Assembly: GCA_963663475.2 (NCBI GenBank)
Contig: CAXXJV010000001.1
Span: 1,728,001-1,792,000, forward strand
Direction: 5' to 3'
DNA length: 64,000 nt
Source: Candidatus Cloacimonadales bacterium
Lineage (GTDB): Bacteria; Cloacimonadota; Cloacimonadia; Cloacimonadales; JAFGVF01
The translations under genes were made by a program, and so were the position numbers. The notes beneath the pieces were generated by a model that worked only from the letters and a program-made list of their open reading frames with translations, had not been told where the DNA came from and made no database searches. The first letter of the stretch is position 1; each line of letters begins with the position of its first letter. Positions 1-64,000 of this stretch are shown here, piece by piece.

Positions 1-294
1 TATTTAACTGAAGGCTCTTATAAGCTCATTCATTCTACTGCTATCACTCAAAGATGCAGAAATAAAACTAAAGCAGAAGTTTTTTTATTATGGCTTCACA
101 AAGCTGAAATTCAATCTCTTATTGTAAAATCTACTAACTGGTATCCTATCGTAGAAACTGCAACTAAAAGCCAAGGACATAGAATAATCGATTACCCTGA
201 TTTGGTTATGAATAGCAAAATTAATCAGAAAGTAGTTGCTAAATATCTTGCCGACTGGCTTGATTATTGGAAAATTTATAGGGAGAAATTTTAA
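1..294 (+). CDS. Partial hypothetical protein (3' end only)
   Basis: Frame 1 is open from base 1 to TAA at 292-294, which overlaps the trmL ATG (TAATG coupling). Confidence 0.6.
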   Translation, partial: YLTEGSYKLIHSTAITQRCRNKTKAEVFLLWLHKAEIQSLIVKSTNWYPIVETATKSQGHRIIDYPDLVMNSKINQKVVAKYLADWLDYWKIYREKF

Positions 295-761
295 TGACTA
301 ATAAGAAATTTAAAGTAGTACTTTATCAACCTGAAATTCCTAGTAATACAGGAAATATTGGCAGAATATGTGTTGGTGCTAATCTTGAGTTACATATCAT
401 AAAACCAATGAGATTCTTACTTAATGATAAACTTGTAAAAAGAGCTGGCTTAGATTACTGGCATAAGTTGGATATTACTATTCATGACTCTCTAGATGAT
501 TTCTTAAAGCTTTATCCAGATATTAACGTTTATTATTGTACTACAAAAACTAAAAGAAATTATACTAAAGAAAATTATAAAAAAGGTGATGCCTTTATCT
601 TCGGCCCAGAATCAAGAGGCATTCCCGAAGATATCTTATTCGCTAATGAAAAGAATAATATTACTATTCCTATGACTGGCGAAATAAGATCTATTAATCT
701 ATCAAATAGTGTTGCTATTATTATGTTTGAAGCACTAAGACAGATAGATTTTGCATTCTAA
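294..761 (+). CDS. trmL: tRNA (cytidine/uridine-34 2'-O)-methyltransferase, SpoU family
   Basis: PEIPSNTGNIGR, KRAGLDYW, FGPESRG and RSINLSNSV motifs. Confidence 0.95.
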   Translation: MTNKKFKVVLYQPEIPSNTGNIGRICVGANLELHIIKPMRFLLNDKLVKRAGLDYWHKLDITIHDSLDDFLKLYPDINVYYCTTKTKRNYTKENYKKGDAFIFGPESRGIPEDILFANEKNNITIPMTGEIRSINLSNSVAIIMFEALRQIDFAF

Positions 762-790
762 AAAATTATTATAAAAAGGAAAATATAAAA

Positions 791-1819
791 ATGAATATAA
801 GTTTTGGAAGTGATAATCATTCAGGAGTTCATCCTCAAATATTAGAAGCTATCAGCCAAGCAAATGTTGGTCATACTCACTCCTATGGCGATGATGACTA
901 TACTAGAAGAGCTATTGAAAAATTTAAAGAAATTTTCGGACAAGATATAGATGTCTATTTTGTTTTAACTGGAACAGGTGCAAATGTCTTGTCCTTACAA
1001 AACTTCTTAAAACCCTATGAAGCAGTAGTCTGTGCCCAATCAGCTCATATCAATGTTGATGAATGTGGTGCTCCTGAACACTTCACAGGCAGTAAGTTAA
1101 TTACCGTTGAAACTGAAAATGGTAAATTAACACCTGCTTTATTAGAAAAAGCAATTTTCGGACTAGGAGATGAACATCATGTTCAAGCTAAGATAATCTC
1201 AATTTCTCAAGTAACTGAGTTGGGTTCAATCTATACAAGCCAAGAAATTAAAGCTATTGTGGATTTTGCACATGCTAGAGACTTTTATGTTCATCTTGAT
1301 GGTGCAAGACTTGCCAATGCAGCTGTCGCCCTTAACTGTACTTTTGCAGATTTAACCAGTCACACTGGTATTGATATTCTCTCCTTTGGAGCAACTAAGA
1401 ATGGAGCAATGCTGGCTGAATCAATAGTCTCTTTCCGACCAGAATTATCTAAATCTATGAAGTATTTACGTAAGATGGGCATGCAATTATATTCTAAGAT
1501 GAGATATAGTTCAGCTCAATGGTTAGCCTATCTTAGTAATAATCTCTGGTATGAAAATGCTAAGAATGCTAATGATATGGCTAAATATCTTTATGAAAGA
1601 CTAGCCCAGATACCAGAGGTTAAACTTACTCAGAATATTGAGGCTAATGCTATCTTTGCCCTTCTAGATAAAGAAATAATCGAAACTCTGAGAGACAAAT
1701 ACTTCTTCTATACATGGGATGAGTTTACTGGAGAAATAAGACTTATGTGTTCTTATGATACTAGCAAACAAGATATTGATGATTTTATTGATTATCTCTT
1801 ACTCCTTCTGAAAAAGTAA
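791..1819 (+). CDS. ltaE: Low-specificity L-threonine aldolase (PLP)
   Basis: FGSDN, YGDD, TGTGAN, HLDGARL and FGATKNG (PLP lysine) motifs. Confidence 0.9.
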   Translation: MNISFGSDNHSGVHPQILEAISQANVGHTHSYGDDDYTRRAIEKFKEIFGQDIDVYFVLTGTGANVLSLQNFLKPYEAVVCAQSAHINVDECGAPEHFTGSKLITVETENGKLTPALLEKAIFGLGDEHHVQAKIISISQVTELGSIYTSQEIKAIVDFAHARDFYVHLDGARLANAAVALNCTFADLTSHTGIDILSFGATKNGAMLAESIVSFRPELSKSMKYLRKMGMQLYSKMRYSSAQWLAYLSNNLWYENAKNANDMAKYLYERLAQIPEVKLTQNIEANAIFALLDKEIIETLRDKYFFYTWDEFTGEIRLMCSYDTSKQDIDDFIDYLLLLLKK

Positions 1820-1836
1820 TATTATTAGGAGAAGCA

Positions 1837-2640
1837 ATGAAAAAAGTCATGCTTATCAGAATACTAATTCTCGCTTTCATAGCTCTTGCTAGCTTTACTG
1901 CTATAGCTTTAGAAAGATTTGGAGTTATCAATATTAACCCTCACTCTCTTTGTCCTTACTCACTTATTTGTTTTGGTATTCCAAGTCTAAGAGGATTCTT
2001 TTCAGCAAACCCTTTCTATATAGCTACTTTAATTGGACTGATAATCTTAGGCCTAAGTCCTTTCTTAGGAAGGATATTTTGTGGCTGGATATGTCCTATA
2101 GGTGCTATTCAAGAGGTCTTATATAGGCTAGGTAATGGCCAGTTAAAAGGAAGAAAGAAGTATCTAATAAGAGCTAAATGGGATAAGATTTTAAAGAAAC
2201 TAAAATATCTAGTATTAGTAATGAATATTATTCTAGCAACTTTACTCATTCAAGCTCTATATATGGCAGCTTGTCCAGTTATTGCTCTAGCTAATATTGC
2301 TACTTATTTGATAATATCTGCTATCATTCTTTTCGTTTTCTTGCTAGCCTCTCTTTTTATAGAGAGATTTGCTTGTCGCTATCTCTGTCCCTTTGGGGCA
2401 ATGATGAGTTTAATGCTTAAACTAGGAAATAAGCTAAAAATCCCAAGATTAATGCTTAAAATCAATAAAGAAATGTGTGTTAACTGCGAGTTATGTTCAT
2501 CAAACTGTCCTATGCAAATAGATGTTGATGAAAAATCAAAGGTTGCTGATAGTGAATGTATAATGTGTTTTAGATGTAAGGCAAAATGCCCTCGAAAGGG
2601 TATTGATTGTGAATTCTGTAATGATAAGGATAAGAAATGA
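1837..2640 (+). CDS. Membrane 4Fe-4S-binding protein (NapH/MauN/RdxA-like)
   Basis: About 5 TM segments, FCGWICPIG and ACRYLCPFG motifs, two C-terminal CxxCxxCxxxCP motifs. Confidence 0.85.
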
Positions 2641-2957
2641 AAAAATCAAAGATAATTATTATATTTATTGTTATTGCAATTTTTATTACATCCCTAATTG
2701 CTAAGAGAGATGTTGATTTAACTTCTTACAATATCAATCAATATAAGTGTATTGGTTGTCAGGCTTGTCTTGCTGCTTGTCCTGTTCAGGCTATTTCTTT
2801 AAGGAATGGTAAGGCGGTAATAGATCAATCCAAATGTATCCAATGTGGTATCTGTGTGAATGGTAATTACGCTGATTATCAAGGGTGTCCTGTGAAAGCA
2901 ATCAATCTTCCCATTGCAGAAGAAAGTTTATCAAATCAAACAGAAGTAGATCAATAA
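2637..2957 (+). CDS. 2x[4Fe-4S] ferredoxin with N-terminal signal peptide/anchor
   Basis: MKK plus hydrophobic stretch ending [16 protein letters not shown] and CIQCGIC-x10-CP; ATGA overlap with upstream gene. Confidence 0.85.
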
Positions 2958-2959
2958 CA

Positions 2960-3757
2960 ATGCAGAAAGCAACAGTAATTTTAGGTGGTGGAGCAGCCTT
3001 AGGTTTTGCCCATATTGGAGCTCTGAAGGTTATAGAACAAAAGTACCAGATTACTAGAATCATTGGAACAAGTATGGGCTCTATAGTTGGTGGTTTGTAT
3101 GCTTATGGTATGAAAGTAGATGAGATATTAAACTTCGGAAAGGATTTTAAATATATAGATTTTATTAATCCCCTTAACATAGACCTAAAGTTTCAGGGAG
3201 TTTTTGATGGTTCTTTTATTGAAAAGAAGATTAATCAGAGAATAAAACAAGCTAATATTCAGGATTTAAAGATTAAATATTCTGCTATAGCTTACGATAT
3301 AAATTCCAAATATACTATAATTATAAATTCGGGAAATTGTGCTAAAGCTATGCGAGCATCATCTGCCATACCTTATATCTTTAATCCTGTGAATATTGAT
3401 AAATACTCACTAGTGGACGGTGGGGTAGAGTATCCCTTACCCTGTCTTGATTTATCTGCTGATGAATTTACCATTGTAGTTAATGTCTTACCAGCTATTC
3501 CTAATAAGATGGTTCACCTAAATATTAATAATGAACATAGTGATGCTAAAAAGAAGTCTAACAATAAGAAATGGTATGAAATTGTAATGGAAGCTATTAA
3601 CTGTAACCAGTCATTCCTTGCTCAAGAAAGACTTAAGGAGTTTAAGCCTGATATTTATATAGATTGCAATATCAACTCATATCTACCTGGTGATTTTCTA
3701 AAAATTACTGAGATAGCAAAGTTAGGGGAAGAAGTAGCTCAAAAGACTCTACTTTAA
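2960..3757 (+). CDS. Patatin-like phospholipase
   Basis: GGGAALG, GTSMG and DGG motifs; ATG at 2960 is a more plausible start than 2885. Confidence 0.9.
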   Translation: MQKATVILGGGAALGFAHIGALKVIEQKYQITRIIGTSMGSIVGGLYAYGMKVDEILNFGKDFKYIDFINPLNIDLKFQGVFDGSFIEKKINQRIKQANIQDLKIKYSAIAYDINSKYTIIINSGNCAKAMRASSAIPYIFNPVNIDKYSLVDGGVEYPLPCLDLSADEFTIVVNVLPAIPNKMVHLNINNEHSDAKKKSNNKKWYEIVMEAINCNQSFLAQERLKEFKPDIYIDCNINSYLPGDFLKITEIAKLGEEVAQKTLL

Positions 3758-3922
3758 CCCAAATAATGCAGTAGACCTTTGTGAATAGCACTATATTCTT
3801 CTGCAAAAGTAGCTTCCATAATTTCTCCGAATATATAAAATATATGCGTCAAAATTCTGTAAGCTATTTTGCTAGAATAATCTGCACTCTTCACTAAAGC
3901 TCTACTACACTATCTGGTTTAA
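3754..3922 (+). repeat. Family A ~170 bp imperfect palindrome (MITE/REP-like), copy 1
   Basis: ttaacccaaataatgcagtagacctttgtgaa...ttcactaaagctctactacactatctggtttaa; arms are reverse complements; recurs across the window. Confidence 0.9.
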
Positions 3923-3937
3923 CGAACCATGCCTATT

Positions 3938-3968
3938 AAAAAAGGTTGAAGTTCTTGCTTCAACCTTT
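3938..3968. terminator. Probable bidirectional intrinsic terminator
   Basis: aaaggttgaag-ttcttg-cttcaaccttt stem flanked by A/T runs, between convergent genes. Confidence 0.75.
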
Positions 3969-4001
3969 ATAGTTTTAATCTATTTTGAGTGCTAAATACT
4001 T

Positions 4002-4499
4002 TTATAAAATTTTTGCACTTTCAATGATAATATCTTCTTTGGGCCAATCTCCCATTTGAGTCTTAGAATTTATGCCAGTTGCAACTGATTTGATAGAGTT
4101 AACAACATCTAAACCTTCAATTACCTTACCAAAAACACAATAACCCCAGTTTGAAGTGTTTTGATAGTTTAAGAAGGTGTTATCAGCAACATTAATGAAA
4201 AATTGAGAAGTGGCAGAATGAGGGTCATTAGTTCTTGCCATAGCTATAGTACCTATTTCATTACTGAGGCCATTATCAGCTTCATTCTTAATAGGATCTC
4301 TACCTTCGCGATGGTGACCTTCAGCGGTAAGTCCTCCGCCTTGTATCATGAAGTTATCAATTACTCGATGAAAGACTAAACCATCATAAAATCCTTCTTC
4401 GACATAATCAACAAAATTTTTAGTAGTAATAGGTGCTTTATCTTCCCACAATTCTAACACTATTTTACCTTTGTTAGTGTTAAGAGCTACTTTATACAT
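4002..4499 (-). CDS. ppiB: Cyclophilin-type peptidyl-prolyl cis-trans isomerase
   Basis: FHRVIDNFMIQGGG, IAMART and ATSQFFIN motifs; ATG at 4499 follows GGAGG. Confidence 0.92.
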   Translation of the reverse strand: MYKVALNTNKGKIVLELWEDKAPITTKNFVDYVEEGFYDGLVFHRVIDNFMIQGGGLTAEGHHREGRDPIKNEADNGLSNEIGTIAMARTNDPHSATSQFFINVADNTFLNYQNTSNWGYCVFGKVIEGLDVVNSIKSVATGINSKTQMGDWPKEDIIIESAKIL

Positions 4500-4697
4500 T
4501 AATGCCTCCAAATTTAAATTTATTAATAAATTTCAAAAATTGCTATATCTGTCAATAAATTTCATAACTTTTTAGAGTAATTACAAATTTGTTAACTAAA
4601 TATTTTTAGCATGTAATAAGTAAAAAAAATTACTATTAATTAAATAACTTTTTGTAATCTCTTCGATTGTAAAATAAATCAAATATTGAAGATTTAA

Positions 4698-4754
4698 TTT
4701 TGCTAGAATAATCTGCACTCTTCACTAAAGTTCTACTTCACAATCTGGGTTTAA
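4698..4754 (+). repeat. Family A, right-arm-only fragment
   Basis: ttttgctagaataatctgcactcttcactaaagttctacttcacaatctgggtttaa. Confidence 0.8.
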
Positions 4755-4781
4755 AGAAATATTCAAGCTGTAATAATATAA

Positions 4782-4834
4782 ACTTCTTTAAGGATAAGCT
4801 ATTGGAGAAGCTAGCTTGATGGTTGAACAGTCTC
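4782..4834 (+). repeat. Family D repeat (partial)
   Basis: acttctttaaggataa...ttgatggttgaacagtctc; matches 33111-33197 and the reverse complement of 61223-61309. Confidence 0.8.
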
Positions 4835-4914
4835 TTTCTTTCCCCTTACTAAAGGCTTTAAAATTATATTGACTAATAAGCATACTTTTAAAATATATAG
4901 CAAGGAGAATTAAT

Positions 4915-6093
4915 ATGAAAGAAGAAAGACTAGTATATCCTGATTACTCGAGAAGTATAATTAATATTACTGCGTCAATATTAAGCTATTTTGGTTGCGA
5001 GAGCCATTATCCAGCTTTAGAAGAATTATCTAAAGACTATCTAGATAATTTTGAGAATATAGTATTCTTAGTAGTAGATGGATTGGGCGCTGATTTACTA
5101 AATCATCATCTTGATCAAGACTCTCTCTTTAGGAAGAATAAAGTAACTAACCTGACCTCTGTATTCCCTCCAACAACTGCTGCAGCTATTTCATCATACC
5201 TGTCAGGAGTTTCTCCCTGGGAACATGGTATAATCGGCTGGACTCTTTATCTCAAAGAATATTTTAAAATGGTTGATTTTTTACCTCTAAGTGATGCAAC
5301 AACTGGAGAATCACTTGCTGAATCATATTCTCAAATACATGATAAATTTCATTTCGAATCAATCTTTAAAATTATTCATGAACTTCAACCTCAAGTGGAA
5401 CAGCACTATGTTTCTCCTCAAACTCTTGTAAAATCTAAATATACCAAAATGGCTTCAGATTCTGCTGAAATATTTTCTTATAATAGTTTACCTCAAGCTC
5501 TTGATTATATTGAAACCACAATTAAAGAATCAAAAAATAAGAAACTATTTTACTGTTATACTGGTGAACCAGATAAGTCAATGCATAAAACAGGTGTTTA
5601 TGAAACTTCAATAACAGAAATTATTGAGTATATCCAGTCTCAAATCCAAATTCTTCATCAGAAGATAAAATCTACTAAATCACTAATTATTGTTACGGCA
5701 GACCATGGTATGATTGAGGTAGAAGAGTCCATTTATGCAAATGAAGACAAAAAACTTTGGGATTCGTTAATTCTTCCTACTTTTCCAGAACCTCGTTTTA
5801 TTTCCTGCTTTATTAAAAAAGATAAAGAATCAGCTTTCATGGATTTTGCCAAGAGGTATGAAGACTATTTCTTGCTTATGTCTCAAGCAGAATTTATCCA
5901 AAAAGGCTTGTTAGGACATGGAGAGCCACATCCTCGTTTGTTAGATATGTTGGGAGATTATATCCTTATTGCAAAATCTACTAAGGCAATTCAAACTCTT
6001 TATCAAAGCAAGGATAATACTTTTAAATTCAAGGCTATGCATGCAGGCTTAACTGAGAAAGAAATGCTTGTTCCATTAATCTTGCTAGATTAA
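4915..6093 (+). CDS. Alkaline phosphatase superfamily type I phosphodiesterase/nucleotide pyrophosphatase
   Basis: VVDGLG, SVFPPTT, DKSMH, TADHG and HAGLT motifs. Confidence 0.85.
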   Translation: MKEERLVYPDYSRSIINITASILSYFGCESHYPALEELSKDYLDNFENIVFLVVDGLGADLLNHHLDQDSLFRKNKVTNLTSVFPPTTAAAISSYLSGVSPWEHGIIGWTLYLKEYFKMVDFLPLSDATTGESLAESYSQIHDKFHFESIFKIIHELQPQVEQHYVSPQTLVKSKYTKMASDSAEIFSYNSLPQALDYIETTIKESKNKKLFYCYTGEPDKSMHKTGVYETSITEIIEYIQSQIQILHQKIKSTKSLIIVTADHGMIEVEESIYANEDKKLWDSLILPTFPEPRFISCFIKKDKESAFMDFAKRYEDYFLLMSQAEFIQKGLLGHGEPHPRLLDMLGDYILIAKSTKAIQTLYQSKDNTFKFKAMHAGLTEKEMLVPLILLD

Positions 6094-6107
6094 AGAAAGA
6101 GAAAAAG

Positions 6108-7037
6108 ATGTCTTTAAGAGTTAAATCACTAATTTTTGCTTTTATAGCACTATTCTCTTGGGGAATTCATGGTCCTGCAGGTAGATACCTAGCTCTTCAG
6201 GATGTAAATATGTATTTTGTAGCTGTGAGCAGATTTTGGATAGGTACTTTAGTCTTTTTTATCTTTTTAATATTCAAAAGAGATTTCGGTCTCACTCTTT
6301 TCCGCAAGAGATGGAGGGAAATCATAAACATTAGTCTTATAGGCATATGTTTAAACTCAATTTTATACCATATTACTTTAAAATATCTCCATGGTACTCT
6401 AGTTATGATTTTGGAGAACTTAGCCCCTGTCTTTGTCTTATTAATAGTATATTTCAGGGATAAGATATCTCCAAGTCGTAATCAAGTTGCATCACTTATA
6501 ATAGCCTTTATTGGTTTATTAGCCATAGTTGCTGGAAAGTCAGCTTTTCCTGAACTGGGAGATGGTTTCACTATTGGTGTAATATTAGGTATTCTAACAG
6601 GAATCACCTTTGGTGCTTATGTTTATTTATCTTCTAACTTGATGAAAGGACTTCAAAACAAACCCTATCAGGTTATCCAGTTACTCTTTTGGATTTTTCT
6701 TACTGCTTCAATTATGATGAGTCCAATTTATTTCTTTATTGAAGGGAAGTTACCAAGCAGTCAATCAGAAATTTTCTGGTTTTTAGAGATGGGAATTTTC
6801 CAATCAGGTTTATCATATTTATTCTGGAACTTTGCTTTAACTGGAATAAGTGCCAACACTGCAAGTATTTTATTCACTTTCACGGTACTTTTTACTACAA
6901 TTAATGAAGTAGTCTTCCTTGATTTAAAAATCACTCCTACCCTTTTAATTGGTGGTGCTTTGATCACCTTGGCTGGTTATCTTCTAAGTAAAAAGAAAAA
7001 GCAAAAAAAACTATATAAGCAGGTTGTACAAATATGA
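6108..7037 (+). CDS. DMT/EamA family transporter
   Basis: About 10 TM helices in two EamA-like repeats. Confidence 0.85.
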   Translation: MSLRVKSLIFAFIALFSWGIHGPAGRYLALQDVNMYFVAVSRFWIGTLVFFIFLIFKRDFGLTLFRKRWREIINISLIGICLNSILYHITLKYLHGTLVMILENLAPVFVLLIVYFRDKISPSRNQVASLIIAFIGLLAIVAGKSAFPELGDGFTIGVILGILTGITFGAYVYLSSNLMKGLQNKPYQVIQLLFWIFLTASIMMSPIYFFIEGKLPSSQSEIFWFLEMGIFQSGLSYLFWNFALTGISANTASILFTFTVLFTTINEVVFLDLKITPTLLIGGALITLAGYLLSKKKKQKKLYKQVVQI

Positions 7038-7684
7038 CACTCCTGTATTATTTTAGTATGTTAAATAACTATACCCTTCCTAATTTGCAGGATTTCCTCT
7101 GCCAATCCAGTAAGACAGGTTTTAAATTAGTTGTGCTAATGCAGATAAAAGAACAGAAACAAAGTCTTATTAATATCTTAAAACAAGCTCAAACAGGTAT
7201 AGATCTAACTAATATCTCTTTTATTGCTCCTGATATTAATGATGCTTTTGCCCCAAAAAATACTTGTGATTTACTTAGTCAGGCAAGTGGAATTCTAGTT
7301 TTAGGAGGGAATACCCATTTTTATCAAAAAGTTTATGCTAATGAAGAAATAAGTCAAATTATCTTAGATAAATATCAGACTGGTATTCCCTACGCAGGTA
7401 TATCAGCTGGAGCAATCTTATCACTTAGGTATAATCTCTTGAATGATCTTGTTCTTAAACCTCATTTTTCTGAAAAAAGAAGGTTCGACGAACTTATTAA
7501 AAAGATGAAGAAGAACAAGGTAAGCTATGGCTTTGGCTTAGATGATAACATGTCTTTGAAAATAACTAATAAAAAAGATATTGAATGTCTAGGAAAAGAT
7601 TCTTTTTACTTATTTACAAAAGTAGGGGATTATGACTTTAATTTTAAAATATTTAAAAACTTAGATAAGGTGGATTTAGGCTAA
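7034..7684 (+). CDS. Peptidase S51 (cyanophycinase/peptidase E-like) protein
   Basis: LGGNT, GISAGA nucleophile elbow, PHF and GFGLDD motifs. Confidence 0.75.
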   Translation: MTLLYYFSMLNNYTLPNLQDFLCQSSKTGFKLVVLMQIKEQKQSLINILKQAQTGIDLTNISFIAPDINDAFAPKNTCDLLSQASGILVLGGNTHFYQKVYANEEISQIILDKYQTGIPYAGISAGAILSLRYNLLNDLVLKPHFSEKRRFDELIKKMKKNKVSYGFGLDDNMSLKITNKKDIECLGKDSFYLFTKVGDYDFNFKIFKNLDKVDLG

Positions 7685-7921
7685 GAACTAGTTATTATAA
7701 ATATATTATATCCAATCTGCCATCTATTGCTTTTTAACTGGCAATTATTCCTTCTCATTATTCTGAAATTCTCAGTTTGTTGCTCTTTCGAAGATGTGGT
7801 TATTTTTATCAGGAGTAAAAAATGAGTTATGCAACAATATTTGTGAAGTCTACTATTACTTTATACTACTGATTTAATTTTTCAAAAAATATTTGCACTG
7901 AAAAATTAAACCAAACAATGC

Positions 7922-7950
7922 TTGACAAGAAACTATTATAGATATACTTT
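7922..7950 (+). promoter_or_regulatory. Sigma70-type promoter
   Basis: TTGACA-17 bp-TACTTT upstream of AGGAGG and the ORF start. Confidence 0.6.
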
Positions 7951-7988
7951 TTGCTTGTAGTTATAATAATTTCACTTAGGAGGTGGAT

Positions 7989-10900
7989 ATGCTTATGCAC
8001 AATAAGAAAAAATGCTATTTTCTTATACTTTATTTACTTATATTTAACTTGTCTTTGTTCGCTAATTTACCAAGTTTAGACATTGAGGCTGAGGTAGAAT
8101 TTTCTGTTAATCCAGAAAGATTCATTTTTAACAGAACAAGCACTTCTAGCTTTACCTTAGAAAATTTCACATTCAATACTAATACAACTGAATACAATTA
8201 TTCTACATTCTATCCTGCGGATTCACTAAAAATAACCTTTCCTTCTGCAGGTAATTATCAATTAGAAACTACTTTCTATGGCTCAATTTCAGGTAATCAA
8301 ACAACATTCATACAAGCTTTAGTAAATGGCTGCATTTGTGTTCCTTTGATAGAAGCTGAATCTTCTACAGGAATGGATGGAAATGGTAATCCAAATGCTA
8401 ATACTAACAGTAATGTACTAACTATAGTTTCTGATCCAGGGGAAGCTAATGAAAAAATATATACATTGCGTTTCAGACGCAGAGCTGACACTGAACCTAC
8501 AACAATTGTTATTTCAGAAACAGCTTATGAGTTCTCTGCCTTAGTTACTGGTGTAAGCTCGATTATTAATGGTGATAATATTGCTTCTTTACAAGAAACA
8601 AATTGGAGTGTAAACCCAATCACAGGAACAGCCTATTTTAATGGAAACCAGCTTATCCCCCTAAGTAATGGAGATGTTACTGTTACAGCAACTTTAGAAA
8701 ACGATAATAGTATTTCTGCAGTATCTGAAACTTATACTCTCAGTGGGATTTCTAATTGGTCTCCTCATTTAAGTAGTTTAGAGCTAATAGACAAATATGA
8801 TGTAAATATTAACTTATCTCCTCAATTCACTTCCAACCCCAATGATGCAGGGGACTATACTTGCAGTATTGTTGATGAATATTCTACTTTGAGACTCAAA
8901 CTTAAGGCACCTGTTGATTGTCAAGTTTACATAGATGATGCTAGAGTTTCCTCTAACGGTTGTAGTTATCTCAAAATTCCACCGACTGATCCTATAAACG
9001 GTCCTCTTTATATAAACTATGTAATCAAAGTAGAAAACTCTCAAGGTGCAAAATCTTATAATTTAAATATTCAGCGTGAAGTGAAAGAGAGGTTAAAATA
9101 TGGTAGAACAAGTGGAAATCCTCCCCATCTAGCTTCTGCGATTGGAGACGTATTTGGTTTTAATACTGTTCAAACTGATAAGTTTTCAATTCAGGCTTGG
9201 GTTCGGTGGACCTCTGAAACTTCAGAAGGGCAACCTTGGGCAAATATAGCGTCACAGACCTATTCTTCAAGTGGTTCTAATGGAACTTTTTGGCTTCAAC
9301 ATAACTACAATAATACATCATTTGAGTTTGCTATTAATCCGACTGGAACAAGAAGATATGTTCTTTCAGATGCTAGCAAAGTGACTATTCAAAGAGGTGT
9401 CTGGTATTTAGTCACAGGTGTTTATGATGGTGACCGTTCTCCTGTAAGAATTTATATCAATGATGATGATGTTTCTGATAGAGGTGTTTATACTGAGGGA
9501 CAAGTTTTAGCTCCTGATGCTTCTGCAGCCTATAATTTCAATGTTGGTAAAATGCCTTATGGAGGAAGACAATTCCCTGGGAATATCAGAAATCTACGCA
9601 TTTGGGTTGAAAAAGCTCTCACTGCAACTGAGATAGCAAATGATTTTCCTAATACTCCTTTAGCAGGTTCTAGTGAAGATGATTCAGATTTCTCATGGCC
9701 ACTTAACGAGATATCTAACGGTTCTATATCAAATGGAAATGGTTCACTAAATTTATCAATGGTTGACGTCCAAGAAGATGACTTCGTAGCCTGTTGTACA
9801 AATAATAGAGCTTCTGGAAAAGCCTTAGTCCATAGACCAGAAAAAATGGACTTAAGCTCGGCAACTTCTGAGTCAGTGATTCTCTTTCAAGCAGATGGTT
9901 ATAGTGGAAATAATTTTAAATTCAATATTTTAGGTCCTTTAGAGAATGCAAGTAAGAGTATGGAAGTTTGGGACCATAATTCTAATAGTTGGAAAACTAG
10001 TGATGTAATATCAGAGGGAATAGCCATAGATTCTGAGCTTGGTAACCCAACAACTGGAACTTATTTTTGGATTCCAGTTCGTCTAGCTACTAGTACAGAT
10101 GGAGCTGGACGTTATGTAGATGATGACGATGACGATGACTACGATGGTAACGACACAGATGCTCAAGGAAGAACACAATACAATACTATGCTACCCCTAC
10201 CAACAGTCGCACCAATGAATGATCCTTTTACAGTTTCAGGGACTCTTATCGGTAATGAACAACACCCGTTAACAGAGAAATATGTCATATTAGGTTATGA
10301 TGCAGTTGAAAAAGGTAGATTAATAACTGGAACCTCAACATTAACAGCTTCTAAGGATGGCAAATCTAATGGTTCATATACATTAGTTAGTGATGTTCCT
10401 TTATATAGAGTAGAAGTTAGAACCCAAGATGATATTCTTGTTACCGATGTAGATAATGCAGAAGGATGGGACGAAACTCTAGAAAATGGTGGAGTTATTA
10501 ATCTAGACCCAATAACCCTCCCAGTTGAATTAAGCTCTTTCACAGTATCAGCTATCTCAAACGGTGCTAAGCTACAGTGGGTGACTCAAACTGAAAGTAA
10601 TATTTCAGGATATCATGTATATAGAGCTTTAGTTGAAGACTTCTCTCAATCTGAATTAGTTTCTCCAGTTATTGAATCTAATAATTCAGTTCAGACTCAG
10701 ATTTATTCATATACTGATAGTGATATAATGCTGAATGTTGATTATTATTACTGGTTAAAAGCTACTGAGTTTAGTGGAGAATTTCGAATTTATGGCCCCG
10801 TAAGTATTTTTCTTGAAGAAAATGAAGTTACACCTGAAGTCCCAATTTTCATCACTGGTATTGAGAGTTTATATCCTAATCCTTTTAATCCGCAAGTTAA

Positions 10901-11111
10901 TATACGTTATAGTTTAAAAGATAAGGGAAATGTAAGGATATCAATATACAATCTTAAAGGGCAAAAAATTCATCGGGATGAAATTATATCTCAAGAAAAA
11001 GGTTATCATAGTTATGTTTGGGATGGACGCAAACAAACTTCTGGTATCTACTTCGTAGAGTTTGTCAGTGGAAAATATAAAGAAGTTCGAAAAGTAACTT
11101 TAAGAAAATAA
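7989..11111 (+). CDS. Large secreted protein with Ig/cadherin-like, LamG-like and T9SS-type C-terminal sorting domains
   Basis: Signal peptide; FSIQAWVRW...WYLVTGVYDG (LamG); TLPVELSSF motif; YPNPFNP...IYNLKGQ...SGIYF CTD. ATG at 7989 fits the RBS (ORF track starts at 7983). Confidence 0.8.
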   Translation: MLMHNKKKCYFLILYLLIFNLSLFANLPSLDIEAEVEFSVNPERFIFNRTSTSSFTLENFTFNTNTTEYNYSTFYPADSLKITFPSAGNYQLETTFYGSISGNQTTFIQALVNGCICVPLIEAESSTGMDGNGNPNANTNSNVLTIVSDPGEANEKIYTLRFRRRADTEPTTIVISETAYEFSALVTGVSSIINGDNIASLQETNWSVNPITGTAYFNGNQLIPLSNGDVTVTATLENDNSISAVSETYTLSGISNWSPHLSSLELIDKYDVNINLSPQFTSNPNDAGDYTCSIVDEYSTLRLKLKAPVDCQVYIDDARVSSNGCSYLKIPPTDPINGPLYINYVIKVENSQGAKSYNLNIQREVKERLKYGRTSGNPPHLASAIGDVFGFNTVQTDKFSIQAWVRWTSETSEGQPWANIASQTYSSSGSNGTFWLQHNYNNTSFEFAINPTGTRRYVLSDASKVTIQRGVWYLVTGVYDGDRSPVRIYINDDDVSDRGVYTEGQVLAPDASAAYNFNVGKMPYGGRQFPGNIRNLRIWVEKALTATEIANDFPNTPLAGSSEDDSDFSWPLNEISNGSISNGNGSLNLSMVDVQEDDFVACCTNNRASGKALVHRPEKMDLSSATSESVILFQADGYSGNNFKFNILGPLENASKSMEVWDHNSNSWKTSDVISEGIAIDSELGNPTTGTYFWIPVRLATSTDGAGRYVDDDDDDDYDGNDTDAQGRTQYNTMLPLPTVAPMNDPFTVSGTLIGNEQHPLTEKYVILGYDAVEKGRLITGTSTLTASKDGKSNGSYTLVSDVPLYRVEVRTQDDILVTDVDNAEGWDETLENGGVINLDPITLPVELSSFTVSAISNGAKLQWVTQTESNISGYHVYRALVEDFSQSELVSPVIESNNSVQTQIYSYTDSDIMLNVDYYYWLKATEFSGEFRIYGPVSIFLEENEVTPEVPIFITGIESLYPNPFNPQVNIRYSLKDKGNVRISIYNLKGQKIHRDEIISQEKGYHSYVWDGRKQTSGIYFVEFVSGKYKEVRKVTLRK

Positions 11112-11127
11112 GCTAAACATGTATGTC

Positions 11128-11156
11128 AATGGCCCTGATATTAAGGGCCATTTTTC
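11128..11156 (+). terminator. Intrinsic terminator
   Basis: aatggccct-gatatta-agggccatt plus T run just after the ORF. Confidence 0.75.
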
Positions 11157-11190
11157 TTATGGCAAGGATGGCATAAGTCATATTAATATT

Positions 11191-11305
11191 ACAACCTTAC
11201 AGGCTTACTTTTATATGCAAAATAACCCAGAGTTGCAAGCCCTTAAGGATTTTAGTCTGGGCTAATTTATTAATCCCCTCTAGTGATATAAGACCTATCC
11301 TTTCA
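11191..11305 (+). repeat. Degenerate family B right arm
   Basis: acccagagttgca...ctgggctaa...atcccc...aagacctatcc resembles 32775-32850. Confidence 0.55.
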
Positions 11306-11418
11306 GCCTTATGTCTTATTCAGCAAAAGGAATATAAACTCAAATAGTACATTCTAAATCGTAAACTACTGTAATACAATGTCTAGTTCAAGATAATGCT
11401 AAATAATTACCACAAGAC

Positions 11419-13722
11419 TTAAACTCTATACTTCTTCAGCATTCTTTTAATTTCAGAAGCTTTAATTGGCTTAACTATAAAGTCATCCATGCCCACTTTA
11501 TAAGCATGTTTTTTAACCTCATCAATTACATTGCCAGATACAGCAATAATCGGTAAATTAATACCCTTATCTCTAATCATCTTAGTTAGGTCAAAACCAG
11601 TAACTTCAGGCATCTGGATATCCATAAAAATAGCATGATAGCTGGTTAAATCAAGTTGTTTAAGGCATTCTCTCCAGTTGGAAGCAATATCAACTTCAAC
11701 TTCAAGCTTATGGAGAATTGCCGAAATAACTTTTTGGTTTATTAGGTTATCTTCCACTACAAGAACTTTAGTATTTGGGAATAAATCCTGATCAAAATTA
11801 CTTTCTTTCTCCTCTTGAATCTTGTTAATATCACCTAGAGCAAGGTTTAAATCAAGATAAAAAACAGAACCTGGATTAGAGGAAGAAGCTTTAAGATCAG
11901 GGTTTGGGCTAAGCAATTTAATATCACTTTGCATAAGGTGGGCTAATTGCTGGGCGATTGAAAGGCCTAAACCAGTTCCTGATATTTTCTTTGCTAAGGA
12001 ACCATCTACCTGTTCAAAAGCCTCAAAAATTGTATTTTTCTTAGCCTCAGGAATACCAAAACCACTATCAGCAACCGAAATTCTGAGAGTAATTCTTTCT
12101 TTACTTCTGCTTATTTGACTTATAGAGAACTTAATAATCCCTTCTTGAGTATATTTTAAGCTATTACTAAGTAGATTTATAAGAATCTTTTGCAGAGCCA
12201 TTTCATCACTATAAACTACAAGTTTCTTATCAGATAGTTTCTTATATTCAAAGGTTAAACCTTTAGTTTTAGCTTGAAGACTATAAAGATTAGCCATTTT
12301 ATTGAAGAAGGGGATAATGTCGAAATCATCAGCTGAGAGTAAGAGTTTATTAGCTGATATTTTAGAAAAGTCTAAGACTTGATTAATTAAACTATAAAGG
12401 ATATCACTAGATTGCTGTATAACCTCTAAATATTCTTTTTGTTCAGCAGAAAGCTCAGTAGAATTCAATAATTCAGAAACTGAAATTACCCCATTAAGAG
12501 GAGTTCTCAACTCATGAGAAATACTAGCTAAAAAATTATCTTTAGCTCGGTTAGCAATTTCAGCAAGCTCTTTTTGCTCCTTTAGTTCACTTGCATACCT
12601 ATTCTTTTCTTGCATGTTCTTAACAAAAGCATTGAACCACATCTGCAATTCACCTATCTCATCGATGGTAGTGATTTGAATTTGTGAGTTTAAATCATAA
12701 CGATTCTTGGAAATATCTACAAATGCTTCCGTTAATTCTTTGATAGGAAATAATACTCTTTTAGCGAATATATAGAATATAATTGCAGAAAAGAAAATAA
12801 TAGTTACTAGACCTATTAAAGAGATCTTGAGAGAATCAAATTGAGTATGCCAGAGGTACTGACTACTAATAAAAGTAAAAAACTTAAGACCATAATCTTC
12901 TAAATTGTATTTTAAAAGCAGGGCTTCATTACCTGCAAAATTTATTCTATCAAAATTATGTAACCTGTCTTTACTTATATCATTAATAGCTTTAAAATCT
13001 GATCCGACATAGGTCTTTTCAGGGCCTGCAATGATATTACCATTATAATCAACAACAAAACTTGAGAATTTTTGCGAGAACTCACCTTGAAAATTCCTGG
13101 CTATGCTATCGATAGAATAATGAACTACAATTGTCGCAATATAGTTCTCTTGCATTGTTTTGTGGTCTAGGTAAGTTAGTTTCTTAGAAGCAAGTAATGA
13201 ATAGGCTTGAGGATTATCATAGTTTGGACGAACTCCATGCCAGAAGATATCTGAGTTTAATGCATTATTTTCTGCTAAAATTTCAAAGAAATCATCGGAA
13301 GGTATATCATCAGCTTTTAATAGAGATCTGCCAAAATGATAACGATTGAGGTTTTTGGAAAAGATATCTATTGATTCAATACCTTCAAGATTAATATAGC
13401 CTGCAAGAACATAGCCAATGTTAGCTTGAATTTTAAGTTTCTGGTAGATGGTTAAAGTGTCACTCTCTGCCTGAAGACTCTTTATCACGTCTTCAACATT
13501 GGCAATATTATTCATCAAGTTTTCCACAGTAGCTAGTTGGAGAGAAGTGTATTCAGCTTTTTGTTTAAGAAGTTCAAAAACATTCTCTTCTAAATGATTC
13601 ATCATGGATTTGTTTGAGCCATAAATTGCCCAAGCCATGAGGAATAACAAGGGAACAACCCCTAACAATAGAAAGGTTGTTATGAACTTTAAAATTATTG
13701 AGTGACTAAATTTTCTTTTCAC
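11419..13722 (-). CDS. Hybrid sensor histidine kinase/response regulator (Cache-like, HAMP, HisKA, HATPase, REC)
   Basis: Two TMs; SHELRTPLN, NLLSNSLKY, DSGFG, GTGLGL and FMDIQMP motifs. Confidence 0.93.
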   Translation of the reverse strand: MKRKFSHSIILKFITTFLLLGVVPLLFLMAWAIYGSNKSMMNHLEENVFELLKQKAEYTSLQLATVENLMNNIANVEDVIKSLQAESDTLTIYQKLKIQANIGYVLAGYINLEGIESIDIFSKNLNRYHFGRSLLKADDIPSDDFFEILAENNALNSDIFWHGVRPNYDNPQAYSLLASKKLTYLDHKTMQENYIATIVVHYSIDSIARNFQGEFSQKFSSFVVDYNGNIIAGPEKTYVGSDFKAINDISKDRLHNFDRINFAGNEALLLKYNLEDYGLKFFTFISSQYLWHTQFDSLKISLIGLVTIIFFSAIIFYIFAKRVLFPIKELTEAFVDISKNRYDLNSQIQITTIDEIGELQMWFNAFVKNMQEKNRYASELKEQKELAEIANRAKDNFLASISHELRTPLNGVISVSELLNSTELSAEQKEYLEVIQQSSDILYSLINQVLDFSKISANKLLLSADDFDIIPFFNKMANLYSLQAKTKGLTFEYKKLSDKKLVVYSDEMALQKILINLLSNSLKYTQEGIIKFSISQISRSKERITLRISVADSGFGIPEAKKNTIFEAFEQVDGSLAKKISGTGLGLSIAQQLAHLMQSDIKLLSPNPDLKASSSNPGSVFYLDLNLALGDINKIQEEKESNFDQDLFPNTKVLVVEDNLINQKVISAILHKLEVEVDIASNWRECLKQLDLTSYHAIFMDIQMPEVTGFDLTKMIRDKGINLPIIAVSGNVIDEVKKHAYKVGMDDFIVKPIKASEIKRMLKKYRV

Positions 13723-13730
13723 AGTTTTTT

Positions 13731-14675
13731 TTATTCTGTAACTACTATAACACTAACTGTTACATTTTCTATAGCTTCATCATTCAATAACTTATAAGCC
13801 GTTTCAACTCCTTTATAACCTTGGATATCTGCCTGCTGGTCAATAGTAACTGCTACTGCTCCAGATTCTAAATGTGGTTTTATCTCTTTAATGTTATCAA
13901 AGGCTGCTACTTTAACATTAGTGATGTTATTTTCTTTTAAGAATTGAACTACTCCTAAGGCCATCATGTCATTAGCACAAAAGACTAAATCTATATCTGA
14001 ATTAGCTTTCCACATATCTGCAAAGACTTCATAAGCTTCATCTATTTTCCAATTTGCACTTTCACTGGCCAGCAATTCAATGTTTTTGTTTTCTTTAAAA
14101 GCACGTAAGGCACCATTCTTTCTATCAATACCATTCTGGGCTGATCTGATACCTTCTAAAATGACTGCTTGACTCTTATTAGTAACATCTTTGCTAATAT
14201 ATCTTGCTGAAAGATAACCACCTTCCTCGTTATCAACACTAATAAATGGAACATTTTTAAGTTCATACTTTTCAGAAGTATCCTTATCTAGTTCATTATC
14301 AATGTTAACAATAACTATTCCTGCTTTTTGAGCTTGAGCTAATATGGGTACTAATTCAATTGAGCTTGCTGGAGCTATAACAATGGCATCAACCTTATCT
14401 GAGATGAGTTTTCTGATAATGTCAATTTGCTGGGCTATAGCAGTTTCTTGTGAACCTGTTTTTACAATAAGCTCTATCCCTAAATCTTTCTCAGCTTCTC
14501 TAGCCCCTTTCTCCATTGTAAGAAAAAAAGGATTGGTTAATGTTTTCATCACCAAAGCAATTTTATACTTACTTGGTGTTTGATTATCTACAGTATTTTC
14601 TTCTTTAACTTGTTTTTGGCAAACAGTTAAGGATAATAAAATTATCAAAATTAATAAGACTTTAACAAATTTCAT
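13731..14675 (-). CDS. RbsB-like sugar-binding periplasmic protein
   Basis: KTLTNPFF, DAIVIAP, VDNEEGG and CANDMMALG motifs; signal peptide/possible lipobox. Confidence 0.9.
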   Translation of the reverse strand: MKFVKVLLILIILLSLTVCQKQVKEENTVDNQTPSKYKIALVMKTLTNPFFLTMEKGAREAEKDLGIELIVKTGSQETAIAQQIDIIRKLISDKVDAIVIAPASSIELVPILAQAQKAGIVIVNIDNELDKDTSEKYELKNVPFISVDNEEGGYLSARYISKDVTNKSQAVILEGIRSAQNGIDRKNGALRAFKENKNIELLASESANWKIDEAYEVFADMWKANSDIDLVFCANDMMALGVVQFLKENNITNVKVAAFDNIKEIKPHLESGAVAVTIDQQADIQGYKGVETAYKLLNDEAIENVTVSVIVVTE

Positions 14676-14685
14676 AGTGTCTCCT

Positions 14686-15435
14686 TTAATCTAAATCATT
14701 AAGTTTAGTTACAGCATTTTTCATTGTCATAACTTGAAAATTTTGTTCGTAAATCCAAGCTATAATATCTTCAAAATCTTTTATTGTGCAGTTATCTACT
14801 GCCAAGGTAGGATTATCGCTAACCCTATGAAAGCCAATAATAACTAAGGCCTGACCATTATTACAAGCCCTAATAATCCTTTGCTTAACCATTTCTGGAT
14901 TATATTGAGTCTGGTAAGCAAAATAACCCAAATCAAATCTATTTAAAGGAATGTACATGTCTTTGTCAATACTATTTCGAATATTTTTATAAAGCCCCTT
15001 GATTATGTCATAATCTCGCAAAGTTGCATGTCCACCTGGAAGAGCAAAACTTGCCAACTCTAGTCCTTGATTTGTAAAATTATGATAATCTTCCACAATT
15101 TGATAATAAGCTTCTTCATAGGTTACTTCTGCTAAATCAACATGATCTATTGTATGTCCCGCAATTTCCCAGTCATGATCAGCTAGATTTTTAATCTGGT
15201 TCCAAGAGACTCTTCCTACATTACCAACCATTCCACTATTAATGAAGGTAGTTGCAGTATATCCATATTGCTCAAGTAGAGGGAAAGCATTTTCATAGGC
15301 ATTCAAATGACCATCATCAAAAGTTAGACAAATTATGGGCTTGTTAATCTCTTGACTATAGCTGTCACAACTAGTCAAAAAAAGACTTAATATTACTATT
15401 AATAAGAGGAAAATTAAATTTAGTTTGTAGGCCAT
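14686..15435 (-). CDS. Polysaccharide deacetylase (CE4/NodB) lipoprotein
   Basis: LTSC lipobox; LTFDDG and IAGHTIDH motifs. Confidence 0.88.
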   Translation of the reverse strand: MAYKLNLIFLLLIVILSLFLTSCDSYSQEINKPIICLTFDDGHLNAYENAFPLLEQYGYTATTFINSGMVGNVGRVSWNQIKNLADHDWEIAGHTIDHVDLAEVTYEEAYYQIVEDYHNFTNQGLELASFALPGGHATLRDYDIIKGLYKNIRNSIDKDMYIPLNRFDLGYFAYQTQYNPEMVKQRIIRACNNGQALVIIGFHRVSDNPTLAVDNCTIKDFEDIIAWIYEQNFQVMTMKNAVTKLNDLD

Positions 15436-16528
15436 AGCTAATAATATCCTGTTTGTTTGAAGTGTAAAAGTATTCAGAATTCAAAGCAATATCCCAAAGA
15501 GGGTGAAGTTGAAAATTGATTATGAGTGAATATTCTCTCTGAAGTCTTTCTAAATAATTAGTAAATTTATAAGCAGGAGAAATTTCCCATTTATTCCAGA
15601 AAAACCTTAACCTAGTATTTACTTCATAAATCTTGTACTTATCCCAGTTCTCAACCTCATAATAAAATGCAAGTTCAGGAATAATATTAGGTGAAAGTTT
15701 AAAACGTGCTTCCGTGAAATTCTTCAAGACATTTGCTTTCTCAGAAGAAAGTTTTCGATAATAATCAATTAGGGAAAAATGTAGCATATTCTGAAATGTG
15801 AGAAGATTGGTCTGCCAATAAGTTTGATTATTGAAATTAAGAGCTTTAGCATTGAATCTATTATCTCGAGATACTAAGATAAAACTTTGTTGACTAAAGA
15901 AATTTCCTTTATCAAGTCTCATTTCAAGTGCTCCGATTCCTGTATTATGATCATTTCCACCTAATAAGTAGCTAAGCATGAAGTTAGGGGAGACTTTATG
16001 CTTAATAAGACCACCATTGAATCGATAATCACTAATAAAATTATTAGCATTCCTGATGTTATTTAGGTCATTTTCATAAATAAAGTTATCTTTTCCTAAG
16101 CCAATTCGATCAAATACCCAAGCTAGATCCAAGATTTGATTAGATTTATATTCGACCTTAGCTGAATAAAGATAAAGTTTCTTGTCAAATACTTCAGGAT
16201 AATATCTTACTTCTGCTGTAGTTGCTATTTTGTCATTGAGAGATTTCTGGATATTCAAATACCAATTATGGTTAGATTTGTACTCAAAATCTTTCTTGTC
16301 ATTGTTTTGATAATAGTAACCACCAACATAGGATTTTATCCCCATTTCAATGTCTAGGGAATTTTCAAAAGACAAGAGAAGAGATACAGGGAGTAAAAAC
16401 ATAATTAATAAGAAATTTTTTACTATTTTTTCTTTAGTATCTTCTAGTAAAACATTGGCTATTCCTGCAATATAATCAAGAAAATTCCTAACAAAACTAA
16501 GAAAATTTTGGTCTTGTTTACTCTCCAA
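15371..16528 (-). CDS. Probable outer-membrane beta-barrel protein
   Basis: Hydrophobic signal-like segment, aromatic alternating beta strands, YGLQTKFNF near the C-terminus; GGGGAGG before the TTG start. Confidence 0.6.
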   Translation of the reverse strand: MESKQDQNFLSFVRNFLDYIAGIANVLLEDTKEKIVKNFLLIMFLLPVSLLLSFENSLDIEMGIKSYVGGYYYQNNDKKDFEYKSNHNWYLNIQKSLNDKIATTAEVRYYPEVFDKKLYLYSAKVEYKSNQILDLAWVFDRIGLGKDNFIYENDLNNIRNANNFISDYRFNGGLIKHKVSPNFMLSYLLGGNDHNTGIGALEMRLDKGNFFSQQSFILVSRDNRFNAKALNFNNQTYWQTNLLTFQNMLHFSLIDYYRKLSSEKANVLKNFTEARFKLSPNIIPELAFYYEVENWDKYKIYEVNTRLRFFWNKWEISPAYKFTNYLERLQREYSLIINFQLHPLWDIALNSEYFYTSNKQDIISYGLQTKFNFPLINSNIKSFFD

Positions 16529-16734
16529 AGGACCTCCCCTAATAAGCTAATAATATTTATACAATAATTGTATTTCTTATTAAAAATGCAAGTAATATTT
16601 TGATTTCTTTTTTAATATTCAGATAATAATGCAGTCTTCACTTGCTTTATCACTTAATTCTACCCAAATCTTTATTGCACCATTATACAGATGATACTTG
16701 ACTTATGACAAGCTATAAAGAAACTTGTTTAAGA

Positions 16735-16945
16735 TAATCCTAATAATACAGTAGCTCTTTGTGAATAGCAGAATATTCTTATGCAAAAGTAACTTACATA
16801 ATTTTCATGAATGTATATATATTATATGCTTTATTATATGCTTTCAAATTCTGCAAGTTATTTTGCTATAATAATCTGCACTCTTCACCTGTGATAGCTA
16901 GCTTTAGTCAAGTATTACGAATGCTCTACTACATATCTAGGATAA
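16735..16945 (+). repeat. Family A copy with ~30 bp hairpin insert
   Basis: taatcctaataatacagtagctctttgtgaa...cctgtgatagctagctttagtcaagtattac...ctctactacatatctagg. Confidence 0.8.
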
Positions 16946-16975
16946 TTACTAAGTAATATAGGAAAAAGAGGAAAC

Positions 16976-18448
16976 ATGAAAAATAAATTAAACTTAATCT
17001 TACTATTTGCTTTTGTAGCTTTGTTTGGACAAAGTCCAGACCAATTAGCCAGTAGATTTTATCAGATATCAGACCAATATGATGCAATAGGAGCTTCCTA
17101 CTGTTTAGTAACTGGAGATCAGATATACAACTATTCTTATGGTTGGAAAGATTATGATAGACAGCTCAGAATTGATAGTGATACAAAATTTAGAATAGCT
17201 TCTATCTCAAAAATTGTTACTGCTCTTGCCGCTATGAAGCTTGTTGAGAATAATCTTGTAGATTTAGATAGTGATGTTTCTTCTTATTTGGGATTTACTC
17301 TAAGAAATCCAAACTTCCCAGATAATCAAATAACCCTAAGACACCTGCTTACACATACTTCTGGCTTAAGAGATAGTAATGCTTACACAAATTTCATAAG
17401 TCAATCTTACTCTCAAACCCCCCCTGCTATATCTCAACTGCTAATGACAAGTGGTAGCTTTTATAATTCTTCTATTTGGACAAGTTATTATGAACCTGGC
17501 CAAGCAAGTGGTTGGGATTACTCTAACCTGGCTGCTGGACTTGTAGCAACTTTAGTTGAAAATGTTGCTCAAGAACATTTCTCTACTTATGTTCAAGATA
17601 ATTTCTTGAATCCTTTGGGGATTGAAGCCTGTTGGAATAACTTTTCTGCCTTAAGTGATATAAATGATTTAGCTGTCTTATACAGATACGTAGGTGGTCA
17701 GCCTAGTCCTCAAGCAGATAATTATCAAGGTGTCTATCCTGAAGAGATTGATTTAAATCAAATACCTTTTGGCTGGAATGGTTTAATCTATGCCCCTCAA
17801 GGTGGATTAAGGATTAGTACTAGTGACCTAGCTAAAATATTCATGATGATGCGGGATAGAGGGTCTTATAATGGGCAAGTTATCCTAGAAGAAGCTACAA
17901 TCAATCAGATGGAAGACTTAAATTGGACAGGTTCAGGTTTAGGAGGTTTCTTTACTCAAATGGGCTTGCAACTTCAAAGAACTTATGACCTTTTCCCTAA
18001 TGAACTATTCTTTGGTCATGCAGGGGAAGCTTATGGTTTAATTAGTGATGCTTATTATAACCTAGAAAGAGATATTATCTTAGTCTTTCTTACTAATGGT
18101 GGAAATTATTCTTATGGAAACCTATTTTATGATTATGAAGAATCTATCTTCTCAGCTACTAAAGAATGGTTGGATGCTGTTTCTAATAATAACCAAGTTA
18201 TTGCTAATGAGGATGTTAATATTTACCCTAACATTATTAATTCTCTTGATCAGAAAATCTCAGTTTCTACTAAGGATAAGCTTTCTTATATGGCTCTATA
18301 TAACTTAAAAGGACAGTTAATTAAGAGATTTACTAATCCCAAAAAGGAAATTTCTCTTAAGCAAACAAGGTTGGGAAGTGGTTTTTATATTCTTAAAATT
18401 GCTAGTGGGAATAAAATATTCACCAGGAAACTGATAATAAAAAAATAA
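16976..18448 (+). CDS. Serine hydrolase (beta-lactamase/PBP-like) with T9SS-type CTD
   Basis: ASISK (SxxK), LLTHTSG, YSN and GHAG motifs; IYPN...YNLKGQ...SGFYILK tail. Confidence 0.88.
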   Translation: MKNKLNLILLFAFVALFGQSPDQLASRFYQISDQYDAIGASYCLVTGDQIYNYSYGWKDYDRQLRIDSDTKFRIASISKIVTALAAMKLVENNLVDLDSDVSSYLGFTLRNPNFPDNQITLRHLLTHTSGLRDSNAYTNFISQSYSQTPPAISQLLMTSGSFYNSSIWTSYYEPGQASGWDYSNLAAGLVATLVENVAQEHFSTYVQDNFLNPLGIEACWNNFSALSDINDLAVLYRYVGGQPSPQADNYQGVYPEEIDLNQIPFGWNGLIYAPQGGLRISTSDLAKIFMMMRDRGSYNGQVILEEATINQMEDLNWTGSGLGGFFTQMGLQLQRTYDLFPNELFFGHAGEAYGLISDAYYNLERDIILVFLTNGGNYSYGNLFYDYEESIFSATKEWLDAVSNNNQVIANEDVNIYPNIINSLDQKISVSTKDKLSYMALYNLKGQLIKRFTNPKKEISLKQTRLGSGFYILKIASGNKIFTRKLIIKK

Positions 18449-18524
18449 GATTTGTAAATTTGTTATAGGTGATTAACTTATTTAAAATAAATATTTTATC
18501 CTAATTAGAAAAACTGGAGTTGAG

Positions 18525-20987
18525 ATGAAAAAGTTAATCATTAAAATAAATGGTATGTCCTGTGCTTCTTGTTCTGCCACTATTGAAAGGGCATTAAAGA
18601 AAGTTGAAGGTCTGATTGATGTAAATGTTAACTATCCTGCAGGTAAGGCTTTTGTTACTTATGAACCTGAAAGAATTGATGTTTCTTATATTGAAGAATT
18701 AATTACCAAGGTAGGTTATGATGTTGTTGAATCTTATGATCCTGAAGCAAATCAAACTAGTGTAAATACCATCAAATTAAACGTGACAGGAATGTCCTGT
18801 GCCTCTTGCTCTTCAGCTGTAGAAAGAACACTAAAAAAGACTTGTGGGGTTAAGGCAGTTAATGTAAATTTAGCTTCTGAAATTGCAACAATCCAAATAG
18901 ATTCAAATCTTACAAATGAAAAAGCTCTAAAAGAAGCGGTTATCAATGCAGGCTATGGTATTCAAACAGAGAAGGCTCTAGATAATGAAGCAGAAAACTT
19001 GCAAGCTGCTAAAAAGAGGATGATAATAATTTGGGCTGTTACTCTTCCCATTATGGTTTGGATGATTCCTATGATGCTTTTCGGAATAATGTGGCCTGAT
19101 CATATAACTCACAATATCGGAGTACTTCTTCTCGCCTCTATAGGCCTGTTTACTGTTGGGATGAAGACTTTTAAATCAGCTTTTAAATCTCTAATTCATG
19201 CTTCTGCAAATATGGATGTTTTGATTACTCTAGGAACAGGTGCTGCTTATATAACAGGATTTCTTCACTTCTTTATGGATATTGCTTCTTTTGCAGGAAT
19301 CTCAGCAATGATAATGGCTTTTCACCTCACTGGAAGATATATTGAAGTAAAAGCAAAAGGACGAGCTTCTCAAGCAATTAAGAAATTATTAGAGCTGGGG
19401 GCTAAAACTGCTCTAATTGAAGAGGATGGTCAAGAAAAAGAAGTTCCTGTAGAATCATTAGAGTTAGGCCAAATTATGCTAGTAAAACCAGGATCAAAGA
19501 TACCTACTGATGGACAAATAGTAGAGGGGGCAACAAGTATTGATGAATCAATGGCTACTGGAGAATCTTTTCCAGTTAAAAAAGTTATTGGAGATAATGT
19601 CTTAGGTGCTACAATTAATCAGAATGGTTTTATCAAAGTTAGGGTTGAGAAAATAGGCAAAGAGACTTTTTTATCACAAATTATCAAAATGGTTGAAGAG
19701 GCTCAAGGTTCAAAAGTACCTATTCAAGAGTTTGCTGATAAAGTGACTGCTTTTTTCGTTCCTATCGTGATTTTACTAGCTCTTATAGCTTTTGCCAGCT
19801 GGTTAATTTTTCCTGATACTCTACAAGCAATCAGTCTTTGGGCCTCCCAATATCTTGCTTGGGTTAATCCTCAAGCAAATTCACTAACTCAGGCTATTTT
19901 TGCCACTGTTGCAGTACTTGTTATCGCTTGTCCATGTGCCTTAGGCCTAGCAACTCCAACAGCTCTGATGGTTGGTTCTGGTATGGGAGCTGAAAATGGT
20001 ATTCTGATCAGAAATGGAGCTGCTATCCAGACTATGAAAGATGTTGCTGTAATAGTGTTTGATAAAACAGGTACTATTACCAAAGGCAAACCTGAAGTAA
20101 CTGATATTTATTCTAATTCATTAAGTGAAACACAAGTTATGCAATTAGCTGCTAGCTTAGAAAGTAGGTCAGAACATCCCCTAGCAAGAGCTATGATAAA
20201 TTATTGTAAGACAAAAAATATCAGTTTTGAACAAGCAAAAGCTTTTGCATCCCATTCAGGATTAGGTTTGAGTGGACAAGTTAAAGATAAGAAAATCTTT
20301 TTAGGAAATAGGAAACTTCTAGAAGAACATGCTATTGATTATCAGAATTATGCTGATAGAATTGATAAACTTGAGAAAGAAGCTAAAACGGTAATTTTGC
20401 TAGCTGATGAGAAAGAGATGCTAGCTTTAATAGCAGTTGCAGATGCCCTTAAAGAAGATTCAGGAATGGCAATTGCTAGATTACATAAACTGGGATTTAA
20501 AACAGCTATGATTTCTGGCGATAATGATAAGACTGCTCAGGCTATAGCTAAAAAGGTAGGTATAGATTTTGTAGCCTCACAAGTTTTACCAGACCAAAAA
20601 GTAGAAGAGATTAAAAAATTTCAAGAAAAATATGGTTTGGTAGCAATGGTTGGAGATGGTATAAACGATGCACCAGCTTTAAAACAAGCTAATGTTGGAA
20701 TAGCAATTGGAACTGGTACAGATATTGCTATTGAATCATCTGATATTACCTTAGTTAAAGGTTCCTTAATGAGTGTTGTGCAAGCTATTAAACTATCTCA
20801 AGAGACTTTTAAAAAGATTAAACAAAACCTTTTCTGGGCCTTTGCCTATAATCTTATAGCTATTCCTCTAGCTTTCACTGGTATGTTACACCCTGTTATT
20901 GCTGAAATTGCTATGGCTACAAGTTCAATTACCGTTGTAACAAACTCAAATAGACTTAGAAAGAGAAATCTAAATCCGAATTGGTAA
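18525..20987 (+). CDS. copA: Copper-translocating P1B-type ATPase
   Basis: Two GMSCASC HMA domains; TGES, CPC, DKTGT, EHP and GDGIND motifs. Confidence 0.95.
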   Translation: MKKLIIKINGMSCASCSATIERALKKVEGLIDVNVNYPAGKAFVTYEPERIDVSYIEELITKVGYDVVESYDPEANQTSVNTIKLNVTGMSCASCSSAVERTLKKTCGVKAVNVNLASEIATIQIDSNLTNEKALKEAVINAGYGIQTEKALDNEAENLQAAKKRMIIIWAVTLPIMVWMIPMMLFGIMWPDHITHNIGVLLLASIGLFTVGMKTFKSAFKSLIHASANMDVLITLGTGAAYITGFLHFFMDIASFAGISAMIMAFHLTGRYIEVKAKGRASQAIKKLLELGAKTALIEEDGQEKEVPVESLELGQIMLVKPGSKIPTDGQIVEGATSIDESMATGESFPVKKVIGDNVLGATINQNGFIKVRVEKIGKETFLSQIIKMVEEAQGSKVPIQEFADKVTAFFVPIVILLALIAFASWLIFPDTLQAISLWASQYLAWVNPQANSLTQAIFATVAVLVIACPCALGLATPTALMVGSGMGAENGILIRNGAAIQTMKDVAVIVFDKTGTITKGKPEVTDIYSNSLSETQVMQLAASLESRSEHPLARAMINYCKTKNISFEQAKAFASHSGLGLSGQVKDKKIFLGNRKLLEEHAIDYQNYADRIDKLEKEAKTVILLADEKEMLALIAVADALKEDSGMAIARLHKLGFKTAMISGDNDKTAQAIAKKVGIDFVASQVLPDQKVEEIKKFQEKYGLVAMVGDGINDAPALKQANVGIAIGTGTDIAIESSDITLVKGSLMSVVQAIKLSQETFKKIKQNLFWAFAYNLIAIPLAFTGMLHPVIAEIAMATSSITVVTNSNRLRKRNLNPNW

Positions 20988-21058
20988 TAGAAATATAGCC
21001 TAAAATTCAGAAAAATATAATTTTATGGATTTTCCTAACTTATTCTACACTATCTTGG

Positions 21059-21226
21059 TTAAACCCAAATAATGTAGCAGACCTTTGTGAATAGCAGAAT
21101 CTTTTTTGCAAAAGTAAGCTACATTATTTTCAGGAATATATATTATATGCCTTCAAATTCCGTAACTTATTTTGCTAAAAGAATCTAGCACTCTTCATCA
21201 AAGTTCTACTGCACCATTCTGGTTAA
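21059..21226 (+). repeat. Family A copy (preceded by the right end of another copy at ~21043-21062)
   Basis: ttaaacccaaataatgtagcagacctttgtgaa...aaagttctactgcaccattctggttaa. Confidence 0.85.
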
Positions 21227-21419
21227 AAGAATTAATTTTTCTAAATCCTAGTTAAATAATGGGAGATAATGTTAAATAATATCTAGCAAAGTTATAGATA
21301 ATATTGTCATAGTTTGCAATTACTATTTTTAGGGATAGGTTTGTTAAGACTAACTTAATATCTATTGACAAAATTAAGTCCTCCAGTGATTTGTAGATAA
21401 AAAATCAAAGGGAGAAGGG

Positions 21420-21953
21420 ATGAAAAATAAAAAGAGAAATTTAATAATTTTGTTACTTTTGCTAGTTACAGTAACAATGTTAATTTCAGTAGAAGTCAAA
21501 CAACATTGTGGAAAGCATTTTCCTAAAGCAGACCAGGATTCTTTAAGGGTAACTATTACTGGTATTGTGCAATTAAATGAGAACCAGCTCCAGTTAGTTG
21601 AAGATTCAACAAAGGTAGCTTATAATTTAATTATTCCTGAGAATATGGAAAATGAGATGGATAAAATCCAAATGGGCAAGAGATATAATTTTTCTGGTAA
21701 AAATTCTAGGGGTGGCTTAGTGGTTGAGAAGTATAGTCTATGTCAAGGTGATCATAAGGCAGGTAGCCATCATGTAGATCAAGCTAGATGTATAGGTTGT
21801 AGACTTTGTATTAAGCAGTGTCCTGAGGGGGCAATCACAATGGTAAAAGGCAAAGCAGTAATCGATCAAGACAAGTGCATTGATTGTGGTATTTGTGTTG
21901 ATGGTAACGGTAAATTCAAAGGTTGCCCAGTAAAGGCTATAGAAAAGAAATAG
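21420..21953 (+). CDS. Exported protein with small beta domain and C-terminal 2x[4Fe-4S] ferredoxin
   Basis: Signal peptide; CIGCRLCIKQCP and CIDCGIC-x9-CP; paralog of 2637-2957. Confidence 0.85.
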   Translation: MKNKKRNLIILLLLLVTVTMLISVEVKQHCGKHFPKADQDSLRVTITGIVQLNENQLQLVEDSTKVAYNLIIPENMENEMDKIQMGKRYNFSGKNSRGGLVVEKYSLCQGDHKAGSHHVDQARCIGCRLCIKQCPEGAITMVKGKAVIDQDKCIDCGICVDGNGKFKGCPVKAIEKK

Positions 21954-21962
21954 GAGTCATAA

Positions 21963-22499
21963 ATGAAGAAATCAATAATTTTTATTCTTGTTTTAACAAG
22001 TATTATTTTCACTTTATTTGCAGTTTATCAGATTAACTCTATTAGGTGTAATAATTGTGGAAGGTGTTTGAGTACATGTGATGAGGATGCGATCTATTAT
22101 GATGCTAGTCTTCATAGTTATCAAATTGATCCTGATCTTTGTGAGGATTGTGGTGATTGTGCAGATAGGTGCCCTCGTAATGCAATATCTCAAGTTGCAG
22201 TTTCAAATGACTTAGGTGATGTAAATCCTGTTAGTTTAGAAGTTAGTGTTTTTCCTAATCCAACAGCTTCTAGAGCAGTATTTAAAGTAATTTCTCAAGA
22301 CAGAATAAGTTCAAGAGATTTAGTGATATATAATATTAAGGGTCAAAAAGTTAAAGAATTAAAGTTTGACGAGAAGACTAATTCTGTAGGTTGGGATTTA
22401 ACAGATGACTTAGGAAATAGGGTTCCATCAGGTAATTATTTATTTAAATATTCAACAAGTGATAAAGAAATATCAAAACTTTTAACAGTTATAAAATAG
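21963..22499 (+). CDS. 2x[4Fe-4S] ferredoxin with signal peptide and T9SS/FlgD-type C-terminal sorting domain
   Basis: TLFA signal end; CNNCGRCLSTC and CEDCGDCADRCP; VFPNP...IYNIKGQKV...WDLTDDLGNRVPSGNY. Confidence 0.85.
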   Translation: MKKSIIFILVLTSIIFTLFAVYQINSIRCNNCGRCLSTCDEDAIYYDASLHSYQIDPDLCEDCGDCADRCPRNAISQVAVSNDLGDVNPVSLEVSVFPNPTASRAVFKVISQDRISSRDLVIYNIKGQKVKELKFDEKTNSVGWDLTDDLGNRVPSGNYLFKYSTSDKEISKLLTVIK

Positions 22500-22506
22500 G
22501 ATAATC

Positions 22507-22761
22507 ATGAAAAAAAAGCTATTAACTATTTTAGTAATAGCAGTCATATTTTTAGGGTTCCTCTTTGCTTCTGAAGTAGTAGAGAACCCTTTTGTTCGTA
22601 AATATGATTGCGTTGGTTGTGGAGATTGTCTTGATGCTTGCCCAGTTAATGCAATAGAACTTGTAAATGGGAAAGCTGTAATCGATAATGAGAAGTGTAT
22701 TAACTGCAATATTTGTGTTGGGACCTGTACTTATGATGCCATTGAAGGGGGGCAGCAATGA
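22507..22761 (+). CDS. 2x[4Fe-4S] ferredoxin with signal peptide
   Basis: FLFA signal end; CVGCGDCLDACP and CINCNICVGTC. Confidence 0.88.
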   Translation: MKKKLLTILVIAVIFLGFLFASEVVENPFVRKYDCVGCGDCLDACPVNAIELVNGKAVIDNEKCINCNICVGTCTYDAIEGGQQ

Positions 22762-23003
22762 AGAGAGTAATTATTATATTAGTAGCACTTATTATCTTGT
22801 TTACTTTTATTGCCTGTAAGAAACCAACTGAGAAAGAATATGGAATTGATAAATCATCATGTAATTCTTGTGGTGAATGTATTGCTGTCTGCCCAAGTGA
22901 TGCTATAGAGTATAATCTTGAAGGTAAGGCAGTTATTGATCAAAGTAAGTGTACCAGCTGTGGTGAGTGTATAACAGTCTGTCCTCAAGGAGCTATTTAC
23001 TAA
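22758..23003 (+). CDS. 2x[4Fe-4S] ferredoxin lipoprotein
   Basis: FIAC lipobox followed by KK; CNSCGECIAVCP and CTSCGECITVCP. Confidence 0.88.
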   Translation: MKRVIIILVALIILFTFIACKKPTEKEYGIDKSSCNSCGECIAVCPSDAIEYNLEGKAVIDQSKCTSCGECITVCPQGAIY

Positions 23004-24205
23004 TGAAAAAGCTAGTATTAATCTCATTTTTAATATGTATATGTCTATGTTTAAATGCTTCTTATTGGAATCAGACCAGGTTTTCATTCTATAAATCGCA
23101 AGATACTGAAGTATATGGAGCAGAGAATAACTTTGTTTCTGAAATATTACTTAATAAATTAAATATTCAAGTTCAAATGAATTCTTTGCTTTCGGAGGAA
23201 GGCTTTGATGAACCAAATTCATATGTAACTAATGAAATAAGAAGTCTAGCTACCTACACTTATAATCCTCAATCAAAACTTCTTTTAGGGTATAATATTG
23301 ATTATTATGACTATGATAAAACCCAGAGCTCATTTATCTATAATTGGATTAATCTGCCTGTTCAGCCCCTAGTTAAGAATTATCTCTACTTGATTTCAAA
23401 AAATGAATGGGCTAACTTTACTTTACTAGCTGGTCTGAGAGGAAGAGCAACAGGTATTGATTATAAAATTGGTATACCTGATGCAATAAATTCAGCTCAA
23501 GCAGAACATTATGATGAGTTTTATAAAGATATAGCTTTAGCCTACCAACTTAGTAATAATATTGCTATCTACGCTGTCTATGAAAACAAAACTTTCTATA
23601 GTTCGAATACAAATTTTAATGATCCAGGCAGAGATTTTGATTACACCCATTATGGGGGAGGGGTTAATTTTACTTCTAGAGATTTCTTAGGTGGTAAAAT
23701 ATCCGAAGATTTTCAATACTTAAGAAAAGATTCTGAGCAATATGCAGATTATCAAAGACATAACTTTATTAATAAACTAAGATATAGTTATAATATCACA
23801 CCTACTATAAGCTCATTTGTTTCATATATATCAAAGTTCTCTTATGATGATAAGGAAAAAGAGTTCTATCGTTTAGCTAACATGGTCAGAGTTCAAGCAC
23901 GTTATAACCTAGCTAATTCAAATTATAAGGCATTTCTTATAGCTGGAACTAGTTTAAGTCTAGAAAACTTAAATAGAATTTATTTTGCTTATGCAAAATA
24001 TCCACTAAGTAAGTCATTTTCTCTTTCTCTAGAAGATAGGTATAGTCATAATGTATATAATACTATAATTGCATCTTTAGATTATCAGTTAAATTCTAAC
24101 TTCATGGTTTATTTAGAGAACAGTAATTCACAGTCTTTTAGCAATATAAATACTTACGATTTTAAAAACACACTTACAATAGGTACAAGGATGCTTTTTA
24201 GATGA
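23003..24205 (+). CDS. Probable outer-membrane beta-barrel protein
   Basis: TAATG-coupled ATG at 23003; signal peptide ending CLNA; Tyr/Phe-rich alternating strands; C-terminal TLTIGTRMLFR. Confidence 0.7.
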   Translation: MKKLVLISFLICICLCLNASYWNQTRFSFYKSQDTEVYGAENNFVSEILLNKLNIQVQMNSLLSEEGFDEPNSYVTNEIRSLATYTYNPQSKLLLGYNIDYYDYDKTQSSFIYNWINLPVQPLVKNYLYLISKNEWANFTLLAGLRGRATGIDYKIGIPDAINSAQAEHYDEFYKDIALAYQLSNNIAIYAVYENKTFYSSNTNFNDPGRDFDYTHYGGGVNFTSRDFLGGKISEDFQYLRKDSEQYADYQRHNFINKLRYSYNITPTISSFVSYISKFSYDDKEKEFYRLANMVRVQARYNLANSNYKAFLIAGTSLSLENLNRIYFAYAKYPLSKSFSLSLEDRYSHNVYNTIIASLDYQLNSNFMVYLENSNSQSFSNINTYDFKNTLTIGTRMLFR

Positions 24206-25185
24206 TTACCACATTAATTGAAGGTTTTACTCTTGGCTTTTCAACAGGCACTATATGCCTTGTCTCTTGTACTCCTATCTATCTTCCTTACCTTATATCA
24301 GAGAATAGGTCATTTAGTAAAAATATCTGGAAGGTTCTTGAAATATCACTAGGTAGATTTTTCTCTTATATCGTCTTTGGACTCTTAGCAGGCTGGATAG
24401 GTTCTAATATTGCTACTATTAATCGAGACCTCTTTACTGGGATAGCATATAGTCTGCTATCCCTATTTTTAATTCTTAGTGTAATAAGAACTAATAAGAA
24501 AGAAAAGAAGTGTCACATTCCTGCTTTTGCCAAGATAACCTCATCGGCATTTCTACTTGGTGTTTTTACAGGAATCAACTTCTGTCCTTCCTTCTTGATT
24601 GCACTATCTAAAGCAGTTGACTTAGCAGGTCCCATCTCCGGAGCTCTACTATTTTTAGGTTTCTTCTTCGGAACTTCTATTTTCTTAATACCTTTGGCTT
24701 TCTCTGGCTTTTTAGCTTATATAAAAAACTTAAAGTATGTTGCCCAATTAGCCTCTATAGCTATAGCTGTCTGGTTCCTTTTCTCAGCAGGACTTAAGTT
24801 TTATGATGTCTATAAAAGTACTCAAGCCTACTATCTTGATCCTTCAGCAAGCGATTTTCCAATGACACTAATTATTCAAGAAGATAATCAAGCATATTTT
24901 GCTGAATTAGCAGACTCTCTCTTCAATCTCAAAGCAGAGAACTTCGCCCTGCTTACTATTAAATCAGACTCTCTTAAACTGCAAGAAGTGAATAATAGTA
25001 ACTTGATTTATCTTATAGATGCTGATCTAGTGAAAAATCTAGACCATGAAAAACTATCTCAGATACATTATTATGAAGTTGAAGCAGGCTATCCTGTTCC
25101 AGATATTATTCATTTTCTAAAAAATTCGGTTATGAAGCTGAATAGAGATGATAAAATTCACTTCTCTTTTAGCAGAAAACACTAA
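24202..25185 (+). CDS. DsbD/CcdA-like (DsbD_2/TauE-related) membrane protein with soluble C-terminal domain
   Basis: About 6 TMs with GxxCLVSC, GRFFSY and NFCP motifs. Confidence 0.75.
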   Translation: MITTLIEGFTLGFSTGTICLVSCTPIYLPYLISENRSFSKNIWKVLEISLGRFFSYIVFGLLAGWIGSNIATINRDLFTGIAYSLLSLFLILSVIRTNKKEKKCHIPAFAKITSSAFLLGVFTGINFCPSFLIALSKAVDLAGPISGALLFLGFFFGTSIFLIPLAFSGFLAYIKNLKYVAQLASIAIAVWFLFSAGLKFYDVYKSTQAYYLDPSASDFPMTLIIQEDNQAYFAELADSLFNLKAENFALLTIKSDSLKLQEVNNSNLIYLIDADLVKNLDHEKLSQIHYYEVEAGYPVPDIIHFLKNSVMKLNRDDKIHFSFSRKH

Positions 25186-25320
25186 TTTTACAAACATGAA
25201 TAATGACTAATTTAAAGCAAGTAAAGTAGAATATGAAAAAAAAATGCTTTTATAAGTTATTATTAATTAATAAAAAGCAGATTTATTCATAATAAAAATG
25301 AAAATAAATTAAAAAAACTA

Positions 25321-25349
25321 TTGACAGAAAAACCCCTTTATAGGATATT
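25321..25349 (+). promoter_or_regulatory. Promoter of the tRNA cluster
   Basis: A-rich UP-like tract, then TTGACA-17 bp-GATATT, 20 bp before the first tRNA. Confidence 0.55.
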
Positions 25350-25368
25350 GCTAATACATATTTCGAAC

Positions 25369-25454
25369 GGAGAATTAGTCCTAATTGGTAAGGCAGCGGT
25401 CTTGAAAACCGCCGGGCTCTGCCCTTGGGGGTTCGAGTCCCTCATTCTCCGCCA
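25369..25454 (+). tRNA. tRNA-Ser(TGA)
   Basis: Cloverleaf; gcggt-cttgaaa-accgc anticodon arm; long variable arm; GTTCGAG; CCA end. Confidence 0.95.
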
Positions 25455-25463
25455 TTCTTGAAC

Positions 25464-25554
25464 GGAGAGGTGGCCGAGCGGCTTAAGGCGTGCGCCTGCT
25501 AAGCGTATGTAGGCTAATCCCCTACCGAGGGTTCAAATCCCTCCTTCTCCGCCA
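25464..25554 (+). tRNA. tRNA-Ser(GCT)
   Basis: ctgctaa anticodon loop; long variable arm; GTTCAAA; CCA end. Confidence 0.95.
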
Positions 25555-25584
25555 TTAAAAACATAAAAATTTATAAAATAGTGT

Positions 25585-25659
25585 TGGGCTGTCGTCAAGT
25601 GGTAAGACACATGGTTTTGGTCCATGCATTCCCGGGTTCGAATCCTGGCAGCCCAGCCA
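25585..25659 (+). tRNA. tRNA-Gln(TTG)
   Basis: catgg-ttttggt-ccatg anticodon arm; GTTCGAA; CCA end. Confidence 0.95.
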
Positions 25660-25692
25660 TCACTATTTTATAAATTTTTTTTCTGTTTATAC

Positions 25693-25766
25693 TGGGGTAT
25701 AGTCTAATGGTAGGACAGCAGGTTCTGGCTCTGTGTGTCGGGGTTCGATTCCCTGTACCCCAGCCA
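25693..25766 (+). tRNA. tRNA-Gln(CTG)
   Basis: ttctggc anticodon loop; GTTCGAT; CCA end. Confidence 0.93.
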
Positions 25767-25789
25767 TAAACTCTCTTATTATTTGACCT

Positions 25790-25987
25790 AGATATTACCC
25801 TGTAAGGGTTTAATAAAATGATAAATAATGTATTATCATAAATCTATGGTATATATGATGTTATTTAACCCTTTCAGGGTTAGGCTTTGTTTTACATCCA
25901 GTACCCGGGGTTGCATTCCCTTCAGGAATTTACCCCAGGCTAAACTATTTATCCCCTTTGGGGATTTAAGACTTATCCCTTCAGGAT
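25790..25987 (+). repeat. Family B REP-like composite repeat (centre and right half)
   Basis: Near-identical to 32649-32860; accctgtaagggt, accctttcagggt and cccggggttgc...ccccaggct hairpins. Confidence 0.85.
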
Positions 25988-26086
25988 TTAGGACTTCTAA
26001 TCATCAAAACATACTATTAACAGTATATTCTTACTTGTAACATACTGTCATTCAATTAATATGCTATACTATAAGTCTCTTTTTAT

Positions 26087-26316
26087 CCACCAAACTTGAA
26101 CTTGAGCCAAAGAATGGCTCAAGTTCAAGTTTGGTGGGAATAATATAGGAAAATGAGAATATTTCATTACTATATTGATTCATCAAAAATCCCTGAAAGG
26201 GATAAAATAATTTAGCCCAGGGTAAGATGCTGAAAGTATCGCAAGCCTGGGTAATGATGGCTAGCCCAAAGATATTACCCTGTAAGGGTTTAATAAAATG
26301 ATAAATAATGTATTAT
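26087..26316 (+). repeat. 23 bp perfect hairpin plus family B left half and centre
   Basis: ccaccaaacttgaacttgagcca-aagaa-tggctcaagttcaagtttggtgg; 26116-26316 is near-identical to 32494-32695. Confidence 0.85.
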
Positions 26317-26481
26317 CCTAAATAGTGCAATAGATCTTTGAGAATAGCAGAATATTATTTTGCGAAAATAACTTACATAATTCTTCCGAACATATATATT
26401 ATATGCGTCAGAATTCTGCAAGCTATTTTGCTAAAAGAATCTGCACTCTTCACTAAAGCTCTACTACACTATCTGGGTTAA
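26313..26481 (+). repeat. Family A copy abutting the centre of family B
   Basis: ttatcctaaatagtgcaatagatctttgagaa...ctctactacactatctgggttaa. Confidence 0.85.
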
Positions 26482-26484
26482 AGC

Positions 26485-27438
26485 TTATTTCACATGTTTA
26501 GGTACATATATATTGTCTATATTAGCTTGGTATTCTATTAGCATATTCTCATAAGAAGTCATAACAGATTTCATCTGATTAATCCCACTTTCAGATAGTT
26601 GGATTCTTTCAGGCTCATAGAACCATTTAAGATCAATAGTAATTTTTCCATTAGCTAGCATTTTTTTTAGAACTTCTAGGTTTATTTTAGACTCTTCATC
26701 AAGCAGGTTATAAGAAATACTTCTACTTACAGAGATATTATAATCACTAACAATTAGGGAAGATTTATCATAGAAGATCGAAATATCTGAACTAGTGAAT
26801 TTAATTGTTTCTAGCTCTGGTTCAAGTTGAGATGGATAAAAATATAAATAGATTTGGGGAGCTTTGTAGCCATCAATTTTTACTGCTAGTTTTAAGGGGG
26901 ATGATTTAGAGTAGTAAATTATTGCTGATCCTTCTGATCTTTGATCCGTGATTTCTTTCAAGGATTGTATCTGAGAAAAGTAGCTTTTAAGATGGCTATC
27001 ATTTTCGCTTTTAACTCTTTGTAAGTAGGTAGCTTTAGATTTTTCTACTTGAGGTCTGAAGGCTGAAATATCATAGTTTTTGTTAACAGTATTAAATTTA
27101 AAATCAAATAAGTGTAATTGGTCTTTAACTGCTAAAGAATCAAGAGATTTCAAAGCTTGCAAAGTTTTATTTTCAATATCTTTTTCTAATTCACGCATTA
27201 GAGTAATATCTTCATCTCTTAACTTATCGCCTTTAGCTTCTTCAATGCTGGTTAAGGCTGCTTTATAAAATTCATTATTAAAATCTTCTATGGCAGTTTT
27301 TAAATTTCTATTTCTTACATCACTTTGCTGATATTTAACTTGTGCAGGTTTATTATCAGACTTCTTTTCTCCACAGGCCATACAGAATATTGAGAAGATT
27401 ACTAGGATAAGTGTCAGTTGGATAAAATTCTTCTTCAT
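26485..27438 (-). CDS. Hypothetical lipoprotein
   Basis: CMAC lipobox-like signal, AGGAG RBS; no family recognised. Confidence 0.7.
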   Translation of the reverse strand: MKKNFIQLTLILVIFSIFCMACGEKKSDNKPAQVKYQQSDVRNRNLKTAIEDFNNEFYKAALTSIEEAKGDKLRDEDITLMRELEKDIENKTLQALKSLDSLAVKDQLHLFDFKFNTVNKNYDISAFRPQVEKSKATYLQRVKSENDSHLKSYFSQIQSLKEITDQRSEGSAIIYYSKSSPLKLAVKIDGYKAPQIYLYFYPSQLEPELETIKFTSSDISIFYDKSSLIVSDYNISVSRSISYNLLDEESKINLEVLKKMLANGKITIDLKWFYEPERIQLSESGINQMKSVMTSYENMLIEYQANIDNIYVPKHVK

Positions 27439-27466
27439 TGCGACTCCTTAAGTTACATTGTTTTGA

Positions 27467-27662
27467 TTAACCCTAAATAATGTAGCAGATCTTTTGATTA
27501 GCTGAATATTCTATTGCAAAAGTAAGATCCATAATTTCTCCGAATATATATTATATGCGTCAAAAATTTTGTAAGCTATTTTGCTAGAAGAATCTACACT
27601 TTTCACCTGTGATACTTAGCTTTAGCGAAGTATTACTAAAGTTCTACTACACTATCTGGGTT
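27467..27662 (+). repeat. Family A copy with ~30 bp hairpin insert
   Basis: ttaaccctaaataatgtagcag...cctgtgatacttagctttagcgaagtattac...actatctgggtt. Confidence 0.85.
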
Positions 27663-27966
27663 CGAACTAAATGTATTATTAGGATAGGAGTGTAAATCTG
27701 TCAATATAAAATAAAAAACTACCAAATATAAATAAGAATGTAAAGTAAAAAAGTAATAACTGCTAGGAAATACTCTAGCTGAAATTATATTTTTTCTATA
27801 TGAGGAGATTTATTATATAAGTAATAAGAGCTATCAGTCATTTTGTGAAAATAAGAATCTCCAAAATGACAAAGAAATTAGATTATCCAATTTGTTTGAT
27901 TAAATTTGCTGAATTTTCTAAAACTTTCTTATCTTTCTTTACGGTCTATTGGGCATCAATTAGGCA

Positions 27967-28136
27967 TTAACCCCAATAATGCAGTAGACCTTTGTGAATA
28001 GCAGAATATTCTTCTGCAAAAGTAAGATCCATAAATTCTCCGAATATATAAATTATATGCGTCAAAATTTTGTAAACTATTTTGCTAGAATAATCTGCAC
28101 TCTTCACTAAAGCTCTACTACACTATCTGGGATTAT
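27967..28136 (+). repeat. Family A copy
   Basis: Very close to 3754-3922. Confidence 0.9.
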
Positions 28137-28147
28137 AGATCTAAATC

Positions 28148-28363
28148 TTATTTCTCTACATCATATCCAGCATTCTCAATAGCCTCAATTAAAGTTTCAG
28201 CAGGTATATCTCCTTTAATTTTTACCTCTTTTTTCTTAAGATTGAACTTAAGGTCTTTAACTCCCTCAATATTTTCCAATGCCTTGGTAATAGTAGCTAC
28301 ACAGTGATTACAGTTCATATTTAGAACTTTAAATTTGTTAGTTTTAGTCATTTTTTTTCTCAC
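28148..28363 (-). CDS. copZ: Heavy-metal-associated (HMA) copper chaperone
   Basis: MNCNHC motif, IENAGY end; true start may be the ATG at 28351. Confidence 0.85.
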   Translation of the reverse strand: MRKKMTKTNKFKVLNMNCNHCVATITKALENIEGVKDLKFNLKKKEVKIKGDIPAETLIEAIENAGYDVEK

Positions 28364-28393
28364 TTATTTATTTTATTTGATTTTTAACCCAAA

Positions 28394-29461
28394 TTATGTA
28401 CTTTTAAAGCTCAACTTTAGTTTTCTGCCTAGATATTTACTTAAAGATAAAAGGAAGAAAATTGAAAAGATTATGGTAAGACTTATAAGCCACCAAGAAA
28501 GCTGATCATGTCCTTCTACTATTTCCAATGTCTTAGGGCTAGCATAATTGGTGAGCTGGTAGATATAGTTTATAATATAGCCACCAATAATACCTGTTAC
28601 AGTTATAACTGCTAGATAGATTAGAATAATCTTTTTTCCCATACTCCTAGCAATCAGGGTTATAGTCGCAATATTTGTGGCAGGACCCACCACTAAAAAA
28701 ACAAAAATGGCTCCTGGAAGAAGTCCTTTGCTAAAGAGAGCTAAGGCAATGGGAAGAGAGCTGGTATCGCAAACATAAAGCGGTATTCCTAACAATAAAA
28801 TCACTAAGATTTGCAGAAAATAATTTCCTGCAACATAAGCAAACATTGTATTAGGAATTATTGAAATAAATCCAGCTAAGATTATACCAAGCAGAAGTTG
28901 GGGAGCTAAATCATCCAAAAATTCTATGTAAGAATAGTGGAAAAACTCAGCAAATCTGTTTCTTTTACTAGCTTTATCTTCATGATCAGAACATGTTGAA
29001 CAGCATCCTGAGGAACAAGTAGGGTTTGCTTTAAGAAAATGCTTATCATCTTCTTGATTAGAAAAAAGGTCAGTAACAAAACCACCAATAATCCCTGAAA
29101 AAAGAGCGTATATGGGCTTAAAAATTGCAAAAATTGGGCCTAGCATAGCGTAAGTGGGGACTATGTTGTCTATACCAGTTTGAGGTGTAGATATTAAAAA
29201 AGAGACTGTTGCTCCTGATGAAGCACCACTTTTCTTTAACTGAAAAGCTGTTGGAATTACTCCACAAGAGCAGAGGGGCATAGGAACCCCTAATAAAGAA
29301 GCTTTGACAGATGACCAAAGACCTTTTTTCCCTAAGTATTTAGTAATGAACTCTGTGCCTATGAAAATATGCAAGATACCTGCAAAAGTTAAACCAATGA
29401 ATAAATAGGGGGCTATTGATAAATAGACCTCATAGATTGCCACAAGAATATTTTTTATCAC
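28394..29461 (-). CDS. DUF318/ArsP-family permease (putative Cu/Zn efflux)
   Basis: PLCSCGVIP, FLISTPQTG, PLYVC and GPATN motifs; Cys/His-rich loop. Confidence 0.85.
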   Translation of the reverse strand: MIKNILVAIYEVYLSIAPYLFIGLTFAGILHIFIGTEFITKYLGKKGLWSSVKASLLGVPMPLCSCGVIPTAFQLKKSGASSGATVSFLISTPQTGIDNIVPTYAMLGPIFAIFKPIYALFSGIIGGFVTDLFSNQEDDKHFLKANPTCSSGCCSTCSDHEDKASKRNRFAEFFHYSYIEFLDDLAPQLLLGIILAGFISIIPNTMFAYVAGNYFLQILVILLLGIPLYVCDTSSLPIALALFSKGLLPGAIFVFLVVGPATNIATITLIARSMGKKIILIYLAVITVTGIIGGYIINYIYQLTNYASPKTLEIVEGHDQLSWWLISLTIIFSIFFLLSLSKYLGRKLKLSFKST

Positions 29462-29605
29462 TTAAGTACTCCATTTATATTTACTTATAATAGAATATTA
29501 AGAAGATGTAAGTTAGCAAATATTTTTTACAAGATGATTTTGATTTATCTAAATAATGAATATACTTTTGGCAATATTATCAAAAAGTTCAGATGTTGAG
29601 ACTGT

Positions 29606-29635
29606 TTAACCCAATAATGCACACTATCTGGGATA
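29606..29635 (+). repeat. Collapsed family A (two termini fused)
   Basis: ttaacccaataatgca joined directly to cactatctgggata. Confidence 0.7.
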
Positions 29636-29750
29636 TGCTAGCCAAAGCTTTATCTTAACCCTGGAAGGGAGAAATTATTATTTTTTTTGCCAGCCCCTTA
29701 ACTAAGGTTGAGGAAGATCGGTCTTATCAATACCCTTATCATCCATAATC

Positions 29751-29807
29751 CTTCCTTTACAGTCTTTCGATGAAAGTCCCAGTTTCATCGAAAGACTGTA
29801 AAGGAAG
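29751..29807. repeat. 25 bp perfect inverted repeat
   Basis: cttcctttacagtctttcgatgaaa-gtcccag-tttcatcgaaagactgtaaaggaag. Confidence 0.9.
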
Positions 29808-29839
29808 AATTAAGGATGGATAGAGAAAGATTAGGGTCT

Positions 29840-29909
29840 ATCCCCTTTCAGCTCGTAAGAGCGGTATGAGAGGGGTGCCGTAAGGCGGGGAGAGTAAATC
29901 CCCTTTCAG
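29840..29909 (+). repeat. 58 bp GC-rich tandem unit; second unit is split by IS21 and continues at 32279-32329
   Basis: atcccctttcagctcgtaagagcggtatgagaggggtgccgtaaggcggggagagtaa x2. Confidence 0.85.
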
Positions 29910-29979
29910 TGTCAATAGCAGTTTAAATTGGTACAGTTTTGGCAGTTTAAAATGGTACACTATTGTAAATCATATTTCC

Positions 29980-30708
29980 TTATAGTTTTCCTTTCATTCT
30001 ATAACTATTTCCATCTATTAGAACTGTTTCTGCATGATGAACTAATCTATCTACTATAGCAGTAGTTATTACATTATCTCCAAAGGATTCTCCCCACTCT
30101 TGGAATAGCCTATTAGAGGTAATGATAATAGACCTATATTCATATAACTCATTTATTAGCTTAAAAAATAAACTCGCATTTACTGCCTTAATAGGAAGAT
30201 AGCCTATCTCATCAATAATAATAAGATCATTTTTTACTAACTTTGAAATCCATTTTTTGAAGTTATTTTCTACATTAGCAATAATCATTTCATCAATTAG
30301 GTCATTCATATTGTAAAAAATAACTTTATATCCTTTTAAGATAGCTTCATATCCTAAAGCTATAGATATATGAGTTTTACCTACACCAGGAGGACCCATT
30401 AATATTTTGTTTTCTCTGTTATCTATCCAAGTAAAGTCCTTCCACTCAGTAATCATTCTTTTAGTTATTGAATGCTGATATTTAAAATCAAAATCATCAA
30501 AACTTTTCAAAAGAGGAAATTTTGACCTTCTAATCTGTAAATTTATCATCGTTTGATTTCTACTATTGCATTCATTATCAATTACATATGAAAGAAAATT
30601 CATATAAGATAACTGATTATCTTGTGCATATTTAAGATATGATTCTAAATTATTAATAGTATGCCTGCATCTTAGTCTAAATAGATTTTTCTTTAATGTT
30701 TCGATCAT
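29980..30708 (-). CDS. istB: IS21 helper AAA+ ATPase
   Basis: GPPGVGKTH, IIIDEIGY, TSN, DRLVHH and SYR motifs. Confidence 0.95.
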   Translation of the reverse strand: MIETLKKNLFRLRCRHTINNLESYLKYAQDNQLSYMNFLSYVIDNECNSRNQTMINLQIRRSKFPLLKSFDDFDFKYQHSITKRMITEWKDFTWIDNRENKILMGPPGVGKTHISIALGYEAILKGYKVIFYNMNDLIDEMIIANVENNFKKWISKLVKNDLIIIDEIGYLPIKAVNASLFFKLINELYEYRSIIITSNRLFQEWGESFGDNVITTAIVDRLVHHAETVLIDGNSYRMKGKL

Positions 30709-32189
30709 TTTTTTACCACCTTATTATAAATTGATAAATCTCTCTGTATAACTGATTTTTTTGTTTCTATTATCCCATTGACTTGATTTTGATAGTTAGC
30801 AGATAACTTATTGCCTTTTATCTCTTCTTTGACTATAGACTCTATCTTTGTTGCTTTTATATCTTCTAATTCTAGTGCTTTAGAAATTATGTTTGACCAA
30901 TTTAAGTATTTATTTTTATTATACATTTTTAAAAATGCTAATAGTTGCTCTCTGGGATTTCTGTGATTATGTGCTATGAGTAAATTTAATAAAAGGATTA
31001 TCTTGTCATTATTGGGGAATAGTGAGCAAATATCTTCCTTTATATTATTAATTGTTTTCGAGTAGTCTATGTAATGACATTGAGATATGATAGGTTTTGT
31101 TCTTTCTCTGGAAATCCTATGAGATGCAACTTTTTTTCTACTATTCCTATCTATTATTTCTAAAGTGTCTTCATTTTCTTTAACTATAACTATCTTTTGT
31201 TGATAGATATAAGGAACTGAATATTTGTTACCATTCCATGAGATAAGACCTGTTTTATCTACTTTTCGTGTCTCTGCAATATTCAGGTTATATCTTCTTA
31301 ATAGTTTTTCTTCTTCTTTAAACATTACTATAGGTCTTTCTCTAAGCGTACTGTGGATACGATTATTTACTTCTTCTAACCAGCTTTTTGATTTCAACTT
31401 AACTTCAGATAAACTAGTAAATACTTCACCATCAAGAAAATCATACTTAACTTCTTGAACTTGTCTTTCTACCAACCCTTTACTTTCAGGATCATAACCT
31501 TCACAAACATAAGGACTTATTGTTAGATTATTCATAAATTGAAAAAACTTATTATTATAAGTTACTTCTCGATAAATCTCCTTTATAACGACTAGTTTTG
31601 TTTGATCATAAACCATTGTCTCTGGGATATATCCAAAATATTCAAAGCAATCTTTATGGGCTTGGATGAAGTCTTGAGTCTTATAAGGTCTTGTTTGAAA
31701 ATGTACATATTTCATTCGTGAATAGCAATAGCTAAACACACAAAAGTATATTTTTAACTTGCTCTTATCAGATAAATAGATATTATACTCTCCGGGATCA
31801 ACCTGCATCTGATTTCCTGGTTCATAATTGACAACTCGATAATAACGCTTAGTTGGTTGTATTAAATTATTTTTTATTTTTTTTGAAAAATTAAAAAAAG
31901 CTCTTTGTTTTACAGGTAATTTTCCATGCTGTTTGGATAATTTACGATATAATTTACTTAATCGCATATTAGGAAATTTTGTTAAATGTTTGCTAATTTC
32001 TTCCCTGTAAATTTCGAGCTTACTTGTTCGATTGACTTTCATTAAAGTTTTTTCTACGGTTTCAATGTCTTTTTGTAAGTAACCCATAACTGTTGTTTTA
32101 GAGATACTTAACTGTTCTGCTATTTCTCTTATACTCTTGCCATTTTCTCTTAATACTCTTATTGCGTGATACACTTGGACTCCTTTCAT
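30705..32189 (-). CDS. istA: IS21 DDE transposase
   Basis: N-terminal HTH; PGNQMQVD, YSR, YDQ, SKGLVER, NNRIH and KYSVP motifs. Confidence 0.95.
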   Translation of the reverse strand: MKGVQVYHAIRVLRENGKSIREIAEQLSISKTTVMGYLQKDIETVEKTLMKVNRTSKLEIYREEISKHLTKFPNMRLSKLYRKLSKQHGKLPVKQRAFFNFSKKIKNNLIQPTKRYYRVVNYEPGNQMQVDPGEYNIYLSDKSKLKIYFCVFSYCYSRMKYVHFQTRPYKTQDFIQAHKDCFEYFGYIPETMVYDQTKLVVIKEIYREVTYNNKFFQFMNNLTISPYVCEGYDPESKGLVERQVQEVKYDFLDGEVFTSLSEVKLKSKSWLEEVNNRIHSTLRERPIVMFKEEEKLLRRYNLNIAETRKVDKTGLISWNGNKYSVPYIYQQKIVIVKENEDTLEIIDRNSRKKVASHRISRERTKPIISQCHYIDYSKTINNIKEDICSLFPNNDKIILLLNLLIAHNHRNPREQLLAFLKMYNKNKYLNWSNIISKALELEDIKATKIESIVKEEIKGNKLSANYQNQVNGIIETKKSVIQRDLSIYNKVVKK

Positions 32190-32493
32190 ATTGTCTCCTA
32201 GATTTCTCTATTTTTTTATCTAGGAAACTGTACCAGATTAAACTGCCATTTGTGTACCAATTTAAAATGCCATCTACATTCAGCTCGTAAGAGCGGTATG
32301 AGAGGGGTGCCGTAAGGCGGGGAGAGTAACACAGACCGGAGTTCCTCAGCCGTTGGCAAGGGACTTTGGGCGAAGAGTGTCGGAAGTCGCTACTCCGTGA
32401 GCAACTCCCGTCACTCCTAATTAGGGTAAAGAATCTCTTTTTTTCTTATCAGTGTTTTCAGTTACTAAATCTTCTAACTAGTAGATTCTAAAA

Positions 32494-32861
32494 GGCTCAA
32501 GTTCAAGTCTGGTGTGGGAATAATATAGGAAAATGAGAATATTTCATTAAATATTGATTCATCAAAAATCCCTGAAAGGGATAAAATAATTTAGCCCAGG
32601 GTAAGATGCTGAAAGTATCGCAACCCTGGGTAAAGATGTCTAGCCCAAAGATATTACCCTGTAAGGGTTTAATAAAATGATAAATAATGCATTATTTGGG
32701 ATTATAATAAGTCTATGGTATATATGATGTTATTTAACCCTTTCAGGGTTAGGCTTTGTTTTTCATCACCAGTACCCAGGGTTGCATTCCCTTCAGGAAT
32801 TTACCCTGGGCTAAACTATTTATCCCCTTTTGGGGATTCAAGACTTATCCCCTCAGGATAC
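32494..32861 (+). repeat. Family B full-length REP-like branched palindrome
   Basis: atccctgaaagggat..agcccagggt..gcaaccctgggt..accctgtaagggt mirrored by accctttcagggt..acccagggttgc..accctgggct..atccccttttggggat. Confidence 0.85.
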
Positions 32862-32864
32862 ATA

Positions 32865-33085
32865 AAAAAGGTGTCCACTATATTGGTACTTGACATTTCT
32901 CTTGTCAGAGGGATAAGAGAAGGTCATCTTCTTTTTCCTTTCTTTCTGACAGTGATATCCAAACTACCAATAAATAAATAAAAATGCGAAATGAATATTG
33001 TTGTCTCTCTATGGCTAAGATTCCTTGGTCTTTGAAACAAGAGTGTCCTGCGACACTGCCTATAATATATTCATGTCTCTGGGCT
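32865..33085. ncRNA. Putative structured non-coding element (unassigned)
   Basis: Two nested multi-stem domains (attggta/taccaat, tgtcaga/tctgaca; atgaatat/atattcat, agtgtc/gacact); no credible ORF. Confidence 0.35.
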
Positions 33086-33110
33086 TAACTAAAAACAATC
33101 CTGATAAAAT

Positions 33111-33197
33111 GTCAAGAAAACCTAAAGAAGGGCAATATTATCGACTTCTTTAAGGATAAACTATTGCAGAAGGTGACTTGATGGTTGAACAGTCTCC
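33111..33197 (+). repeat. Family D repeat
   Basis: gtcaagaaaacctaaaga...acttctttaaggataaactattg...ttgaacagtctcc. Confidence 0.85.
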
Positions 33198-33229
33198 AAA
33201 TATTATAAAGATTTTCTAAAAAATATAAT

Positions 33230-33258
33230 TTGACAAGTCAATTCATAATGCATATAAT
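33230..33258 (+). promoter_or_regulatory. Consensus sigma70 promoter of the polysaccharide operon
   Basis: TTGACA-17 bp-TATAAT. Confidence 0.8.
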
Positions 33259-33381
33259 GTCTTATGATGAGTGATAAACTAACTAAGCAGGCTTTTTTCA
33301 TAAGTAAAATTTATGATATTGTCATGATATTGATTGATTTAAGGTATAGATTAAATTCAAAAATAATGATTGGGGTGAACA

Positions 33382-35772
33382 GTGAAAAAGAAAATTTTAT
33401 ATATTGATGTGCCCTTCTATGGTATCCACGGTGGAGATAAAAATAGATCAAACTTTTTATGGAAAATACTTAAAGAAAATTTTCAAGCTGATTTATTACT
33501 TTTAACAGATGATAAATCCTCCACCACAATTAATGACCACCATTGCGAAAATAATACATATTTTTTAGAAGTTTTGCCTAATAGTAGCAGAAGTCCTGAT
33601 GCAATCTATGATTTCTCGAAAACAGAGTTAGAGAATTTTTCCAATATTCTAAGATCAAATGATTATGATATTATTTTTGTTAGATTTATTTCTCCTGGTT
33701 TCTTAGCAATTCAGGCTGGAAAAGTTTTACCAGAAGCTCAGATATTCGTAGATGTCGATATGCTCTTTTCCCGAATTGCAGCAATGAACTGGGCTGATAA
33801 CCCTAGTATTATTAAGAACAGATACTTCTATAAAGAAAAAAGAAAACTAGAAAAATTTGAAATTATGTTCTTCAAAAAGAACTTCACCTTTCTTTTTACT
33901 AATGATTATGAAAGAAATTCTATTATTGAAAAATTAAAACTTCAACACAGGCAAAAATATTTTAAAGTCCTACCAAATATGCTTAAAAAAGTTTCGGCAG
34001 AGGATATTGTAGGACTTCAGGAAGATAAGTATATTTTAATATTTGGGACAATGAATTCAGTGGCTAACCAAGATGGGTTTAAATTCTTTGTAACTGAGAT
34101 TTATCCTTATGTAAGATCAGTTTTAGCTGATTTAGGTATAAAAGTACTTGTTGTTGGTAAAAATCCCCTAGCCTGGCAATATGAATATCAGGATGATATT
34201 TTGCAGATAGTTGGACCTGTTGATGACATAAACTCTTATATCAAAAATGCTATCTTAGTTTTCTTACCTTTAAGAATAGCTTCAGGAACTAGGACAAGGA
34301 TTCTAGAAGCAGCTGCTTTAAAACGTCCTGTTTTTACATCTAATATTGGGGCTGAAGGCTTTAACTTTGCTCCTGACGAAATGTTAATAGAAGACTATCC
34401 AGAAGAAATAATTCCCAAGTTAATTTATTTCTTAAAGAAACCTGAGGAATACATAGAGATGGGTGAAAAACTGTATAAAAAATGTATGGAACTATATGAA
34501 GAGAGTGTAGTAGCTAAGCAATTATTAGACTTCACTCAAGAGAGTTATAAATACGAAGTCAAGGATCGTACGGGAGAAAAGATGAAAGTAAATGCAGGAA
34601 AAAGAATTTGTATTGTTACTAATAGGTTCTATCCAGAAGTAGGAGGAGCAGAAACTAATATTTATTATCAGGCTAGAATGCTAGCTGAATCTAATGATGT
34701 GACTGTTATTTGCCCTAAAAGAATTGATAAGCCTTATTTAGAAGTTATGGATGGTATTACAGTATATCGCTTGAAAGACTTTTATAATAGAAAGAAAGAA
34801 TACCCAAATAAGGCAGCTAAAACCCTTTGTTTTGATGTCTTTGGTTTAATATATTTTGGAAACTATGATGTTGTGCAAGTTTTTCCTGCTATTAACCCTA
34901 ATAATATGATTGCCTTCTTTGCTGCCAAACTCTCCAAAACACCTATAATACTAGCCTCATTTGACTATTTAGATTATGCCTCTATTATCAAAAAAGAAGG
35001 GACTATTAATCCTAATATTTTAAGATTCCATAAGCCTAAGGCAAAGCAAATTTACTTCTTGAAAAGATTTGATTATATTTTTGCAATTTCAGATAAAGAA
35101 ATTGAATTCTATAAAAAATATAATAAAAATGTTGAATACTCTCCAGTTCCTATCCTGCTAGATGAATATAAGGGAGAAAAAACTAATCCAAGACAAAAAT
35201 ATGATATAGCAAATTCAGATTTTGTTTACCTGGTATTAGGAAGAGTATGTAATGTTAAGGGACAAGATATTGCTCTAAGAGCCTTTAAGGAAGTCTGTAA
35301 GGAAATTCCTAAAGCTCGTTTAGTCTTTGTGGGAAGATTTGATTATGAACCTGACTTCTATGATGAAATGCAAAAATATATTAGGAAAAATGACTTATCA
35401 GATAAGGTAACTTTCACAGGTATGATAGAAAGGGATGAAGTACTCGGCTGGTTAAGATATGCTGATGTGCATGTAATCCCAGTTCGTTTTATGAATTCTG
35501 GCGCTGTGGTAGTTGAATCATGGATAAGCGATACGCCAGTTATTCAAAGTGATGTTGTAGATCCAAACTTGGTAGTAGAAGGCGAAAATGGTTATCTTTT
35601 CCCAAGAGAAGACTCAAAAACTTGTGCCACTAAGATGATTAAAGCTTATAATGAAAGAGCTAATTTGAAAGACTTAGCCAAAAAAGGTAAGGAATTAGTC
35701 GAAAAGAAATATACTTATCAATACTTGACTAACCTATATTTACGTGTTTATGATAGCTTAAAGAAGAGATAA
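33382..35772 (+). CDS. Tandem double GT4 (GT-B) glycosyltransferase
   Basis: First module ends SGTRTRILEA; second has FYPEVGGAE, KGQD and GAVVVES. Confidence 0.85.
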   Translation: MKKKILYIDVPFYGIHGGDKNRSNFLWKILKENFQADLLLLTDDKSSTTINDHHCENNTYFLEVLPNSSRSPDAIYDFSKTELENFSNILRSNDYDIIFVRFISPGFLAIQAGKVLPEAQIFVDVDMLFSRIAAMNWADNPSIIKNRYFYKEKRKLEKFEIMFFKKNFTFLFTNDYERNSIIEKLKLQHRQKYFKVLPNMLKKVSAEDIVGLQEDKYILIFGTMNSVANQDGFKFFVTEIYPYVRSVLADLGIKVLVVGKNPLAWQYEYQDDILQIVGPVDDINSYIKNAILVFLPLRIASGTRTRILEAAALKRPVFTSNIGAEGFNFAPDEMLIEDYPEEIIPKLIYFLKKPEEYIEMGEKLYKKCMELYEESVVAKQLLDFTQESYKYEVKDRTGEKMKVNAGKRICIVTNRFYPEVGGAETNIYYQARMLAESNDVTVICPKRIDKPYLEVMDGITVYRLKDFYNRKKEYPNKAAKTLCFDVFGLIYFGNYDVVQVFPAINPNNMIAFFAAKLSKTPIILASFDYLDYASIIKKEGTINPNILRFHKPKAKQIYFLKRFDYIFAISDKEIEFYKKYNKNVEYSPVPILLDEYKGEKTNPRQKYDIANSDFVYLVLGRVCNVKGQDIALRAFKEVCKEIPKARLVFVGRFDYEPDFYDEMQKYIRKNDLSDKVTFTGMIERDEVLGWLRYADVHVIPVRFMNSGAVVVESWISDTPVIQSDVVDPNLVVEGENGYLFPREDSKTCATKMIKAYNERANLKDLAKKGKELVEKKYTYQYLTNLYLRVYDSLKKR

Positions 35773-35775
35773 TTA

Positions 35776-36948
35776 ATGAAAGCTCTAATTGCACACACCC
35801 TCTACGGCTATGTAGGGGGGATTGAAAGATATATTCATAAGGTCGGTTCTCTCTTAAAGAAAGAGGGATGGACCTTATATGGTTTGTTTGAATCAAAAGT
35901 AGATAATGTTGGAGATTTTGGTAACATTTATGATGAAGTATTCTTTGCTAATGACAACAATATAGATTCTCTGATCAAAGAATTTTATTCTCTTGATATT
36001 GAAGTAGTTTTTATTCATAAGAGTAATAATGTTAATATATTATCAGCTTTGAATAAAAACTTTTTTACTATTTCCACAATCCATGATCATGATTACTATT
36101 GTTTTAGGCATCATAAGTATTTCCCCATTAAGAGAATTAACTGCCCCTTACCCATGAACAGGATTTACTGTTCAATATGTTCACTCTTAATTAAGAAAGA
36201 TAAATCAAAAGCCTTGGGACTTTCTCTTATCAATGCCAATGAAAAAATCGCCTTAGCAGAAGAAATCAAAGACGCTGATGCTACTATTGTTCTCTCTAAA
36301 TATATGATGAGAAATCTCGATCTTAACCGGTGGAATATTGATACTGTATATAGGATATATCCAATTCACCAGGTTACTAATAGTGCTCAGCTCCCCTTTA
36401 CTAAGACTTATAGTGCTAAGTATCTCTATGTCGGTCAATTAATTCGAGGTAAGGGAGTAGATATTCTGATCGAAGCCTGCCGGCATCTGCAACATGATTA
36501 TACTCTTAAAATTCTTGGTAATGGTAACGATTATGATTATCTAGATAAAATGATAAAACTTTATGGCCTGCACAAACATATAGAACTTGTAGGCTGGGTA
36601 GATGATGTAGAAAAATACTATTCTGAAGCTGATTTGGTAATTGTTCCCTCAAGATGGCAAGAACCCTTTGGCTTGATAGGTATAGAAGCTTTTAGTAGAA
36701 AAGTACCTGTGCTTGGCTTTGATGTAGGAGGAATATCAGAATGGCTACATCATAAAAAGAATGGTTATCTGGTTAAAAAAAGAACTTTTGAAGGACTTGT
36801 AGAAGGTCTGGAATATATTGATAAAAACCCTGAATTACTTAGCAAGTGGGGCCAAGCTGCTTATGATTACGTTAAAGATAACTATTGTGAAGAGTGCTTT
36901 CTTAGATCAATCAAAGATATTTTAAATAAAGCTAAGGTGAAATTCTAA
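35776..36948 (+). CDS. GT4 glycosyltransferase
   Basis: GGIERY, KGVD and EPFGLIGIEA motifs. Confidence 0.9.
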   Translation: MKALIAHTLYGYVGGIERYIHKVGSLLKKEGWTLYGLFESKVDNVGDFGNIYDEVFFANDNNIDSLIKEFYSLDIEVVFIHKSNNVNILSALNKNFFTISTIHDHDYYCFRHHKYFPIKRINCPLPMNRIYCSICSLLIKKDKSKALGLSLINANEKIALAEEIKDADATIVLSKYMMRNLDLNRWNIDTVYRIYPIHQVTNSAQLPFTKTYSAKYLYVGQLIRGKGVDILIEACRHLQHDYTLKILGNGNDYDYLDKMIKLYGLHKHIELVGWVDDVEKYYSEADLVIVPSRWQEPFGLIGIEAFSRKVPVLGFDVGGISEWLHHKKNGYLVKKRTFEGLVEGLEYIDKNPELLSKWGQAAYDYVKDNYCEECFLRSIKDILNKAKVKF

Positions 36949-38252
36949 TGACTCATGCAGAATTAGTTACACTAATAAAAAAGAAATATGAGAATAAAAA
37001 GCATTTATACATTCTTAAATGTTTAAAGTTTTTAACCTCAAAAGTATTTCAAGTTATTTTTGTCTTACTGATTTTCTTTTCTTTTTCACTTCCAATCTAT
37101 ATTATTTTAACCTTAAGGAAACTCTTTAAAGGCTTGCCTATCTATAAAAATAAGGAAATAATTGGACATAGGTCTAGCTTGATTAACCTAAAACTTTATA
37201 ATATTGAAGGTTTTTTACTAACTAAAACTTCTCTTCTATCCTATATACTCAAAGGTAAAATAAACTTTGTTGGCTCTTCTTTCTTAGAAAAAGATTTTCT
37301 CGATGATGAAAAAACTTCTCTTATTTTTACTTATGGGTATCCAGGAATCTTTAACCTTTGGTTTATTCGTCAAAGTACTAAGATAGCCCATGAAGGAGTT
37401 CTAGACACAGAAATTGAATACTTGGCGACTAAAAGTCTAAAAAGAGATTTATCAATAATTATTAAAACTTTTCCAGCCTTATTATATCGTAGCAAAGGTG
37501 GAGAATATAAAAGCAAACTCAATATATTCGATATGGAATTTGATAATATTTCTATGAAAGAAGGAATAGATTTAATTGATAGAACAATAGAAAATGGGGA
37601 AAAAAAGAAATTTTTCTTTGTTAATCCCGATTGTATGAATAAATTATATGTAAATAAAGAGTATTTTTCTATCTTAGAAAAAGCTGATTACGTATTTCCA
37701 GATGGGATTGGCATTAGTATTGCTTGTAATATTTTGAAAACTCCTCTTCTGGAAAATGTTAATGGAACTGATATGTTACCTTTCTTATGCCAACTGAGTC
37801 AAAAAAGAGATTATTCAATCTTTCTTTTTGGTGCAAAACCTGGGGTAGCAAAAAAAATGAAAAAAAAGCTTGAAGAAAAATTTCCTAATCTTAAAATTGC
37901 TGGTGTTCGCGATGGTTACTTTGATTGGACCAAGGATACTAATAAAATTATTCAAGAGATAAACTCATCTCAAGCTAATATTTTATTGGTTGCTTTTGGA
38001 GTCCCTTTACAAGAAAAGTGGATTGAGCTTAACTTCAATAAGCTAAAACCACAAGTTTTGATGGGAGTAGGTGGTTTGTTTGACTTCTATTCTGGTCAGA
38101 TGAAAAGAGCACCAAAATGGATGCGAGAAATCGGAATGGAGTGGTTATTTAGATTACTAAAAGAACCTAAAAGAATGTGGAAACGATATATTATCGGTAA
38201 CCCTCTTTTTATATATCGTGTATATAAATGGAAAAATAAAAGAAATAGGTGA
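36948..38252 (+). CDS. WecB/TagA/CpsF (GT26) glycosyltransferase with degenerate N-terminal sugar-transferase-like domain
   Basis: PDGIG, NGTD, FGVPLQEKW, GVGGLFDF, RAPKWM and EWLFRL motifs. Confidence 0.88.
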   Translation: MTHAELVTLIKKKYENKKHLYILKCLKFLTSKVFQVIFVLLIFFSFSLPIYIILTLRKLFKGLPIYKNKEIIGHRSSLINLKLYNIEGFLLTKTSLLSYILKGKINFVGSSFLEKDFLDDEKTSLIFTYGYPGIFNLWFIRQSTKIAHEGVLDTEIEYLATKSLKRDLSIIIKTFPALLYRSKGGEYKSKLNIFDMEFDNISMKEGIDLIDRTIENGEKKKFFFVNPDCMNKLYVNKEYFSILEKADYVFPDGIGISIACNILKTPLLENVNGTDMLPFLCQLSQKRDYSIFLFGAKPGVAKKMKKKLEEKFPNLKIAGVRDGYFDWTKDTNKIIQEINSSQANILLVAFGVPLQEKWIELNFNKLKPQVLMGVGGLFDFYSGQMKRAPKWMREIGMEWLFRLLKEPKRMWKRYIIGNPLFIYRVYKWKNKRNR

Positions 38253-38256
38253 TTCT

Positions 38257-38970
38257 ATGGATAAAAGAATTAGAGAACAGAGAATTGAAAGATTGATGAG
38301 ATTGACACAGAAAAAGAATAAGTCTTCTATCTCATTTAAAATTGCCTTGTGGGATTATACAATAAAATCTGTCATTATGTTTAAGAAGTTTCTTGATGTA
38401 GTAGCTTCCTTAATCTTGATAATTTTACTGTCACCAGTCTTTATTATTACAGCTTTATTTATCTATATAGAAGACCCTGGTCCTGTTTTCTATATCGCCC
38501 CAAGAGTTGGTAAAGATGGGAAACACTTTGGCTTTATCAAGTTCAGATCTATGGTTATGAATGCTGATAAGATAAAAGATCAACTTCTTGATAAGAATGA
38601 ATCTAAAGCTGGTGTTATCTTCAAAATGAAGAAAGATCCAAGAGTGACTAAAACTGGGAGATTTATCAGACGCTTTAGTATTGATGAACTTCCTCAGTTG
38701 TTTAATGTGCTAAAAGGGGATATGAGTCTGGTTGGCCCTAGACCACCACTACCTCGTGAAGTTGCAGAATACACTTTATTAGACAGGAAAAGGCTTCATG
38801 TAATGCCAGGTATAACCTGCTTATGGCAAGTTAAAGGAAGGAGTGATATACCTTTTGATGAACAAGTTCAACTTGATATGCAATACATAAAATCAAGCTC
38901 TTTTTGGAAAGATATCAAAATTTTGATTATGACTATTCCCGCTGTTATTAGCGGTAAAGGTGCTTATTAA
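38257..38970 (+). CDS. Initiating phosphoglycosyl (sugar) transferase, Bac_transf family
   Basis: KFRSM, DPRVT, SIDELPQL, VGPRP and PGITCLWQV motifs; ATG at 38257 is the likely start. Confidence 0.92.
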   Translation: MDKRIREQRIERLMRLTQKKNKSSISFKIALWDYTIKSVIMFKKFLDVVASLILIILLSPVFIITALFIYIEDPGPVFYIAPRVGKDGKHFGFIKFRSMVMNADKIKDQLLDKNESKAGVIFKMKKDPRVTKTGRFIRRFSIDELPQLFNVLKGDMSLVGPRPPLPREVAEYTLLDRKRLHVMPGITCLWQVKGRSDIPFDEQVQLDMQYIKSSSFWKDIKILIMTIPAVISGKGAY

Positions 38971-38997
38971 CAATAAATATAAACATTTGGAGGAAAA

Positions 38998-39336
38998 ATG
39001 GAATTAAGTTTTGAAATGAAAGATAATGTTGGTGTTTTGAAAGTATCAGGAAGATTAGATGCCTATAATTCGGCTGAATTTAAAGATAATTTTACTAAAT
39101 ATACTGAACAAACAGTAAACTTTGTCCTGGACTTGAGTAGTCTTGACTTTCTAGATAGTACAGGTCTTGGCTCTTTGGTTGCCTGCTTAAAAGCTATATC
39201 TGAAAAAGATGGGGATATCAGAATAGCAAACATGTCTGAAAAACCTCGTATGGTTTTCGAGATTACAAGAGCTTATAAGATTTTTGAAATTTTCGATGAT
39301 GTTGATGTTGCAGTAATGAGTTATGAGGCTGATTAA
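38998..39336 (+). CDS. STAS-domain anti-sigma factor antagonist
   Basis: GRLDA and LDFLDSTGLG with the conserved phosphorylatable Ser. Confidence 0.9.
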   Translation: MELSFEMKDNVGVLKVSGRLDAYNSAEFKDNFTKYTEQTVNFVLDLSSLDFLDSTGLGSLVACLKAISEKDGDIRIANMSEKPRMVFEITRAYKIFEIFDDVDVAVMSYEAD

Positions 39337-39349
39337 TTCAGAGGTATAA

Positions 39350-40738
39350 ATGAAATGTTTAATTTTTACAAAAATTGATGATGTATCTTGGGTAAATGAT
39401 TGTTTTGATAAAACTAACCCTTATTTACTTAAAATTGTTAATAAACCTTTATTAGAATACTTTATCGACTTCTGTTCAACACTGCAAATAAGTGAAATAA
39501 AAATAGTTAGTAATAAAGCAACTACAAGTTTAAGTGACTTTTTTAAAGATGGGAAAAAATGGGGTGTAGAAATAGATTATAATATTTCTAAACCAGAAGA
39601 TAATCTCAAGCGAGTAGTTTTAAAAAACTATTCTTTTTGTAAAAATAATGATGTTTTAATCTTTTCAGACTTCTTCTTTTTGGAGTATGATATAAGAAAT
39701 ATTTCTGCCAAAAAAGAAGAAGTTTTTAATTTTCTAAAAGCAAACAAAAGTAGAAATTTACAAATTCTAAGTAAAGATCAATCTTTTAAAGATATTGAAA
39801 TGGAGAAAGATTTACCTGAAAACCATTTGATAAATATTAGCTATATCAGAGATGTTAAAAAGTATTTTTCTCTCTCTATGGATATACTCAGTAATCGCTG
39901 TTGTAATTATGTGCTTCCTGGCTATAGCTCAGAACCAAGAACTTATCTAGGCATGAATGTTACATATCCAAAATCTACAACTATTGATACCCCTGTTATG
40001 ATAGGTAATAATGTAAGATTAGGCGAGATGGTAGCTATAGGTAAAAATAGTGTTATTGGAGATAATATAATTATTGAATCTTTATCTAACATCTCTAATA
40101 GTATTATTTATAGTGATTCCTTTGTGGGAGGTGATTTAGAGATAGATAATAAGATAATCTACCATAATAAGCTAATTTCAGGTACTAGTGGGGAAATTAT
40201 CATCATGGATGATGATTATCTTATCTCAAGTATTAGTAAGGAAAAGAAAGTTGGGAAAATACAAAGAGTATTCCATATCCTCTTAGCCTTAATCCAAATC
40301 ATTATTCAAACAATACCATTTCTTTTAATATCACCTGTTTTGCTTATTCTACATAAAAAATATCACTTAACACAAATTTATTATCTATCAAAAGATAAAC
40401 AAATAAAAAGGATGTTTAGTGTGGATAATGCTAGAAAACATCCTTTCATAAAATTTATTAAGAAATTCGCCTTAGATAAATACCCTTATCTATTCTATGT
40501 TTTGTCAGGTAAACTCTTGTTAGTAGGTAACAAAGCTTATACAATGACCAGAAAACATAAGAAAATTATCACTAATCTACCTTATTATCATCCTGGAGTT
40601 TATAGTTACTGGGAAAGCTTAAATCAAGGCTTTGCTTCAGAAGAAGAAATTCATGAACTCTACTACATAAATAATAACACTTTTTGGAGTAATATCTATA
40701 TCTACTGCAAAATCAACTTCTTAAGGTTATTCTGGTAA
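39350..40738 (+). CDS. NDP-sugar pyrophosphorylase-like / left-handed beta-helix / degenerate sugar-transferase fusion
   Basis: IVNKPLLEY and DGKKWGVEIDY; hexapeptide repeats (IGNNV, IGKNSVIGDN); LSGKLLLVG and PG motifs. Confidence 0.65.
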   Translation: MKCLIFTKIDDVSWVNDCFDKTNPYLLKIVNKPLLEYFIDFCSTLQISEIKIVSNKATTSLSDFFKDGKKWGVEIDYNISKPEDNLKRVVLKNYSFCKNNDVLIFSDFFFLEYDIRNISAKKEEVFNFLKANKSRNLQILSKDQSFKDIEMEKDLPENHLINISYIRDVKKYFSLSMDILSNRCCNYVLPGYSSEPRTYLGMNVTYPKSTTIDTPVMIGNNVRLGEMVAIGKNSVIGDNIIIESLSNISNSIIYSDSFVGGDLEIDNKIIYHNKLISGTSGEIIIMDDDYLISSISKEKKVGKIQRVFHILLALIQIIIQTIPFLLISPVLLILHKKYHLTQIYYLSKDKQIKRMFSVDNARKHPFIKFIKKFALDKYPYLFYVLSGKLLLVGNKAYTMTRKHKKIITNLPYYHPGVYSYWESLNQGFASEEEIHELYYINNNTFWSNIYIYCKINFLRLFW

Positions 40739-40742
40739 GCTT

Positions 40743-41351
40743 ATGCATTTAATCCTAATTGGTGGCGGTACATCTTCTGGCAAAACTACAATTGCCAATC
40801 AGATAACTAGTCAACTTAACAATCAAAATGTTTATACTTTTTCGCATGATAACTACTACTATGATTTAGCTAATTTGACTCCTGAGGAAATTAAAAAAAT
40901 AAACTTTGATCATCCTGATGCTATTGATAGTAAAAGCTTGATCTCTGATGTCAAGAAGATACTAGCTAAAGAAGAAATCTATATCCCAGATTATGATTTT
41001 ATCACACATAGGAGAATTAAGGGCGAGTATATCAATAATAGCTACGATGTCATCATCTTGGAAGGAATCTTCGCTCTCTACTTTCCTGAACTTGTTAAAC
41101 TAGCTTCCCTGAAAATCTTTGTGGAAACTGATGCAGATTTAAGACTTGCAAGAAGAATTGATAGGGATATTAACGAACGTGGATTTACTATTAATGAAGT
41201 CTTAAATCAATATATCTCTACTGTAAAACCTATGCATGATATCTTCATTGAGGGAACTAAAAAACAAGCTGATATAATAATTCCTGGAGAAAAGAAATTC
41301 GATAGAGTTTTAATTATGATTAATGGCTTTTTAAAAGAACTATTGGGGTAG
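40743..41351 (+). CDS. udk: Uridine kinase
   Basis: GGTSSGKT, DNYY, NFDHPDA, ILEGI and RRIDRDINERG motifs. Confidence 0.92.
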   Translation: MHLILIGGGTSSGKTTIANQITSQLNNQNVYTFSHDNYYYDLANLTPEEIKKINFDHPDAIDSKSLISDVKKILAKEEIYIPDYDFITHRRIKGEYINNSYDVIILEGIFALYFPELVKLASLKIFVETDADLRLARRIDRDINERGFTINEVLNQYISTVKPMHDIFIEGTKKQADIIIPGEKKFDRVLIMINGFLKELLG

Positions 41352-41354
41352 AAA

Positions 41355-42482
41355 ATGGGAAAATATACACTTAGTGGATCACAAGAGTTTGATAACTTAA
41401 TCGATGAACAATTACTTCAAATTAAAGATGAAATTCTTACATTAATACCAGCTAAGGATATAGCAGCTATTCTCTTAGGCGGTGGCTATGGCCGTGGTGA
41501 GGGGGGAGTACTAGAAGAAGATGGTAAAGAGTATTTATATAATGATTATGACTTGTTTGTGATACTTAAAAATGTATCCTATCTTAAGAAAAAAGAATAT
41601 CAGGATAAAGTTCAGCTCATTCATAAAAAATTTACTCCCTTGTTTAAAATTGATGTAGATGTAGGCCCTCTCCAAACAGTAAATGCTATCTCAAAAGCTC
41701 CTCACTGGATGATGTGGTATGAACTTAAAAATGGCCATATTGTTCTCTGGGGTAATGAAAATATTAAAAACTACTTTCCTGATTACTCCCAAGAAAAAAT
41801 GCCTATAATGGAGGCCTATAGACTTCTTTTGAATAGGGGTGTTGGTCTTATCTTATGTAAAAAGCATTTCACTACTTTTGAGGAAGAAGAATCTAAAGAG
41901 TTTATTTTAAGGAATATCAGAAAGGCTCAGCTTGCTATGGGGGACGCTTTTTTAATTAAAAAAGGTGTCTTTAATTACTCCTATAAAAAGAGAGATGAGA
42001 TATTCACACAACTAATAAATGATGAAAGTCTTGTGCAACTTGGTATCTATGAACACTATAAAAGAGCTTATAATTTTAAAGAAAGACCTCACAAGGCTAA
42101 GCTTACTAAAGAAGAATACTTACAAGAATATGAAGTAGTTTGCGCAGTCTATGAAAAGTTATTTAACTGGGTTTTTACAGGTGATTTCTCTGATAATCTT
42201 GACTTAGATAAATATCAAAACATTCTTTATCAGGCCTTTAGTAAAGAAGGAAATGTAAAAGAAAAAATTAAAAATATTTGCAAGAATATCAAAATAGGCT
42301 ATTCTTTTGATGATGCATATTTATTAACTAAGCACCCACGATTTAGATTATTTATGGTTTTACCTTATTTTTTATTTGACATAGATAAAATAAGTTGCCA
42401 AAAAATTCTATCTTGTAATAGTTGTCATAGTGAAGATGATTTACTAAGTGTTTTCATAAAATTGTGGGAAAAAAATAACTAG
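41355..42482 (+). CDS. Pol-beta superfamily nucleotidyltransferase-like protein
   Basis: LGGGYGRGEG...NDYDL motif plus helical C-terminal domain. Confidence 0.65.
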   Translation: MGKYTLSGSQEFDNLIDEQLLQIKDEILTLIPAKDIAAILLGGGYGRGEGGVLEEDGKEYLYNDYDLFVILKNVSYLKKKEYQDKVQLIHKKFTPLFKIDVDVGPLQTVNAISKAPHWMMWYELKNGHIVLWGNENIKNYFPDYSQEKMPIMEAYRLLLNRGVGLILCKKHFTTFEEEESKEFILRNIRKAQLAMGDAFLIKKGVFNYSYKKRDEIFTQLINDESLVQLGIYEHYKRAYNFKERPHKAKLTKEEYLQEYEVVCAVYEKLFNWVFTGDFSDNLDLDKYQNILYQAFSKEGNVKEKIKNICKNIKIGYSFDDAYLLTKHPRFRLFMVLPYFLFDIDKISCQKILSCNSCHSEDDLLSVFIKLWEKNN

Positions 42483-42493
42483 GAATAAAAATA

Positions 42494-44518
42494 ATGATAG
42501 ATGAAAGCAAAAGCAATGAGCTCGAACAGTTAAAAATAGATACTGACCAGGATGAAAAATCCCCTTTAGTAATTGATAAAAGAGTTCTTTTAATTTCTTT
42601 TAGAGATAAGATTAAGTGGATTATTCTAATTACTTTATCTTTTATGCTTTTAGTATCTGTCATTGTTTCTATTAAAATCAAACCTGTATGGAGAGCTTCT
42701 TGTCGGGTTATTAGAATGCAAAAAAACATCTCAACTCCCACAGATATGCCATATCTCTATAATGCTTTTGATATCAATACAATTCTAGAAACTGCGCGTT
42801 CTCGCCCTATTATTCTCTCTATAATGGATAAACTCAATATGGAGGGTTATGAACCTGAAGAGGTGGGTAGAATGATAGAGGTTCAAAGAGGTAATCGTTC
42901 TAATGTTTTGAGTTTCAGTGTAACAGATAGCGATCCTGAAAGAGCTGTTGAAATGGCCAATGTATTAGGCGAAACTTTTATTGAAACTAGTACCAGATTG
43001 CAAAATGCCAGTGCTGATAGCGTCTATAATTATTACTCAGATGAGAAAGAAAAATCTTTAGCTAAGATATCTGACCTTGAAGAAAGTATTCTAAATTTTC
43101 AAAAAGAACATGATATAATCTCTATTGATGCAGAAAGAGATCAACTGTATGAAAAACTTAAATTAGTTGAAGTTAGAAAAATAGAAACATTAATCAAAAT
43201 TGATGAAATGAGAGTCAAAATAGCTGATTTAGCTAAAAAAATGTCTGAGCTTCCGCAAGAAGTTATGATGACCTGGACTTTCACAAATACTGATGAGAAA
43301 AAACTAATTCTCCTCAAGAAAGAGCTTGAACTCTTATTAACTCGTTATACAGAATTAAATCCAAAAGTTCAAAATCTCCAAGCTGAAATTGATACTCTTG
43401 AAAAGAAAATTGCAAATCCAGATAGAATTCCTGAACCACCAGACAATACAAGTTGGGGTCCTAATGGTTTGATTCAGACTTATGAAGTTGATAAAACAAG
43501 ATATGAAGGTGAGCTTAAAGCTGCCAGAGCTAACTTAATTGGCTATCAAAATGAGATAAATGCAATTAAGAGTAATCTTATTCATTTTAATGCAATAAAT
43601 GATAATCACTTAGAGCTTCAAAGGCAATTAGAGCTTAGTCGAGATGTTCTAAGAATCATTGAAGGTAGAATAGCAGAATCAAGAATGGCTTTAGATACTA
43701 ATACTAATGACTTTCAGTTATTTGAACCAGCTGTTATGCCAAAATATCCAGTTAATATTAGCAAGAAAATTCTTGTTCTAGCTTCAGGAATCTTTATTGG
43801 CTTCATTTTAGTTGTTTTCTATATAGGAAAAGAACTATTTGACTTCCGGGTTAAATCAAAACTTGATTATGAGAAATACATTGGCATACCTCTTCTTGGT
43901 CAAGTACCATCAGAAGAAGGAGCTAATGCAAATAAGTTTTATGCTAATCTCCAGTACATGTTGGATAATCTCTTTGATATAATTCAAGATGTACCTAAAC
44001 CTCCAATTATTACTATTGGAAGTGCCAATCCTGAAACAGGAAAGTCTTTTATTATGAACGAGTTCAGTAAAATGTTAGGTTCTACTTCAAAGGTCTTAAT
44101 TATTGAATGCGTAAAGGATTTATCTATCGAGATTGAAGATTATGAGATTAATACTTACTTAGATGATAATAAAAGTTTTGATGTGAAAGAAGTATCAACT
44201 AATATCAACAAGTGTTATTTCTGGACTGGTGAACAGATATTCAAAAAGATGTATAAAACAAGTGATTTCCATAAACTCTATGGTTTATTCATGGATTATG
44301 ATTACATCTTATGGGAAATGTTCCCTTCAAGCTATAATATCCAGCTCTATCATGCTGTTACTAAATCAGCAGACACTAATATCTTAGTGGGTAGATTTAG
44401 ATATTCACCAAAAACAGATATTTTCAACTTAGCTAACTACCTTCGCCAAAAAGATGTTAAAAAAGTATATGGAATTCTCAACAATATACCTAAAGAATAT
44501 TATACGGAGACACTATAG
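42494..44518 (+). CDS. Wzc/GumC-like polysaccharide co-polymerase
   Basis: Two TMs flanking coiled coils; IGIPLLGQVP; degenerate P-loop SANPETGKS. Confidence 0.85.
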   Translation: MIDESKSNELEQLKIDTDQDEKSPLVIDKRVLLISFRDKIKWIILITLSFMLLVSVIVSIKIKPVWRASCRVIRMQKNISTPTDMPYLYNAFDINTILETARSRPIILSIMDKLNMEGYEPEEVGRMIEVQRGNRSNVLSFSVTDSDPERAVEMANVLGETFIETSTRLQNASADSVYNYYSDEKEKSLAKISDLEESILNFQKEHDIISIDAERDQLYEKLKLVEVRKIETLIKIDEMRVKIADLAKKMSELPQEVMMTWTFTNTDEKKLILLKKELELLLTRYTELNPKVQNLQAEIDTLEKKIANPDRIPEPPDNTSWGPNGLIQTYEVDKTRYEGELKAARANLIGYQNEINAIKSNLIHFNAINDNHLELQRQLELSRDVLRIIEGRIAESRMALDTNTNDFQLFEPAVMPKYPVNISKKILVLASGIFIGFILVVFYIGKELFDFRVKSKLDYEKYIGIPLLGQVPSEEGANANKFYANLQYMLDNLFDIIQDVPKPPIITIGSANPETGKSFIMNEFSKMLGSTSKVLIIECVKDLSIEIEDYEINTYLDDNKSFDVKEVSTNINKCYFWTGEQIFKKMYKTSDFHKLYGLFMDYDYILWEMFPSSYNIQLYHAVTKSADTNILVGRFRYSPKTDIFNLANYLRQKDVKKVYGILNNIPKEYYTETL

Positions 44519-44524
44519 GCTCTT

Positions 44525-45571
44525 ATGAAAAAGTTACATATATATTTATTATTTATTATTACGATTATTGCATTAAGTTGTAGTAGAGAACCTTATATTG
44601 AAGAAAATATTGATGTTCCTGGAGAGTACCTTGAGGAATCAGCAGTCTCTACACAAGAAGATCAGCAGACTATTGATGAGTTAAATAAGTTGCAACAGGT
44701 AAAGATGCCAACCTATTTAATTGGCCCTGATGATAAATTCCATGCTTATGTTTATAATGAAGAAGATCTAAATACAAAGGAGCTTATTGTAAAAAGAGAT
44801 GGTTGTATAACCTTTCCTTTAATAGGAGAAGTTGAAGTGGAAGGTTTAGAATTAGCTGAAGCAACCGCTTTAATTGAAGATAAGTTAAAAGCTTATATTG
44901 CTTTTCCAGAAGTAACAATCATTCCTTATGAAATCAATAGTGGAACTGTTACAATCTTAGGAAAAGTTACTTATCCTCAACAATATCAAATTACTGGGGA
45001 AATGAGAATATTGGATTTAATAGCTAAGGCAGGTGGACTAGCCTTGGGTTATTTTCAAAATAACTCTATCGAACTAGCTGATTTAGAAAGATCATTTATT
45101 GTTAGGAACAACAAAGTTTTACCAATAGATTTTTATTCTCTTATTAAAGAAGGGAATATGTTAAATAACATTCCATTGATGGGAGGAGACTATATTTATC
45201 TACCTTCCTCAATCAATAGAGAAGTTTATGTAGTGGGTGAGGTTCTTGAACAAGGGCATTTTGCTTTTAAAGAAAACATGACCTTAGGTCAGGTAATTGC
45301 TTACGCTCAGGGATTAAAACCTTCCGCAAAAACATCAAATGTCTATTTAGTTAGGGGTAATCTTAAACATCCAAGACTTTTTAAGATTAACTTAGATGCT
45401 ATTTATGAAGGCAAGATAATGGACTTTAGGTTAAAACCAAATGACATTGTATATGTTCCCAAAACTCCTATTGCTAGCTGGAATTTAGTATTAGAACAGA
45501 TACTTCCAAGTTTACAAGCTGTTCAAACAGGTTACATACTACAAAATATTATTAACGATACTAATAATTAA
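44525..45571 (+). CDS. wza: Wza-like polysaccharide export lipoprotein
   Basis: ALSC lipobox; YLIGPDD and DGCITFPLIGEV motifs; SLBB repeats. Confidence 0.88.
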   Translation: MKKLHIYLLFIITIIALSCSREPYIEENIDVPGEYLEESAVSTQEDQQTIDELNKLQQVKMPTYLIGPDDKFHAYVYNEEDLNTKELIVKRDGCITFPLIGEVEVEGLELAEATALIEDKLKAYIAFPEVTIIPYEINSGTVTILGKVTYPQQYQITGEMRILDLIAKAGGLALGYFQNNSIELADLERSFIVRNNKVLPIDFYSLIKEGNMLNNIPLMGGDYIYLPSSINREVYVVGEVLEQGHFAFKENMTLGQVIAYAQGLKPSAKTSNVYLVRGNLKHPRLFKINLDAIYEGKIMDFRLKPNDIVYVPKTPIASWNLVLEQILPSLQAVQTGYILQNIINDTNN

Positions 45572-45576
45572 GTATC

Positions 45577-46929
45577 ATGACTGAAGCCCTAAGTGCCTTT
45601 AAATATGTAATTTTCTTTTTAGTAATGCTGATAGGGGTACCCTTAGGATATTCTTTATCTCTTAAGCACGATAAAATAGAGAGAGCAATTTTCTTTTTAA
45701 TGGTCTTCTTTACTGCAAAAATGGAAGACATTAACTTTGTTTCAAGAGAAACTGAAAGACTTACCTCAAAGGGTTTTGAAGTTGGTATGGTTGATATATG
45801 TACCATGATAATATTCTTAATTGTAATTCATAAAAAGGGAGTGAAAGACAGGATTCCCAAAGGAGCTCATTGGTACTTCATATATTTTGGGCTCAGTATA
45901 GTTTCCATGATTAATGCAGATTTTGTTCTTTTCTCAATGTTTGAAATCTGGAAAATGATTAGAATGTATGTTTATTTTTGGACTGTTTACAACTATATTG
46001 ATACTGAAAAGAAGTATTTTGATTTTCTTAAAGGAGTTGCAGCCATTACCATTTTCGTCTTTTATGAGGTTATCAAACAGAAATATCTAGATGGTAAGTT
46101 TCAAACTGCAGGTCCCTTTCCCCACCAAAACTCCCTTGTTATGTATATGATTATTTTTGGGTCTATAGCCTTCTCTTATCTTATTAATAAAAAAGATCTT
46201 TCTCTTGATAAACTAGTTGTCTGGCTAATGGTTTTCGGAATGGCTTCTGTTTCTATTATCTCTACACTATCAAGAGCAGGTCTAGCCCTCTATGCTTTTG
46301 CCATAGTGATAGTACTTGGTATGTCCTTCTTAAATGGTTTTAACCCTAAGAAAATAGTCATTACCTTTCTCCTAATTATTATGAGTTTAGCTGTTCTGGC
46401 TAAAGCTTGGGATTCAATAACGGAAAGATTTAGAACTGCCCCAGAGGAGTCTGCTCTTGTTAGAGTTGCTCTTGCTCAAGCTGCAGTAAAAATGGCAAAT
46501 GATAAGAGCTTAGCATATATGGGAGTTGGTATTAATAACTTTGGAAGAGCAATTAATCCTCCTTACCCCTATAGTTCTCATATTGAAATGCATGATACTG
46601 AGGATGCTGAAGAGAAGAACGGACTTGTGGAAACAATATATCTTATGATTGCGGCTGAATCAGGCTGGCATACTCTAGTATTCTTTTTTGTCTTTCTCTT
46701 CTACTATTACTTCTTAAATCTAGTTAATGTTTTCCGCTATAAGGGGACTAATCTCCAGTTTATGTCAATTGGGCTAGTAGGGGGATTACTAGCCATCTAT
46801 ATAGAATCTGGTCTGGAATGGGTTTTAAAGCAGACTAATAATTTCTATCAGTTGATGCTAATCTTTGCAATTATAGCAACAATGGATAGGTTATATCACA
46901 TTAAGGTTGAAAAGGGTGAATTAAAATGA
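45577..46929 (+). CDS. O-antigen ligase/Wzy-like polymerase
   Basis: Polytopic membrane protein; HQN, TLSRAG, GVGINNF and AAESG motifs. Confidence 0.8.
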   Translation: MTEALSAFKYVIFFLVMLIGVPLGYSLSLKHDKIERAIFFLMVFFTAKMEDINFVSRETERLTSKGFEVGMVDICTMIIFLIVIHKKGVKDRIPKGAHWYFIYFGLSIVSMINADFVLFSMFEIWKMIRMYVYFWTVYNYIDTEKKYFDFLKGVAAITIFVFYEVIKQKYLDGKFQTAGPFPHQNSLVMYMIIFGSIAFSYLINKKDLSLDKLVVWLMVFGMASVSIISTLSRAGLALYAFAIVIVLGMSFLNGFNPKKIVITFLLIIMSLAVLAKAWDSITERFRTAPEESALVRVALAQAAVKMANDKSLAYMGVGINNFGRAINPPYPYSSHIEMHDTEDAEEKNGLVETIYLMIAAESGWHTLVFFFVFLFYYYFLNLVNVFRYKGTNLQFMSIGLVGGLLAIYIESGLEWVLKQTNNFYQLMLIFAIIATMDRLYHIKVEKGELK

Positions 46930-47333
46930 GAACACCAGAAGAAGAACAACAAAAAAATCTCAAGCAGATTGGTAGTGATAAATTTAGAGAGAATCTAAAT
47001 ATCGAGCAGAGAAACCAATTAAAATCACTATTAAAAAAGATGTTACCTCCTGTACCTTCAGTTGGTATCATTGATATAAGATTTTCTTTTTGGTTTTTTA
47101 AACAGTGGTATGTAGTATTTATCTTTGGTAGAGATACTAGAGAAGGATTTAAATCTCTTGATAAAGGTGATGTTGACCGTTCCTTAAGTCTAGTTGCCAA
47201 AGCAACAACCTATATTATTATGATGATAAGTATTATGATTATGCTCTTGTTCTTGCTATATGCATTAAAGAGTGTAATTGGTATAGATTTATTTCCAGAT
47301 AAGCATTTATCAGATTTTTTGCCATGGAAATAG
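46926..47333 (+). CDS. Small hypothetical membrane protein
   Basis: IDIRFSF...YVVFIFGRDTR, one TM, LYALKSVIGIDLFP; ATGA-coupled. Confidence 0.65.
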   Translation: MRTPEEEQQKNLKQIGSDKFRENLNIEQRNQLKSLLKKMLPPVPSVGIIDIRFSFWFFKQWYVVFIFGRDTREGFKSLDKGDVDRSLSLVAKATTYIIMMISIMIMLLFLLYALKSVIGIDLFPDKHLSDFLPWK

Positions 47334-47349
47334 TGTTCAAGGAGAATAA

Positions 47350-48306
47350 ATGGAATTTAACAAAAGCATAGTAACAGCCTGTGATAGTAATTATATATGG
47401 GGAGCGTATTTATTACTTGCCTCTTTAGCTTATAATAATGTTAAAAGCTATAAAAAGGTACTGGGGATCATGTTAAGTGAAGAAGAAGAAGAACTACTTA
47501 ATCAATTCCCTCATACACAGGTTATTAATAGTGATAGAGAGACGGACAAAAGCGTATGCTTAATGAAACCTCATGCTATATTTTCTGCTGATACTGATAT
47601 TATAGCTTGGATGGATTCAGATTGTATAGTCACAGGAGATGTTACCGATTTTTTAGACGTTCAAGCCAATGAAATACAGATAAGATTTAGGTCTTTTGAA
47701 GAAAATGCTGGTGTTTATAGAAATTTCTATGGTAAAGATGATGAAAGAGGATTGATTCCTGACAAAGTTCTCAAGACTTGGCAAGAAGATGTTGGAGATT
47801 TAAAGTCCTCCCAGATTTCAACTGTATGTGAAACTAACTGTTTTGTTATTCATAAAAGTAATTTCGATTTTATTAAATTATGGCAGACTCAAATGGAGAA
47901 AGTTATCATTGATAATAATTTGCAAGTATATGATAAACGCAGTGTTGGGTATTTTATGACAGATGAATCAGTATTAAATTCTATTATGGCTTATTCTAGC
48001 AAATCTCTTAATGTAAAAGAGTATCTGTTTGATAAAGATAAAGAAAGGTTACTTGTTCATTTTGGTTTAAATCCAAAACCGTGGATTCATTGGACTAAAA
48101 GAGCTTTATTACATTATGACTTAGTCTTGGAGATTGTCGAATGGACTAAAAGTCAAGGATATAAGACTCCTCCAATTCCAACTTCTTTCTTAAGAACTAA
48201 TAAAGCTAAAGAGACATTAATAGCAAATCTAAGAAATTACTTTAATACCAGTAAATATAGAGTCTCAACAACACTACATAAGTATCATAGTAAGGTAAGA
48301 AGTTAA
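47350..48306 (+). CDS. GT-A (GT8-like) glycosyltransferase
   Basis: TACDSNY, WMDSD (DxD), DESVLN and HFGLNPKPW motifs. Confidence 0.7.
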   Translation: MEFNKSIVTACDSNYIWGAYLLLASLAYNNVKSYKKVLGIMLSEEEEELLNQFPHTQVINSDRETDKSVCLMKPHAIFSADTDIIAWMDSDCIVTGDVTDFLDVQANEIQIRFRSFEENAGVYRNFYGKDDERGLIPDKVLKTWQEDVGDLKSSQISTVCETNCFVIHKSNFDFIKLWQTQMEKVIIDNNLQVYDKRSVGYFMTDESVLNSIMAYSSKSLNVKEYLFDKDKERLLVHFGLNPKPWIHWTKRALLHYDLVLEIVEWTKSQGYKTPPIPTSFLRTNKAKETLIANLRNYFNTSKYRVSTTLHKYHSKVRS

Positions 48307-48307
48307 G

Positions 48308-49456
48308 ATGAAAATTCTCATAATTTCCAACTACTTTCCACCTCATTTCAAAGGAGGCTATGAGTTATCTTGCAAAGAGGTAACAGACTATCTTTTCCAA
48401 AAGGGAGAAGAGGTTATGGTCTTATGCGGAGATTATAAAAAGCAGGAAGAAGAGGGGAGAAGAGACTATAGGGTCCTTAGAAAACTAAGATATATTGATT
48501 ATCTTAGTGGCGATTACTGGAACAAGAGTAAAGTTGAAAAAGAGAATTTTCAAATTACTATGAGAGTTTTGGATAGGTTTGAACCTGATTTAGTTTATTT
48601 CTGGAATCAACAGTATATTTCGCTTGCTCCCTACTGGGCTGTAAAGAAAAGAAAGATAAGACATCTTTTCGATATTGGTGACATTTGGCCAATAAAGTAC
48701 CATCGTGAAGGTTTTAAGGCAAAAGTTAAATCATCAATCAAACGAATTTTACCTTTTTTCATCGACTCTCAAGTTAAGATAGATCCCGTAATAATTCTTT
48801 CAGATTGGATGAGACCACTCTTTAAAAATAAATTCAAATCAAAAACAATTTATACAATTCCCAGAGGGGTTATTATTAAAGAAAATATTGAAATTAAACC
48901 TCATGAACATAGTATTAGATTAATGTTTGCTGGGAGAATTGAACCCTTAAAGGGACTCGACTTAATCATAAAAGTTCTGGCAAATCTTAAAGAATATAAG
49001 TGGACTTTAGATATCTATGGAGATGGAGAAGAAGCTTATATATCCCAGATAAAAGCACTAATTAAGGATAAGTTGTTACAGGATAGGATTACTTTCCAGG
49101 GCAAGGTTTATCCCTTAGACCAAGCTTATCAAGACCATGATATATTTCTTTTCCCAACTTTAGCCCAAGAAGGTTTTGGTAGGGTAGCTATTGAAGCTAT
49201 GAATTATGGACTACCAGTCATCACTGTTGATAGGTTTGGACCTAATGATATTGTCGAAAATGGACTTAATGGTTTCAAGTGCTCACCTAGTGAACCTGAA
49301 TGTTGGGAAAATAGTTTAAAACAAATCTTGTCAGATAAGGAACTATTGATTAAAATGTCTTATAATGCTTTGGCAAGAGTTAAAGATAAGTATGATATTA
49401 ACAAAATAAACAAAGAAAGATATGATATTATAAAAGAATTATACTACACAAAATGA
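48308..49456 (+). CDS. GT4 glycosyltransferase
   Basis: FPPHFKGGYE, KGLD and EGFGRVAIEAM motifs. Confidence 0.9.
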   Translation: MKILIISNYFPPHFKGGYELSCKEVTDYLFQKGEEVMVLCGDYKKQEEEGRRDYRVLRKLRYIDYLSGDYWNKSKVEKENFQITMRVLDRFEPDLVYFWNQQYISLAPYWAVKKRKIRHLFDIGDIWPIKYHREGFKAKVKSSIKRILPFFIDSQVKIDPVIILSDWMRPLFKNKFKSKTIYTIPRGVIIKENIEIKPHEHSIRLMFAGRIEPLKGLDLIIKVLANLKEYKWTLDIYGDGEEAYISQIKALIKDKLLQDRITFQGKVYPLDQAYQDHDIFLFPTLAQEGFGRVAIEAMNYGLPVITVDRFGPNDIVENGLNGFKCSPSEPECWENSLKQILSDKELLIKMSYNALARVKDKYDINKINKERYDIIKELYYTK

Positions 49457-49463
49457 GGTTTCA

Positions 49464-50276
49464 ATGATAATAGCTAGAAGACTAATATTTTTAATATTTT
49501 TGCTAGGATTAATTACTGCTTGTACTCCTTACAAGAAATCTATTTATATCCCCAAAGGAGTTTTTGAGGAAGAAATCCTAATTCGTTCTGAACCTACTGA
49601 AGCAATGATTTATGTGAATGGAGAAGAAATTGGTGAGACACCTTTTCGGACATCACTCTTTTATTCTGAAGACAAACTAATCAATATTAAGGCTGTTCCA
49701 ATTTATCCTAATCAGTTCACGCAAAATATTTTTGTCAGAGTTCCTCCTATTCCCAAAACAATGACTATCTATATGAACGAAAAACCTAATTTTGTTTTCG
49801 AGACTGAGGAAGAAAAACCCCAACCTCCAGCTAAAAGACCTCCTGTAGAGATTGTAAAATATGATACTCTTTATGTAGATAGAATTTCCTATTATACAAC
49901 TCCAACTATCTATTTTGAATTTGATAAAACTGACATTAATGTTCAAGATGGTGCAAAACTAAGAAGTCTGGTGCAATTCCTTAAAAAGAACCCAGAAGTC
50001 TATGTTGATATCTTAGGTGCAGCTGATATTAGGGGTGGTGATAAGTATAATATTGAATTATCACTTAACAGAAGTAAAGCTGTGGCAGAATACCTCAACA
50101 AGTATGGAATTCCAATGTCTAGATTATACACTAGAGGAGTTGGTAGAACAACTATTTATGATGAAGTAGGAAGACCTATGTCTCATCAGGAAAGTAGAAC
50201 AGTGATCTTTAATCTTTATGTAAATAGGGCTGATTTTGAAAAGATGAAAGCTGAGTATGAGGAAAATTACAAATAA
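49464..50276 (+). CDS. PEGA + OmpA-C-like lipoprotein
   Basis: ITAC lipobox; SEPTEAMIYVNGEEIGETP (PEGA); IYFEFDK...YNIELSLNRS (OmpA). Confidence 0.85.
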   Translation: MIIARRLIFLIFLLGLITACTPYKKSIYIPKGVFEEEILIRSEPTEAMIYVNGEEIGETPFRTSLFYSEDKLINIKAVPIYPNQFTQNIFVRVPPIPKTMTIYMNEKPNFVFETEEEKPQPPAKRPPVEIVKYDTLYVDRISYYTTPTIYFEFDKTDINVQDGAKLRSLVQFLKKNPEVYVDILGAADIRGGDKYNIELSLNRSKAVAEYLNKYGIPMSRLYTRGVGRTTIYDEVGRPMSHQESRTVIFNLYVNRADFEKMKAEYEENYK

Positions 50277-51871
50277 TGGGTGATAGAAACTTAAATTTAC
50301 GAAAAAGAATGATAGTTAATACCCTATCAAACTATGGTAAATTGCTCATAGGTATGGCAATAACCATATTCTTAACAAGGGTTTTATTCTTAGGTTTAAG
50401 CAGAACTGATTATGGATTCTGGGCTCTTCTCTGGTCAATTTTTGGTTATTCACTCTTGCTTGATTTTGGCTTTGGAGCATCAATCCAGAAATACACTTCT
50501 GAGTCTATTGTTACTAAAGATTGGACAAAGTTTAATAAAATTGTTTCAACTGTCTTCTTTAATTATTCTTTTGTTTCCCTTATTATCATGGCAGTTTCAG
50601 TTATCTTGGCCTACAATGTTCACCACATATTTACCTTTGAAGAAGCAAATATTGAATATTATAAGAAAGCTCTACTTGTCTTTGGTATTGGTTCTTCAAT
50701 AGTTTTTCCTATTGGTTTCTTTACAGAAATTCTCAGAGGAATGCAAGCCCTCCACTTAAGAAATATTGTAGAAATTATTGTGTCTATTCTGAATTTTACA
50801 GGAATGATCTTAATTGTTTATTTCTTTAAAGTAGATAAACCCTTGATTTGGATGGCTATGGTAGCTATTGGTACAAACTTCATCTCAAGCATACTTATGG
50901 GCATAATCTCCCATCGTTTGATACCAGAGTTAAAAATACGCTGGCGTTTTTACGATAGAAAAATGTTAAAGTCTGTAATGGGCTTTTCTATGTATGCTTA
51001 TCTTATCACTTTTACTAATTTAATAATATTTAAAACAGATCAGTTAGTTATCTCAATATTTGGCTCAGTTGCCCTAGTTGCTATTTACCAAATATCTTCA
51101 AGACTTGCAGAGACTTTCAGAACATTTTCTAAGCAATTCTTAGATAACTTAGGTCCTGTCTCAGCCACTCTTTTTGCAGCAGGTAATAAGAGTAAAATGG
51201 CAGAAATTATGATTCAATCAACCCGTCTTATGGGTTTCATATCAACTTTATTCCTGGTCCCTTTATTAGTCTTTGTAAAACCTCTTCTAAAGATCTGGCT
51301 AGAGTTGGAAGAAATAACTGGAGTCATAGTAGCTATAATTCTATTACTATCTATGTATGTTCTTTTATTTTATAGATCAACCTCTGTCTATATGCTTTTA
51401 ATGGCTAACGAACAGAAGAAGCTTACTAAAATAGCCCTTATTGAATGTATAGCAAACTTAGTGCTATCAGTATTTTTAATTCATTACTTAAGACCAATCA
51501 CTGCTTACTTTGGTTATACTCTACCAGTAAATGGAGAAATAATCGGAGTTGCCCTAGGTACTTTTATACCTAATATAATTTTAGCTGTAAGTTTTAATCT
51601 ACCAATAGCAGTGAAATTTTGTGAAACATCATTATGGTCTTTTCTAAAAACATCAATATTAAAAACTAAAATATCTGCAATTGCTTATTTTATTGTTGCT
51701 CTCGCTCTCTATAAACTAATCCCTCCTTCCAATATCTGGATAATATTATTAAATTCAGCTATTGCAGTAATTGTCTATATTTCATTATTCTATATGATAG
51801 GCTTTGAAGGTTGGGAAAAAGAACAACTAAAGGCTTTTATTGCTGGAAAATTAAAACTTAAGAAGTCATAA
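50276..51871 (+). CDS. Wzx-like oligosaccharide flippase
   Basis: About 14 TMs; DYGFWAL, LDFGFG and KTDQLVI motifs. Confidence 0.85.
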   Translation: MGDRNLNLRKRMIVNTLSNYGKLLIGMAITIFLTRVLFLGLSRTDYGFWALLWSIFGYSLLLDFGFGASIQKYTSESIVTKDWTKFNKIVSTVFFNYSFVSLIIMAVSVILAYNVHHIFTFEEANIEYYKKALLVFGIGSSIVFPIGFFTEILRGMQALHLRNIVEIIVSILNFTGMILIVYFFKVDKPLIWMAMVAIGTNFISSILMGIISHRLIPELKIRWRFYDRKMLKSVMGFSMYAYLITFTNLIIFKTDQLVISIFGSVALVAIYQISSRLAETFRTFSKQFLDNLGPVSATLFAAGNKSKMAEIMIQSTRLMGFISTLFLVPLLVFVKPLLKIWLELEEITGVIVAIILLLSMYVLLFYRSTSVYMLLMANEQKKLTKIALIECIANLVLSVFLIHYLRPITAYFGYTLPVNGEIIGVALGTFIPNIILAVSFNLPIAVKFCETSLWSFLKTSILKTKISAIAYFIVALALYKLIPPSNIWIILLNSAIAVIVYISLFYMIGFEGWEKEQLKAFIAGKLKLKKS

Positions 51872-51905
51872 AGCTAATAAAAAAATTAATTTCGAAAGGA
51901 AAACT

Positions 51906-52814
51906 ATGAAAACTATTAAACCAGAAATCTTAGGGGTAATAGCTATCTCAATAGCCGCCATTGCTTGGGGACTTGATGGTATTGCCCTTACCCCAAACCT
52001 ATATAATTTAGATGTTCCATTTGTAGTATTTATGCTACATGCAATTCCCGCTTTGCTCATGAGTCCCTTCTTTGCTTCCTACTGGAAAAGATTCTTTAAT
52101 TATAAATTCAGAGATATATTAAGTCTTTGGACACTTTCTTTTTTCGGAGGTGCATTAGGTACAATCTCAATAGTAAAAGCTCTGTTTTTAGTCCGTTTTG
52201 ACCATCTTTCAGTAATCGTAATTCTCCAAAAACTACAACCATTGTTTGCCATTATGCTAGCTATCTTGTTTCTTAAAGAAAGACCAAACAAGAAGTTTTG
52301 GTTATGGGCTTTACTGGCTATCCTGGGTGGATATTTCTTGACTTTTGAATTTCACCTACCCAACTTCTCAAAACAAGCTAATCTAATCCAAGCATCACTC
52401 TATTCATTATTAGCAGCTTTCTCCTTTGGAGCAGGTACAGTTTTTAGTAAAAAATCCTTGAGCACTTTGAATTTTAAGGAAGTAACTTATTTTCGCTACT
52501 TTTTTACAGCTCTTTTTGTGGGGATATTTGTCTTTGCTACTGGAAGAGAAGATAGTTTTCAAACTGTAACTAAAGTTAATTGGTTCTACTTCTTTTTAAT
52601 TTCTCTTACAGCTGGAGCAGGATCAATTTTCCTCTATAACTATGGATTAAAGCGTGTTAAGGCAATTGTTTCAACTATAGCTGAGTTACTTTTTCCAATA
52701 TCATCAGTGATTTTTGATTACCTAATTAATGGCAATAAACTCTCTTATATCCAAATAGTAAGTGCTGGCCTTATGGTATTTGCTATTATTAAAATATCCA
52801 AAGGAAAAAAATAA
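51906..52814 (+). CDS. DMT/EamA family transporter
   Basis: About 10 TMs; LQPLFAI and LFLKER motifs. Confidence 0.85.
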   Translation: MKTIKPEILGVIAISIAAIAWGLDGIALTPNLYNLDVPFVVFMLHAIPALLMSPFFASYWKRFFNYKFRDILSLWTLSFFGGALGTISIVKALFLVRFDHLSVIVILQKLQPLFAIMLAILFLKERPNKKFWLWALLAILGGYFLTFEFHLPNFSKQANLIQASLYSLLAAFSFGAGTVFSKKSLSTLNFKEVTYFRYFFTALFVGIFVFATGREDSFQTVTKVNWFYFFLISLTAGAGSIFLYNYGLKRVKAIVSTIAELLFPISSVIFDYLINGNKLSYIQIVSAGLMVFAIIKISKGKK

Positions 52815-53081
52815 AGATACTTGTTTTTACTGTAATACAGTGGTCTATGCTCAACATTATTTAGCTTTAACTTTCTTTATAGTCTATTAGGCCTTATTTA
52901 GTTTATCATTAGGCGAGACTATAATAGATAAGTAATAGTGGCTTAGGCAAGACTTAGGAAATGCTAGATAGAGGCAAGGGAATTGAGATGAATGAATAAG
53001 ATTGACGAAATAATAGTGGTCAAATAATTGGTATTGACTATAATTTAGTAATGATATAAATAATAGATTAATGGAGGAAAG

Positions 53082-53312
53082 ATGTTAGATAAGAAAAGAG
53101 TGCAAGAAGTTCTTGATAAAGTGAGACCTTCTTTACAAGCTGATGGTGGCGATTGCGAATTAGTTAATATTCGTGAAGATAACGTAATTGAAGTGAGATT
53201 ACAAGGTGCTTGTGGATCTTGTCCTATGGCAACTTTAACTCTCAAAGCTGGTATCGAAAGAGTTCTTAAAGACGAGATACCTGAAGTTGAAGAAGTTGTT
53301 CAAGTAAGATAA
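53082..53312 (+). CDS. NifU/NfuA-type Fe-S carrier
   Basis: [11 protein letters not shown] and GACGSCP motifs. Confidence 0.92.
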
Positions 53313-53325
53313 ATTTGACATAATT

Positions 53326-53369
53326 AAGATGTTTTATTTTTGTTAATCAAGAGTAAAACATCTTTTTTT
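53326..53369 (+). terminator. Probable intrinsic terminator
   Basis: aagatgtttta...taaaacatctt followed by a T run. Confidence 0.55.
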
Positions 53370-53381
53370 ATAGGAGTATAA

Positions 53382-54155
53382 ATGAGAAATAGAGATTTAA
53401 ATTTAGAGATAATTAGAATCCAGGAATTTATTAGAAAAATTTTACAAGAAAGTGGTCTTTCTAAATTAATCATAGGCTTATCAGGTGGTATAGATTCAGC
53501 TTTATCAGCTGCTTTAGCTGTAGAAGCAATTGGTAGCGAAAACGTAATCGGCCTAATGTTACCTTATAAAGATTCTTCTCAAGCTAGTTTTGCTGATGCT
53601 AAAGAAGTGGCTGACCATCTCAATATCAAATATCATAAAGTTGATATTACCCCTATGGTTGATTCTTATTTCTTAACCTATGATCCAGAGGCAAGCCCAC
53701 TCAGAAAGGGTAATTTAATGGCCAGGATGAGAATGATTGTTCTCTATGATTATTCTGCGAAATATGGGGGATTAGTGGTTGGAACTGGCAATAAATCAGA
53801 ACTTTTAACAGGCTATTGTACCCAGTATGGAGATTCTGCTTGTGCTTTTGAACCTATAGGTCATCTCTATAAGAGTGAGGTATGGGAGATGGCTAGAATG
53901 CTAGGCCTACCTAACAGCGTTATTGACAAGAAACCGACTGCTGACTTATGGTCTGACCAAACAGACGAACAGGAAATGGGTATTACTTACCAAAAATTAG
54001 ACCAAGTATTGTTTTTAAAATATGAGCTAGGCTTAAGTAAAGCAAAGTTAGCTGACTTAGGTATAAGTTCTCAAGAAATTGCAATAACAGATAATCTATA
54101 TAATAAATCAAAATTTAAAAGACAGATGCCACCTATGTTAGAGGAGATAGATTGA
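53382..54155 (+). CDS. nadE: NH3-dependent NAD+ synthetase
   Basis: GLSGGIDS, GNLMARMRM, GTGNKSE and KPTADL motifs. Confidence 0.95.
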   Translation: MRNRDLNLEIIRIQEFIRKILQESGLSKLIIGLSGGIDSALSAALAVEAIGSENVIGLMLPYKDSSQASFADAKEVADHLNIKYHKVDITPMVDSYFLTYDPEASPLRKGNLMARMRMIVLYDYSAKYGGLVVGTGNKSELLTGYCTQYGDSACAFEPIGHLYKSEVWEMARMLGLPNSVIDKKPTADLWSDQTDEQEMGITYQKLDQVLFLKYELGLSKAKLADLGISSQEIAITDNLYNKSKFKRQMPPMLEEID

Positions 54156-55363
54156 GTTTTTTCAGTAAAAATAGATGTAAGATATGTAAAGAAGAAAAAG
54201 CAGTAAGGGAATGCCCAAGAAAAGGTTCTAGTATTGGTTGGTCATGTTGTAATAGTATGAGGTATGATATGAAATGCCCTGCTTCTTGCCAATACTACTT
54301 AGCACCTAGTGACAATCTGCAGTTCAATTTTAAAGCAGATTCACTCCAAGAATCAAATGATTTAGTCTTAAGACTTTTTGATATTTGGTCAATGTCTGTT
54401 CATCCAGAAATTGCAGATAAAGCACCTTTAGAATTAGCTCAAACTGAGGAAGGAAAAGCCAAATTAGAAAACTATTTCTCTAAGATAAAATTCTTAGATA
54501 CACTCCCTATAAATAAAATGAGAAGAAAACTAAAGCTTCCTCCTATCACTTTACCAACAATTAATGATTTTGAAAAAGCTGCAATTAACATAATGGATAT
54601 TTTGGTAGATCAAGATTGGCCAAAATTAGTTGATCAATTTTATCAAGATGACCAGCTAAAATCTCAAAAGAATATTGAGAAATTCATTAAGAGAAATAAA
54701 AAATTCAAGATGTTTAAAAAGATAAAAGACTTCCAGCTTGTTTCCTCTTCTTTAAATAAAGAAGCCAAAGAAGCTCTTATTCATTTTGATGTTAATAAAA
54801 AAGCTGATATTACTATAAACATGATACAGATTAATGAAGAGTGGAAACTTAAAAGTAGAATTATTGGAGATCCTCAGTTATTCTATGGAGAAGATACTGC
54901 TATTAAAAATGTTGCTGCTTTATTAAGTAAAAATGAAATGGAAGATGTCTTTAAATACCTCTACCAGTATAGTTTAATTTATCCAGATTCTGCTGATATT
55001 GAATATTATTGGGGACTATTCTACTCAATCTCAGAGAATATTAAAGAAGCCAGAAAACACTTCCAAATATCTTATATTCTAGATCCTAATTTTGCTGAAC
55101 CCCTCTATAATATAGGCTTCATTTATCAAGTTGAGAAGAAAAACGATAAAGCTAGAGAAATCTATTACAAGGTTTTAGAACTTGATCCTAATGAAGTTAA
55201 AACTATTAATAATCTTGCTATCTTACATATTGAAAAGCAAGAATGGAGACAGGCCTTGGATTATCTAGAAAAGTGTATGAAAATTAATCCAGATTATGAT
55301 ATTGCCCAAAAAAACTATGATATTGTTAAGAGACAATTGAAAGAAGAAGGCAAAGAAATCTAA
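54152..55363 (+). CDS. TPR protein with Cys-rich N-terminal domain
   Basis: CxxC...CP...CC...CPxxC N-terminus; C-terminal TPRs (LDPN, NNLA). Confidence 0.75.
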   Translation: MSFFSKNRCKICKEEKAVRECPRKGSSIGWSCCNSMRYDMKCPASCQYYLAPSDNLQFNFKADSLQESNDLVLRLFDIWSMSVHPEIADKAPLELAQTEEGKAKLENYFSKIKFLDTLPINKMRRKLKLPPITLPTINDFEKAAINIMDILVDQDWPKLVDQFYQDDQLKSQKNIEKFIKRNKKFKMFKKIKDFQLVSSSLNKEAKEALIHFDVNKKADITINMIQINEEWKLKSRIIGDPQLFYGEDTAIKNVAALLSKNEMEDVFKYLYQYSLIYPDSADIEYYWGLFYSISENIKEARKHFQISYILDPNFAEPLYNIGFIYQVEKKNDKAREIYYKVLELDPNEVKTINNLAILHIEKQEWRQALDYLEKCMKINPDYDIAQKNYDIVKRQLKEEGKEI

Positions 55364-56472
55364 TGGATTTAAAATATCTTAAATATGCTATTAAACTAGC
55401 TGAAAAGGCCAGAGGAAAATCTTCTCCTAATCCCTTTGTAGGTTGTGTAATTGTAAATAATGAAAAAATTGTTGGCCAAGGTTTTACACAACCATGGGGA
55501 CAGGACCATGCCGAAGTTCAAGCTTTGAAAGAAGCTAAGAATAATGCCCAGGGGGCTGATCTTTATGTTACCCTTGAGCCATGTTCCCATTATGGTAAAA
55601 CCCCTCCCTGTGCCAAAGCAATTATAGAAGCTGGAGTGGCAAGAGTTTTTATAGGAATAAAAGACCCAAACCCCCAAGTTTCAGGTAAAGGCATTGCAAT
55701 GCTGGAAGCTGCAGGTATTGAAGTTAAATATAATCTCCTTGTAGCTGAAATTAAACAACAATTAGAATATTTCTTAACCTATATTCAAAATGACAGACCT
55801 TTTGTCTTTATTAAAAGTGCTGTTTCAATCGATGGAAAGATAGCAGATGATCATGGTAACTCCAAGTGGATAACTAACGCAAAATCAAGAGAAAGAGTCC
55901 ACCGCTTAAGAGCAGAAGCTGATGCAATTATTACAGGGGTTGCCACAGTTAACCAAGATGATGCAATGCTTAATGTTAGGTTAAAAGATTATAAGGGTAA
56001 AAACCCTATTAGGATAGTCTTAGACTACGATTTAGAAATAAATCTAACTAGCAAACTTCTTGCTAGCGCAAGGGAAATCAAGACAATTATTTATACAAAT
56101 CATCCTAACCTGCTATCAGAAAAAGCACAGTCTTTAAAAAACCATAATATAGAAATTAGAAGTAGTAAGAGTCAAGCTGGGAAATTTATTATCAAAGATA
56201 TTTTAAAAGAACTTAAAGCTGAATATATTTCTGTAGTTATGGTGGAAGCAGGACCTAGACTTGTCTCATCTTTTGTTAAAGAAAATCTGGTAGATAAACT
56301 CTATTACTTTATTGCTCCATGTCTGATCGGAGGTGGAAATTCTGCTTTTAAGGATATTGGGGTTGCCAATATTTCTGCAAAAAAAGAGCTAAACTTATTC
56401 TCTTCTGAAATTATTGATGGAGACATACTTTTGGTTTATTACTTTAATAAGAATAAGCTAGTAGAGCTTTAA
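55363..56472 (+). CDS. ribD: Riboflavin biosynthesis deaminase/reductase
   Basis: PNPFVG, HAE, TLEPCSHYGKTPPC and SKWIT motifs. Confidence 0.95.
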   Translation: MDLKYLKYAIKLAEKARGKSSPNPFVGCVIVNNEKIVGQGFTQPWGQDHAEVQALKEAKNNAQGADLYVTLEPCSHYGKTPPCAKAIIEAGVARVFIGIKDPNPQVSGKGIAMLEAAGIEVKYNLLVAEIKQQLEYFLTYIQNDRPFVFIKSAVSIDGKIADDHGNSKWITNAKSRERVHRLRAEADAIITGVATVNQDDAMLNVRLKDYKGKNPIRIVLDYDLEINLTSKLLASAREIKTIIYTNHPNLLSEKAQSLKNHNIEIRSSKSQAGKFIIKDILKELKAEYISVVMVEAGPRLVSSFVKENLVDKLYYFIAPCLIGGGNSAFKDIGVANISAKKELNLFSSEIIDGDILLVYYFNKNKLVEL

Positions 56473-56610
56473 AACAGCACTATATTCTTCTGCAAAAGTA
56501 AGATCCATAGTTTCTCCGAATATATAAAAAATATGCGTCCAAATTCTGTAAGCTAATATGCTAAAATAATCTGCACTCTTCAATAAAGTTCTACTAGACT
56601 ATCTGGTCTG
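56444..56610 (+). repeat. Family A copy overlapping the 3' ends of ribD and the SpoIID gene
   Basis: Core agcactatattcttctgcaaaagt...ctgcactcttca...ctactagactatctgg matches copy 1. Confidence 0.85.
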
Positions 56611-57858
56611 AAACAAAGACTCTAATTGATCATCTGTTTCTGAATCAAAGAAATAGTCTTCTGTAATATCACATCCTGGATAGTAGTGCTTGATAATCCT
56701 ATCATATTTCCAGCCAGCATAAGATTTTAAATAGCCTCCTGATTGACAGAAACCTACACCATGTCCATAACCCTTGCCTGTTATAATTAGCTTATTTCCC
56801 GAAGTTTCAATGATTGCCAGAGTTGAAGGTATTCTTCCTAATAAAGACCGTATTCTATCTTGAGAAGTTATAGTCTTTTTACCTTGAGATGTAGAAAAAG
56901 TTAGCTTACTTATCCTGCCAGAAGCATCTCTTTTATCAACATTGGCAGAATAAATCCTTCCATATCCTAATTTGTTGCCTATAGATTGTAAGGAGATAGT
57001 CCTTTCCCACTGATAATTCTCTTTAATCCAATTCGGTAGCTTATCATAATATTTATAGACCTTGCTAGGCTTTGTCTTAATCCAATCTTTTACATTACTA
57101 TAATTTGTCATATCTTTACCTTTCAGGTAATCAACATCAGCTTTATCTGTCAGATAAGGATAACCTTTTCCTCCCCAAACGTCTTCAACGTTAGCCAAAA
57201 ATCCCCCTCCATATGAGTTAAATGGAGTAAAGGCTACTTGGTCTTGATATGTAACTAGCATATAAGCGGTAGCATCACAGGCTGATATGACATTCTGAGG
57301 AAGTCTTTTCTTGGTATTAAATACTTGAGAATAAGTATCTGCTCTTAAATCCCAGGGGTAAGAATTATTCTTCATAGATTCATATATTGCATAAGAACGG
57401 GCGATAATTGCTTGTGATTTTAAGGCCTCAGCTGGAGCTCCAGAGCCAATTTCACTCATAACTACATAACGAGTATATGATTCTAAATTCATTAAATTCA
57501 TCACTGCTATTTTTCCCTTGTGATCTCTTATATGTATATCGCCAGAGAAACTTTGCTTACTGTTTCCTGCTAAAGAAAAGTTACTAGTTAGGGAAATCTC
57601 AAACTTATAGGCGAGGTCTGTTAAACTTTTGCCAGCTAAAGAGACTTTTACTTTACCATTTCTTTGCTTAGTAATATCTAGTTTCTTACTTTGATACTCT
57701 TGGCCATTGATGAAAATGAGACCATCTGTTGTTAGACTAATTTGATTATCAAGCTTAACTAAAATCTTTAAATATACTTCATTCTCAACCATCATGTAGG
57801 AGAAGAGGAGGGGAATAGTCATTAACATAGCAATAGAGATTAGTATTCTTTTTAGCAT
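56599..57858 (-). CDS. SpoIID/LytB domain protein (lytic transglycosylase-like)
   Basis: LESY..YVVMSE, EALKSQAIIARSY, SQV and GYGHGVGFCQ motifs; ATG at 57858 likely (track: 57876). Confidence 0.9.
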   Translation of the reverse strand: MLKRILISIAMLMTIPLLFSYMMVENEVYLKILVKLDNQISLTTDGLIFINGQEYQSKKLDITKQRNGKVKVSLAGKSLTDLAYKFEISLTSNFSLAGNSKQSFSGDIHIRDHKGKIAVMNLMNLESYTRYVVMSEIGSGAPAEALKSQAIIARSYAIYESMKNNSYPWDLRADTYSQVFNTKKRLPQNVISACDATAYMLVTYQDQVAFTPFNSYGGGFLANVEDVWGGKGYPYLTDKADVDYLKGKDMTNYSNVKDWIKTKPSKVYKYYDKLPNWIKENYQWERTISLQSIGNKLGYGRIYSANVDKRDASGRISKLTFSTSQGKKTITSQDRIRSLLGRIPSTLAIIETSGNKLIITGKGYGHGVGFCQSGGYLKSYAGWKYDRIIKHYYPGCDITEDYFFDSETDDQLESLFQTR

Positions 57859-57953
57859 AGATGTATCCTTTAACAAGATTATAATTCTTTATAATTAACT
57901 TGTTAAAATATGTCAAGAGATTAACTTACTTATCAAGTAATAATTCTTTTTAG

Positions 57954-57979
57954 AACCAGTGGGTTATTACCCACTGGTT
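57954..57979. terminator. Perfect 11 bp hairpin, possible terminator of the GNAT operon
   Basis: aaccagtgggt-tatt-acccactggtt; U-tract is weak. Confidence 0.5.
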
Positions 57980-57993
57980 GTTATAGTTTTATG

Positions 57994-59091
57994 TTAAAAG
58001 GATTTTTTAATCTCATCCCATTCTTTAAATCGATGAAGGAAAACTAAATCCTTATCATGGAGAATGTGCTTAGCATTAGTGAATCCTAACTCAATTGCTA
58101 GTTTAAGGAATCTGAAAGCATATTCTTTATTTTCTAATAAGGCAAAACCACAAGCAAAATCATAAAGATAATAATTCTTAAAATTACTAGTCTGATAAGA
58201 ATCAAAAAACTTGATAGCTTGTGTAAGAGATTTTTCTTTAAAGAGAAGATTATAAGCTTTAAGAACTAAATTAATAGTTTTGTTATAATCTCCATAGAAG
58301 CTTACGTATTCTCTTTGTCTGCTAAAACCACATTTCTCAGCTGTTTTGAATGAACCAATGTTATCTTTAGGACAATGCCAACCAATACTAGTGTAATTCA
58401 ATTCTAATGCATAGTTTATCATAGCAGTAATTGTCTTACTTGCAAAACCTTGACGTCTAAAATCATTGTCGGTATGGATTCCGATTTCACAATGATTCCC
58501 AGCTTTGCAATCTGAAAGGCTCCAACTAATTATCTTTTCTTGGTTTGATATGATTATTCCAAAGCCATTTTTTTCAAAGTTTGCATAATCTCCCCAATTA
58601 TTTATGACCCAATCTTTGACTTCTTTCATATTTGGAAGATTAAGTTTTGATTCAATCAATGGGGGAGATACTCTTTCAAGTTTAATATCATTAGGCAGTT
58701 TGATAGTTTTAGCTTTAGTGTTCTTTAAGTTGAGTAGATAGTGGTATCTCATCTCTTTACATAGTGGATGGCTACTGAATAAGTCATTTACATACTTTTT
58801 ATTATAATCACTTGTATAGATAGTAAACTCTTGCCTATCTTCAGTGATTCTTGGGGAAAGTAATGAAATATTTATCCAGCTTTTGAAATTAGCAAGATCA
58901 CCGGTTAAGTTACCAGAAATTATGATTCCTTCTGGTGTGAGCATAATTCCATATAAGGGGTTCTTAAGATTATCAAGATATATTTGACCAGGATTGTTTC
59001 CTGCAAGAACAGCCTTTCCACTAAGCTGCCAGGGAACATCTTCAAATAAATTAATTGCTCTAGTATATTCTGTCTTTTTTAACTTGTACAT
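57994..59091 (-). CDS. GNAT acetyltransferase with C-terminal TPR-like end domain
   Basis: EIGIHT..FRRQGFA and NIGSFKTAEKCGF motifs; YDFACGFAL...AIELGF tail. Confidence 0.85.
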   Translation of the reverse strand: MYKLKKTEYTRAINLFEDVPWQLSGKAVLAGNNPGQIYLDNLKNPLYGIMLTPEGIIISGNLTGDLANFKSWINISLLSPRITEDRQEFTIYTSDYNKKYVNDLFSSHPLCKEMRYHYLLNLKNTKAKTIKLPNDIKLERVSPPLIESKLNLPNMKEVKDWVINNWGDYANFEKNGFGIIISNQEKIISWSLSDCKAGNHCEIGIHTDNDFRRQGFASKTITAMINYALELNYTSIGWHCPKDNIGSFKTAEKCGFSRQREYVSFYGDYNKTINLVLKAYNLLFKEKSLTQAIKFFDSYQTSNFKNYYLYDFACGFALLENKEYAFRFLKLAIELGFTNAKHILHDKDLVFLHRFKEWDEIKKSF

Positions 59092-59099
59092 AGTTTCTC

Positions 59100-60776
59100 C
59101 TATCTGGCCCTAGACCACATTTTTTGGGTTATTAAATGGGGATTAGATTGAATATTATACTTAGAAAAATATCTGCAAATATTCTCAACATCTCTAAGGA
59201 GTAAATCATAAGCATAGGGGTTTATAGCCGGATTAACTGCCTGAGGGAAATCAATTATATAAGGTTCATTCTTGTGATAGAGAATATTATAGTGGGATAA
59301 ATCTCCGTGAACAATATTATTTCTTAGCATTATTTTTATGAATTCCATTATCTTGTCATAGACTTTTTTAGCCTGCTCAAGCGACAAATGAGTATCTTTA
59401 AGTAACAGAGAAGATTCATCTTCAGACCCTAGAAACTCCATAATCACCGCATCTTCAGTATAGGCAAGAGGTTTGGGAACATTAACACCTAGATAATAAA
59501 GAGTTTCTAAGGTGTTGAACTCGTTAGTAACCCAAGAAGACCTTTCAGCTAGCTGGCCCATAGTTGACTTATTTTTAATAGCTCGCAGCAGTCGCTTATC
59601 CCAAATTCGACCAATATGATAAACCCTATCTCGCTTAAAGTTACGAAATTTCTTCTCTCGATATAACTTAATTGCTAAGTATGCAAAAGGCATATCTTTG
59701 TGAGCTTTAGCACAAATAACACTTGCTTCTTTCCCTTGTTTTACTAATCTTATAATTTCAGTAATAAGATTATCCTGATAAAAGTCGTTACAGGAATCTC
59801 CATACCTCATCATATCTGTTTTCATTATATTAGTTGAATTATGGTGTTTTAAGAAAATATTCTCCAAGAGATTAATCTTATCGGGATGACAGGATATGAC
59901 TTCATCCTTGTTAAACTTCTGTCCTAATTCACTCATGAATCCTAAACAACAAACAGTTACATAGAAGTTTAGGATTTCAAGTTCTTCTTTGTCTAGCTTA
60001 TACTCTTCAATCATAAAGTCAATATAATCGGTATCACTTTCTTGAGCAAGCAGTGCCATTTTAGTAAGGGCTAAATGGAAGATTTTGTCTCCAAAGCATA
60101 CTTGATCAATATCAACAATACCTGTGAATTTTCCTTGATGAAGGAGGACATTTTTAGTTGTAAGATCATCAAGGAAAGCTTTAGGCTTGATTTTAGAGAA
60201 GTAGAGGTCAAACTTCCCAAGTTTAGCAAGCAGAAGGTCAGAATATTTTGAATCAAAAATATTGTTTTGATTAATTAACTTCTTTGATTTCATTATTGAG
60301 TCGTAGATTACTTGCTTCCAAGAAGTATTTTCTTGTAAGGTCTCATCATGATACTTGTTAGCATAGCCAAAAAAATCATTTGGTTGGAGTAGGGAAATAG
60401 TAGTTTGAATATCAACTATTTCTCTGGCAAGCTTCTCTTTTTCTGAACCTGTTAATGAATCATAAACATAAGCTAAATCTCTACCTTGCAATTTACTAAT
60501 TATCATATAAGGTTGGTCAATCTCTAAGTTATAATGATATAAATCTGGTATAGGTAATTCTAGATTTGATAAGTACTTAAGCCAATAAACACCACTAGCT
60601 ATCAAGTTTTTACTTTCTTGACTAGCAATCCTAATGACTAGGTTGTCTCTTTCATAAAAACTAATGTCATATACATAATGACACAAGCCAGTTTCTAATC
60701 TTTCAATTTCTTTAATTTCTTCATTGTAATGCTTCTTTATATATTTTTTTGCTAATTCTATATAGCTGGTATTCAC
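59100..60776 (-). CDS. APH/choline-kinase-like phosphotransferase fused to RIO1-type kinase
   Basis: DDLTTKNVL...GIVDID (APH-like); GKEASV, AIKLY, VPKP, VHGDLSHYNIL, IIDFPQAV and LLRDVEN (RIO1). Confidence 0.85.
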   Translation of the reverse strand: MNTSYIELAKKYIKKHYNEEIKEIERLETGLCHYVYDISFYERDNLVIRIASQESKNLIASGVYWLKYLSNLELPIPDLYHYNLEIDQPYMIISKLQGRDLAYVYDSLTGSEKEKLAREIVDIQTTISLLQPNDFFGYANKYHDETLQENTSWKQVIYDSIMKSKKLINQNNIFDSKYSDLLLAKLGKFDLYFSKIKPKAFLDDLTTKNVLLHQGKFTGIVDIDQVCFGDKIFHLALTKMALLAQESDTDYIDFMIEEYKLDKEELEILNFYVTVCCLGFMSELGQKFNKDEVISCHPDKINLLENIFLKHHNSTNIMKTDMMRYGDSCNDFYQDNLITEIIRLVKQGKEASVICAKAHKDMPFAYLAIKLYREKKFRNFKRDRVYHIGRIWDKRLLRAIKNKSTMGQLAERSSWVTNEFNTLETLYYLGVNVPKPLAYTEDAVIMEFLGSEDESSLLLKDTHLSLEQAKKVYDKIMEFIKIMLRNNIVHGDLSHYNILYHKNEPYIIDFPQAVNPAINPYAYDLLLRDVENICRYFSKYNIQSNPHLITQKMWSRAR

Positions 60777-60903
60777 TCTTCCTCCAGAGGATTATTCTGT
60801 TTTTTTCATGTATTATTTTAGATGAGTCTAAAATATTGTTAATTAGTATTTTTACGTGGATATTCTCAAGTATAACATTAAACTTCTTCATTCTTAATTT
60901 CAT
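60721..60903 (-). CDS. Small hypothetical protein, first ORF after the attenuator
   Basis: AAGGAG RBS and ATG; overlaps the kinase start; no family recognised. Confidence 0.4.
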   Translation of the reverse strand: MKLRMKKFNVILENIHVKILINNILDSSKIIHEKNRIILWRKSEYQLYRISKKIYKEALQ

Positions 60904-60937
60904 AATTTTTCTCCTTTTTTTGTTTGGTTATTAGACG

Positions 60938-61142
60938 AAAAAAGAGCCTTTGAAACACTGGTCCCAAAGGCTCAATTATCTAGCCTTGGGATTAGACACT
61001 TGTCCAATCCCAAGAAATTTATAATTTCATTGATTATTTATTTATTTATTAAAACTACTTTAAAAAATAATCTACTAATAGAGATTGAACTAAGTTAAAT
61101 TTGTTTCCTTTTTATTGTTTATTAAATTCATACATTCCTCCA
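60938..61142 (-). promoter_or_regulatory. Putative transcription attenuator with leader peptide(s)
   Basis: Terminator gagcctttg..caaaggctc-U6; upstream hairpin cttgggattggac/gtctaatcccaag; alternative 2:3 pairing; uORFs at 61090-61131 and 61019-61030. Confidence 0.7.
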
Positions 61143-61222
61143 AAAGTTTTATTTATATACCACAAAAGTATTTACTAAAATATTTGTCAAGTTATTTTGT
61201 CTTTCACCAGTGGAGAGTGTCA

Positions 61223-61309
61223 GGAGACTGTTCAAGTATCAAGCCACCTTCTTCAATAGTTTATCCTTAAAGAAGTCAATAATATTGCAAATCTTTAGGT
61301 TTTCTTGAC
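61223..61309 (-). repeat. Family D repeat (reverse orientation)
   Basis: Reverse complement aligns end to end with 33111-33197. Confidence 0.85.
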
Positions 61310-61552
61310 TAATCTTCTTATATCTTCAAGGGATAATAGAGAGTACTCGCAAAACACTCCCTATGATACGATCAAAAGTGAGCACCATAAGTGCGAAGAG
61401 GGATGACTTTATCACTCTCTGCATCCCTTTAGGATATAAGAGGCATTATTCGGATATTAAAGGAGTTTCTCAGCAGACTTGAACTAATATCAAAATAATA
61501 GTTGACTAAAAATTTATTATATTTTTTAATAAAAAAAAATTTAGGCGGAGAT

Positions 61553-62341
61553 ATGAAATTTCAGGTAGGAAACAAACAAGTAACTAATCCAATAGCTAAA
61601 GTACTCTTATTAATTTTAGCCTTATTTGTAGTCATAGCAGCCTTAGCTTTAGTAGGCTTTATTTTAGTTCCTGTGGCATTATTTGTAATCATTGTTTTAA
61701 TAATGGTAGCTCTAATTGTACCATTTGCCCTTGTCTTTGGAGCTGGAAAATGGATGAAAGGGATTAGAGGGTCAGGAGAGGTCTTGACTGAAATTAGAGA
61801 AGTGAAGCCTTTTACAGGTATTTCTCTTGGTGTAGCTTGTGATTTGATTGTGGAATTCAGTGATGAACAAGAAGTTACCATTGAAAGTGATGACAATATT
61901 CTAGGCTATATTTTATCCTATGTCCAAGATAGTATACTACATATTAACACAAAGAACAATTTATCACCAAGTAAAAGGACTGTCATTACTATTAAGACTA
62001 ATAAACTTACTAATTTATCGCTTTCTGGCTCAACTTCTGCCGAAATCCTCAGAATCAAAGAAGAAAATCTAAAAATATCAATATCAGGCAGTGGGAAAAT
62101 TAAAGGAAATGGCAAGATTGAAGACCTCAATATTACCATTAGTGGAATGGGTAAGATAAACTTTAAAGAAGTGAAAACAAAAAATACTAAGCTCAAAATA
62201 TCTGGTTCTGGTAAAGCTGATCTTTATGTAGAAGGTAATTTAGATGCTAATATAAATGGTGCAGGCAAGGCAAATGTCTGGGGTAAACCTGCAAATGTTA
62301 ACAAAAAAATTAATGGAATTGGTAAGATAAATATAGTTTAG
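61553..62341 (+). CDS. DUF2807 (head GIN / putative adhesin) membrane-anchored protein
   Basis: TM hairpin, GIRGSG, SDDNIL and repeated ISGSGK units; ATG at 61553 follows GGAG. Confidence 0.8.
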   Translation: MKFQVGNKQVTNPIAKVLLLILALFVVIAALALVGFILVPVALFVIIVLIMVALIVPFALVFGAGKWMKGIRGSGEVLTEIREVKPFTGISLGVACDLIVEFSDEQEVTIESDDNILGYILSYVQDSILHINTKNNLSPSKRTVITIKTNKLTNLSLSGSTSAEILRIKEENLKISISGSGKIKGNGKIEDLNITISGMGKINFKEVKTKNTKLKISGSGKADLYVEGNLDANINGAGKANVWGKPANVNKKINGIGKINIV

Positions 62342-62421
62342 TTTAATTTAATTTAATAATTTAATGAATTAATTGCTTAGATGTTTAATCGTTTAATTGA
62401 TAAGAAAAGAGAGATGAAGAG

Positions 62422-63378
62422 ATGAAGATAGGAATAGTTGGTGCAACTGGTGAAGTTGGAAGAATGATGCTTACTTGTTTGTTAGAAGAAAAGATTGCTA
62501 TAGATGATTTACATCTTTTTGCTTCAGCGGGGTCAGCAGGTACTAGTATTGATTTTGCAGGGACTAAGTTAATTGTCCAAGAGTTAACAGAAGCAAAGAT
62601 GAGGGAAAAGTATGATTATCTTTTATTTTCAGCAGGATCTGGTGTTTCTAAGCATTTTGCTCCTATTGCTGAAGAAGCAGGTAACACAATTATTGATAAC
62701 TCGTCAGCATTTCGTCAGCTGGCAAGAATTCCCTTAATTATTCCAGAGATAAATGCAAGTGTTCTAGATGATTATCAAGGAATAATAGCAAATCCAAATT
62801 GTTCTACTATCCAAATGTTATTACCCCTATATGCTATTCATAAGGTAAATAAAATTAAGAAAATAATAGTAGCAACCTATCAATCAGTTTCAGGAAGTGG
62901 TAACAAAGGGATTATATCCTTGCTAGACCCCAAGCAAAAATCTATTTACCCTCGTCAAATTGAACATAATGTCATACCCTTGATAGGAGATATCCTTCCT
63001 TCTGGATATAGTGAGGAAGAGGAAAAGATGAGCTTTGAAACAAAAAAGATTTTCAATGATCAGGATATTCTAGTTTCCGCAACTTGTGTCCGAGTGCCTG
63101 TTGTTTATGGTCATTCGGAATCTGTCTATCTTGACTTAGAAAATACTTGTAAGTTAGACAATATCAAGGAATTATTACGAGCTGCTAAGAATGTAAAATA
63201 TATGGATGAAGATTTTATAAGTCCAAGAGAAATAGGTAATTCTAATGATTCTTTCGTTTGTAGACTTCGTTATGGTCTTGATGAAAAGTCACTTACTTTC
63301 TGGAATGTGGCACATAATATAAGAGTTGGGGCTGCAACAAACGCAGTTAGAATTTTGAAATATTTAATCAATAGGTAA
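62422..63378 (+). CDS. asd: Aspartate-semialdehyde dehydrogenase
   Basis: VGATGEVG, IDNSSAFR, ANPNCST, YQSVSGSG and RVPVVYGHSE motifs. Confidence 0.95.
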   Translation: MKIGIVGATGEVGRMMLTCLLEEKIAIDDLHLFASAGSAGTSIDFAGTKLIVQELTEAKMREKYDYLLFSAGSGVSKHFAPIAEEAGNTIIDNSSAFRQLARIPLIIPEINASVLDDYQGIIANPNCSTIQMLLPLYAIHKVNKIKKIIVATYQSVSGSGNKGIISLLDPKQKSIYPRQIEHNVIPLIGDILPSGYSEEEEKMSFETKKIFNDQDILVSATCVRVPVVYGHSESVYLDLENTCKLDNIKELLRAAKNVKYMDEDFISPREIGNSNDSFVCRLRYGLDEKSLTFWNVAHNIRVGAATNAVRILKYLINR

Positions 63379-63382
63379 GGAT

Positions 63383-64000
63383 ATGAATTTACATAAAATA
63401 AGAGAAGATTTGCATAAGATTCCAGAAATTGGTTTTGATGTTTTTAAAACCAAAGACTACATAATGGAGCTTTTTAAGGATGAAAAGAACTTGGAGATTA
63501 TTGAATTAGATTTTAATGCAATAATTATGTTTTATAAGCATGGTGGGGAAGAAGAATATAGACTTTTTAGAGCTGATATGGATGCTTTGCCAATTGTGGA
63601 AAAGACTAGCTGTAGCTATAAGTCTTTACATAGCAAATCAATGCATGCTTGTGGACATGATATTCATATGTCTGTTCTGATAGGACTTATTGATAAGGTC
63701 TTAACTACACAGGTAAATAAAAATATTATTTTTGTTTTTCAACCTGGTGAAGAAGGACATGGGGGAGCTTTAAAAATTATTGAATCAAAAGTACTTGATA
63801 AGTATCCTATCAAAGAATGCTATGCTCTACACGTTGCAGGACAAATGCCTCTAGGAAAAGTTGCCTGTAAATCAGGAATAATCTTTGGAATTCCCCAAGA
63901 ATTTGATGTAGAATTTCGTGGTATCTCCAGCCATATTGCTACCCCTCAGTTTGGTAAGGATGCCCTGCTAGCCGGAGTTCAATTCTATACAACTATGAAA
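63383..64000 (+). CDS. M20D amidohydrolase (possibly N-acyl-diaminopimelate deacylase), truncated by window end
   Basis: LHKIPE, RADMDALP, MHACGHD and FQPGEEG motifs; follows asd. Confidence 0.85.
   Translation, partial: MNLHKIREDLHKIPEIGFDVFKTKDYIMELFKDEKNLEIIELDFNAIIMFYKHGGEEEYRLFRADMDALPIVEKTSCSYKSLHSKSMHACGHDIHMSVLIGLIDKVLTTQVNKNIIFVFQPGEEGHGGALKIIESKVLDKYPIKECYALHVAGQMPLGKVACKSGIIFGIPQEFDVEFRGISSHIATPQFGKDALLAGVQFYTTMK

Follow-up and report, generated by a model that had tools for sequence, protein, structure and literature searches.

Gene organization

The cluster studied here belongs to a near-complete Cloacimonadota genome and lies in a stretch of 64,000 nucleotides, called the window below, whose numbering is used throughout. 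It consists of six tightly coupled + strand genes (21420-25185), for which all the ORFs of the initial annotation were found in place (Table 1). Direct reading of the junctions gave gaps of 9 nt between FdA and FdB and of 7 nt between FdB and FdC, then an ATGA overlap between FdC and FdD, a TAATG junction between FdD and the barrel gene, and a second ATGA overlap between the barrel and DsbD_2 genes. The barrel start was set at ATG 23003 rather than at the upstream GTG 22967, and this choice yields a signal-like N-terminus. The cluster is preceded, at a distance of 432 nt, by the gene of a CopA-type P-type ATPase that carries two HMA domains. Elsewhere in the window, the gene of a NapH-like membrane protein and that of a fifth ferredoxin, FdE, also overlap by ATGA.

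Table 1. Genes of the cluster and of the NapH-like pair, in window coordinates
Feature	Position	Strand	Description
FdA	21420..21953	+	177 aa; ORF, Fer4, signal-like N-terminus
FdB	21963..22499	+	178 aa; Fer4, N-terminal signal, T9SS type A C-terminal sorting domain
FdC	22507..22761	+	84 aa; Fer4, signal peptide, without lipobox
FdD	22758..23003	+	81 aa; lipoprotein ferredoxin, lipobox FIAC
Barrel protein (predicted)	23003..24205	+	400 aa; family-less, 20-strand model
DsbD_2-family membrane protein	24202..25185	+	Six helices, PF13386
NapH-like polytopic membrane Fe-S protein	1837..2640	+	Fer4_5 70.8 bits and C-terminal Fer4
FdE	2637..2957	+	106 aa; predicted exported ferredoxin, Fer4 E 5e-13, signal-like N-terminus

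Ferredoxins with export signals

Each of the four small proteins matched the Pfam family Fer4 (E = 7.8e-13, 2.1e-11, 4e-13 and 1.3e-17 for FdA, FdB, FdC and FdD). Judged from their sequences, these are ferredoxin-domain proteins of the 2x[4Fe-4S] type with a predicted Fe-S cofactor, as first proposed from their Cys motifs. Export-type N-termini were present on all four, the export and SPase I substrate calls being based on a hydrophobicity and charge heuristic together with conservation. Just 6 of the 30 ORFs of the genome with a ferredoxin Cys motif have a signal-like N-terminus, namely the four of the cluster and the two at 1837-2957; as all of them fall in these two operons, the export signals here exceed chance. 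The lipobox, the T9SS domain and these N-termini together support the prediction that the ferredoxin domains lie outside the cytoplasm.

FdA is composed of a signal-like N-terminus, an N-domain of about 90 aa and unknown fold, for which an atlas search gave no relative (best score 0.76), and, at the C-terminus, a ferredoxin domain of the 2x[4Fe-4S] type, to which that of FdE is similar. Its family is present in 26 of 64 loci, and CxxDxxC variants were seen among its orthologues. FdA also contains His-rich stretches. The C-terminal sorting domain announced for one ferredoxin was recovered in FdB with scores that exceed the two curated cut-offs (PF18962, 28.9 bits vs 27; TIGR04183, 33.4 vs 23). 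PF18962 was found on 16/16 FdB homologues, and this C-terminal domain of FdB matches 111 stop-to-stop segments of its own genome, including that of FdB itself; the genome encodes the T9SS translocon SprA. FdB is thus predicted to be at the cell surface or secreted.

FdC is the second ORF 5' of the barrel gene in 47 loci and its eight cluster Cys are all invariant across 37/37 orthologues; we predict it to be a periplasmic core component. In FdD, the lipobox Cys is invariant in 41/41 orthologues, which bears out the lipobox first read from this single sequence. The same 41 sequences share seven of its eight cluster Cys without exception and keep the eighth to at least 90%, with Asp as its sole replacement (in L034, L051 and L060). 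Asp as a cluster ligand has a precedent in the Pyrococcus ferredoxin. In the one Chitinispirillaceae genome examined, which has TatC, the FdC and FdD orthologues carry twin-arginine-like N-termini, and this fits the expectation for exported cofactor-bearing proteins.

Other genomes encode large lipoproteins that combine ferredoxin domains with four FN3 stretches. In the two that were run against Pfam (L024:2081-4618 and L022:2572-4779), Fer4 was found near both ends. Position +3 behind the lipid Cys is Asp in 22 of the 25 large FN3-ferredoxin ORFs.

Barrel protein and its predicted complex with FdD

The fifth protein matched no Pfam or NCBIfam family. Its family is small, a search of 1.84 billion representatives having given 96 clusters at E<=1e-3, and 3 of 14 matches had a name, in each case 'hypothetical protein', the other 11 being nameless. 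The AlphaFold 2 model has 20 strands (pLDDT 88.1, pTM 0.76) and predicts an outer-membrane beta-barrel without plug domain, in line with the barrel initially suspected. The best fold matches are plug-holding 22-strand barrels of TonB transporters, among them BtuB (Z 17.7, 330 aligned, rmsd 4.3), Cir (Z 17.2) and FusA (Z 15.0). MtrB (6r2q_B, Z 13.2, 367 aligned, rmsd 6.2) and LptDE (5iva_A, Z 12.3) are also fold neighbours.

A multimer model of barrel and ferredoxin had been suggested, and FdD was the ferredoxin modelled. Three runs gave ipSAE values of 0.77, 0.74 and 0.71 against 0.01 for the best control, this score being the model's own confidence, obtained with our own alignments and riding ligands that differ from the calibration of the tool. 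The ipSAE mark is reached by 58/80 solved complexes and by 2/110 mismatched pairs. At least 80% of contacts agree between runs, and the pLDDT of the partner is at least 82. The model places FdD inside the lumen of the barrel. Its predicted contacts reach 15 of the 20 strands, on the face that is polar (mean hydropathy -1.02, vs +0.70 for the other face), and include five invariant or near-invariant charged barrel residues (R148, K196, R260, R296, E321).

Membrane proteins, distribution and genome context

The sixth protein, described at the outset as DsbD/CcdA-like, matched DsbD_2 (PF13386) with 68.1 bits for a cut-off of 24.9. C19, C23, C104 and C128 are invariant in 45 sequences, and the AlphaFold 2 model (pLDDT 84.5) shows six helices and a C-terminal alpha/beta domain; neither sequence nor fold searches returned a solved relative. 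A thioredoxin gene lies 3' of the DsbD_2 gene in 2 loci.

Of 202 Cloacimonadota genomes, 97 have the barrel, with a patchy distribution (32 of 60 genera). The DsbD_2 protein occurs in 84 of these 202 genomes, in 63 of them with the barrel. It is absent from 34 of the 97 barrel-positive genomes, which makes it an unlikely inner-membrane wire. Upstream sequence of at least 3 kb was available for 52 loci, of which 43 combined the barrel with at least two signal-bearing ferredoxin ORFs; the two small ferredoxins stand immediately 5' of the barrel in 8/8 examined loci from barrel-positive genomes without DsbD_2. The invariant core is FdC, FdD and the barrel; FdA, FdB, the large FN3-ferredoxin lipoproteins, the NapH-like protein and the DsbD_2 protein often accompany it but are facultative. 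Thus, conservation of the neighbourhood holds for the three core genes but not for the whole six-gene set.

A NapH-like homologue flanks 22 of 52 loci. Its gene, unlinked to the cluster in this genome, is intra-operonic in others (L023:2693-3481 lies within the operon of that locus). Since it shares the window, with its own exported ferredoxin, and is an operon member elsewhere, the NapH-like protein is a better candidate than DsbD_2 for the inner-membrane step. A quinol oxidase role of NapH type is unlikely, as MenA and MqnA/D had no match in the genome.

TatC was not found in the source genome, nor in any of 41 relatives. Therefore, any Fe-S cluster would need to be inserted after Sec export, a point that the initial annotation did not raise. 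No cytochrome c assembly or maturation family was detected in the genome, and none of its 7363 stop-to-stop segments has three or more CxxCH motifs. Among the neighbours of the cluster, no gene names a terminal acceptor or donor.

Comparison with known systems

The closest parallels are the porin-cytochrome conduits (MtrCAB of Shewanella, Pcc of Geobacter, MtoAB/PioAB), which share a barrel sheathing a small redox protein (predicted here), a surface-targeted redox protein, periplasmic carriers and encoding in an operon. These use haem, whereas 0/6 proteins of the cluster have CxxCH and [4Fe-4S] cofactors are predicted; also, the surface component here would take the T9SS or lipoprotein route. 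MtrB, although a fold neighbour, has no sequence relation to our barrel and has 26 strands rather than 20. LptD-LptE likewise has a lipoprotein inside an outer-membrane barrel, comparable to the small lipoprotein predicted here in the lumen of the large barrel of the adjacent gene. No sequence relation was found, however; LptE has no redox function, and the cargo of LptDE is lipopolysaccharide. TonB-dependent transporters, including FusA, resemble the barrel in fold. Their plug, about the size of two small ferredoxins, normally fills the lumen, whereas the barrel described here has neither plug nor N-terminal extension, 20 strands instead of 22, and no sequence similarity to them.

The pair at 1837-2957, a membrane protein with Fer4_5 and a predicted exported ferredoxin, recalls NapG/NapH and MauM/MauN; in other genomes this pair is part of the operon. 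NapG is exported through Tat and NapH takes electrons from quinol, whereas here the searches gave no TatC, no MenA/Mqn and no twin-arginine motif, and no nitrate reductase or methylamine genes lie nearby. Finally, the DsbD_2 protein is similar to CcdA/DsbD in its family match, six helices, invariant Cys in helix 1 and helix 4 Cys-Pro motif. It differs in an additional invariant CxxxC and loop Cys, in a Cys-free C-terminal alpha/beta domain replacing the thioredoxin domain, and in having no cytochrome c maturation to serve.

Proposed mechanism and alternative explanations

We propose that the cluster encodes a porin-ferredoxin, cytochrome-free electron conduit across the outer membrane, and we put the chances of this reading at roughly even. 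It builds on the gene content, targeting signals, conservation and barrel fold observed, and on the predicted ferredoxin-in-barrel complex. FdD, and probably FdC, would fill the lumen of the 20-strand barrel, so that as many as four [4Fe-4S] clusters would be lined up across the outer membrane. Outside, a ferredoxin domain would be displayed by FdB via T9SS or, in other genomes, by the large FN3-repeat lipoproteins; inside, periplasmic FdA and FdE would make the link to the NapH-like protein. From this arrangement we infer an electron flow, its direction and a partner, which may be a mineral, humics or a syntrophic methanogen.

As no Tat system was found, the ferredoxins would be exported unfolded by the Sec or lipoprotein pathway and would receive their clusters only after export, with ambient Fe(II) and sulfide as a plausible source. 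DsbD_2 might provide the reducing power that protects their numerous Cys from oxidation, much as CcdA does during cytochrome c maturation. Holo-protein formation is purely conjectural, since TatC was not found and we know of no pathway for Fe-S cluster insertion outside the cytoplasm. Further points speak against the conduit: DsbD_2 and the NapH-like flanks, the candidates for the inner-membrane link, are missing as often as noted above; the Fer4 ends of the two scanned large lipoproteins are four FN3 stretches apart, too far for a rigid wire; the distribution is patchy; and the neighbouring genes point to no terminal acceptor or donor. The ferredoxin-for-cytochrome wire first suggested is supported in part, by the predicted placement, the barrel, the co-conservation, the ferredoxin predicted inside the barrel and the absence of c-type cytochromes, but hardly with DsbD_2 as its inner-membrane part.

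An unlikely alternative is that the barrel is a solute channel gated or plugged by FdD, an Fe-S lipoprotein acting as plug or as oxygen or redox sensor, with the other exported ferredoxins and DsbD_2 devoted to maintaining the redox state of the periplasm and not to electron export. The predicted position of FdD in the lumen, the resemblance to plug-containing transporters and the minimal three-gene modules without linked inner-membrane or surface component suit it, and [4Fe-4S] clusters are classic O2 sensors. Yet a gate has no use for the surface ferredoxins (FdB or FN3 lipoproteins) and NapH-like protein that recur in the operons, and the invariant partners of the barrel are two ferredoxins, not one. 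We regard as improbable a scavenging of iron or iron-sulfur, in which exported or secreted apo-ferredoxins would take up Fe and sulfide, or FeS, in a sulfidic environment and come back via the barrel to deliver the iron, with DsbD_2 as inner-membrane importer. After Sec export the protein would be outside the cell in its apo form, the wider superfamily of DsbD_2 includes metal transporters, and the barrel resembles TonB-dependent iron transporters such as the ferredoxin importer FusA. Import of ferredoxin for iron is described in PMC6042079. A Fur-family gene and FeoB lie 3' of the barrel in L023, but they adjoin the cluster in 0/72 other loci searched; moreover, the barrel has no plug domain, no TonB-box region was seen in it, the NapH-like linkage points to redox chemistry, and the lipid anchor of FdD speaks against a shuttling carrier.

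Binding of Cu/Zn or disulfide formation by the exported domains, for metal buffering or detoxification beside CopA, also has a low probability in our view. The adjacent ATPase, the His-rich stretches of FdA, and the lack of any Tat found or known periplasmic Fe-S assembly would agree with it. Nevertheless, CopA is adjacent in only 4/72 loci, and by DsbD_2 identity (76-90%) these four are the nearest to the window among 64 loci; the CxxCxxCxxxC spacing of the eight Cys is invariant over two phyla, with Asp as sole replacement seen, and two orthologues bear twin-arginine-like signals where TatC exists. Uncleaved anchors holding the domains in the cytoplasm, as an ordinary membrane-associated redox module, appear very improbable. 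Signal prediction was heuristic only and clostridial-type ferredoxins are normally cytoplasmic, but the invariant lipobox Cys, the positive charges N-terminal to the hydrophobic segment, and the co-occurrence and predicted complex with an outer-membrane barrel all argue otherwise, and a T9SS sorting domain and FN3-repeat fusions make sense only outside the cytoplasm. Anchors, non-Fe-S binding, a fifth protein other than a barrel, or a gene set without co-conservation had been named beforehand as contrary to the electron conduit, and none of these was encountered outright.

Full-text literature searches found no description of such a system. If the porin-ferredoxin conduit is real, it would represent a previously undescribed electron wiring across the envelope in cytochrome-free anaerobes.

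Organization of the gene cluster

Features located in the window
Feature	Position	Strand	Basis and remarks
Six-ORF cluster	21420-25185	+	ORF calling
FdA, exported ferredoxin	21420-21953	+	
FdB, exported ferredoxin	21963-22499	+	
FdC, exported ferredoxin	22507-22761	+	
FdD, exported ferredoxin	22758-23003	+	
Barrel (400 aa)	23003-24205	+	
DsbD_2 protein	24202-25185	+	
CopA-type P-type ATPase, two N-terminal HMA domains	18525-20987		Pfam; 432-nt gap before cluster
NapH-like protein	1837-2640		Fer4_5, 70.8 bits (cut-off 22); C-terminal Fer4_10, E 1.1e-07
FdE, exported ferredoxin	2637-2957		ATGA overlap with NapH-like gene
Laminin_G_3 protein (1042 aa)	7983-11111		T9SS cargo; Por_Secre_tail sorting domain
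Beta-lactamase-fold protein (490 aa)	16976-18448		T9SS cargo; Por_Secre_tail sorting domain
Stretch without ORF of at least 90 aa (1.3 kb)	25186-26484		
ORF of 70 aa	25828-26040		
Short hairpin	25864-25884		terminator scan
Short hairpin	26189-26203		terminator scan
Short hairpin	26277-26289		terminator scan

The initial annotation had described six tightly coupled genes on the same strand, and ORF calling bore this out: the successive junctions between the four small ferredoxins (FdA to FdD), the barrel gene and the gene of the DsbD_2 membrane protein were 9 nt, 7 nt, ATGA, TAATG and ATGA. A promoter and terminator scan of positions 18000-27000 gave results no better than those of shuffled sequences. 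The CopA-type ATPase gene found before the cluster adjoined it at no more than 4 of the 72 loci. These come from close relatives (76-90% identity of the DsbD_2 protein), and the linkage is probably incidental. Metal homeostasis was not retained as a conserved neighbour theme, FeoB and Fur having been found at a single locus (L023, from Cloacimonadota) and CopA at these four. Downstream of the cluster, the stretch almost devoid of ORFs contains three short hairpins with a common CCCT..AGGG core, a set that could represent a small repeat or an RNA.

The source genome consists of two contigs and is 99.24% complete. Related records bear the name Candidatus Cloacimonadales or Cloacimonadota in their titles. 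The sequencing runs listed as containing the sequence included no RNA; they were DNA runs or runs of unspecified type, obtained from two coded organisms and from metagenomes of microbial mats, wastewater and bioreactors. Mat, wastewater and bioreactor samples may offer anoxic, sulfidic niches.

Ferredoxins with predicted export signals

The four ferredoxins were all recognized by Pfam Fer4 (E = 7.8e-13 for FdA, 2.1e-11 for FdB, 4e-13 for FdC and 1.3e-17 for FdD), and the two CxxCxxCxxxC(P) motifs that characterize bacterial-type 2x[4Fe-4S] ferredoxins were present in the cluster ferredoxins. All 8 cluster cysteines of FdC were invariant among 37 orthologues. In FdD, the lipobox cysteine and seven cluster cysteines were invariant among 41 orthologues, the eighth being replaced by Asp in three of them; the same CxxDxxC variant occurred in FdA orthologues. 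Ligation of a cluster by Asp is known from an archaeal ferredoxin. In FdA, the N-terminal domain (residues ~24-112) matched no Pfam family, and an atlas search gave nothing usable, its best score being 0.76, with unnamed clusters; this domain is rich in Cys and His close to its beginning, and the linker before the ferredoxin domain is rich in His.

The N-termini of FdA to FdD show a short basic stretch followed by a hydrophobic one. The ferredoxin Cys motif was found in 30 ORFs genome-wide, and such an N-terminus in only 6 of these, namely FdA to FdD and the two ORFs at positions 1837-2957. Signal-like N-termini are not a general habit of the ferredoxins of this genome, and the proposal of four ferredoxins with export-type starts was upheld. 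The two more specific targeting claims also held. FdD is a predicted lipoprotein by virtue of a lipobox (FIAC) after its hydrophobic signal, the Cys being kept in 41 of 41 orthologues. The C-terminal sorting domain of FdB passed both curated cut-offs (PF18962, 28.9 bits for a cut-off of 27; TIGR04183, 33.4 bits for a cut-off of 23), and PF18962 was recovered in 16 of 16 FdB homologues. This protein also has an N-terminal Sec signal, and the genome encodes the T9SS translocon SprA (SprA_N, 62.2 bits), so that FdB has the features of a type A T9SS cargo. Its C-terminal domain was related to at least 111 stop-to-stop segments of its own genome, its own included, and by its signal FdB is thus an ordinary T9SS cargo. 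Two further cargo proteins of this kind lie in the window (Table).

Other genomes encode lipoproteins of 735-845 aa in which four FN3 stretches are combined with ferredoxin domains lying close to each end. Of 25 large ORFs with ferredoxin domains, 22 had Asp at +3 relative to the lipid cysteine, which we take to resemble the acidic signals that direct Bacteroidota lipoproteins to the cell surface. It appears that a ferredoxin domain can be brought to the surface in either of two ways, by T9SS or on a surface lipoprotein.

The barrel and its predicted complex with FdD

The fifth protein matched no family in Pfam or NCBIfam. From an alignment of 38 sequences, AlphaFold2 modelled 20 beta strands preceded by a signal helix (pLDDT 88.1, pTM 0.76). 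The 22-strand barrels of TonB-dependent transporters ranked first in an all-against-all structural search (BtuB, Z 17.7, 330 residues aligned, rmsd 4.3; Cir, Z 17.2), followed by fold neighbours such as the ferredoxin importer FusA (Z 15.0) and MtrB (Z 13.2), in agreement with Foldseek. On the basis of this model and of its likeness to outer-membrane barrels, the product of the fifth gene is indeed a probable beta-barrel, as had been suggested. It lacks the plug domain present in BtuB, Cir and FusA. By sequence, its profile matches in the PDB were at chance level and no relative was retained there. The family is small and unnamed: the 14 close matches comprised 3 annotated as "hypothetical protein" and 11 without a name, and a search of 1.84 billion representatives gave 96 clusters at E<=1e-3 and 70 at E<=1e-30.

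Multimer modelling of the barrel with the ferredoxins, which had been suggested as a check, was carried out for FdD, each protein having its own alignment, with barrel residues 18-400, mature FdD (residues 20-81) and two [4Fe-4S] clusters. The barrel-FdD ipSAE values were 0.77, 0.74 and 0.71 (median 0.74), as compared with 0.01 for the best of three controls; 58 of 80 solved complexes attain the ipSAE mark, as do 2 of 110 mismatched pairs, in a calibration that differs from our runs by their user alignments and riding ligands. The runs agreed in at least 80% of contacts, with a partner pLDDT of at least 82. The 60 contact residues of the barrel were distributed on 15 of the 20 strands; within strands they belong to the polar face, whose mean hydropathy is -1.02 as against +0.70 for the other face. 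This places FdD inside the lumen in the model. R148, K196, R260, R296 and E321, which are all five charged residues of the barrel in invariant or nearly invariant columns, are all predicted FdD contacts. To judge by its contacts and by typical barrel topology, FdD seems to lie towards the long-loop end. Since we know of no solved ferredoxin-in-barrel complex, it seems unlikely that the model was reproducing a structure it already knew.

DsbD_2 and NapH-like membrane proteins

The sixth protein was assigned to Pfam DsbD_2 (68.1 bits, cut-off 24.9). Its model (pLDDT 84.5) comprises six long helices and, over residues 210-327, an alpha/beta domain at the C-terminus, and four cysteines were invariant in 45 sequences: C19 and C23 in helix 1, C104 in a basic loop, and C128 in a Cys-Pro motif of helix 4. 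The expected DsbD-like, Cys-containing membrane protein was therefore recovered. By the positive-inside rule, the basic loops would be cytoplasmic and the C-terminal domain periplasmic. The Foldseek and VIA-align matches listed for the whole model included no CcdA or DsbD chain, the best being unrelated carriers (Z 8.4). The C-terminal domain showed a weak likeness to CheY/flavodoxin-like alpha/beta folds (Z 6-7.6), and profile matches to PDB sequences were again at chance level.

In two loci (L077, L080), a 115-aa thioredoxin (WCGPC, no signal) is encoded ~90 nt downstream of DsbD_2, an arrangement that fits a thiol-disulfide relay; thioredoxin linkage was seen at these 2 loci only. CcdA serves cytochrome c maturation, for which no assembly family was found in this genome, and by analogy we propose that DsbD_2 might supply reducing equivalents for the cysteines, eight or nine per protein, of the exported apo-ferredoxins. 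This role is the weakest link of the scheme, because the gene is facultative and no structural relative was found. Longer DsbD_2 homologues (~454 aa) were also observed at three loci (L047, L048, L081) with no ferredoxin or barrel genes within 8 kb upstream; the family thus also exists outside this system.

The NapH-like protein, encoded in a second, separate operon of the window, combines the Fer4_5 membrane domain and the C-terminal ferredoxin domain that define the NapH family. Its gene overlaps that of FdE, a protein similar to FdA in its ferredoxin domain. A homologue was found in the operon flank in 22 of 52 loci, and at L023:2693-9478 the NapH-like gene lies inside the operon, where the barrel is followed by no DsbD_2 and where genes for a Fur-family regulator and FeoB come next. 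The NapH-like protein is a better candidate than DsbD_2 for the inner-membrane redox step.

Tat, cytochromes and quinones

TatC (PF00902) was found neither in the genome itself nor in any of 41 relatives of the order, 35 of them of high quality, whereas the same search recovered it in 11 of 14 control genomes. RR was absent from the first 15 residues of all six cluster proteins. These proteins were consequently not considered as Tat substrates, as they show no twin-arginine signal and no TatC was found. Among the Fibrobacterota-type genomes that hold the cluster, TatC was present in 4 of 5. In one such TatC-positive genome, a Chitinispirillaceae record, the FdC and FdD orthologues (L084:6238-6749) start, on inferred start codons, with twin-arginine-like motifs. 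This single case is a hint of what is expected for exported proteins loaded with their cofactor, and FdC- and FdD-type proteins may use Tat in one lineage and Sec in the Tat-less Cloacimonadota. As no Tat was found in the latter, we infer that clusters are necessarily inserted after export. Chemical reconstitution of apo-ferredoxins is possible from Fe(II), sulfide and a thiol.

The cytochrome c assembly family PF01578 had 0 matches in the 99.24% complete genome, none of its 7363 stop-to-stop segments contained three or more CxxCH motifs, and this motif was absent from all six cluster proteins. Quinol is the electron donor expected of the NapH family; of the quinone routes, those covered by MenA (TIGR00751) and MqnA/D (PF02621) were searched for in the genome and not found.

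Conservation of the core

Among 202 genomes of Cloacimonadota with a completeness of 80% or more, 97 gave a match to the barrel profile; for those of high quality the figures were 73 of 151. The distribution was patchy, over 32 of 60 genera. Searching with the DsbD_2 alignment gave 64 loci, most of them from Cloacimonadota, with a few records titled Fibrobacterota, Chitinivibrionales, Chitinispirillaceae, Delongbacteria or Armatimonadota. Where at least 3 kb of upstream sequence was available (52 loci), the barrel gene lay immediately upstream in 43, accompanied by two or more ferredoxin ORFs with a signal, and no ferredoxin ORF was found in 4. DsbD_2 itself was detected in 84 of the 202 genomes; 63 genomes had both genes, 34 the barrel only, 21 DsbD_2 only and 84 neither. 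As these counts include kin that are not independent, no weight is given to P values. In all 8 barrel-only loci that were fetched, two small signal-bearing ferredoxin ORFs directly preceded the barrel, and the flanks contained neither DsbD_2 nor a NapH-like gene.

These loci define an invariant core made of an FdC-type protein, an FdD-type protein and the barrel. FdA (26 loci), FdB-type T9SS ferredoxins, the large FN3-ferredoxin lipoproteins, the NapH-like gene and DsbD_2 are facultative. Thus, of the gene set that the initial annotation expected to be co-conserved, two ferredoxins and the barrel stood, and FdA, FdB and DsbD_2 did not. As the core consists of only three small genes, it is directly testable.

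Proposed function and alternative explanations

The nearest working likeness of the cluster appears to be MtrCAB/Pcc. Like these porin-cytochrome conduits, it encodes a large outer-membrane barrel beside redox proteins, and a redox protein (FdD) is placed in the barrel lumen, here by prediction. In contrast, Mtr/Pcc conduits depend on multihaem CxxCH cytochromes and a maturation system, neither of which was found in the cluster or the genome. That the cluster is a haem-free analogue of such a conduit has about an even chance. Electrons from cytoplasmic metabolism would pass, probably via the NapH-like protein, to the periplasmic ferredoxins FdA and FdE; they would cross the outer membrane via FdD, presumably together with FdC, held in the barrel, and would leave through a surface ferredoxin domain, either FdB or, in other genomes, the FN3 lipoproteins.

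Other readings of the same genes are less favoured. A channel gated by the redox state of its ferredoxin is rather unlikely, and the use of the barrel for scavenging iron or FeS quite unlikely; under both, a ferredoxin plugged into a barrel would still be undescribed. We give a similarly low probability to a chemistry based on other metals or on disulfides, under which the replacement of a cluster cysteine by Asp in FdD and FdA orthologues would be an odd coincidence. It is highly improbable that the proteins are membrane anchors facing the cytoplasm, as several independent sequence signals (the invariant lipobox, the T9SS domain, the FN3 lipoproteins and Asp at +3) point to an extracytoplasmic location.

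Extending the conduit reading to the whole group is possible, with somewhat less than even probability: in Cloacimonadota and some Fibrobacterota, stacked [4Fe-4S] ferredoxins in a dedicated barrel would form an outer-membrane wire, matured extracytoplasmically after Sec export without Tat, and would provide fermenters and syntrophs that lack cytochromes and quinones with a low-potential path for electron transfer to the exterior or between species. The components of the cluster are not homologous to known conduit parts, from which they differ in cofactor class and export logic.

To our knowledge, all outer-membrane electron conduits described so far use multihaem cytochromes, and the exported Fe-S proteins known to us travel folded via Tat. 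A full-text literature search, covering sources other than subscription journals, found no description of exported ferredoxins associated with a barrel, of T9SS ferredoxins or of Tat-independent periplasmic Fe-S proteins. Folded transport through Tat is presented in two articles as the general rule for cofactor-bearing proteins (PMC3623810; PMC3712460).

The cluster joins Sec-, lipoprotein- and T9SS-targeted ferredoxins to a dedicated barrel, in a phylum where Tat was not found and in a genome where c-type cytochromes were not found. If these ferredoxins are functional, the installation of Fe-S clusters would be possible outside the cytoplasm, and there would be a second way of moving electrons across the envelope, one without haem. 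Abundant syntrophs of anaerobic digesters and sediments could then engage in the reduction of minerals or in direct interspecies electron transfer; current gene-marker surveys, being keyed to cytochromes, would miss them.

Follow-up and report, generated by a model that had tools for sequence, protein, structure and literature searches.

The principal finding was the genomic context of the ferredoxin gene at 21963−22499, which the initial annotation did not contain. This gene is the second of a tight six-gene operon (21420−25185) whose members are separated by gaps of 7−9 nt or overlap, and which encodes four ferredoxins with export signals; its last two genes specify a predicted outer-membrane barrel of 20 strands and an inner-membrane protein of CcdA-like type. 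All positions are those of the window, the whole stretch of 64,000 nucleotides that was analysed. The product of the second gene, here called Fd-CTD, combines a ferredoxin with a T9SS-type C-terminal sorting domain (CTD). We tentatively propose that it would form the surface-exposed terminus of an electron conduit that crosses the envelope by way of ferredoxins and works in the manner of porin-cytochrome complexes, a reading that we give slightly less than an even chance.

Table. Coordinates of the operon, of the parts of Fd-CTD and of the NapH-like/ferredoxin gene pair in the window
Feature	Nucleotides	Strand	Residues or length	Remarks
NapH-like membrane Fe-S protein	1837..2640	+	267 aa	Fer4_5 70.8 bits
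Fifth signal-peptide ferredoxin, FdA type	2637..2957	+	106 aa	Fer4 48.7 bits
FdA	21420..21953	+	177 aa	Fer4 48.1 bits
Fd-CTD	21963..22499	+	178 aa	open frame
Fd-CTD, predicted signal peptide	21963-22022	+	aa 1-20	
Fd-CTD, predicted 2x[4Fe-4S] ferredoxin domain	22023-22196	+	aa 21-78	
Fd-CTD, linker		+	aa 79-95	
Fd-CTD, predicted T9SS type-A C-terminal sorting domain	22248-22496	+	aa 96-178	
Fd3	22507..22761	+	84 aa	Fer4 49 bits
Fd4	22758..23003	+	81 aa	Fer4 63.3 bits
Outer-membrane barrel protein (predicted)	23003..24205	+	400 aa	from ATG at 23003
CcdA/DsbD-like inner-membrane protein (predicted)	24202..25185	+	327 aa	PF13386 DsbD_2 68.1 bits (cut-off 24.9)

A signal peptide, a two-cluster ferredoxin and a T9SS/FlgD-type tail had been read from the letters of this gene, and all three were borne out. 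The open frame is preceded by an AGGAG ribosome-binding site 8 nt 5′ of the start. Its N-terminus consists of MKK (n-region charge of +2), an uncharged span of 19 residues and the putative cleavage site TLFA|VYQIN; signal peptides were called here by a heuristic of charge and span together with conservation. The ferredoxin domain matched Pfam Fer4 at 43.5 bits (cut-off 21.1) and, over residues 28−74, the dicluster model Fer4_7 at 40.3 bits (cut-off 27). It is of the clostridial type, with two CxxCxxCxxxC motifs (C29-C32-C35-C39 and C60-C63-C66-C70, the last followed by Pro). The protein contains only these two cluster motifs, and no RR motif was present in its N-terminus. The tail exceeded the cut-offs of three models, namely Por_Secre_tail PF18962 (residues 96−173, 28.9 bits, cut-off 27), FlgD_ig PF13860 (27.6 bits, cut-off 27) and NCBIfam TIGR04183 (residues 96−172 of 178, 33.4 bits, cut-off 23, E 3.4e-8). 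The same type of tail had been noted on two further secreted proteins of the window and was recovered on both, at 44.4 bits (PF18962) and 39.1 bits (TIGR04183) for the protein at 7983−11111 and at 30.3 and 41.9 bits, respectively, for that at 16976−18448.

Conservation of these elements was then followed through the homologues. In 16 homologues of 53−99% identity, all of 178 aa, the eight Cys and the tail motifs are invariant and the N-terminal hydrophobic segment is kept; the architecture and the sorting signals are retained down to 26−43% identity. Among 26 representatives of the family, Fer4 was matched in 26/26, Por_Secre_tail in 23/26 (best E 6e-15), FlgD_ig in 21/26 and CarboxypepD_reg in 9/26. 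Seven of the Cys positions are invariant in this wider set, and in four of the 26 Asp takes the place of C63, the second Cys of motif 2; we take this for the Asp-ligand variant known from genuine ferredoxins. Because the eight Cys are invariant in the Fd-CTD and Fd3 sets and Cys to Asp was the only replacement seen, the site of the family is predicted to be a genuine cluster-binding site. A scan of the genome collection with Fd-CTD matched CTD peptide patterns in other CTD proteins, almost all from Cloacimonadota, and gave no orthologue loci. The distant homologues outside the phylum include P0042, which has a high-GC look.

The pairing of the two domains had been called very unusual, and the searches agreed that it is rare. 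Among the 49 best matches from a database of 5.8 billion clusters, 30 carried both Fer4 and Por_Secre_tail, and none bore a functional name. The pairing was absent from Atlas clusters with at least 50 members, and an Atlas search with the ferredoxin as query yielded CTD fragments alone, none scoring above 0.85.

The other three ferredoxins of the operon differ in their predicted export signals and extra domains. In FdA, a signal-peptide-like N-terminus leads into a middle domain of ~85 aa without a family match; the ferredoxin follows at the C-terminus, with an insert in its second motif (C..C..C-x9-CP). FdA orthologues are found at this position in 7/9 loci. Fd3 consists of a signal peptide (..LFA|SE) and a 2x[4Fe-4S] ferredoxin, with all eight Cys invariant in 17/17 orthologues, and is presumed to be periplasmic. 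In Fd4, a lipoprotein signal (..FIAC|KKP) precedes the 2x[4Fe-4S] ferredoxin; the lipobox Cys is invariant in 19/19 orthologues, two of which have CxxD in motif 2. The Fd3 and Fd4 genes share 4 nt at their junction, and the stop of Fd4 in turn overlaps the start of the barrel gene. The ferredoxin N-termini of the operon have n-region charges of +2 to +4, uncharged spans of 17−19 residues and an xLxA-type cleavage site. No terminal reductase or oxidase is encoded in the cluster. A search for promoters and terminators in 20900−25700 gave 19 sites compared to a mean of 21.3 in shuffled sequence, i.e. no excess. A CopA-type P-type ATPase is encoded directly upstream of the operon within the genus only; a role as an accessory of copper resistance was rejected because this adjacency is limited to the genus.

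The barrel gene, which adjoins the Fd3, Fd4 and Fd-CTD genes, encodes a signal peptide and a predicted β-barrel that ends in an aromatic signal (..MLFR), and the product matched neither Pfam nor NCBIfam families. The AlphaFold2 model has 20 strands (pLDDT 83.5, pTM 0.71), which falls within the 18−28 strands looked for in a barrel lying beside genes for periplasmic and outer-surface redox proteins. Foldseek matched it to generic large barrels (TonB-dependent receptors, OccK porins and ushers) and to no specific family, and its Atlas features were porin-like. A complex of the barrel with Fd4 was predicted with a score of 0.42 (best control 0.01), with runs agreeing on at least 64% of contacts and a partner pLDDT of at least 64. 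The mark used for such predictions was reached by 116/157 solved complexes and 2/215 mismatched pairs, and scores of 0.60 or less comprised 18/157 of the solved complexes together with both passing mismatched pairs. The predicted complex lends weak support to the proposed conduit.

The last gene of the operon encodes a DsbD_2 protein with six predicted transmembrane helices. Conserved Cys occur in TM1 (C19 and C23), in a cytoplasmic loop (C104) and in TM4 (C128); of these, C23 and C128 are invariant in 17/17 orthologues. Its C-terminal α/β domain (residues 210−327) is free of Cys, is placed in the periplasm by the positive-inside rule and gave only weak flavodoxin-like matches. The model (pLDDT 79.6) matched the CcdA structure 5vkv weakly in Foldseek (rank 44, prob 0.96, TMt 0.53), in a list dominated by unrelated helical bundles, and a PDB profile search found no solved relative by sequence. 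The DsbD_2 protein belongs to the LysE superfamily, which also includes metal-ion carriers. A role of this gene in cytochrome c maturation was rejected because the genome is without multihaem cytochrome ORFs: none of its 6447 ORFs has two or more CxxCH motifs.

To place the operon in the phylum, 232 genomes of Cloacimonadota were surveyed. The ferredoxin-barrel core was present in at least 91/232, with the barrel in 91/232, DsbD_2 in 93/232 and both in 57/232. Full-length Fd-CTD was found in 15/232 genomes (15−18 in all); every one of the 15 has the barrel and 14 have DsbD_2. Loci of four families repeat the gene order FdA, Fd-CTD, Fd3, Fd4, barrel, DsbD_2, and Fd-CTD lies directly upstream of Fd3 in 9/9 loci. 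In 12 further loci, the Fd3-Fd4-barrel core was present in all, with DsbD_2 adjacent in ten. Where only DsbD_2 had been detected, six of eight loci still had Fd3, Fd4 and a signal-peptide ORF of ~380 aa before DsbD_2. Since Fd-CTD occurs in 15−18 of the 232 genomes and the core in at least 91, the core module evidently works without Fd-CTD. Elsewhere, the Fd-CTD family takes forms with CarboxypepD_reg plus CTD, and lipoprotein variants have Fer4 followed by fn3 repeats.

A second group of genes in the window encodes a related arrangement. The NapH-like ORF at 1837−2640 scored 82.4 bits against TIGR02163 (NapH/MauN), under the cut-off of 213, and its stop is overlapped by the gene of a fifth signal-peptide ferredoxin, the two genes being arranged as NapG/NapH. 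This pair resembles a known arrangement of membrane Fe-S protein and periplasmic ferredoxin and counts for the conduit. The NapH-like ORF lies outside the operon in this window and inside the module in other genomes; such ORFs were seen in or beside the module at loci L106, L107, L109, L116, L122 and L128−L131. Across the whole genome, the only ORFs with ferredoxin motifs and a strongly hydrophobic N-terminus (Hmax of ~3 or more) were the five ferredoxins and the NapH-like protein, all of them in the window.

The host genome was also searched for a T9SS-like apparatus, a check that the initial annotation had proposed, and part of one was recovered. SprA reached 204.7 bits in its best stretch (cut-off 200) and 487.2 bits summed over a 2133-aa frame, PorU reached 571.6 bits (cut-off 420), and 162 ORFs carry a C-terminal CTD, 149−150 of them with signal-peptide-like N-termini. 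The best PorV-like match (139.6 bits) was under its cut-off of 250, and GldK-like matches (75.2 bits or less) were far under theirs of 350. GldL/PorL, GldM/PorM and GldM_1st gave no match; the GldL and GldM models were silent on their controls as well, and GldM_1st found one control, below cut-off. One review goes no further for this phylum than stating that the T9SS ‘may also be present’ (PMC11285876). The genome, which is 99.2% complete, gave no TatC, a protein that exceeded its cut-off in only 8/232 genomes of the phylum.

Sorting of the ferredoxin family outside the cytoplasm is supported by sequence features of two kinds. The N-termini look SPase-I-like and match the CTD cargo of the genome: Fd-CTD falls within the range of the 149 tail-bearing ORFs whose N-terminus is hydrophobic (medians of +2 for the n-region charge and 16 for the span), and the membrane anchor of RnfB in the same genome is different (charge −1, span 24, KK after the helix). 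In addition, the invariant lipobox of Fd4, the CarboxypepD_reg plus CTD variants and the Fer4-fn3 lipoproteins are independent designs that point to the same location. Of the original reading of Fd-CTD as a surface Fe-S electron carrier, the part that concerns sorting out of the cytoplasm is supported, and the holding of a cluster, the carriage of electrons and the function of the T9SS are parts that we infer.

In the proposed mechanism, Fd-CTD would be exported by Sec, its signal peptide being cut after Ala20, and the T9SS type-A CTD would carry it over the outer membrane to the cell surface, making it the outermost and accessory member of a conserved Cloacimonadota envelope module. The inner-membrane component would be the CcdA-like protein, joined in many genomes by the NapH-like Fe-S protein. 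FdA and Fd3 would be soluble periplasmic ferredoxins and Fd4 a lipoprotein ferredoxin, whose gene overlaps that of the predicted plugless 20-strand barrel. The surface ferredoxin of some lineages could take the CTD form, the CarboxypepD_reg plus CTD form or that of Fer4 on an fn3-stalk lipoprotein. The module as a whole may then be an envelope electron conduit that uses ferredoxins in place of multihaem cytochromes. It counts for this reading that neither multihaem cytochromes nor TatC, the more familiar means, turned up in the genome. Through it a fermentative or syntrophic anaerobe without cytochromes might swap low-potential electrons with extracellular acceptors or partner cells; the direction of transfer, like the transfer, is something we infer.

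The state in which the ferredoxins leave the cytoplasm bears directly on this proposal. By the textbook rule, Fe-S proteins are exported folded by Tat. We know of no mechanism that loads Fe-S clusters on a Sec-exported unfolded protein and of no Fe-S assembly outside the cytoplasm; for this reason, and as no TatC was found, a holo state outside the cytoplasm is unproven. A [4Fe-4S] protein at the surface would also be very oxygen-sensitive, which counts against the conduit. One possibility, which we consider rather doubtful, is that in this phylum, in which these searches largely failed to find TatC and multihaem cytochromes, apo-ferredoxins leave by Sec, the lipoprotein pathway and the T9SS, that the [4Fe-4S] clusters are assembled outside and that a porin-ferredoxin wire runs from the inner membrane through the 20-strand barrel to the surface ferredoxin. 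The four-Cys CcdA-like protein might in this case supply reductant, or even iron or clusters.

The exported ferredoxin folds could instead capture Fe, sulfide or whole Fe-S clusters rather than carry electrons, which we judge unlikely. Surface and periplasmic apo-ferredoxins would here collect Fe and S in a sulfidic, iron-limited habitat, with the barrel as the passage through the outer membrane and DsbD_2 moving metal or reductant over the inner membrane. The failure to find TatC fits well, since the proteins must therefore exit the cytoplasm as apo-proteins, and the four conserved Cys of DsbD_2 could equally be a metal site. The gene neighbourhood speaks on both sides: in genome G164 (locus L106), Fur- and FeoB-like ORFs, judged by eye from their N-termini, come directly after the module, and the CopA-type ATPase lies directly upstream in this genus, yet such Fur/FeoB neighbours were seen at 1/29 loci, CopA is confined to the genus and the proteins that often adjoin the module are NapH-like redox proteins. 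An electron carrier, moreover, is what would keep the dicluster geometry with its eight Cys, the CP motifs and the Cys-to-Asp variant, and the type-A cargo of the T9SS generally stays tethered or is released and is not taken back in. In favour of capture there is a precedent in Pectobacterium, in which extracellular ferredoxin is reported to serve as an iron source (PMC6042079).

Two further alternatives concern location. Fd-CTD might act only in the periplasm or at the outer face of the inner membrane, NapG-like, with the CTD as an Ig-like docking fold and no member exposed at the surface. The CTD scores lie just 2−10 bits over the cut-offs, family-level searches gave no PorL, PorM or PorK (with the PorL and PorM controls silent), and the core module of most genomes is without any CTD protein; FlgD_ig-type domains occur outside the T9SS too. 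On the other hand, Fd-CTD shares the placing of the domain at the very C-terminus with the 162 ORFs of the genome, about 150 of which have signal-peptide-like N-termini, SprA and PorU exceeded their cut-offs, and Por_Secre_tail was matched in 23/26 representatives (E down to 6e-15). That other lineages swap the CTD for fn3-repeat lipoproteins or for CarboxypepD_reg plus CTD forms also argues for the surface, and restriction to the periplasm is considered improbable, about on a par with the capture of iron. Far less probable is an ordinary cytoplasmic ferredoxin tethered to the membrane, RnfB-like, by an N-terminal hydrophobic segment that stays uncleaved (N-out, C-in). Cluster assembly without Tat would then no longer be a problem, and the RnfB encoded in this genome has such an anchor, but the charge, span and cleavage-site type of the N-termini match CTD cargo rather than RnfB, and the Fd4 lipobox, the T9SS CTD and the fn3 fusions would be senseless in the cytoplasm. 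Surface display as part of an electron conduit thus remains our preferred, if tentative, reading.

In anaerobic digesters and anoxic sediments, Cloacimonadota abound as fermenters and syntrophs, and the module bears on the question of how cytochrome-free fermenters shed electrons other than as H2 or formate. An exported-ferredoxin/barrel module spread through the phylum is a testable candidate for cytochrome-independent envelope electron transfer. It challenges the Tat rule, in that either clusters are assembled outside or ferredoxin folds do something else there, and either would be new. If the wire with clusters assembled outside is real, it would be a new route for electron transfer at ferredoxin potential, extracellular or between species, and would entail the first maturation of an Fe-S protein outside the cytoplasm; a redox cofactor protein would also join the known range of T9SS cargo. 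Literature searches, with subscription journals outside their scope, gave no description of this system.

The individual components each have known counterparts. Like the T9SS type-A cargo of Bacteroidota, Fd-CTD has a predicted N-terminal Sec signal and C-terminal β-sandwich sorting domain, and SprA and PorU are encoded. Known T9SS cargo, however, consists mostly of hydrolases, adhesins and motility proteins, and the cargo here would be an Fe-S redox protein of ~75 residues; the phylum also lies outside Bacteroidota, and models for PorL/M, silent on their controls as well, did not detect the motor. NapG, NosG and MauM, when paired with NapH, likewise are extracytoplasmic ferredoxins with a NapH-type membrane Fe-S partner. 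NapG-type proteins have four clusters and twin-arginine signals, in contrast to the two clusters and the Sec-type, lipoprotein or T9SS signals predicted here. With no RR motif and only two cluster motifs in Fd-CTD, no TatC found and a NapH-like protein under its cut-off, the present arrangement falls outside the NapG/NapH-type system. The DsbD_2 protein shares PF13386, six transmembrane helices and conserved Cys in TM1 and TM4 with the CcdA/DsbD thiol-disulfide carriers; it differs in two extra conserved Cys (C19 and C104) and the Cys-free C-terminal α/β domain, and with no c-type cytochromes to mature, its partners are apparently ferredoxins.

As a whole, the module resembles the porin-cytochrome conduits Geobacter OmbB-OmaB-OmcB and Shewanella MtrCAB, whose gene clusters likewise combine an outer-membrane barrel with redox proteins of the periplasm and of the surface or outer membrane. 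The redox proteins here are 2x[4Fe-4S] ferredoxins of 6−9 kDa rather than multihaem c-type cytochromes, no sequence relationship was found, and the surface component would be sorted by a T9SS CTD. As no ORF has two or more CxxCH motifs, the module was not filed as a member of the porin-cytochrome or MtrCAB systems, and any likeness would be in the way of working at most. OmbB is predicted to have 20 strands and porin-cytochrome barrels 18−22, compared to 20 in the present model (PMC4282303). That an Fe-S subunit can work at the outer membrane has a precedent in DmsB of the extracellular DMSO reductase DmsEFAB of Shewanella oneidensis, which is anchored there by the barrel protein DmsF (PMC11302344). 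The present module lacks the catalytic subunit and the cytochrome of that system, and no TatC was found for it. DmsB belongs to a molybdoenzyme and is fed by a decahaem cytochrome; it exits the cytoplasm folded via Tat and then passes through the type II system.

The analysis confirmed that Fd-CTD, for which the initial annotation proposed a ferredoxin fused to a surface sorting domain, comprises a predicted signal peptide, a two-cluster ferredoxin and a C-terminal T9SS type A sorting domain (CTD). In Pfam, the ferredoxin (residues 24-76) scored 43.5 bits against Fer4 (cut-off 21.1) and 40.3 bits against Fer4_7 (cut-off 27), and the sorting domain (residues 96-173) 28.9 bits against Por_Secre_tail and 27.6 bits against FlgD_ig (cut-off 27 for both). 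The NCBIfam profile TIGR04183, 'T9SS type A sorting domain', matched the tail at 33.4 bits (cut-off 23). All 16 homologues (53-99% identity) were exactly 178 aa long and kept the eight Cys residues, the N-terminal MKK with its hydrophobic segment and the tail motifs. The predicted signal peptide cut, between TLFA and VYQIN, would leave the mature N-terminus a few residues ahead of the first Cys, where clostridial ferredoxins also start. The same tail, likewise claimed for the Laminin_G_3 and serine beta-lactamase/PBP-family proteins, was verified there with Pfam and NCBIfam.

Features of the window
Feature	Position	Strand	Description
NapH-like	1837-2640	+	membrane Fe-S protein; 70.8 bits against Fer4_5, 82.4 bits against TIGR02163 (under its cut-off, 213)
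Fifth ferredoxin	2637-2957	+	signal peptide, 106 aa; start overlaps stop of NapH-like gene
Laminin_G_3 protein	7983-11111	+	1042 aa, bearing T9SS tail
Beta-lactamase/PBP	16976-18448	+	490 aa, serine beta-lactamase/PBP family (PF00144, 166.6 bits), bearing CTD
P-type ATPase	18525-20987	+	CopA-like, two N-terminal HMA domains
FdA	21420-21953	+	signal peptide, domain without family, ferredoxin
Fd-CTD	21963-22499	+	open ORF, 178 aa; AGGAG ribosome-binding site 8 nt upstream
Fd3	22507-22761	+	signal peptide and ferredoxin
Fd4	22758-23003	+	lipoprotein signal and ferredoxin
Barrel	23003-24205	+	400-aa protein, no family
DsbD_2	24202-25185	+	CcdA-like membrane protein
Transposon-type ORFs	29980-32189	-	adjacent, 242 and 494 aa; resemble IS21-type helper and transposase by eye

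While this domain reading stood, the operon context had been overlooked: Fd-CTD is the second of six genes with intergenic gaps of 7-9 nt or stop/start overlaps. The lipobox Cys of Fd4 was invariant in 19 of 19 orthologues, and the eight Cys residues of Fd3 in 17 of 17. The sole Cys substitution seen, among Fd4 orthologues and Fd-CTD representatives, lay in the second ferredoxin motif, where Asp took position 2. As this is a classic ferredoxin variant, the pattern argues for real clusters at the predicted ferredoxin sites of the module, the conserved gene set including Fd3, Fd4 and the barrel. The P-type ATPase gene lies directly upstream of the operon, an adjacency kept within the genus (L112, L113) and absent from more distant loci.

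For the 400-aa protein, a signal peptide and a 20-stranded beta-barrel were predicted (AlphaFold2, 18-row alignment; pLDDT 83.5, pTM 0.71). Foldseek matched the model to generic large barrels only, and porin-like features were indicated in the Atlas. The DsbD_2 model (pLDDT 79.6) shows six TM helices and a C-terminal alpha/beta domain, with the CcdA structure 5vkv as a weak structural match. Its invariant Cys residues are C19 and C23 (TM1), C104 (basic third loop) and C128 (TM4); by the positive-inside rule, we would place the C-terminal domain on the periplasmic side. Complex prediction lent weak support to a putative barrel-Fd4 association: the pair scored 0.42 (best control 0.01), past a mark that 116 of 157 solved complexes attained, as did 2 of 215 mismatched pairs, only 18 of the 157 and both passing mismatches doing so at 0.60 or below. 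Contact agreement between runs was at least 64% and partner pLDDT at least 64.

Full-length signal-ferredoxin-CTD proteins were found in 15 of the 232 Cloacimonadota genomes surveyed, across four families and with identity down to 32%; with partial matches counted, Fd-CTD matched 18 of 232 (E <= 1e-15). In all nine loci examined, Fd-CTD was immediately followed by Fd3, Fd4 and the barrel, with DsbD_2 usually next. Genomes with the full-length protein had the barrel in 15 of 15 cases and DsbD_2 in 14, the exception being G164, whose locus carries a NapH-like gene. There, Fur- and FeoB-like ORFs (by eye) follow the barrel at the usual DsbD_2 position (L106:10710-13431), the only iron-uptake neighbour among 29 loci examined.

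The module itself is more widespread. The barrel family occurred in 91 of 232 genomes and DsbD_2 in 93 (both, 57; barrel alone, 34; DsbD_2 alone, 36; neither, 105). At 12 further barrel loci, Fd3 and Fd4 always preceded the barrel, DsbD_2 followed in 10 and Fd-CTD was found in none; in most genomes, the module does without Fd-CTD. At six of eight 'DsbD_2 alone' loci, DsbD_2 was still accompanied by Fd3, Fd4 and a ~380-aa ORF with a signal peptide; there, the barrel has probably diverged past detection by its profile. Family f6 has a longer DsbD_2 homologue (455-461-aa frames); at the one f6 locus inspected (L126, G117), it adjoins a 1788-aa ORF with no ferredoxin genes nearby, the same membrane protein being put to another use. 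In genus g14 (L110, L111, L121), the module directly adjoins genes for large cytoplasmic oxidoreductases, whose N-termini, judged by eye, suggest a xanthine-dehydrogenase-like molybdoenzyme and a ~830-aa protein with Fe-S domains; this could hint at the electron source.

In other lineages, the same position is held by large lipoproteins in which fn3 repeats follow a Fer4 dicluster domain, resembling a stalk that carries a ferredoxin. Those at L116:3955-5742, L120:7177-9411, L127:26-3877 and similar loci are 600-1283 aa long; the Fer4 dicluster is N-terminal, several fn3 domains come next, and the C-terminus is rich in Cys, its last residues being VVAY or VVSY. Exhaustive HMMER searches also recovered signal-ferredoxin-CarboxypepD_reg-CTD proteins of ~260 aa. 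The same ferredoxin domain thus occurs on three different surface-display designs.

The genome (3.3 Mb, 99.2% complete, 32% GC) was searched for T9SS components. SprA (a summed 487 bits across a frame of 2133 aa) and PorU (571.6 bits, cut-off 420) were detected; the best PorV-like match was below cut-off, GldK-like matches were weak, and the GldL and GldM profiles found no match in this genome, control genomes being equally silent. The GldK-like (FGE-sulfatase type) matches at G000:C1:1087897-1088598, outside the window, lie within a 990-aa frame that immediately precedes the SprA gene (C1:1089911-1094245); potentially, this is a divergent PorK-like component. A review describes T9SS in Cloacimonadota as no more than a possible presence (PMC11285876). 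A tail-driven scan of the genome collection matched Cloacimonadota records almost exclusively, and an HMM trained on the tails of this genome found 162 ORFs with a C-terminal CTD (median 782 aa), 150 with a hydrophobic N-terminus and Fd-CTD the fifth shortest. A periplasm-only role for Fd-CTD, its tail being a non-secretory Ig domain, was judged unlikely. Genome-wide, a strongly hydrophobic N-terminus (Hmax about 3 or more) was seen in just six ferredoxin-motif ORFs, namely the four operon ferredoxins, the fifth ferredoxin and the NapH-like ORF, all inside the window; RnfB and the ordinary small ferredoxins are encoded outside it. The five ferredoxins have n-region charges of +2 to +4 and uncharged spans of 17-19, matching the CTD cargo (medians +2 and 16), from which the RnfB anchor deviates (-1 and 24); that Fd-CTD is a cytoplasmic, membrane-anchored ferredoxin is very improbable.

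TatC was not found in this genome, so ferredoxin export must go by Sec; TatC exceeded the cut-off in only eight of 232 genomes, none with Fd-CTD. No ORF of the genome had two or more CxxCH motifs, which leaves no cytochrome-based conduit available. We read the module as a putative ferredoxin-based electron path across the envelope. Electrons would enter at the inner membrane via the CcdA-like and/or NapH-like protein, periplasmic ferredoxins would take them onward, the lipoprotein ferredoxin would be positioned at the barrel and, in some lineages, a surface ferredoxin would follow. The gene cluster encodes no terminal enzyme, and capture of iron or Fe-S, not electron transport, is an improbable alternative. 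To our knowledge, no route is known for loading Fe-S clusters onto Sec-exported proteins; we infer that clusters would assemble, spontaneously or with assistance, under sulfidic, reducing conditions in the envelope. On a bolder reading, the module's Fe-S proteins would mature outside the cytoplasm.

The literature searched yielded no account of ferredoxins of this type that are exported or extracellular, and database names for Fd-CTD relatives were automatic only. The Fer4 and Por_Secre_tail pairing occurred in 30 of the best 49 hits in a 5.8-billion-cluster database and formed no large cluster in the Atlas. Passages of one study describe Cloacimonadota metabolism via Rnf and hydrogenases and mention no such system (PMC8542988). 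The NapH-like gene and the fifth ferredoxin gene are laid out like NapH and NapG, in a genome without detected TatC. The module layout parallels that of porin-cytochrome complexes, whose barrels have 18-22 predicted strands (PMC4282303), compared with 20 predicted here; Shewanella DmsEFAB provides a precedent for an Fe-S subunit active at the outer membrane (PMC11302344).
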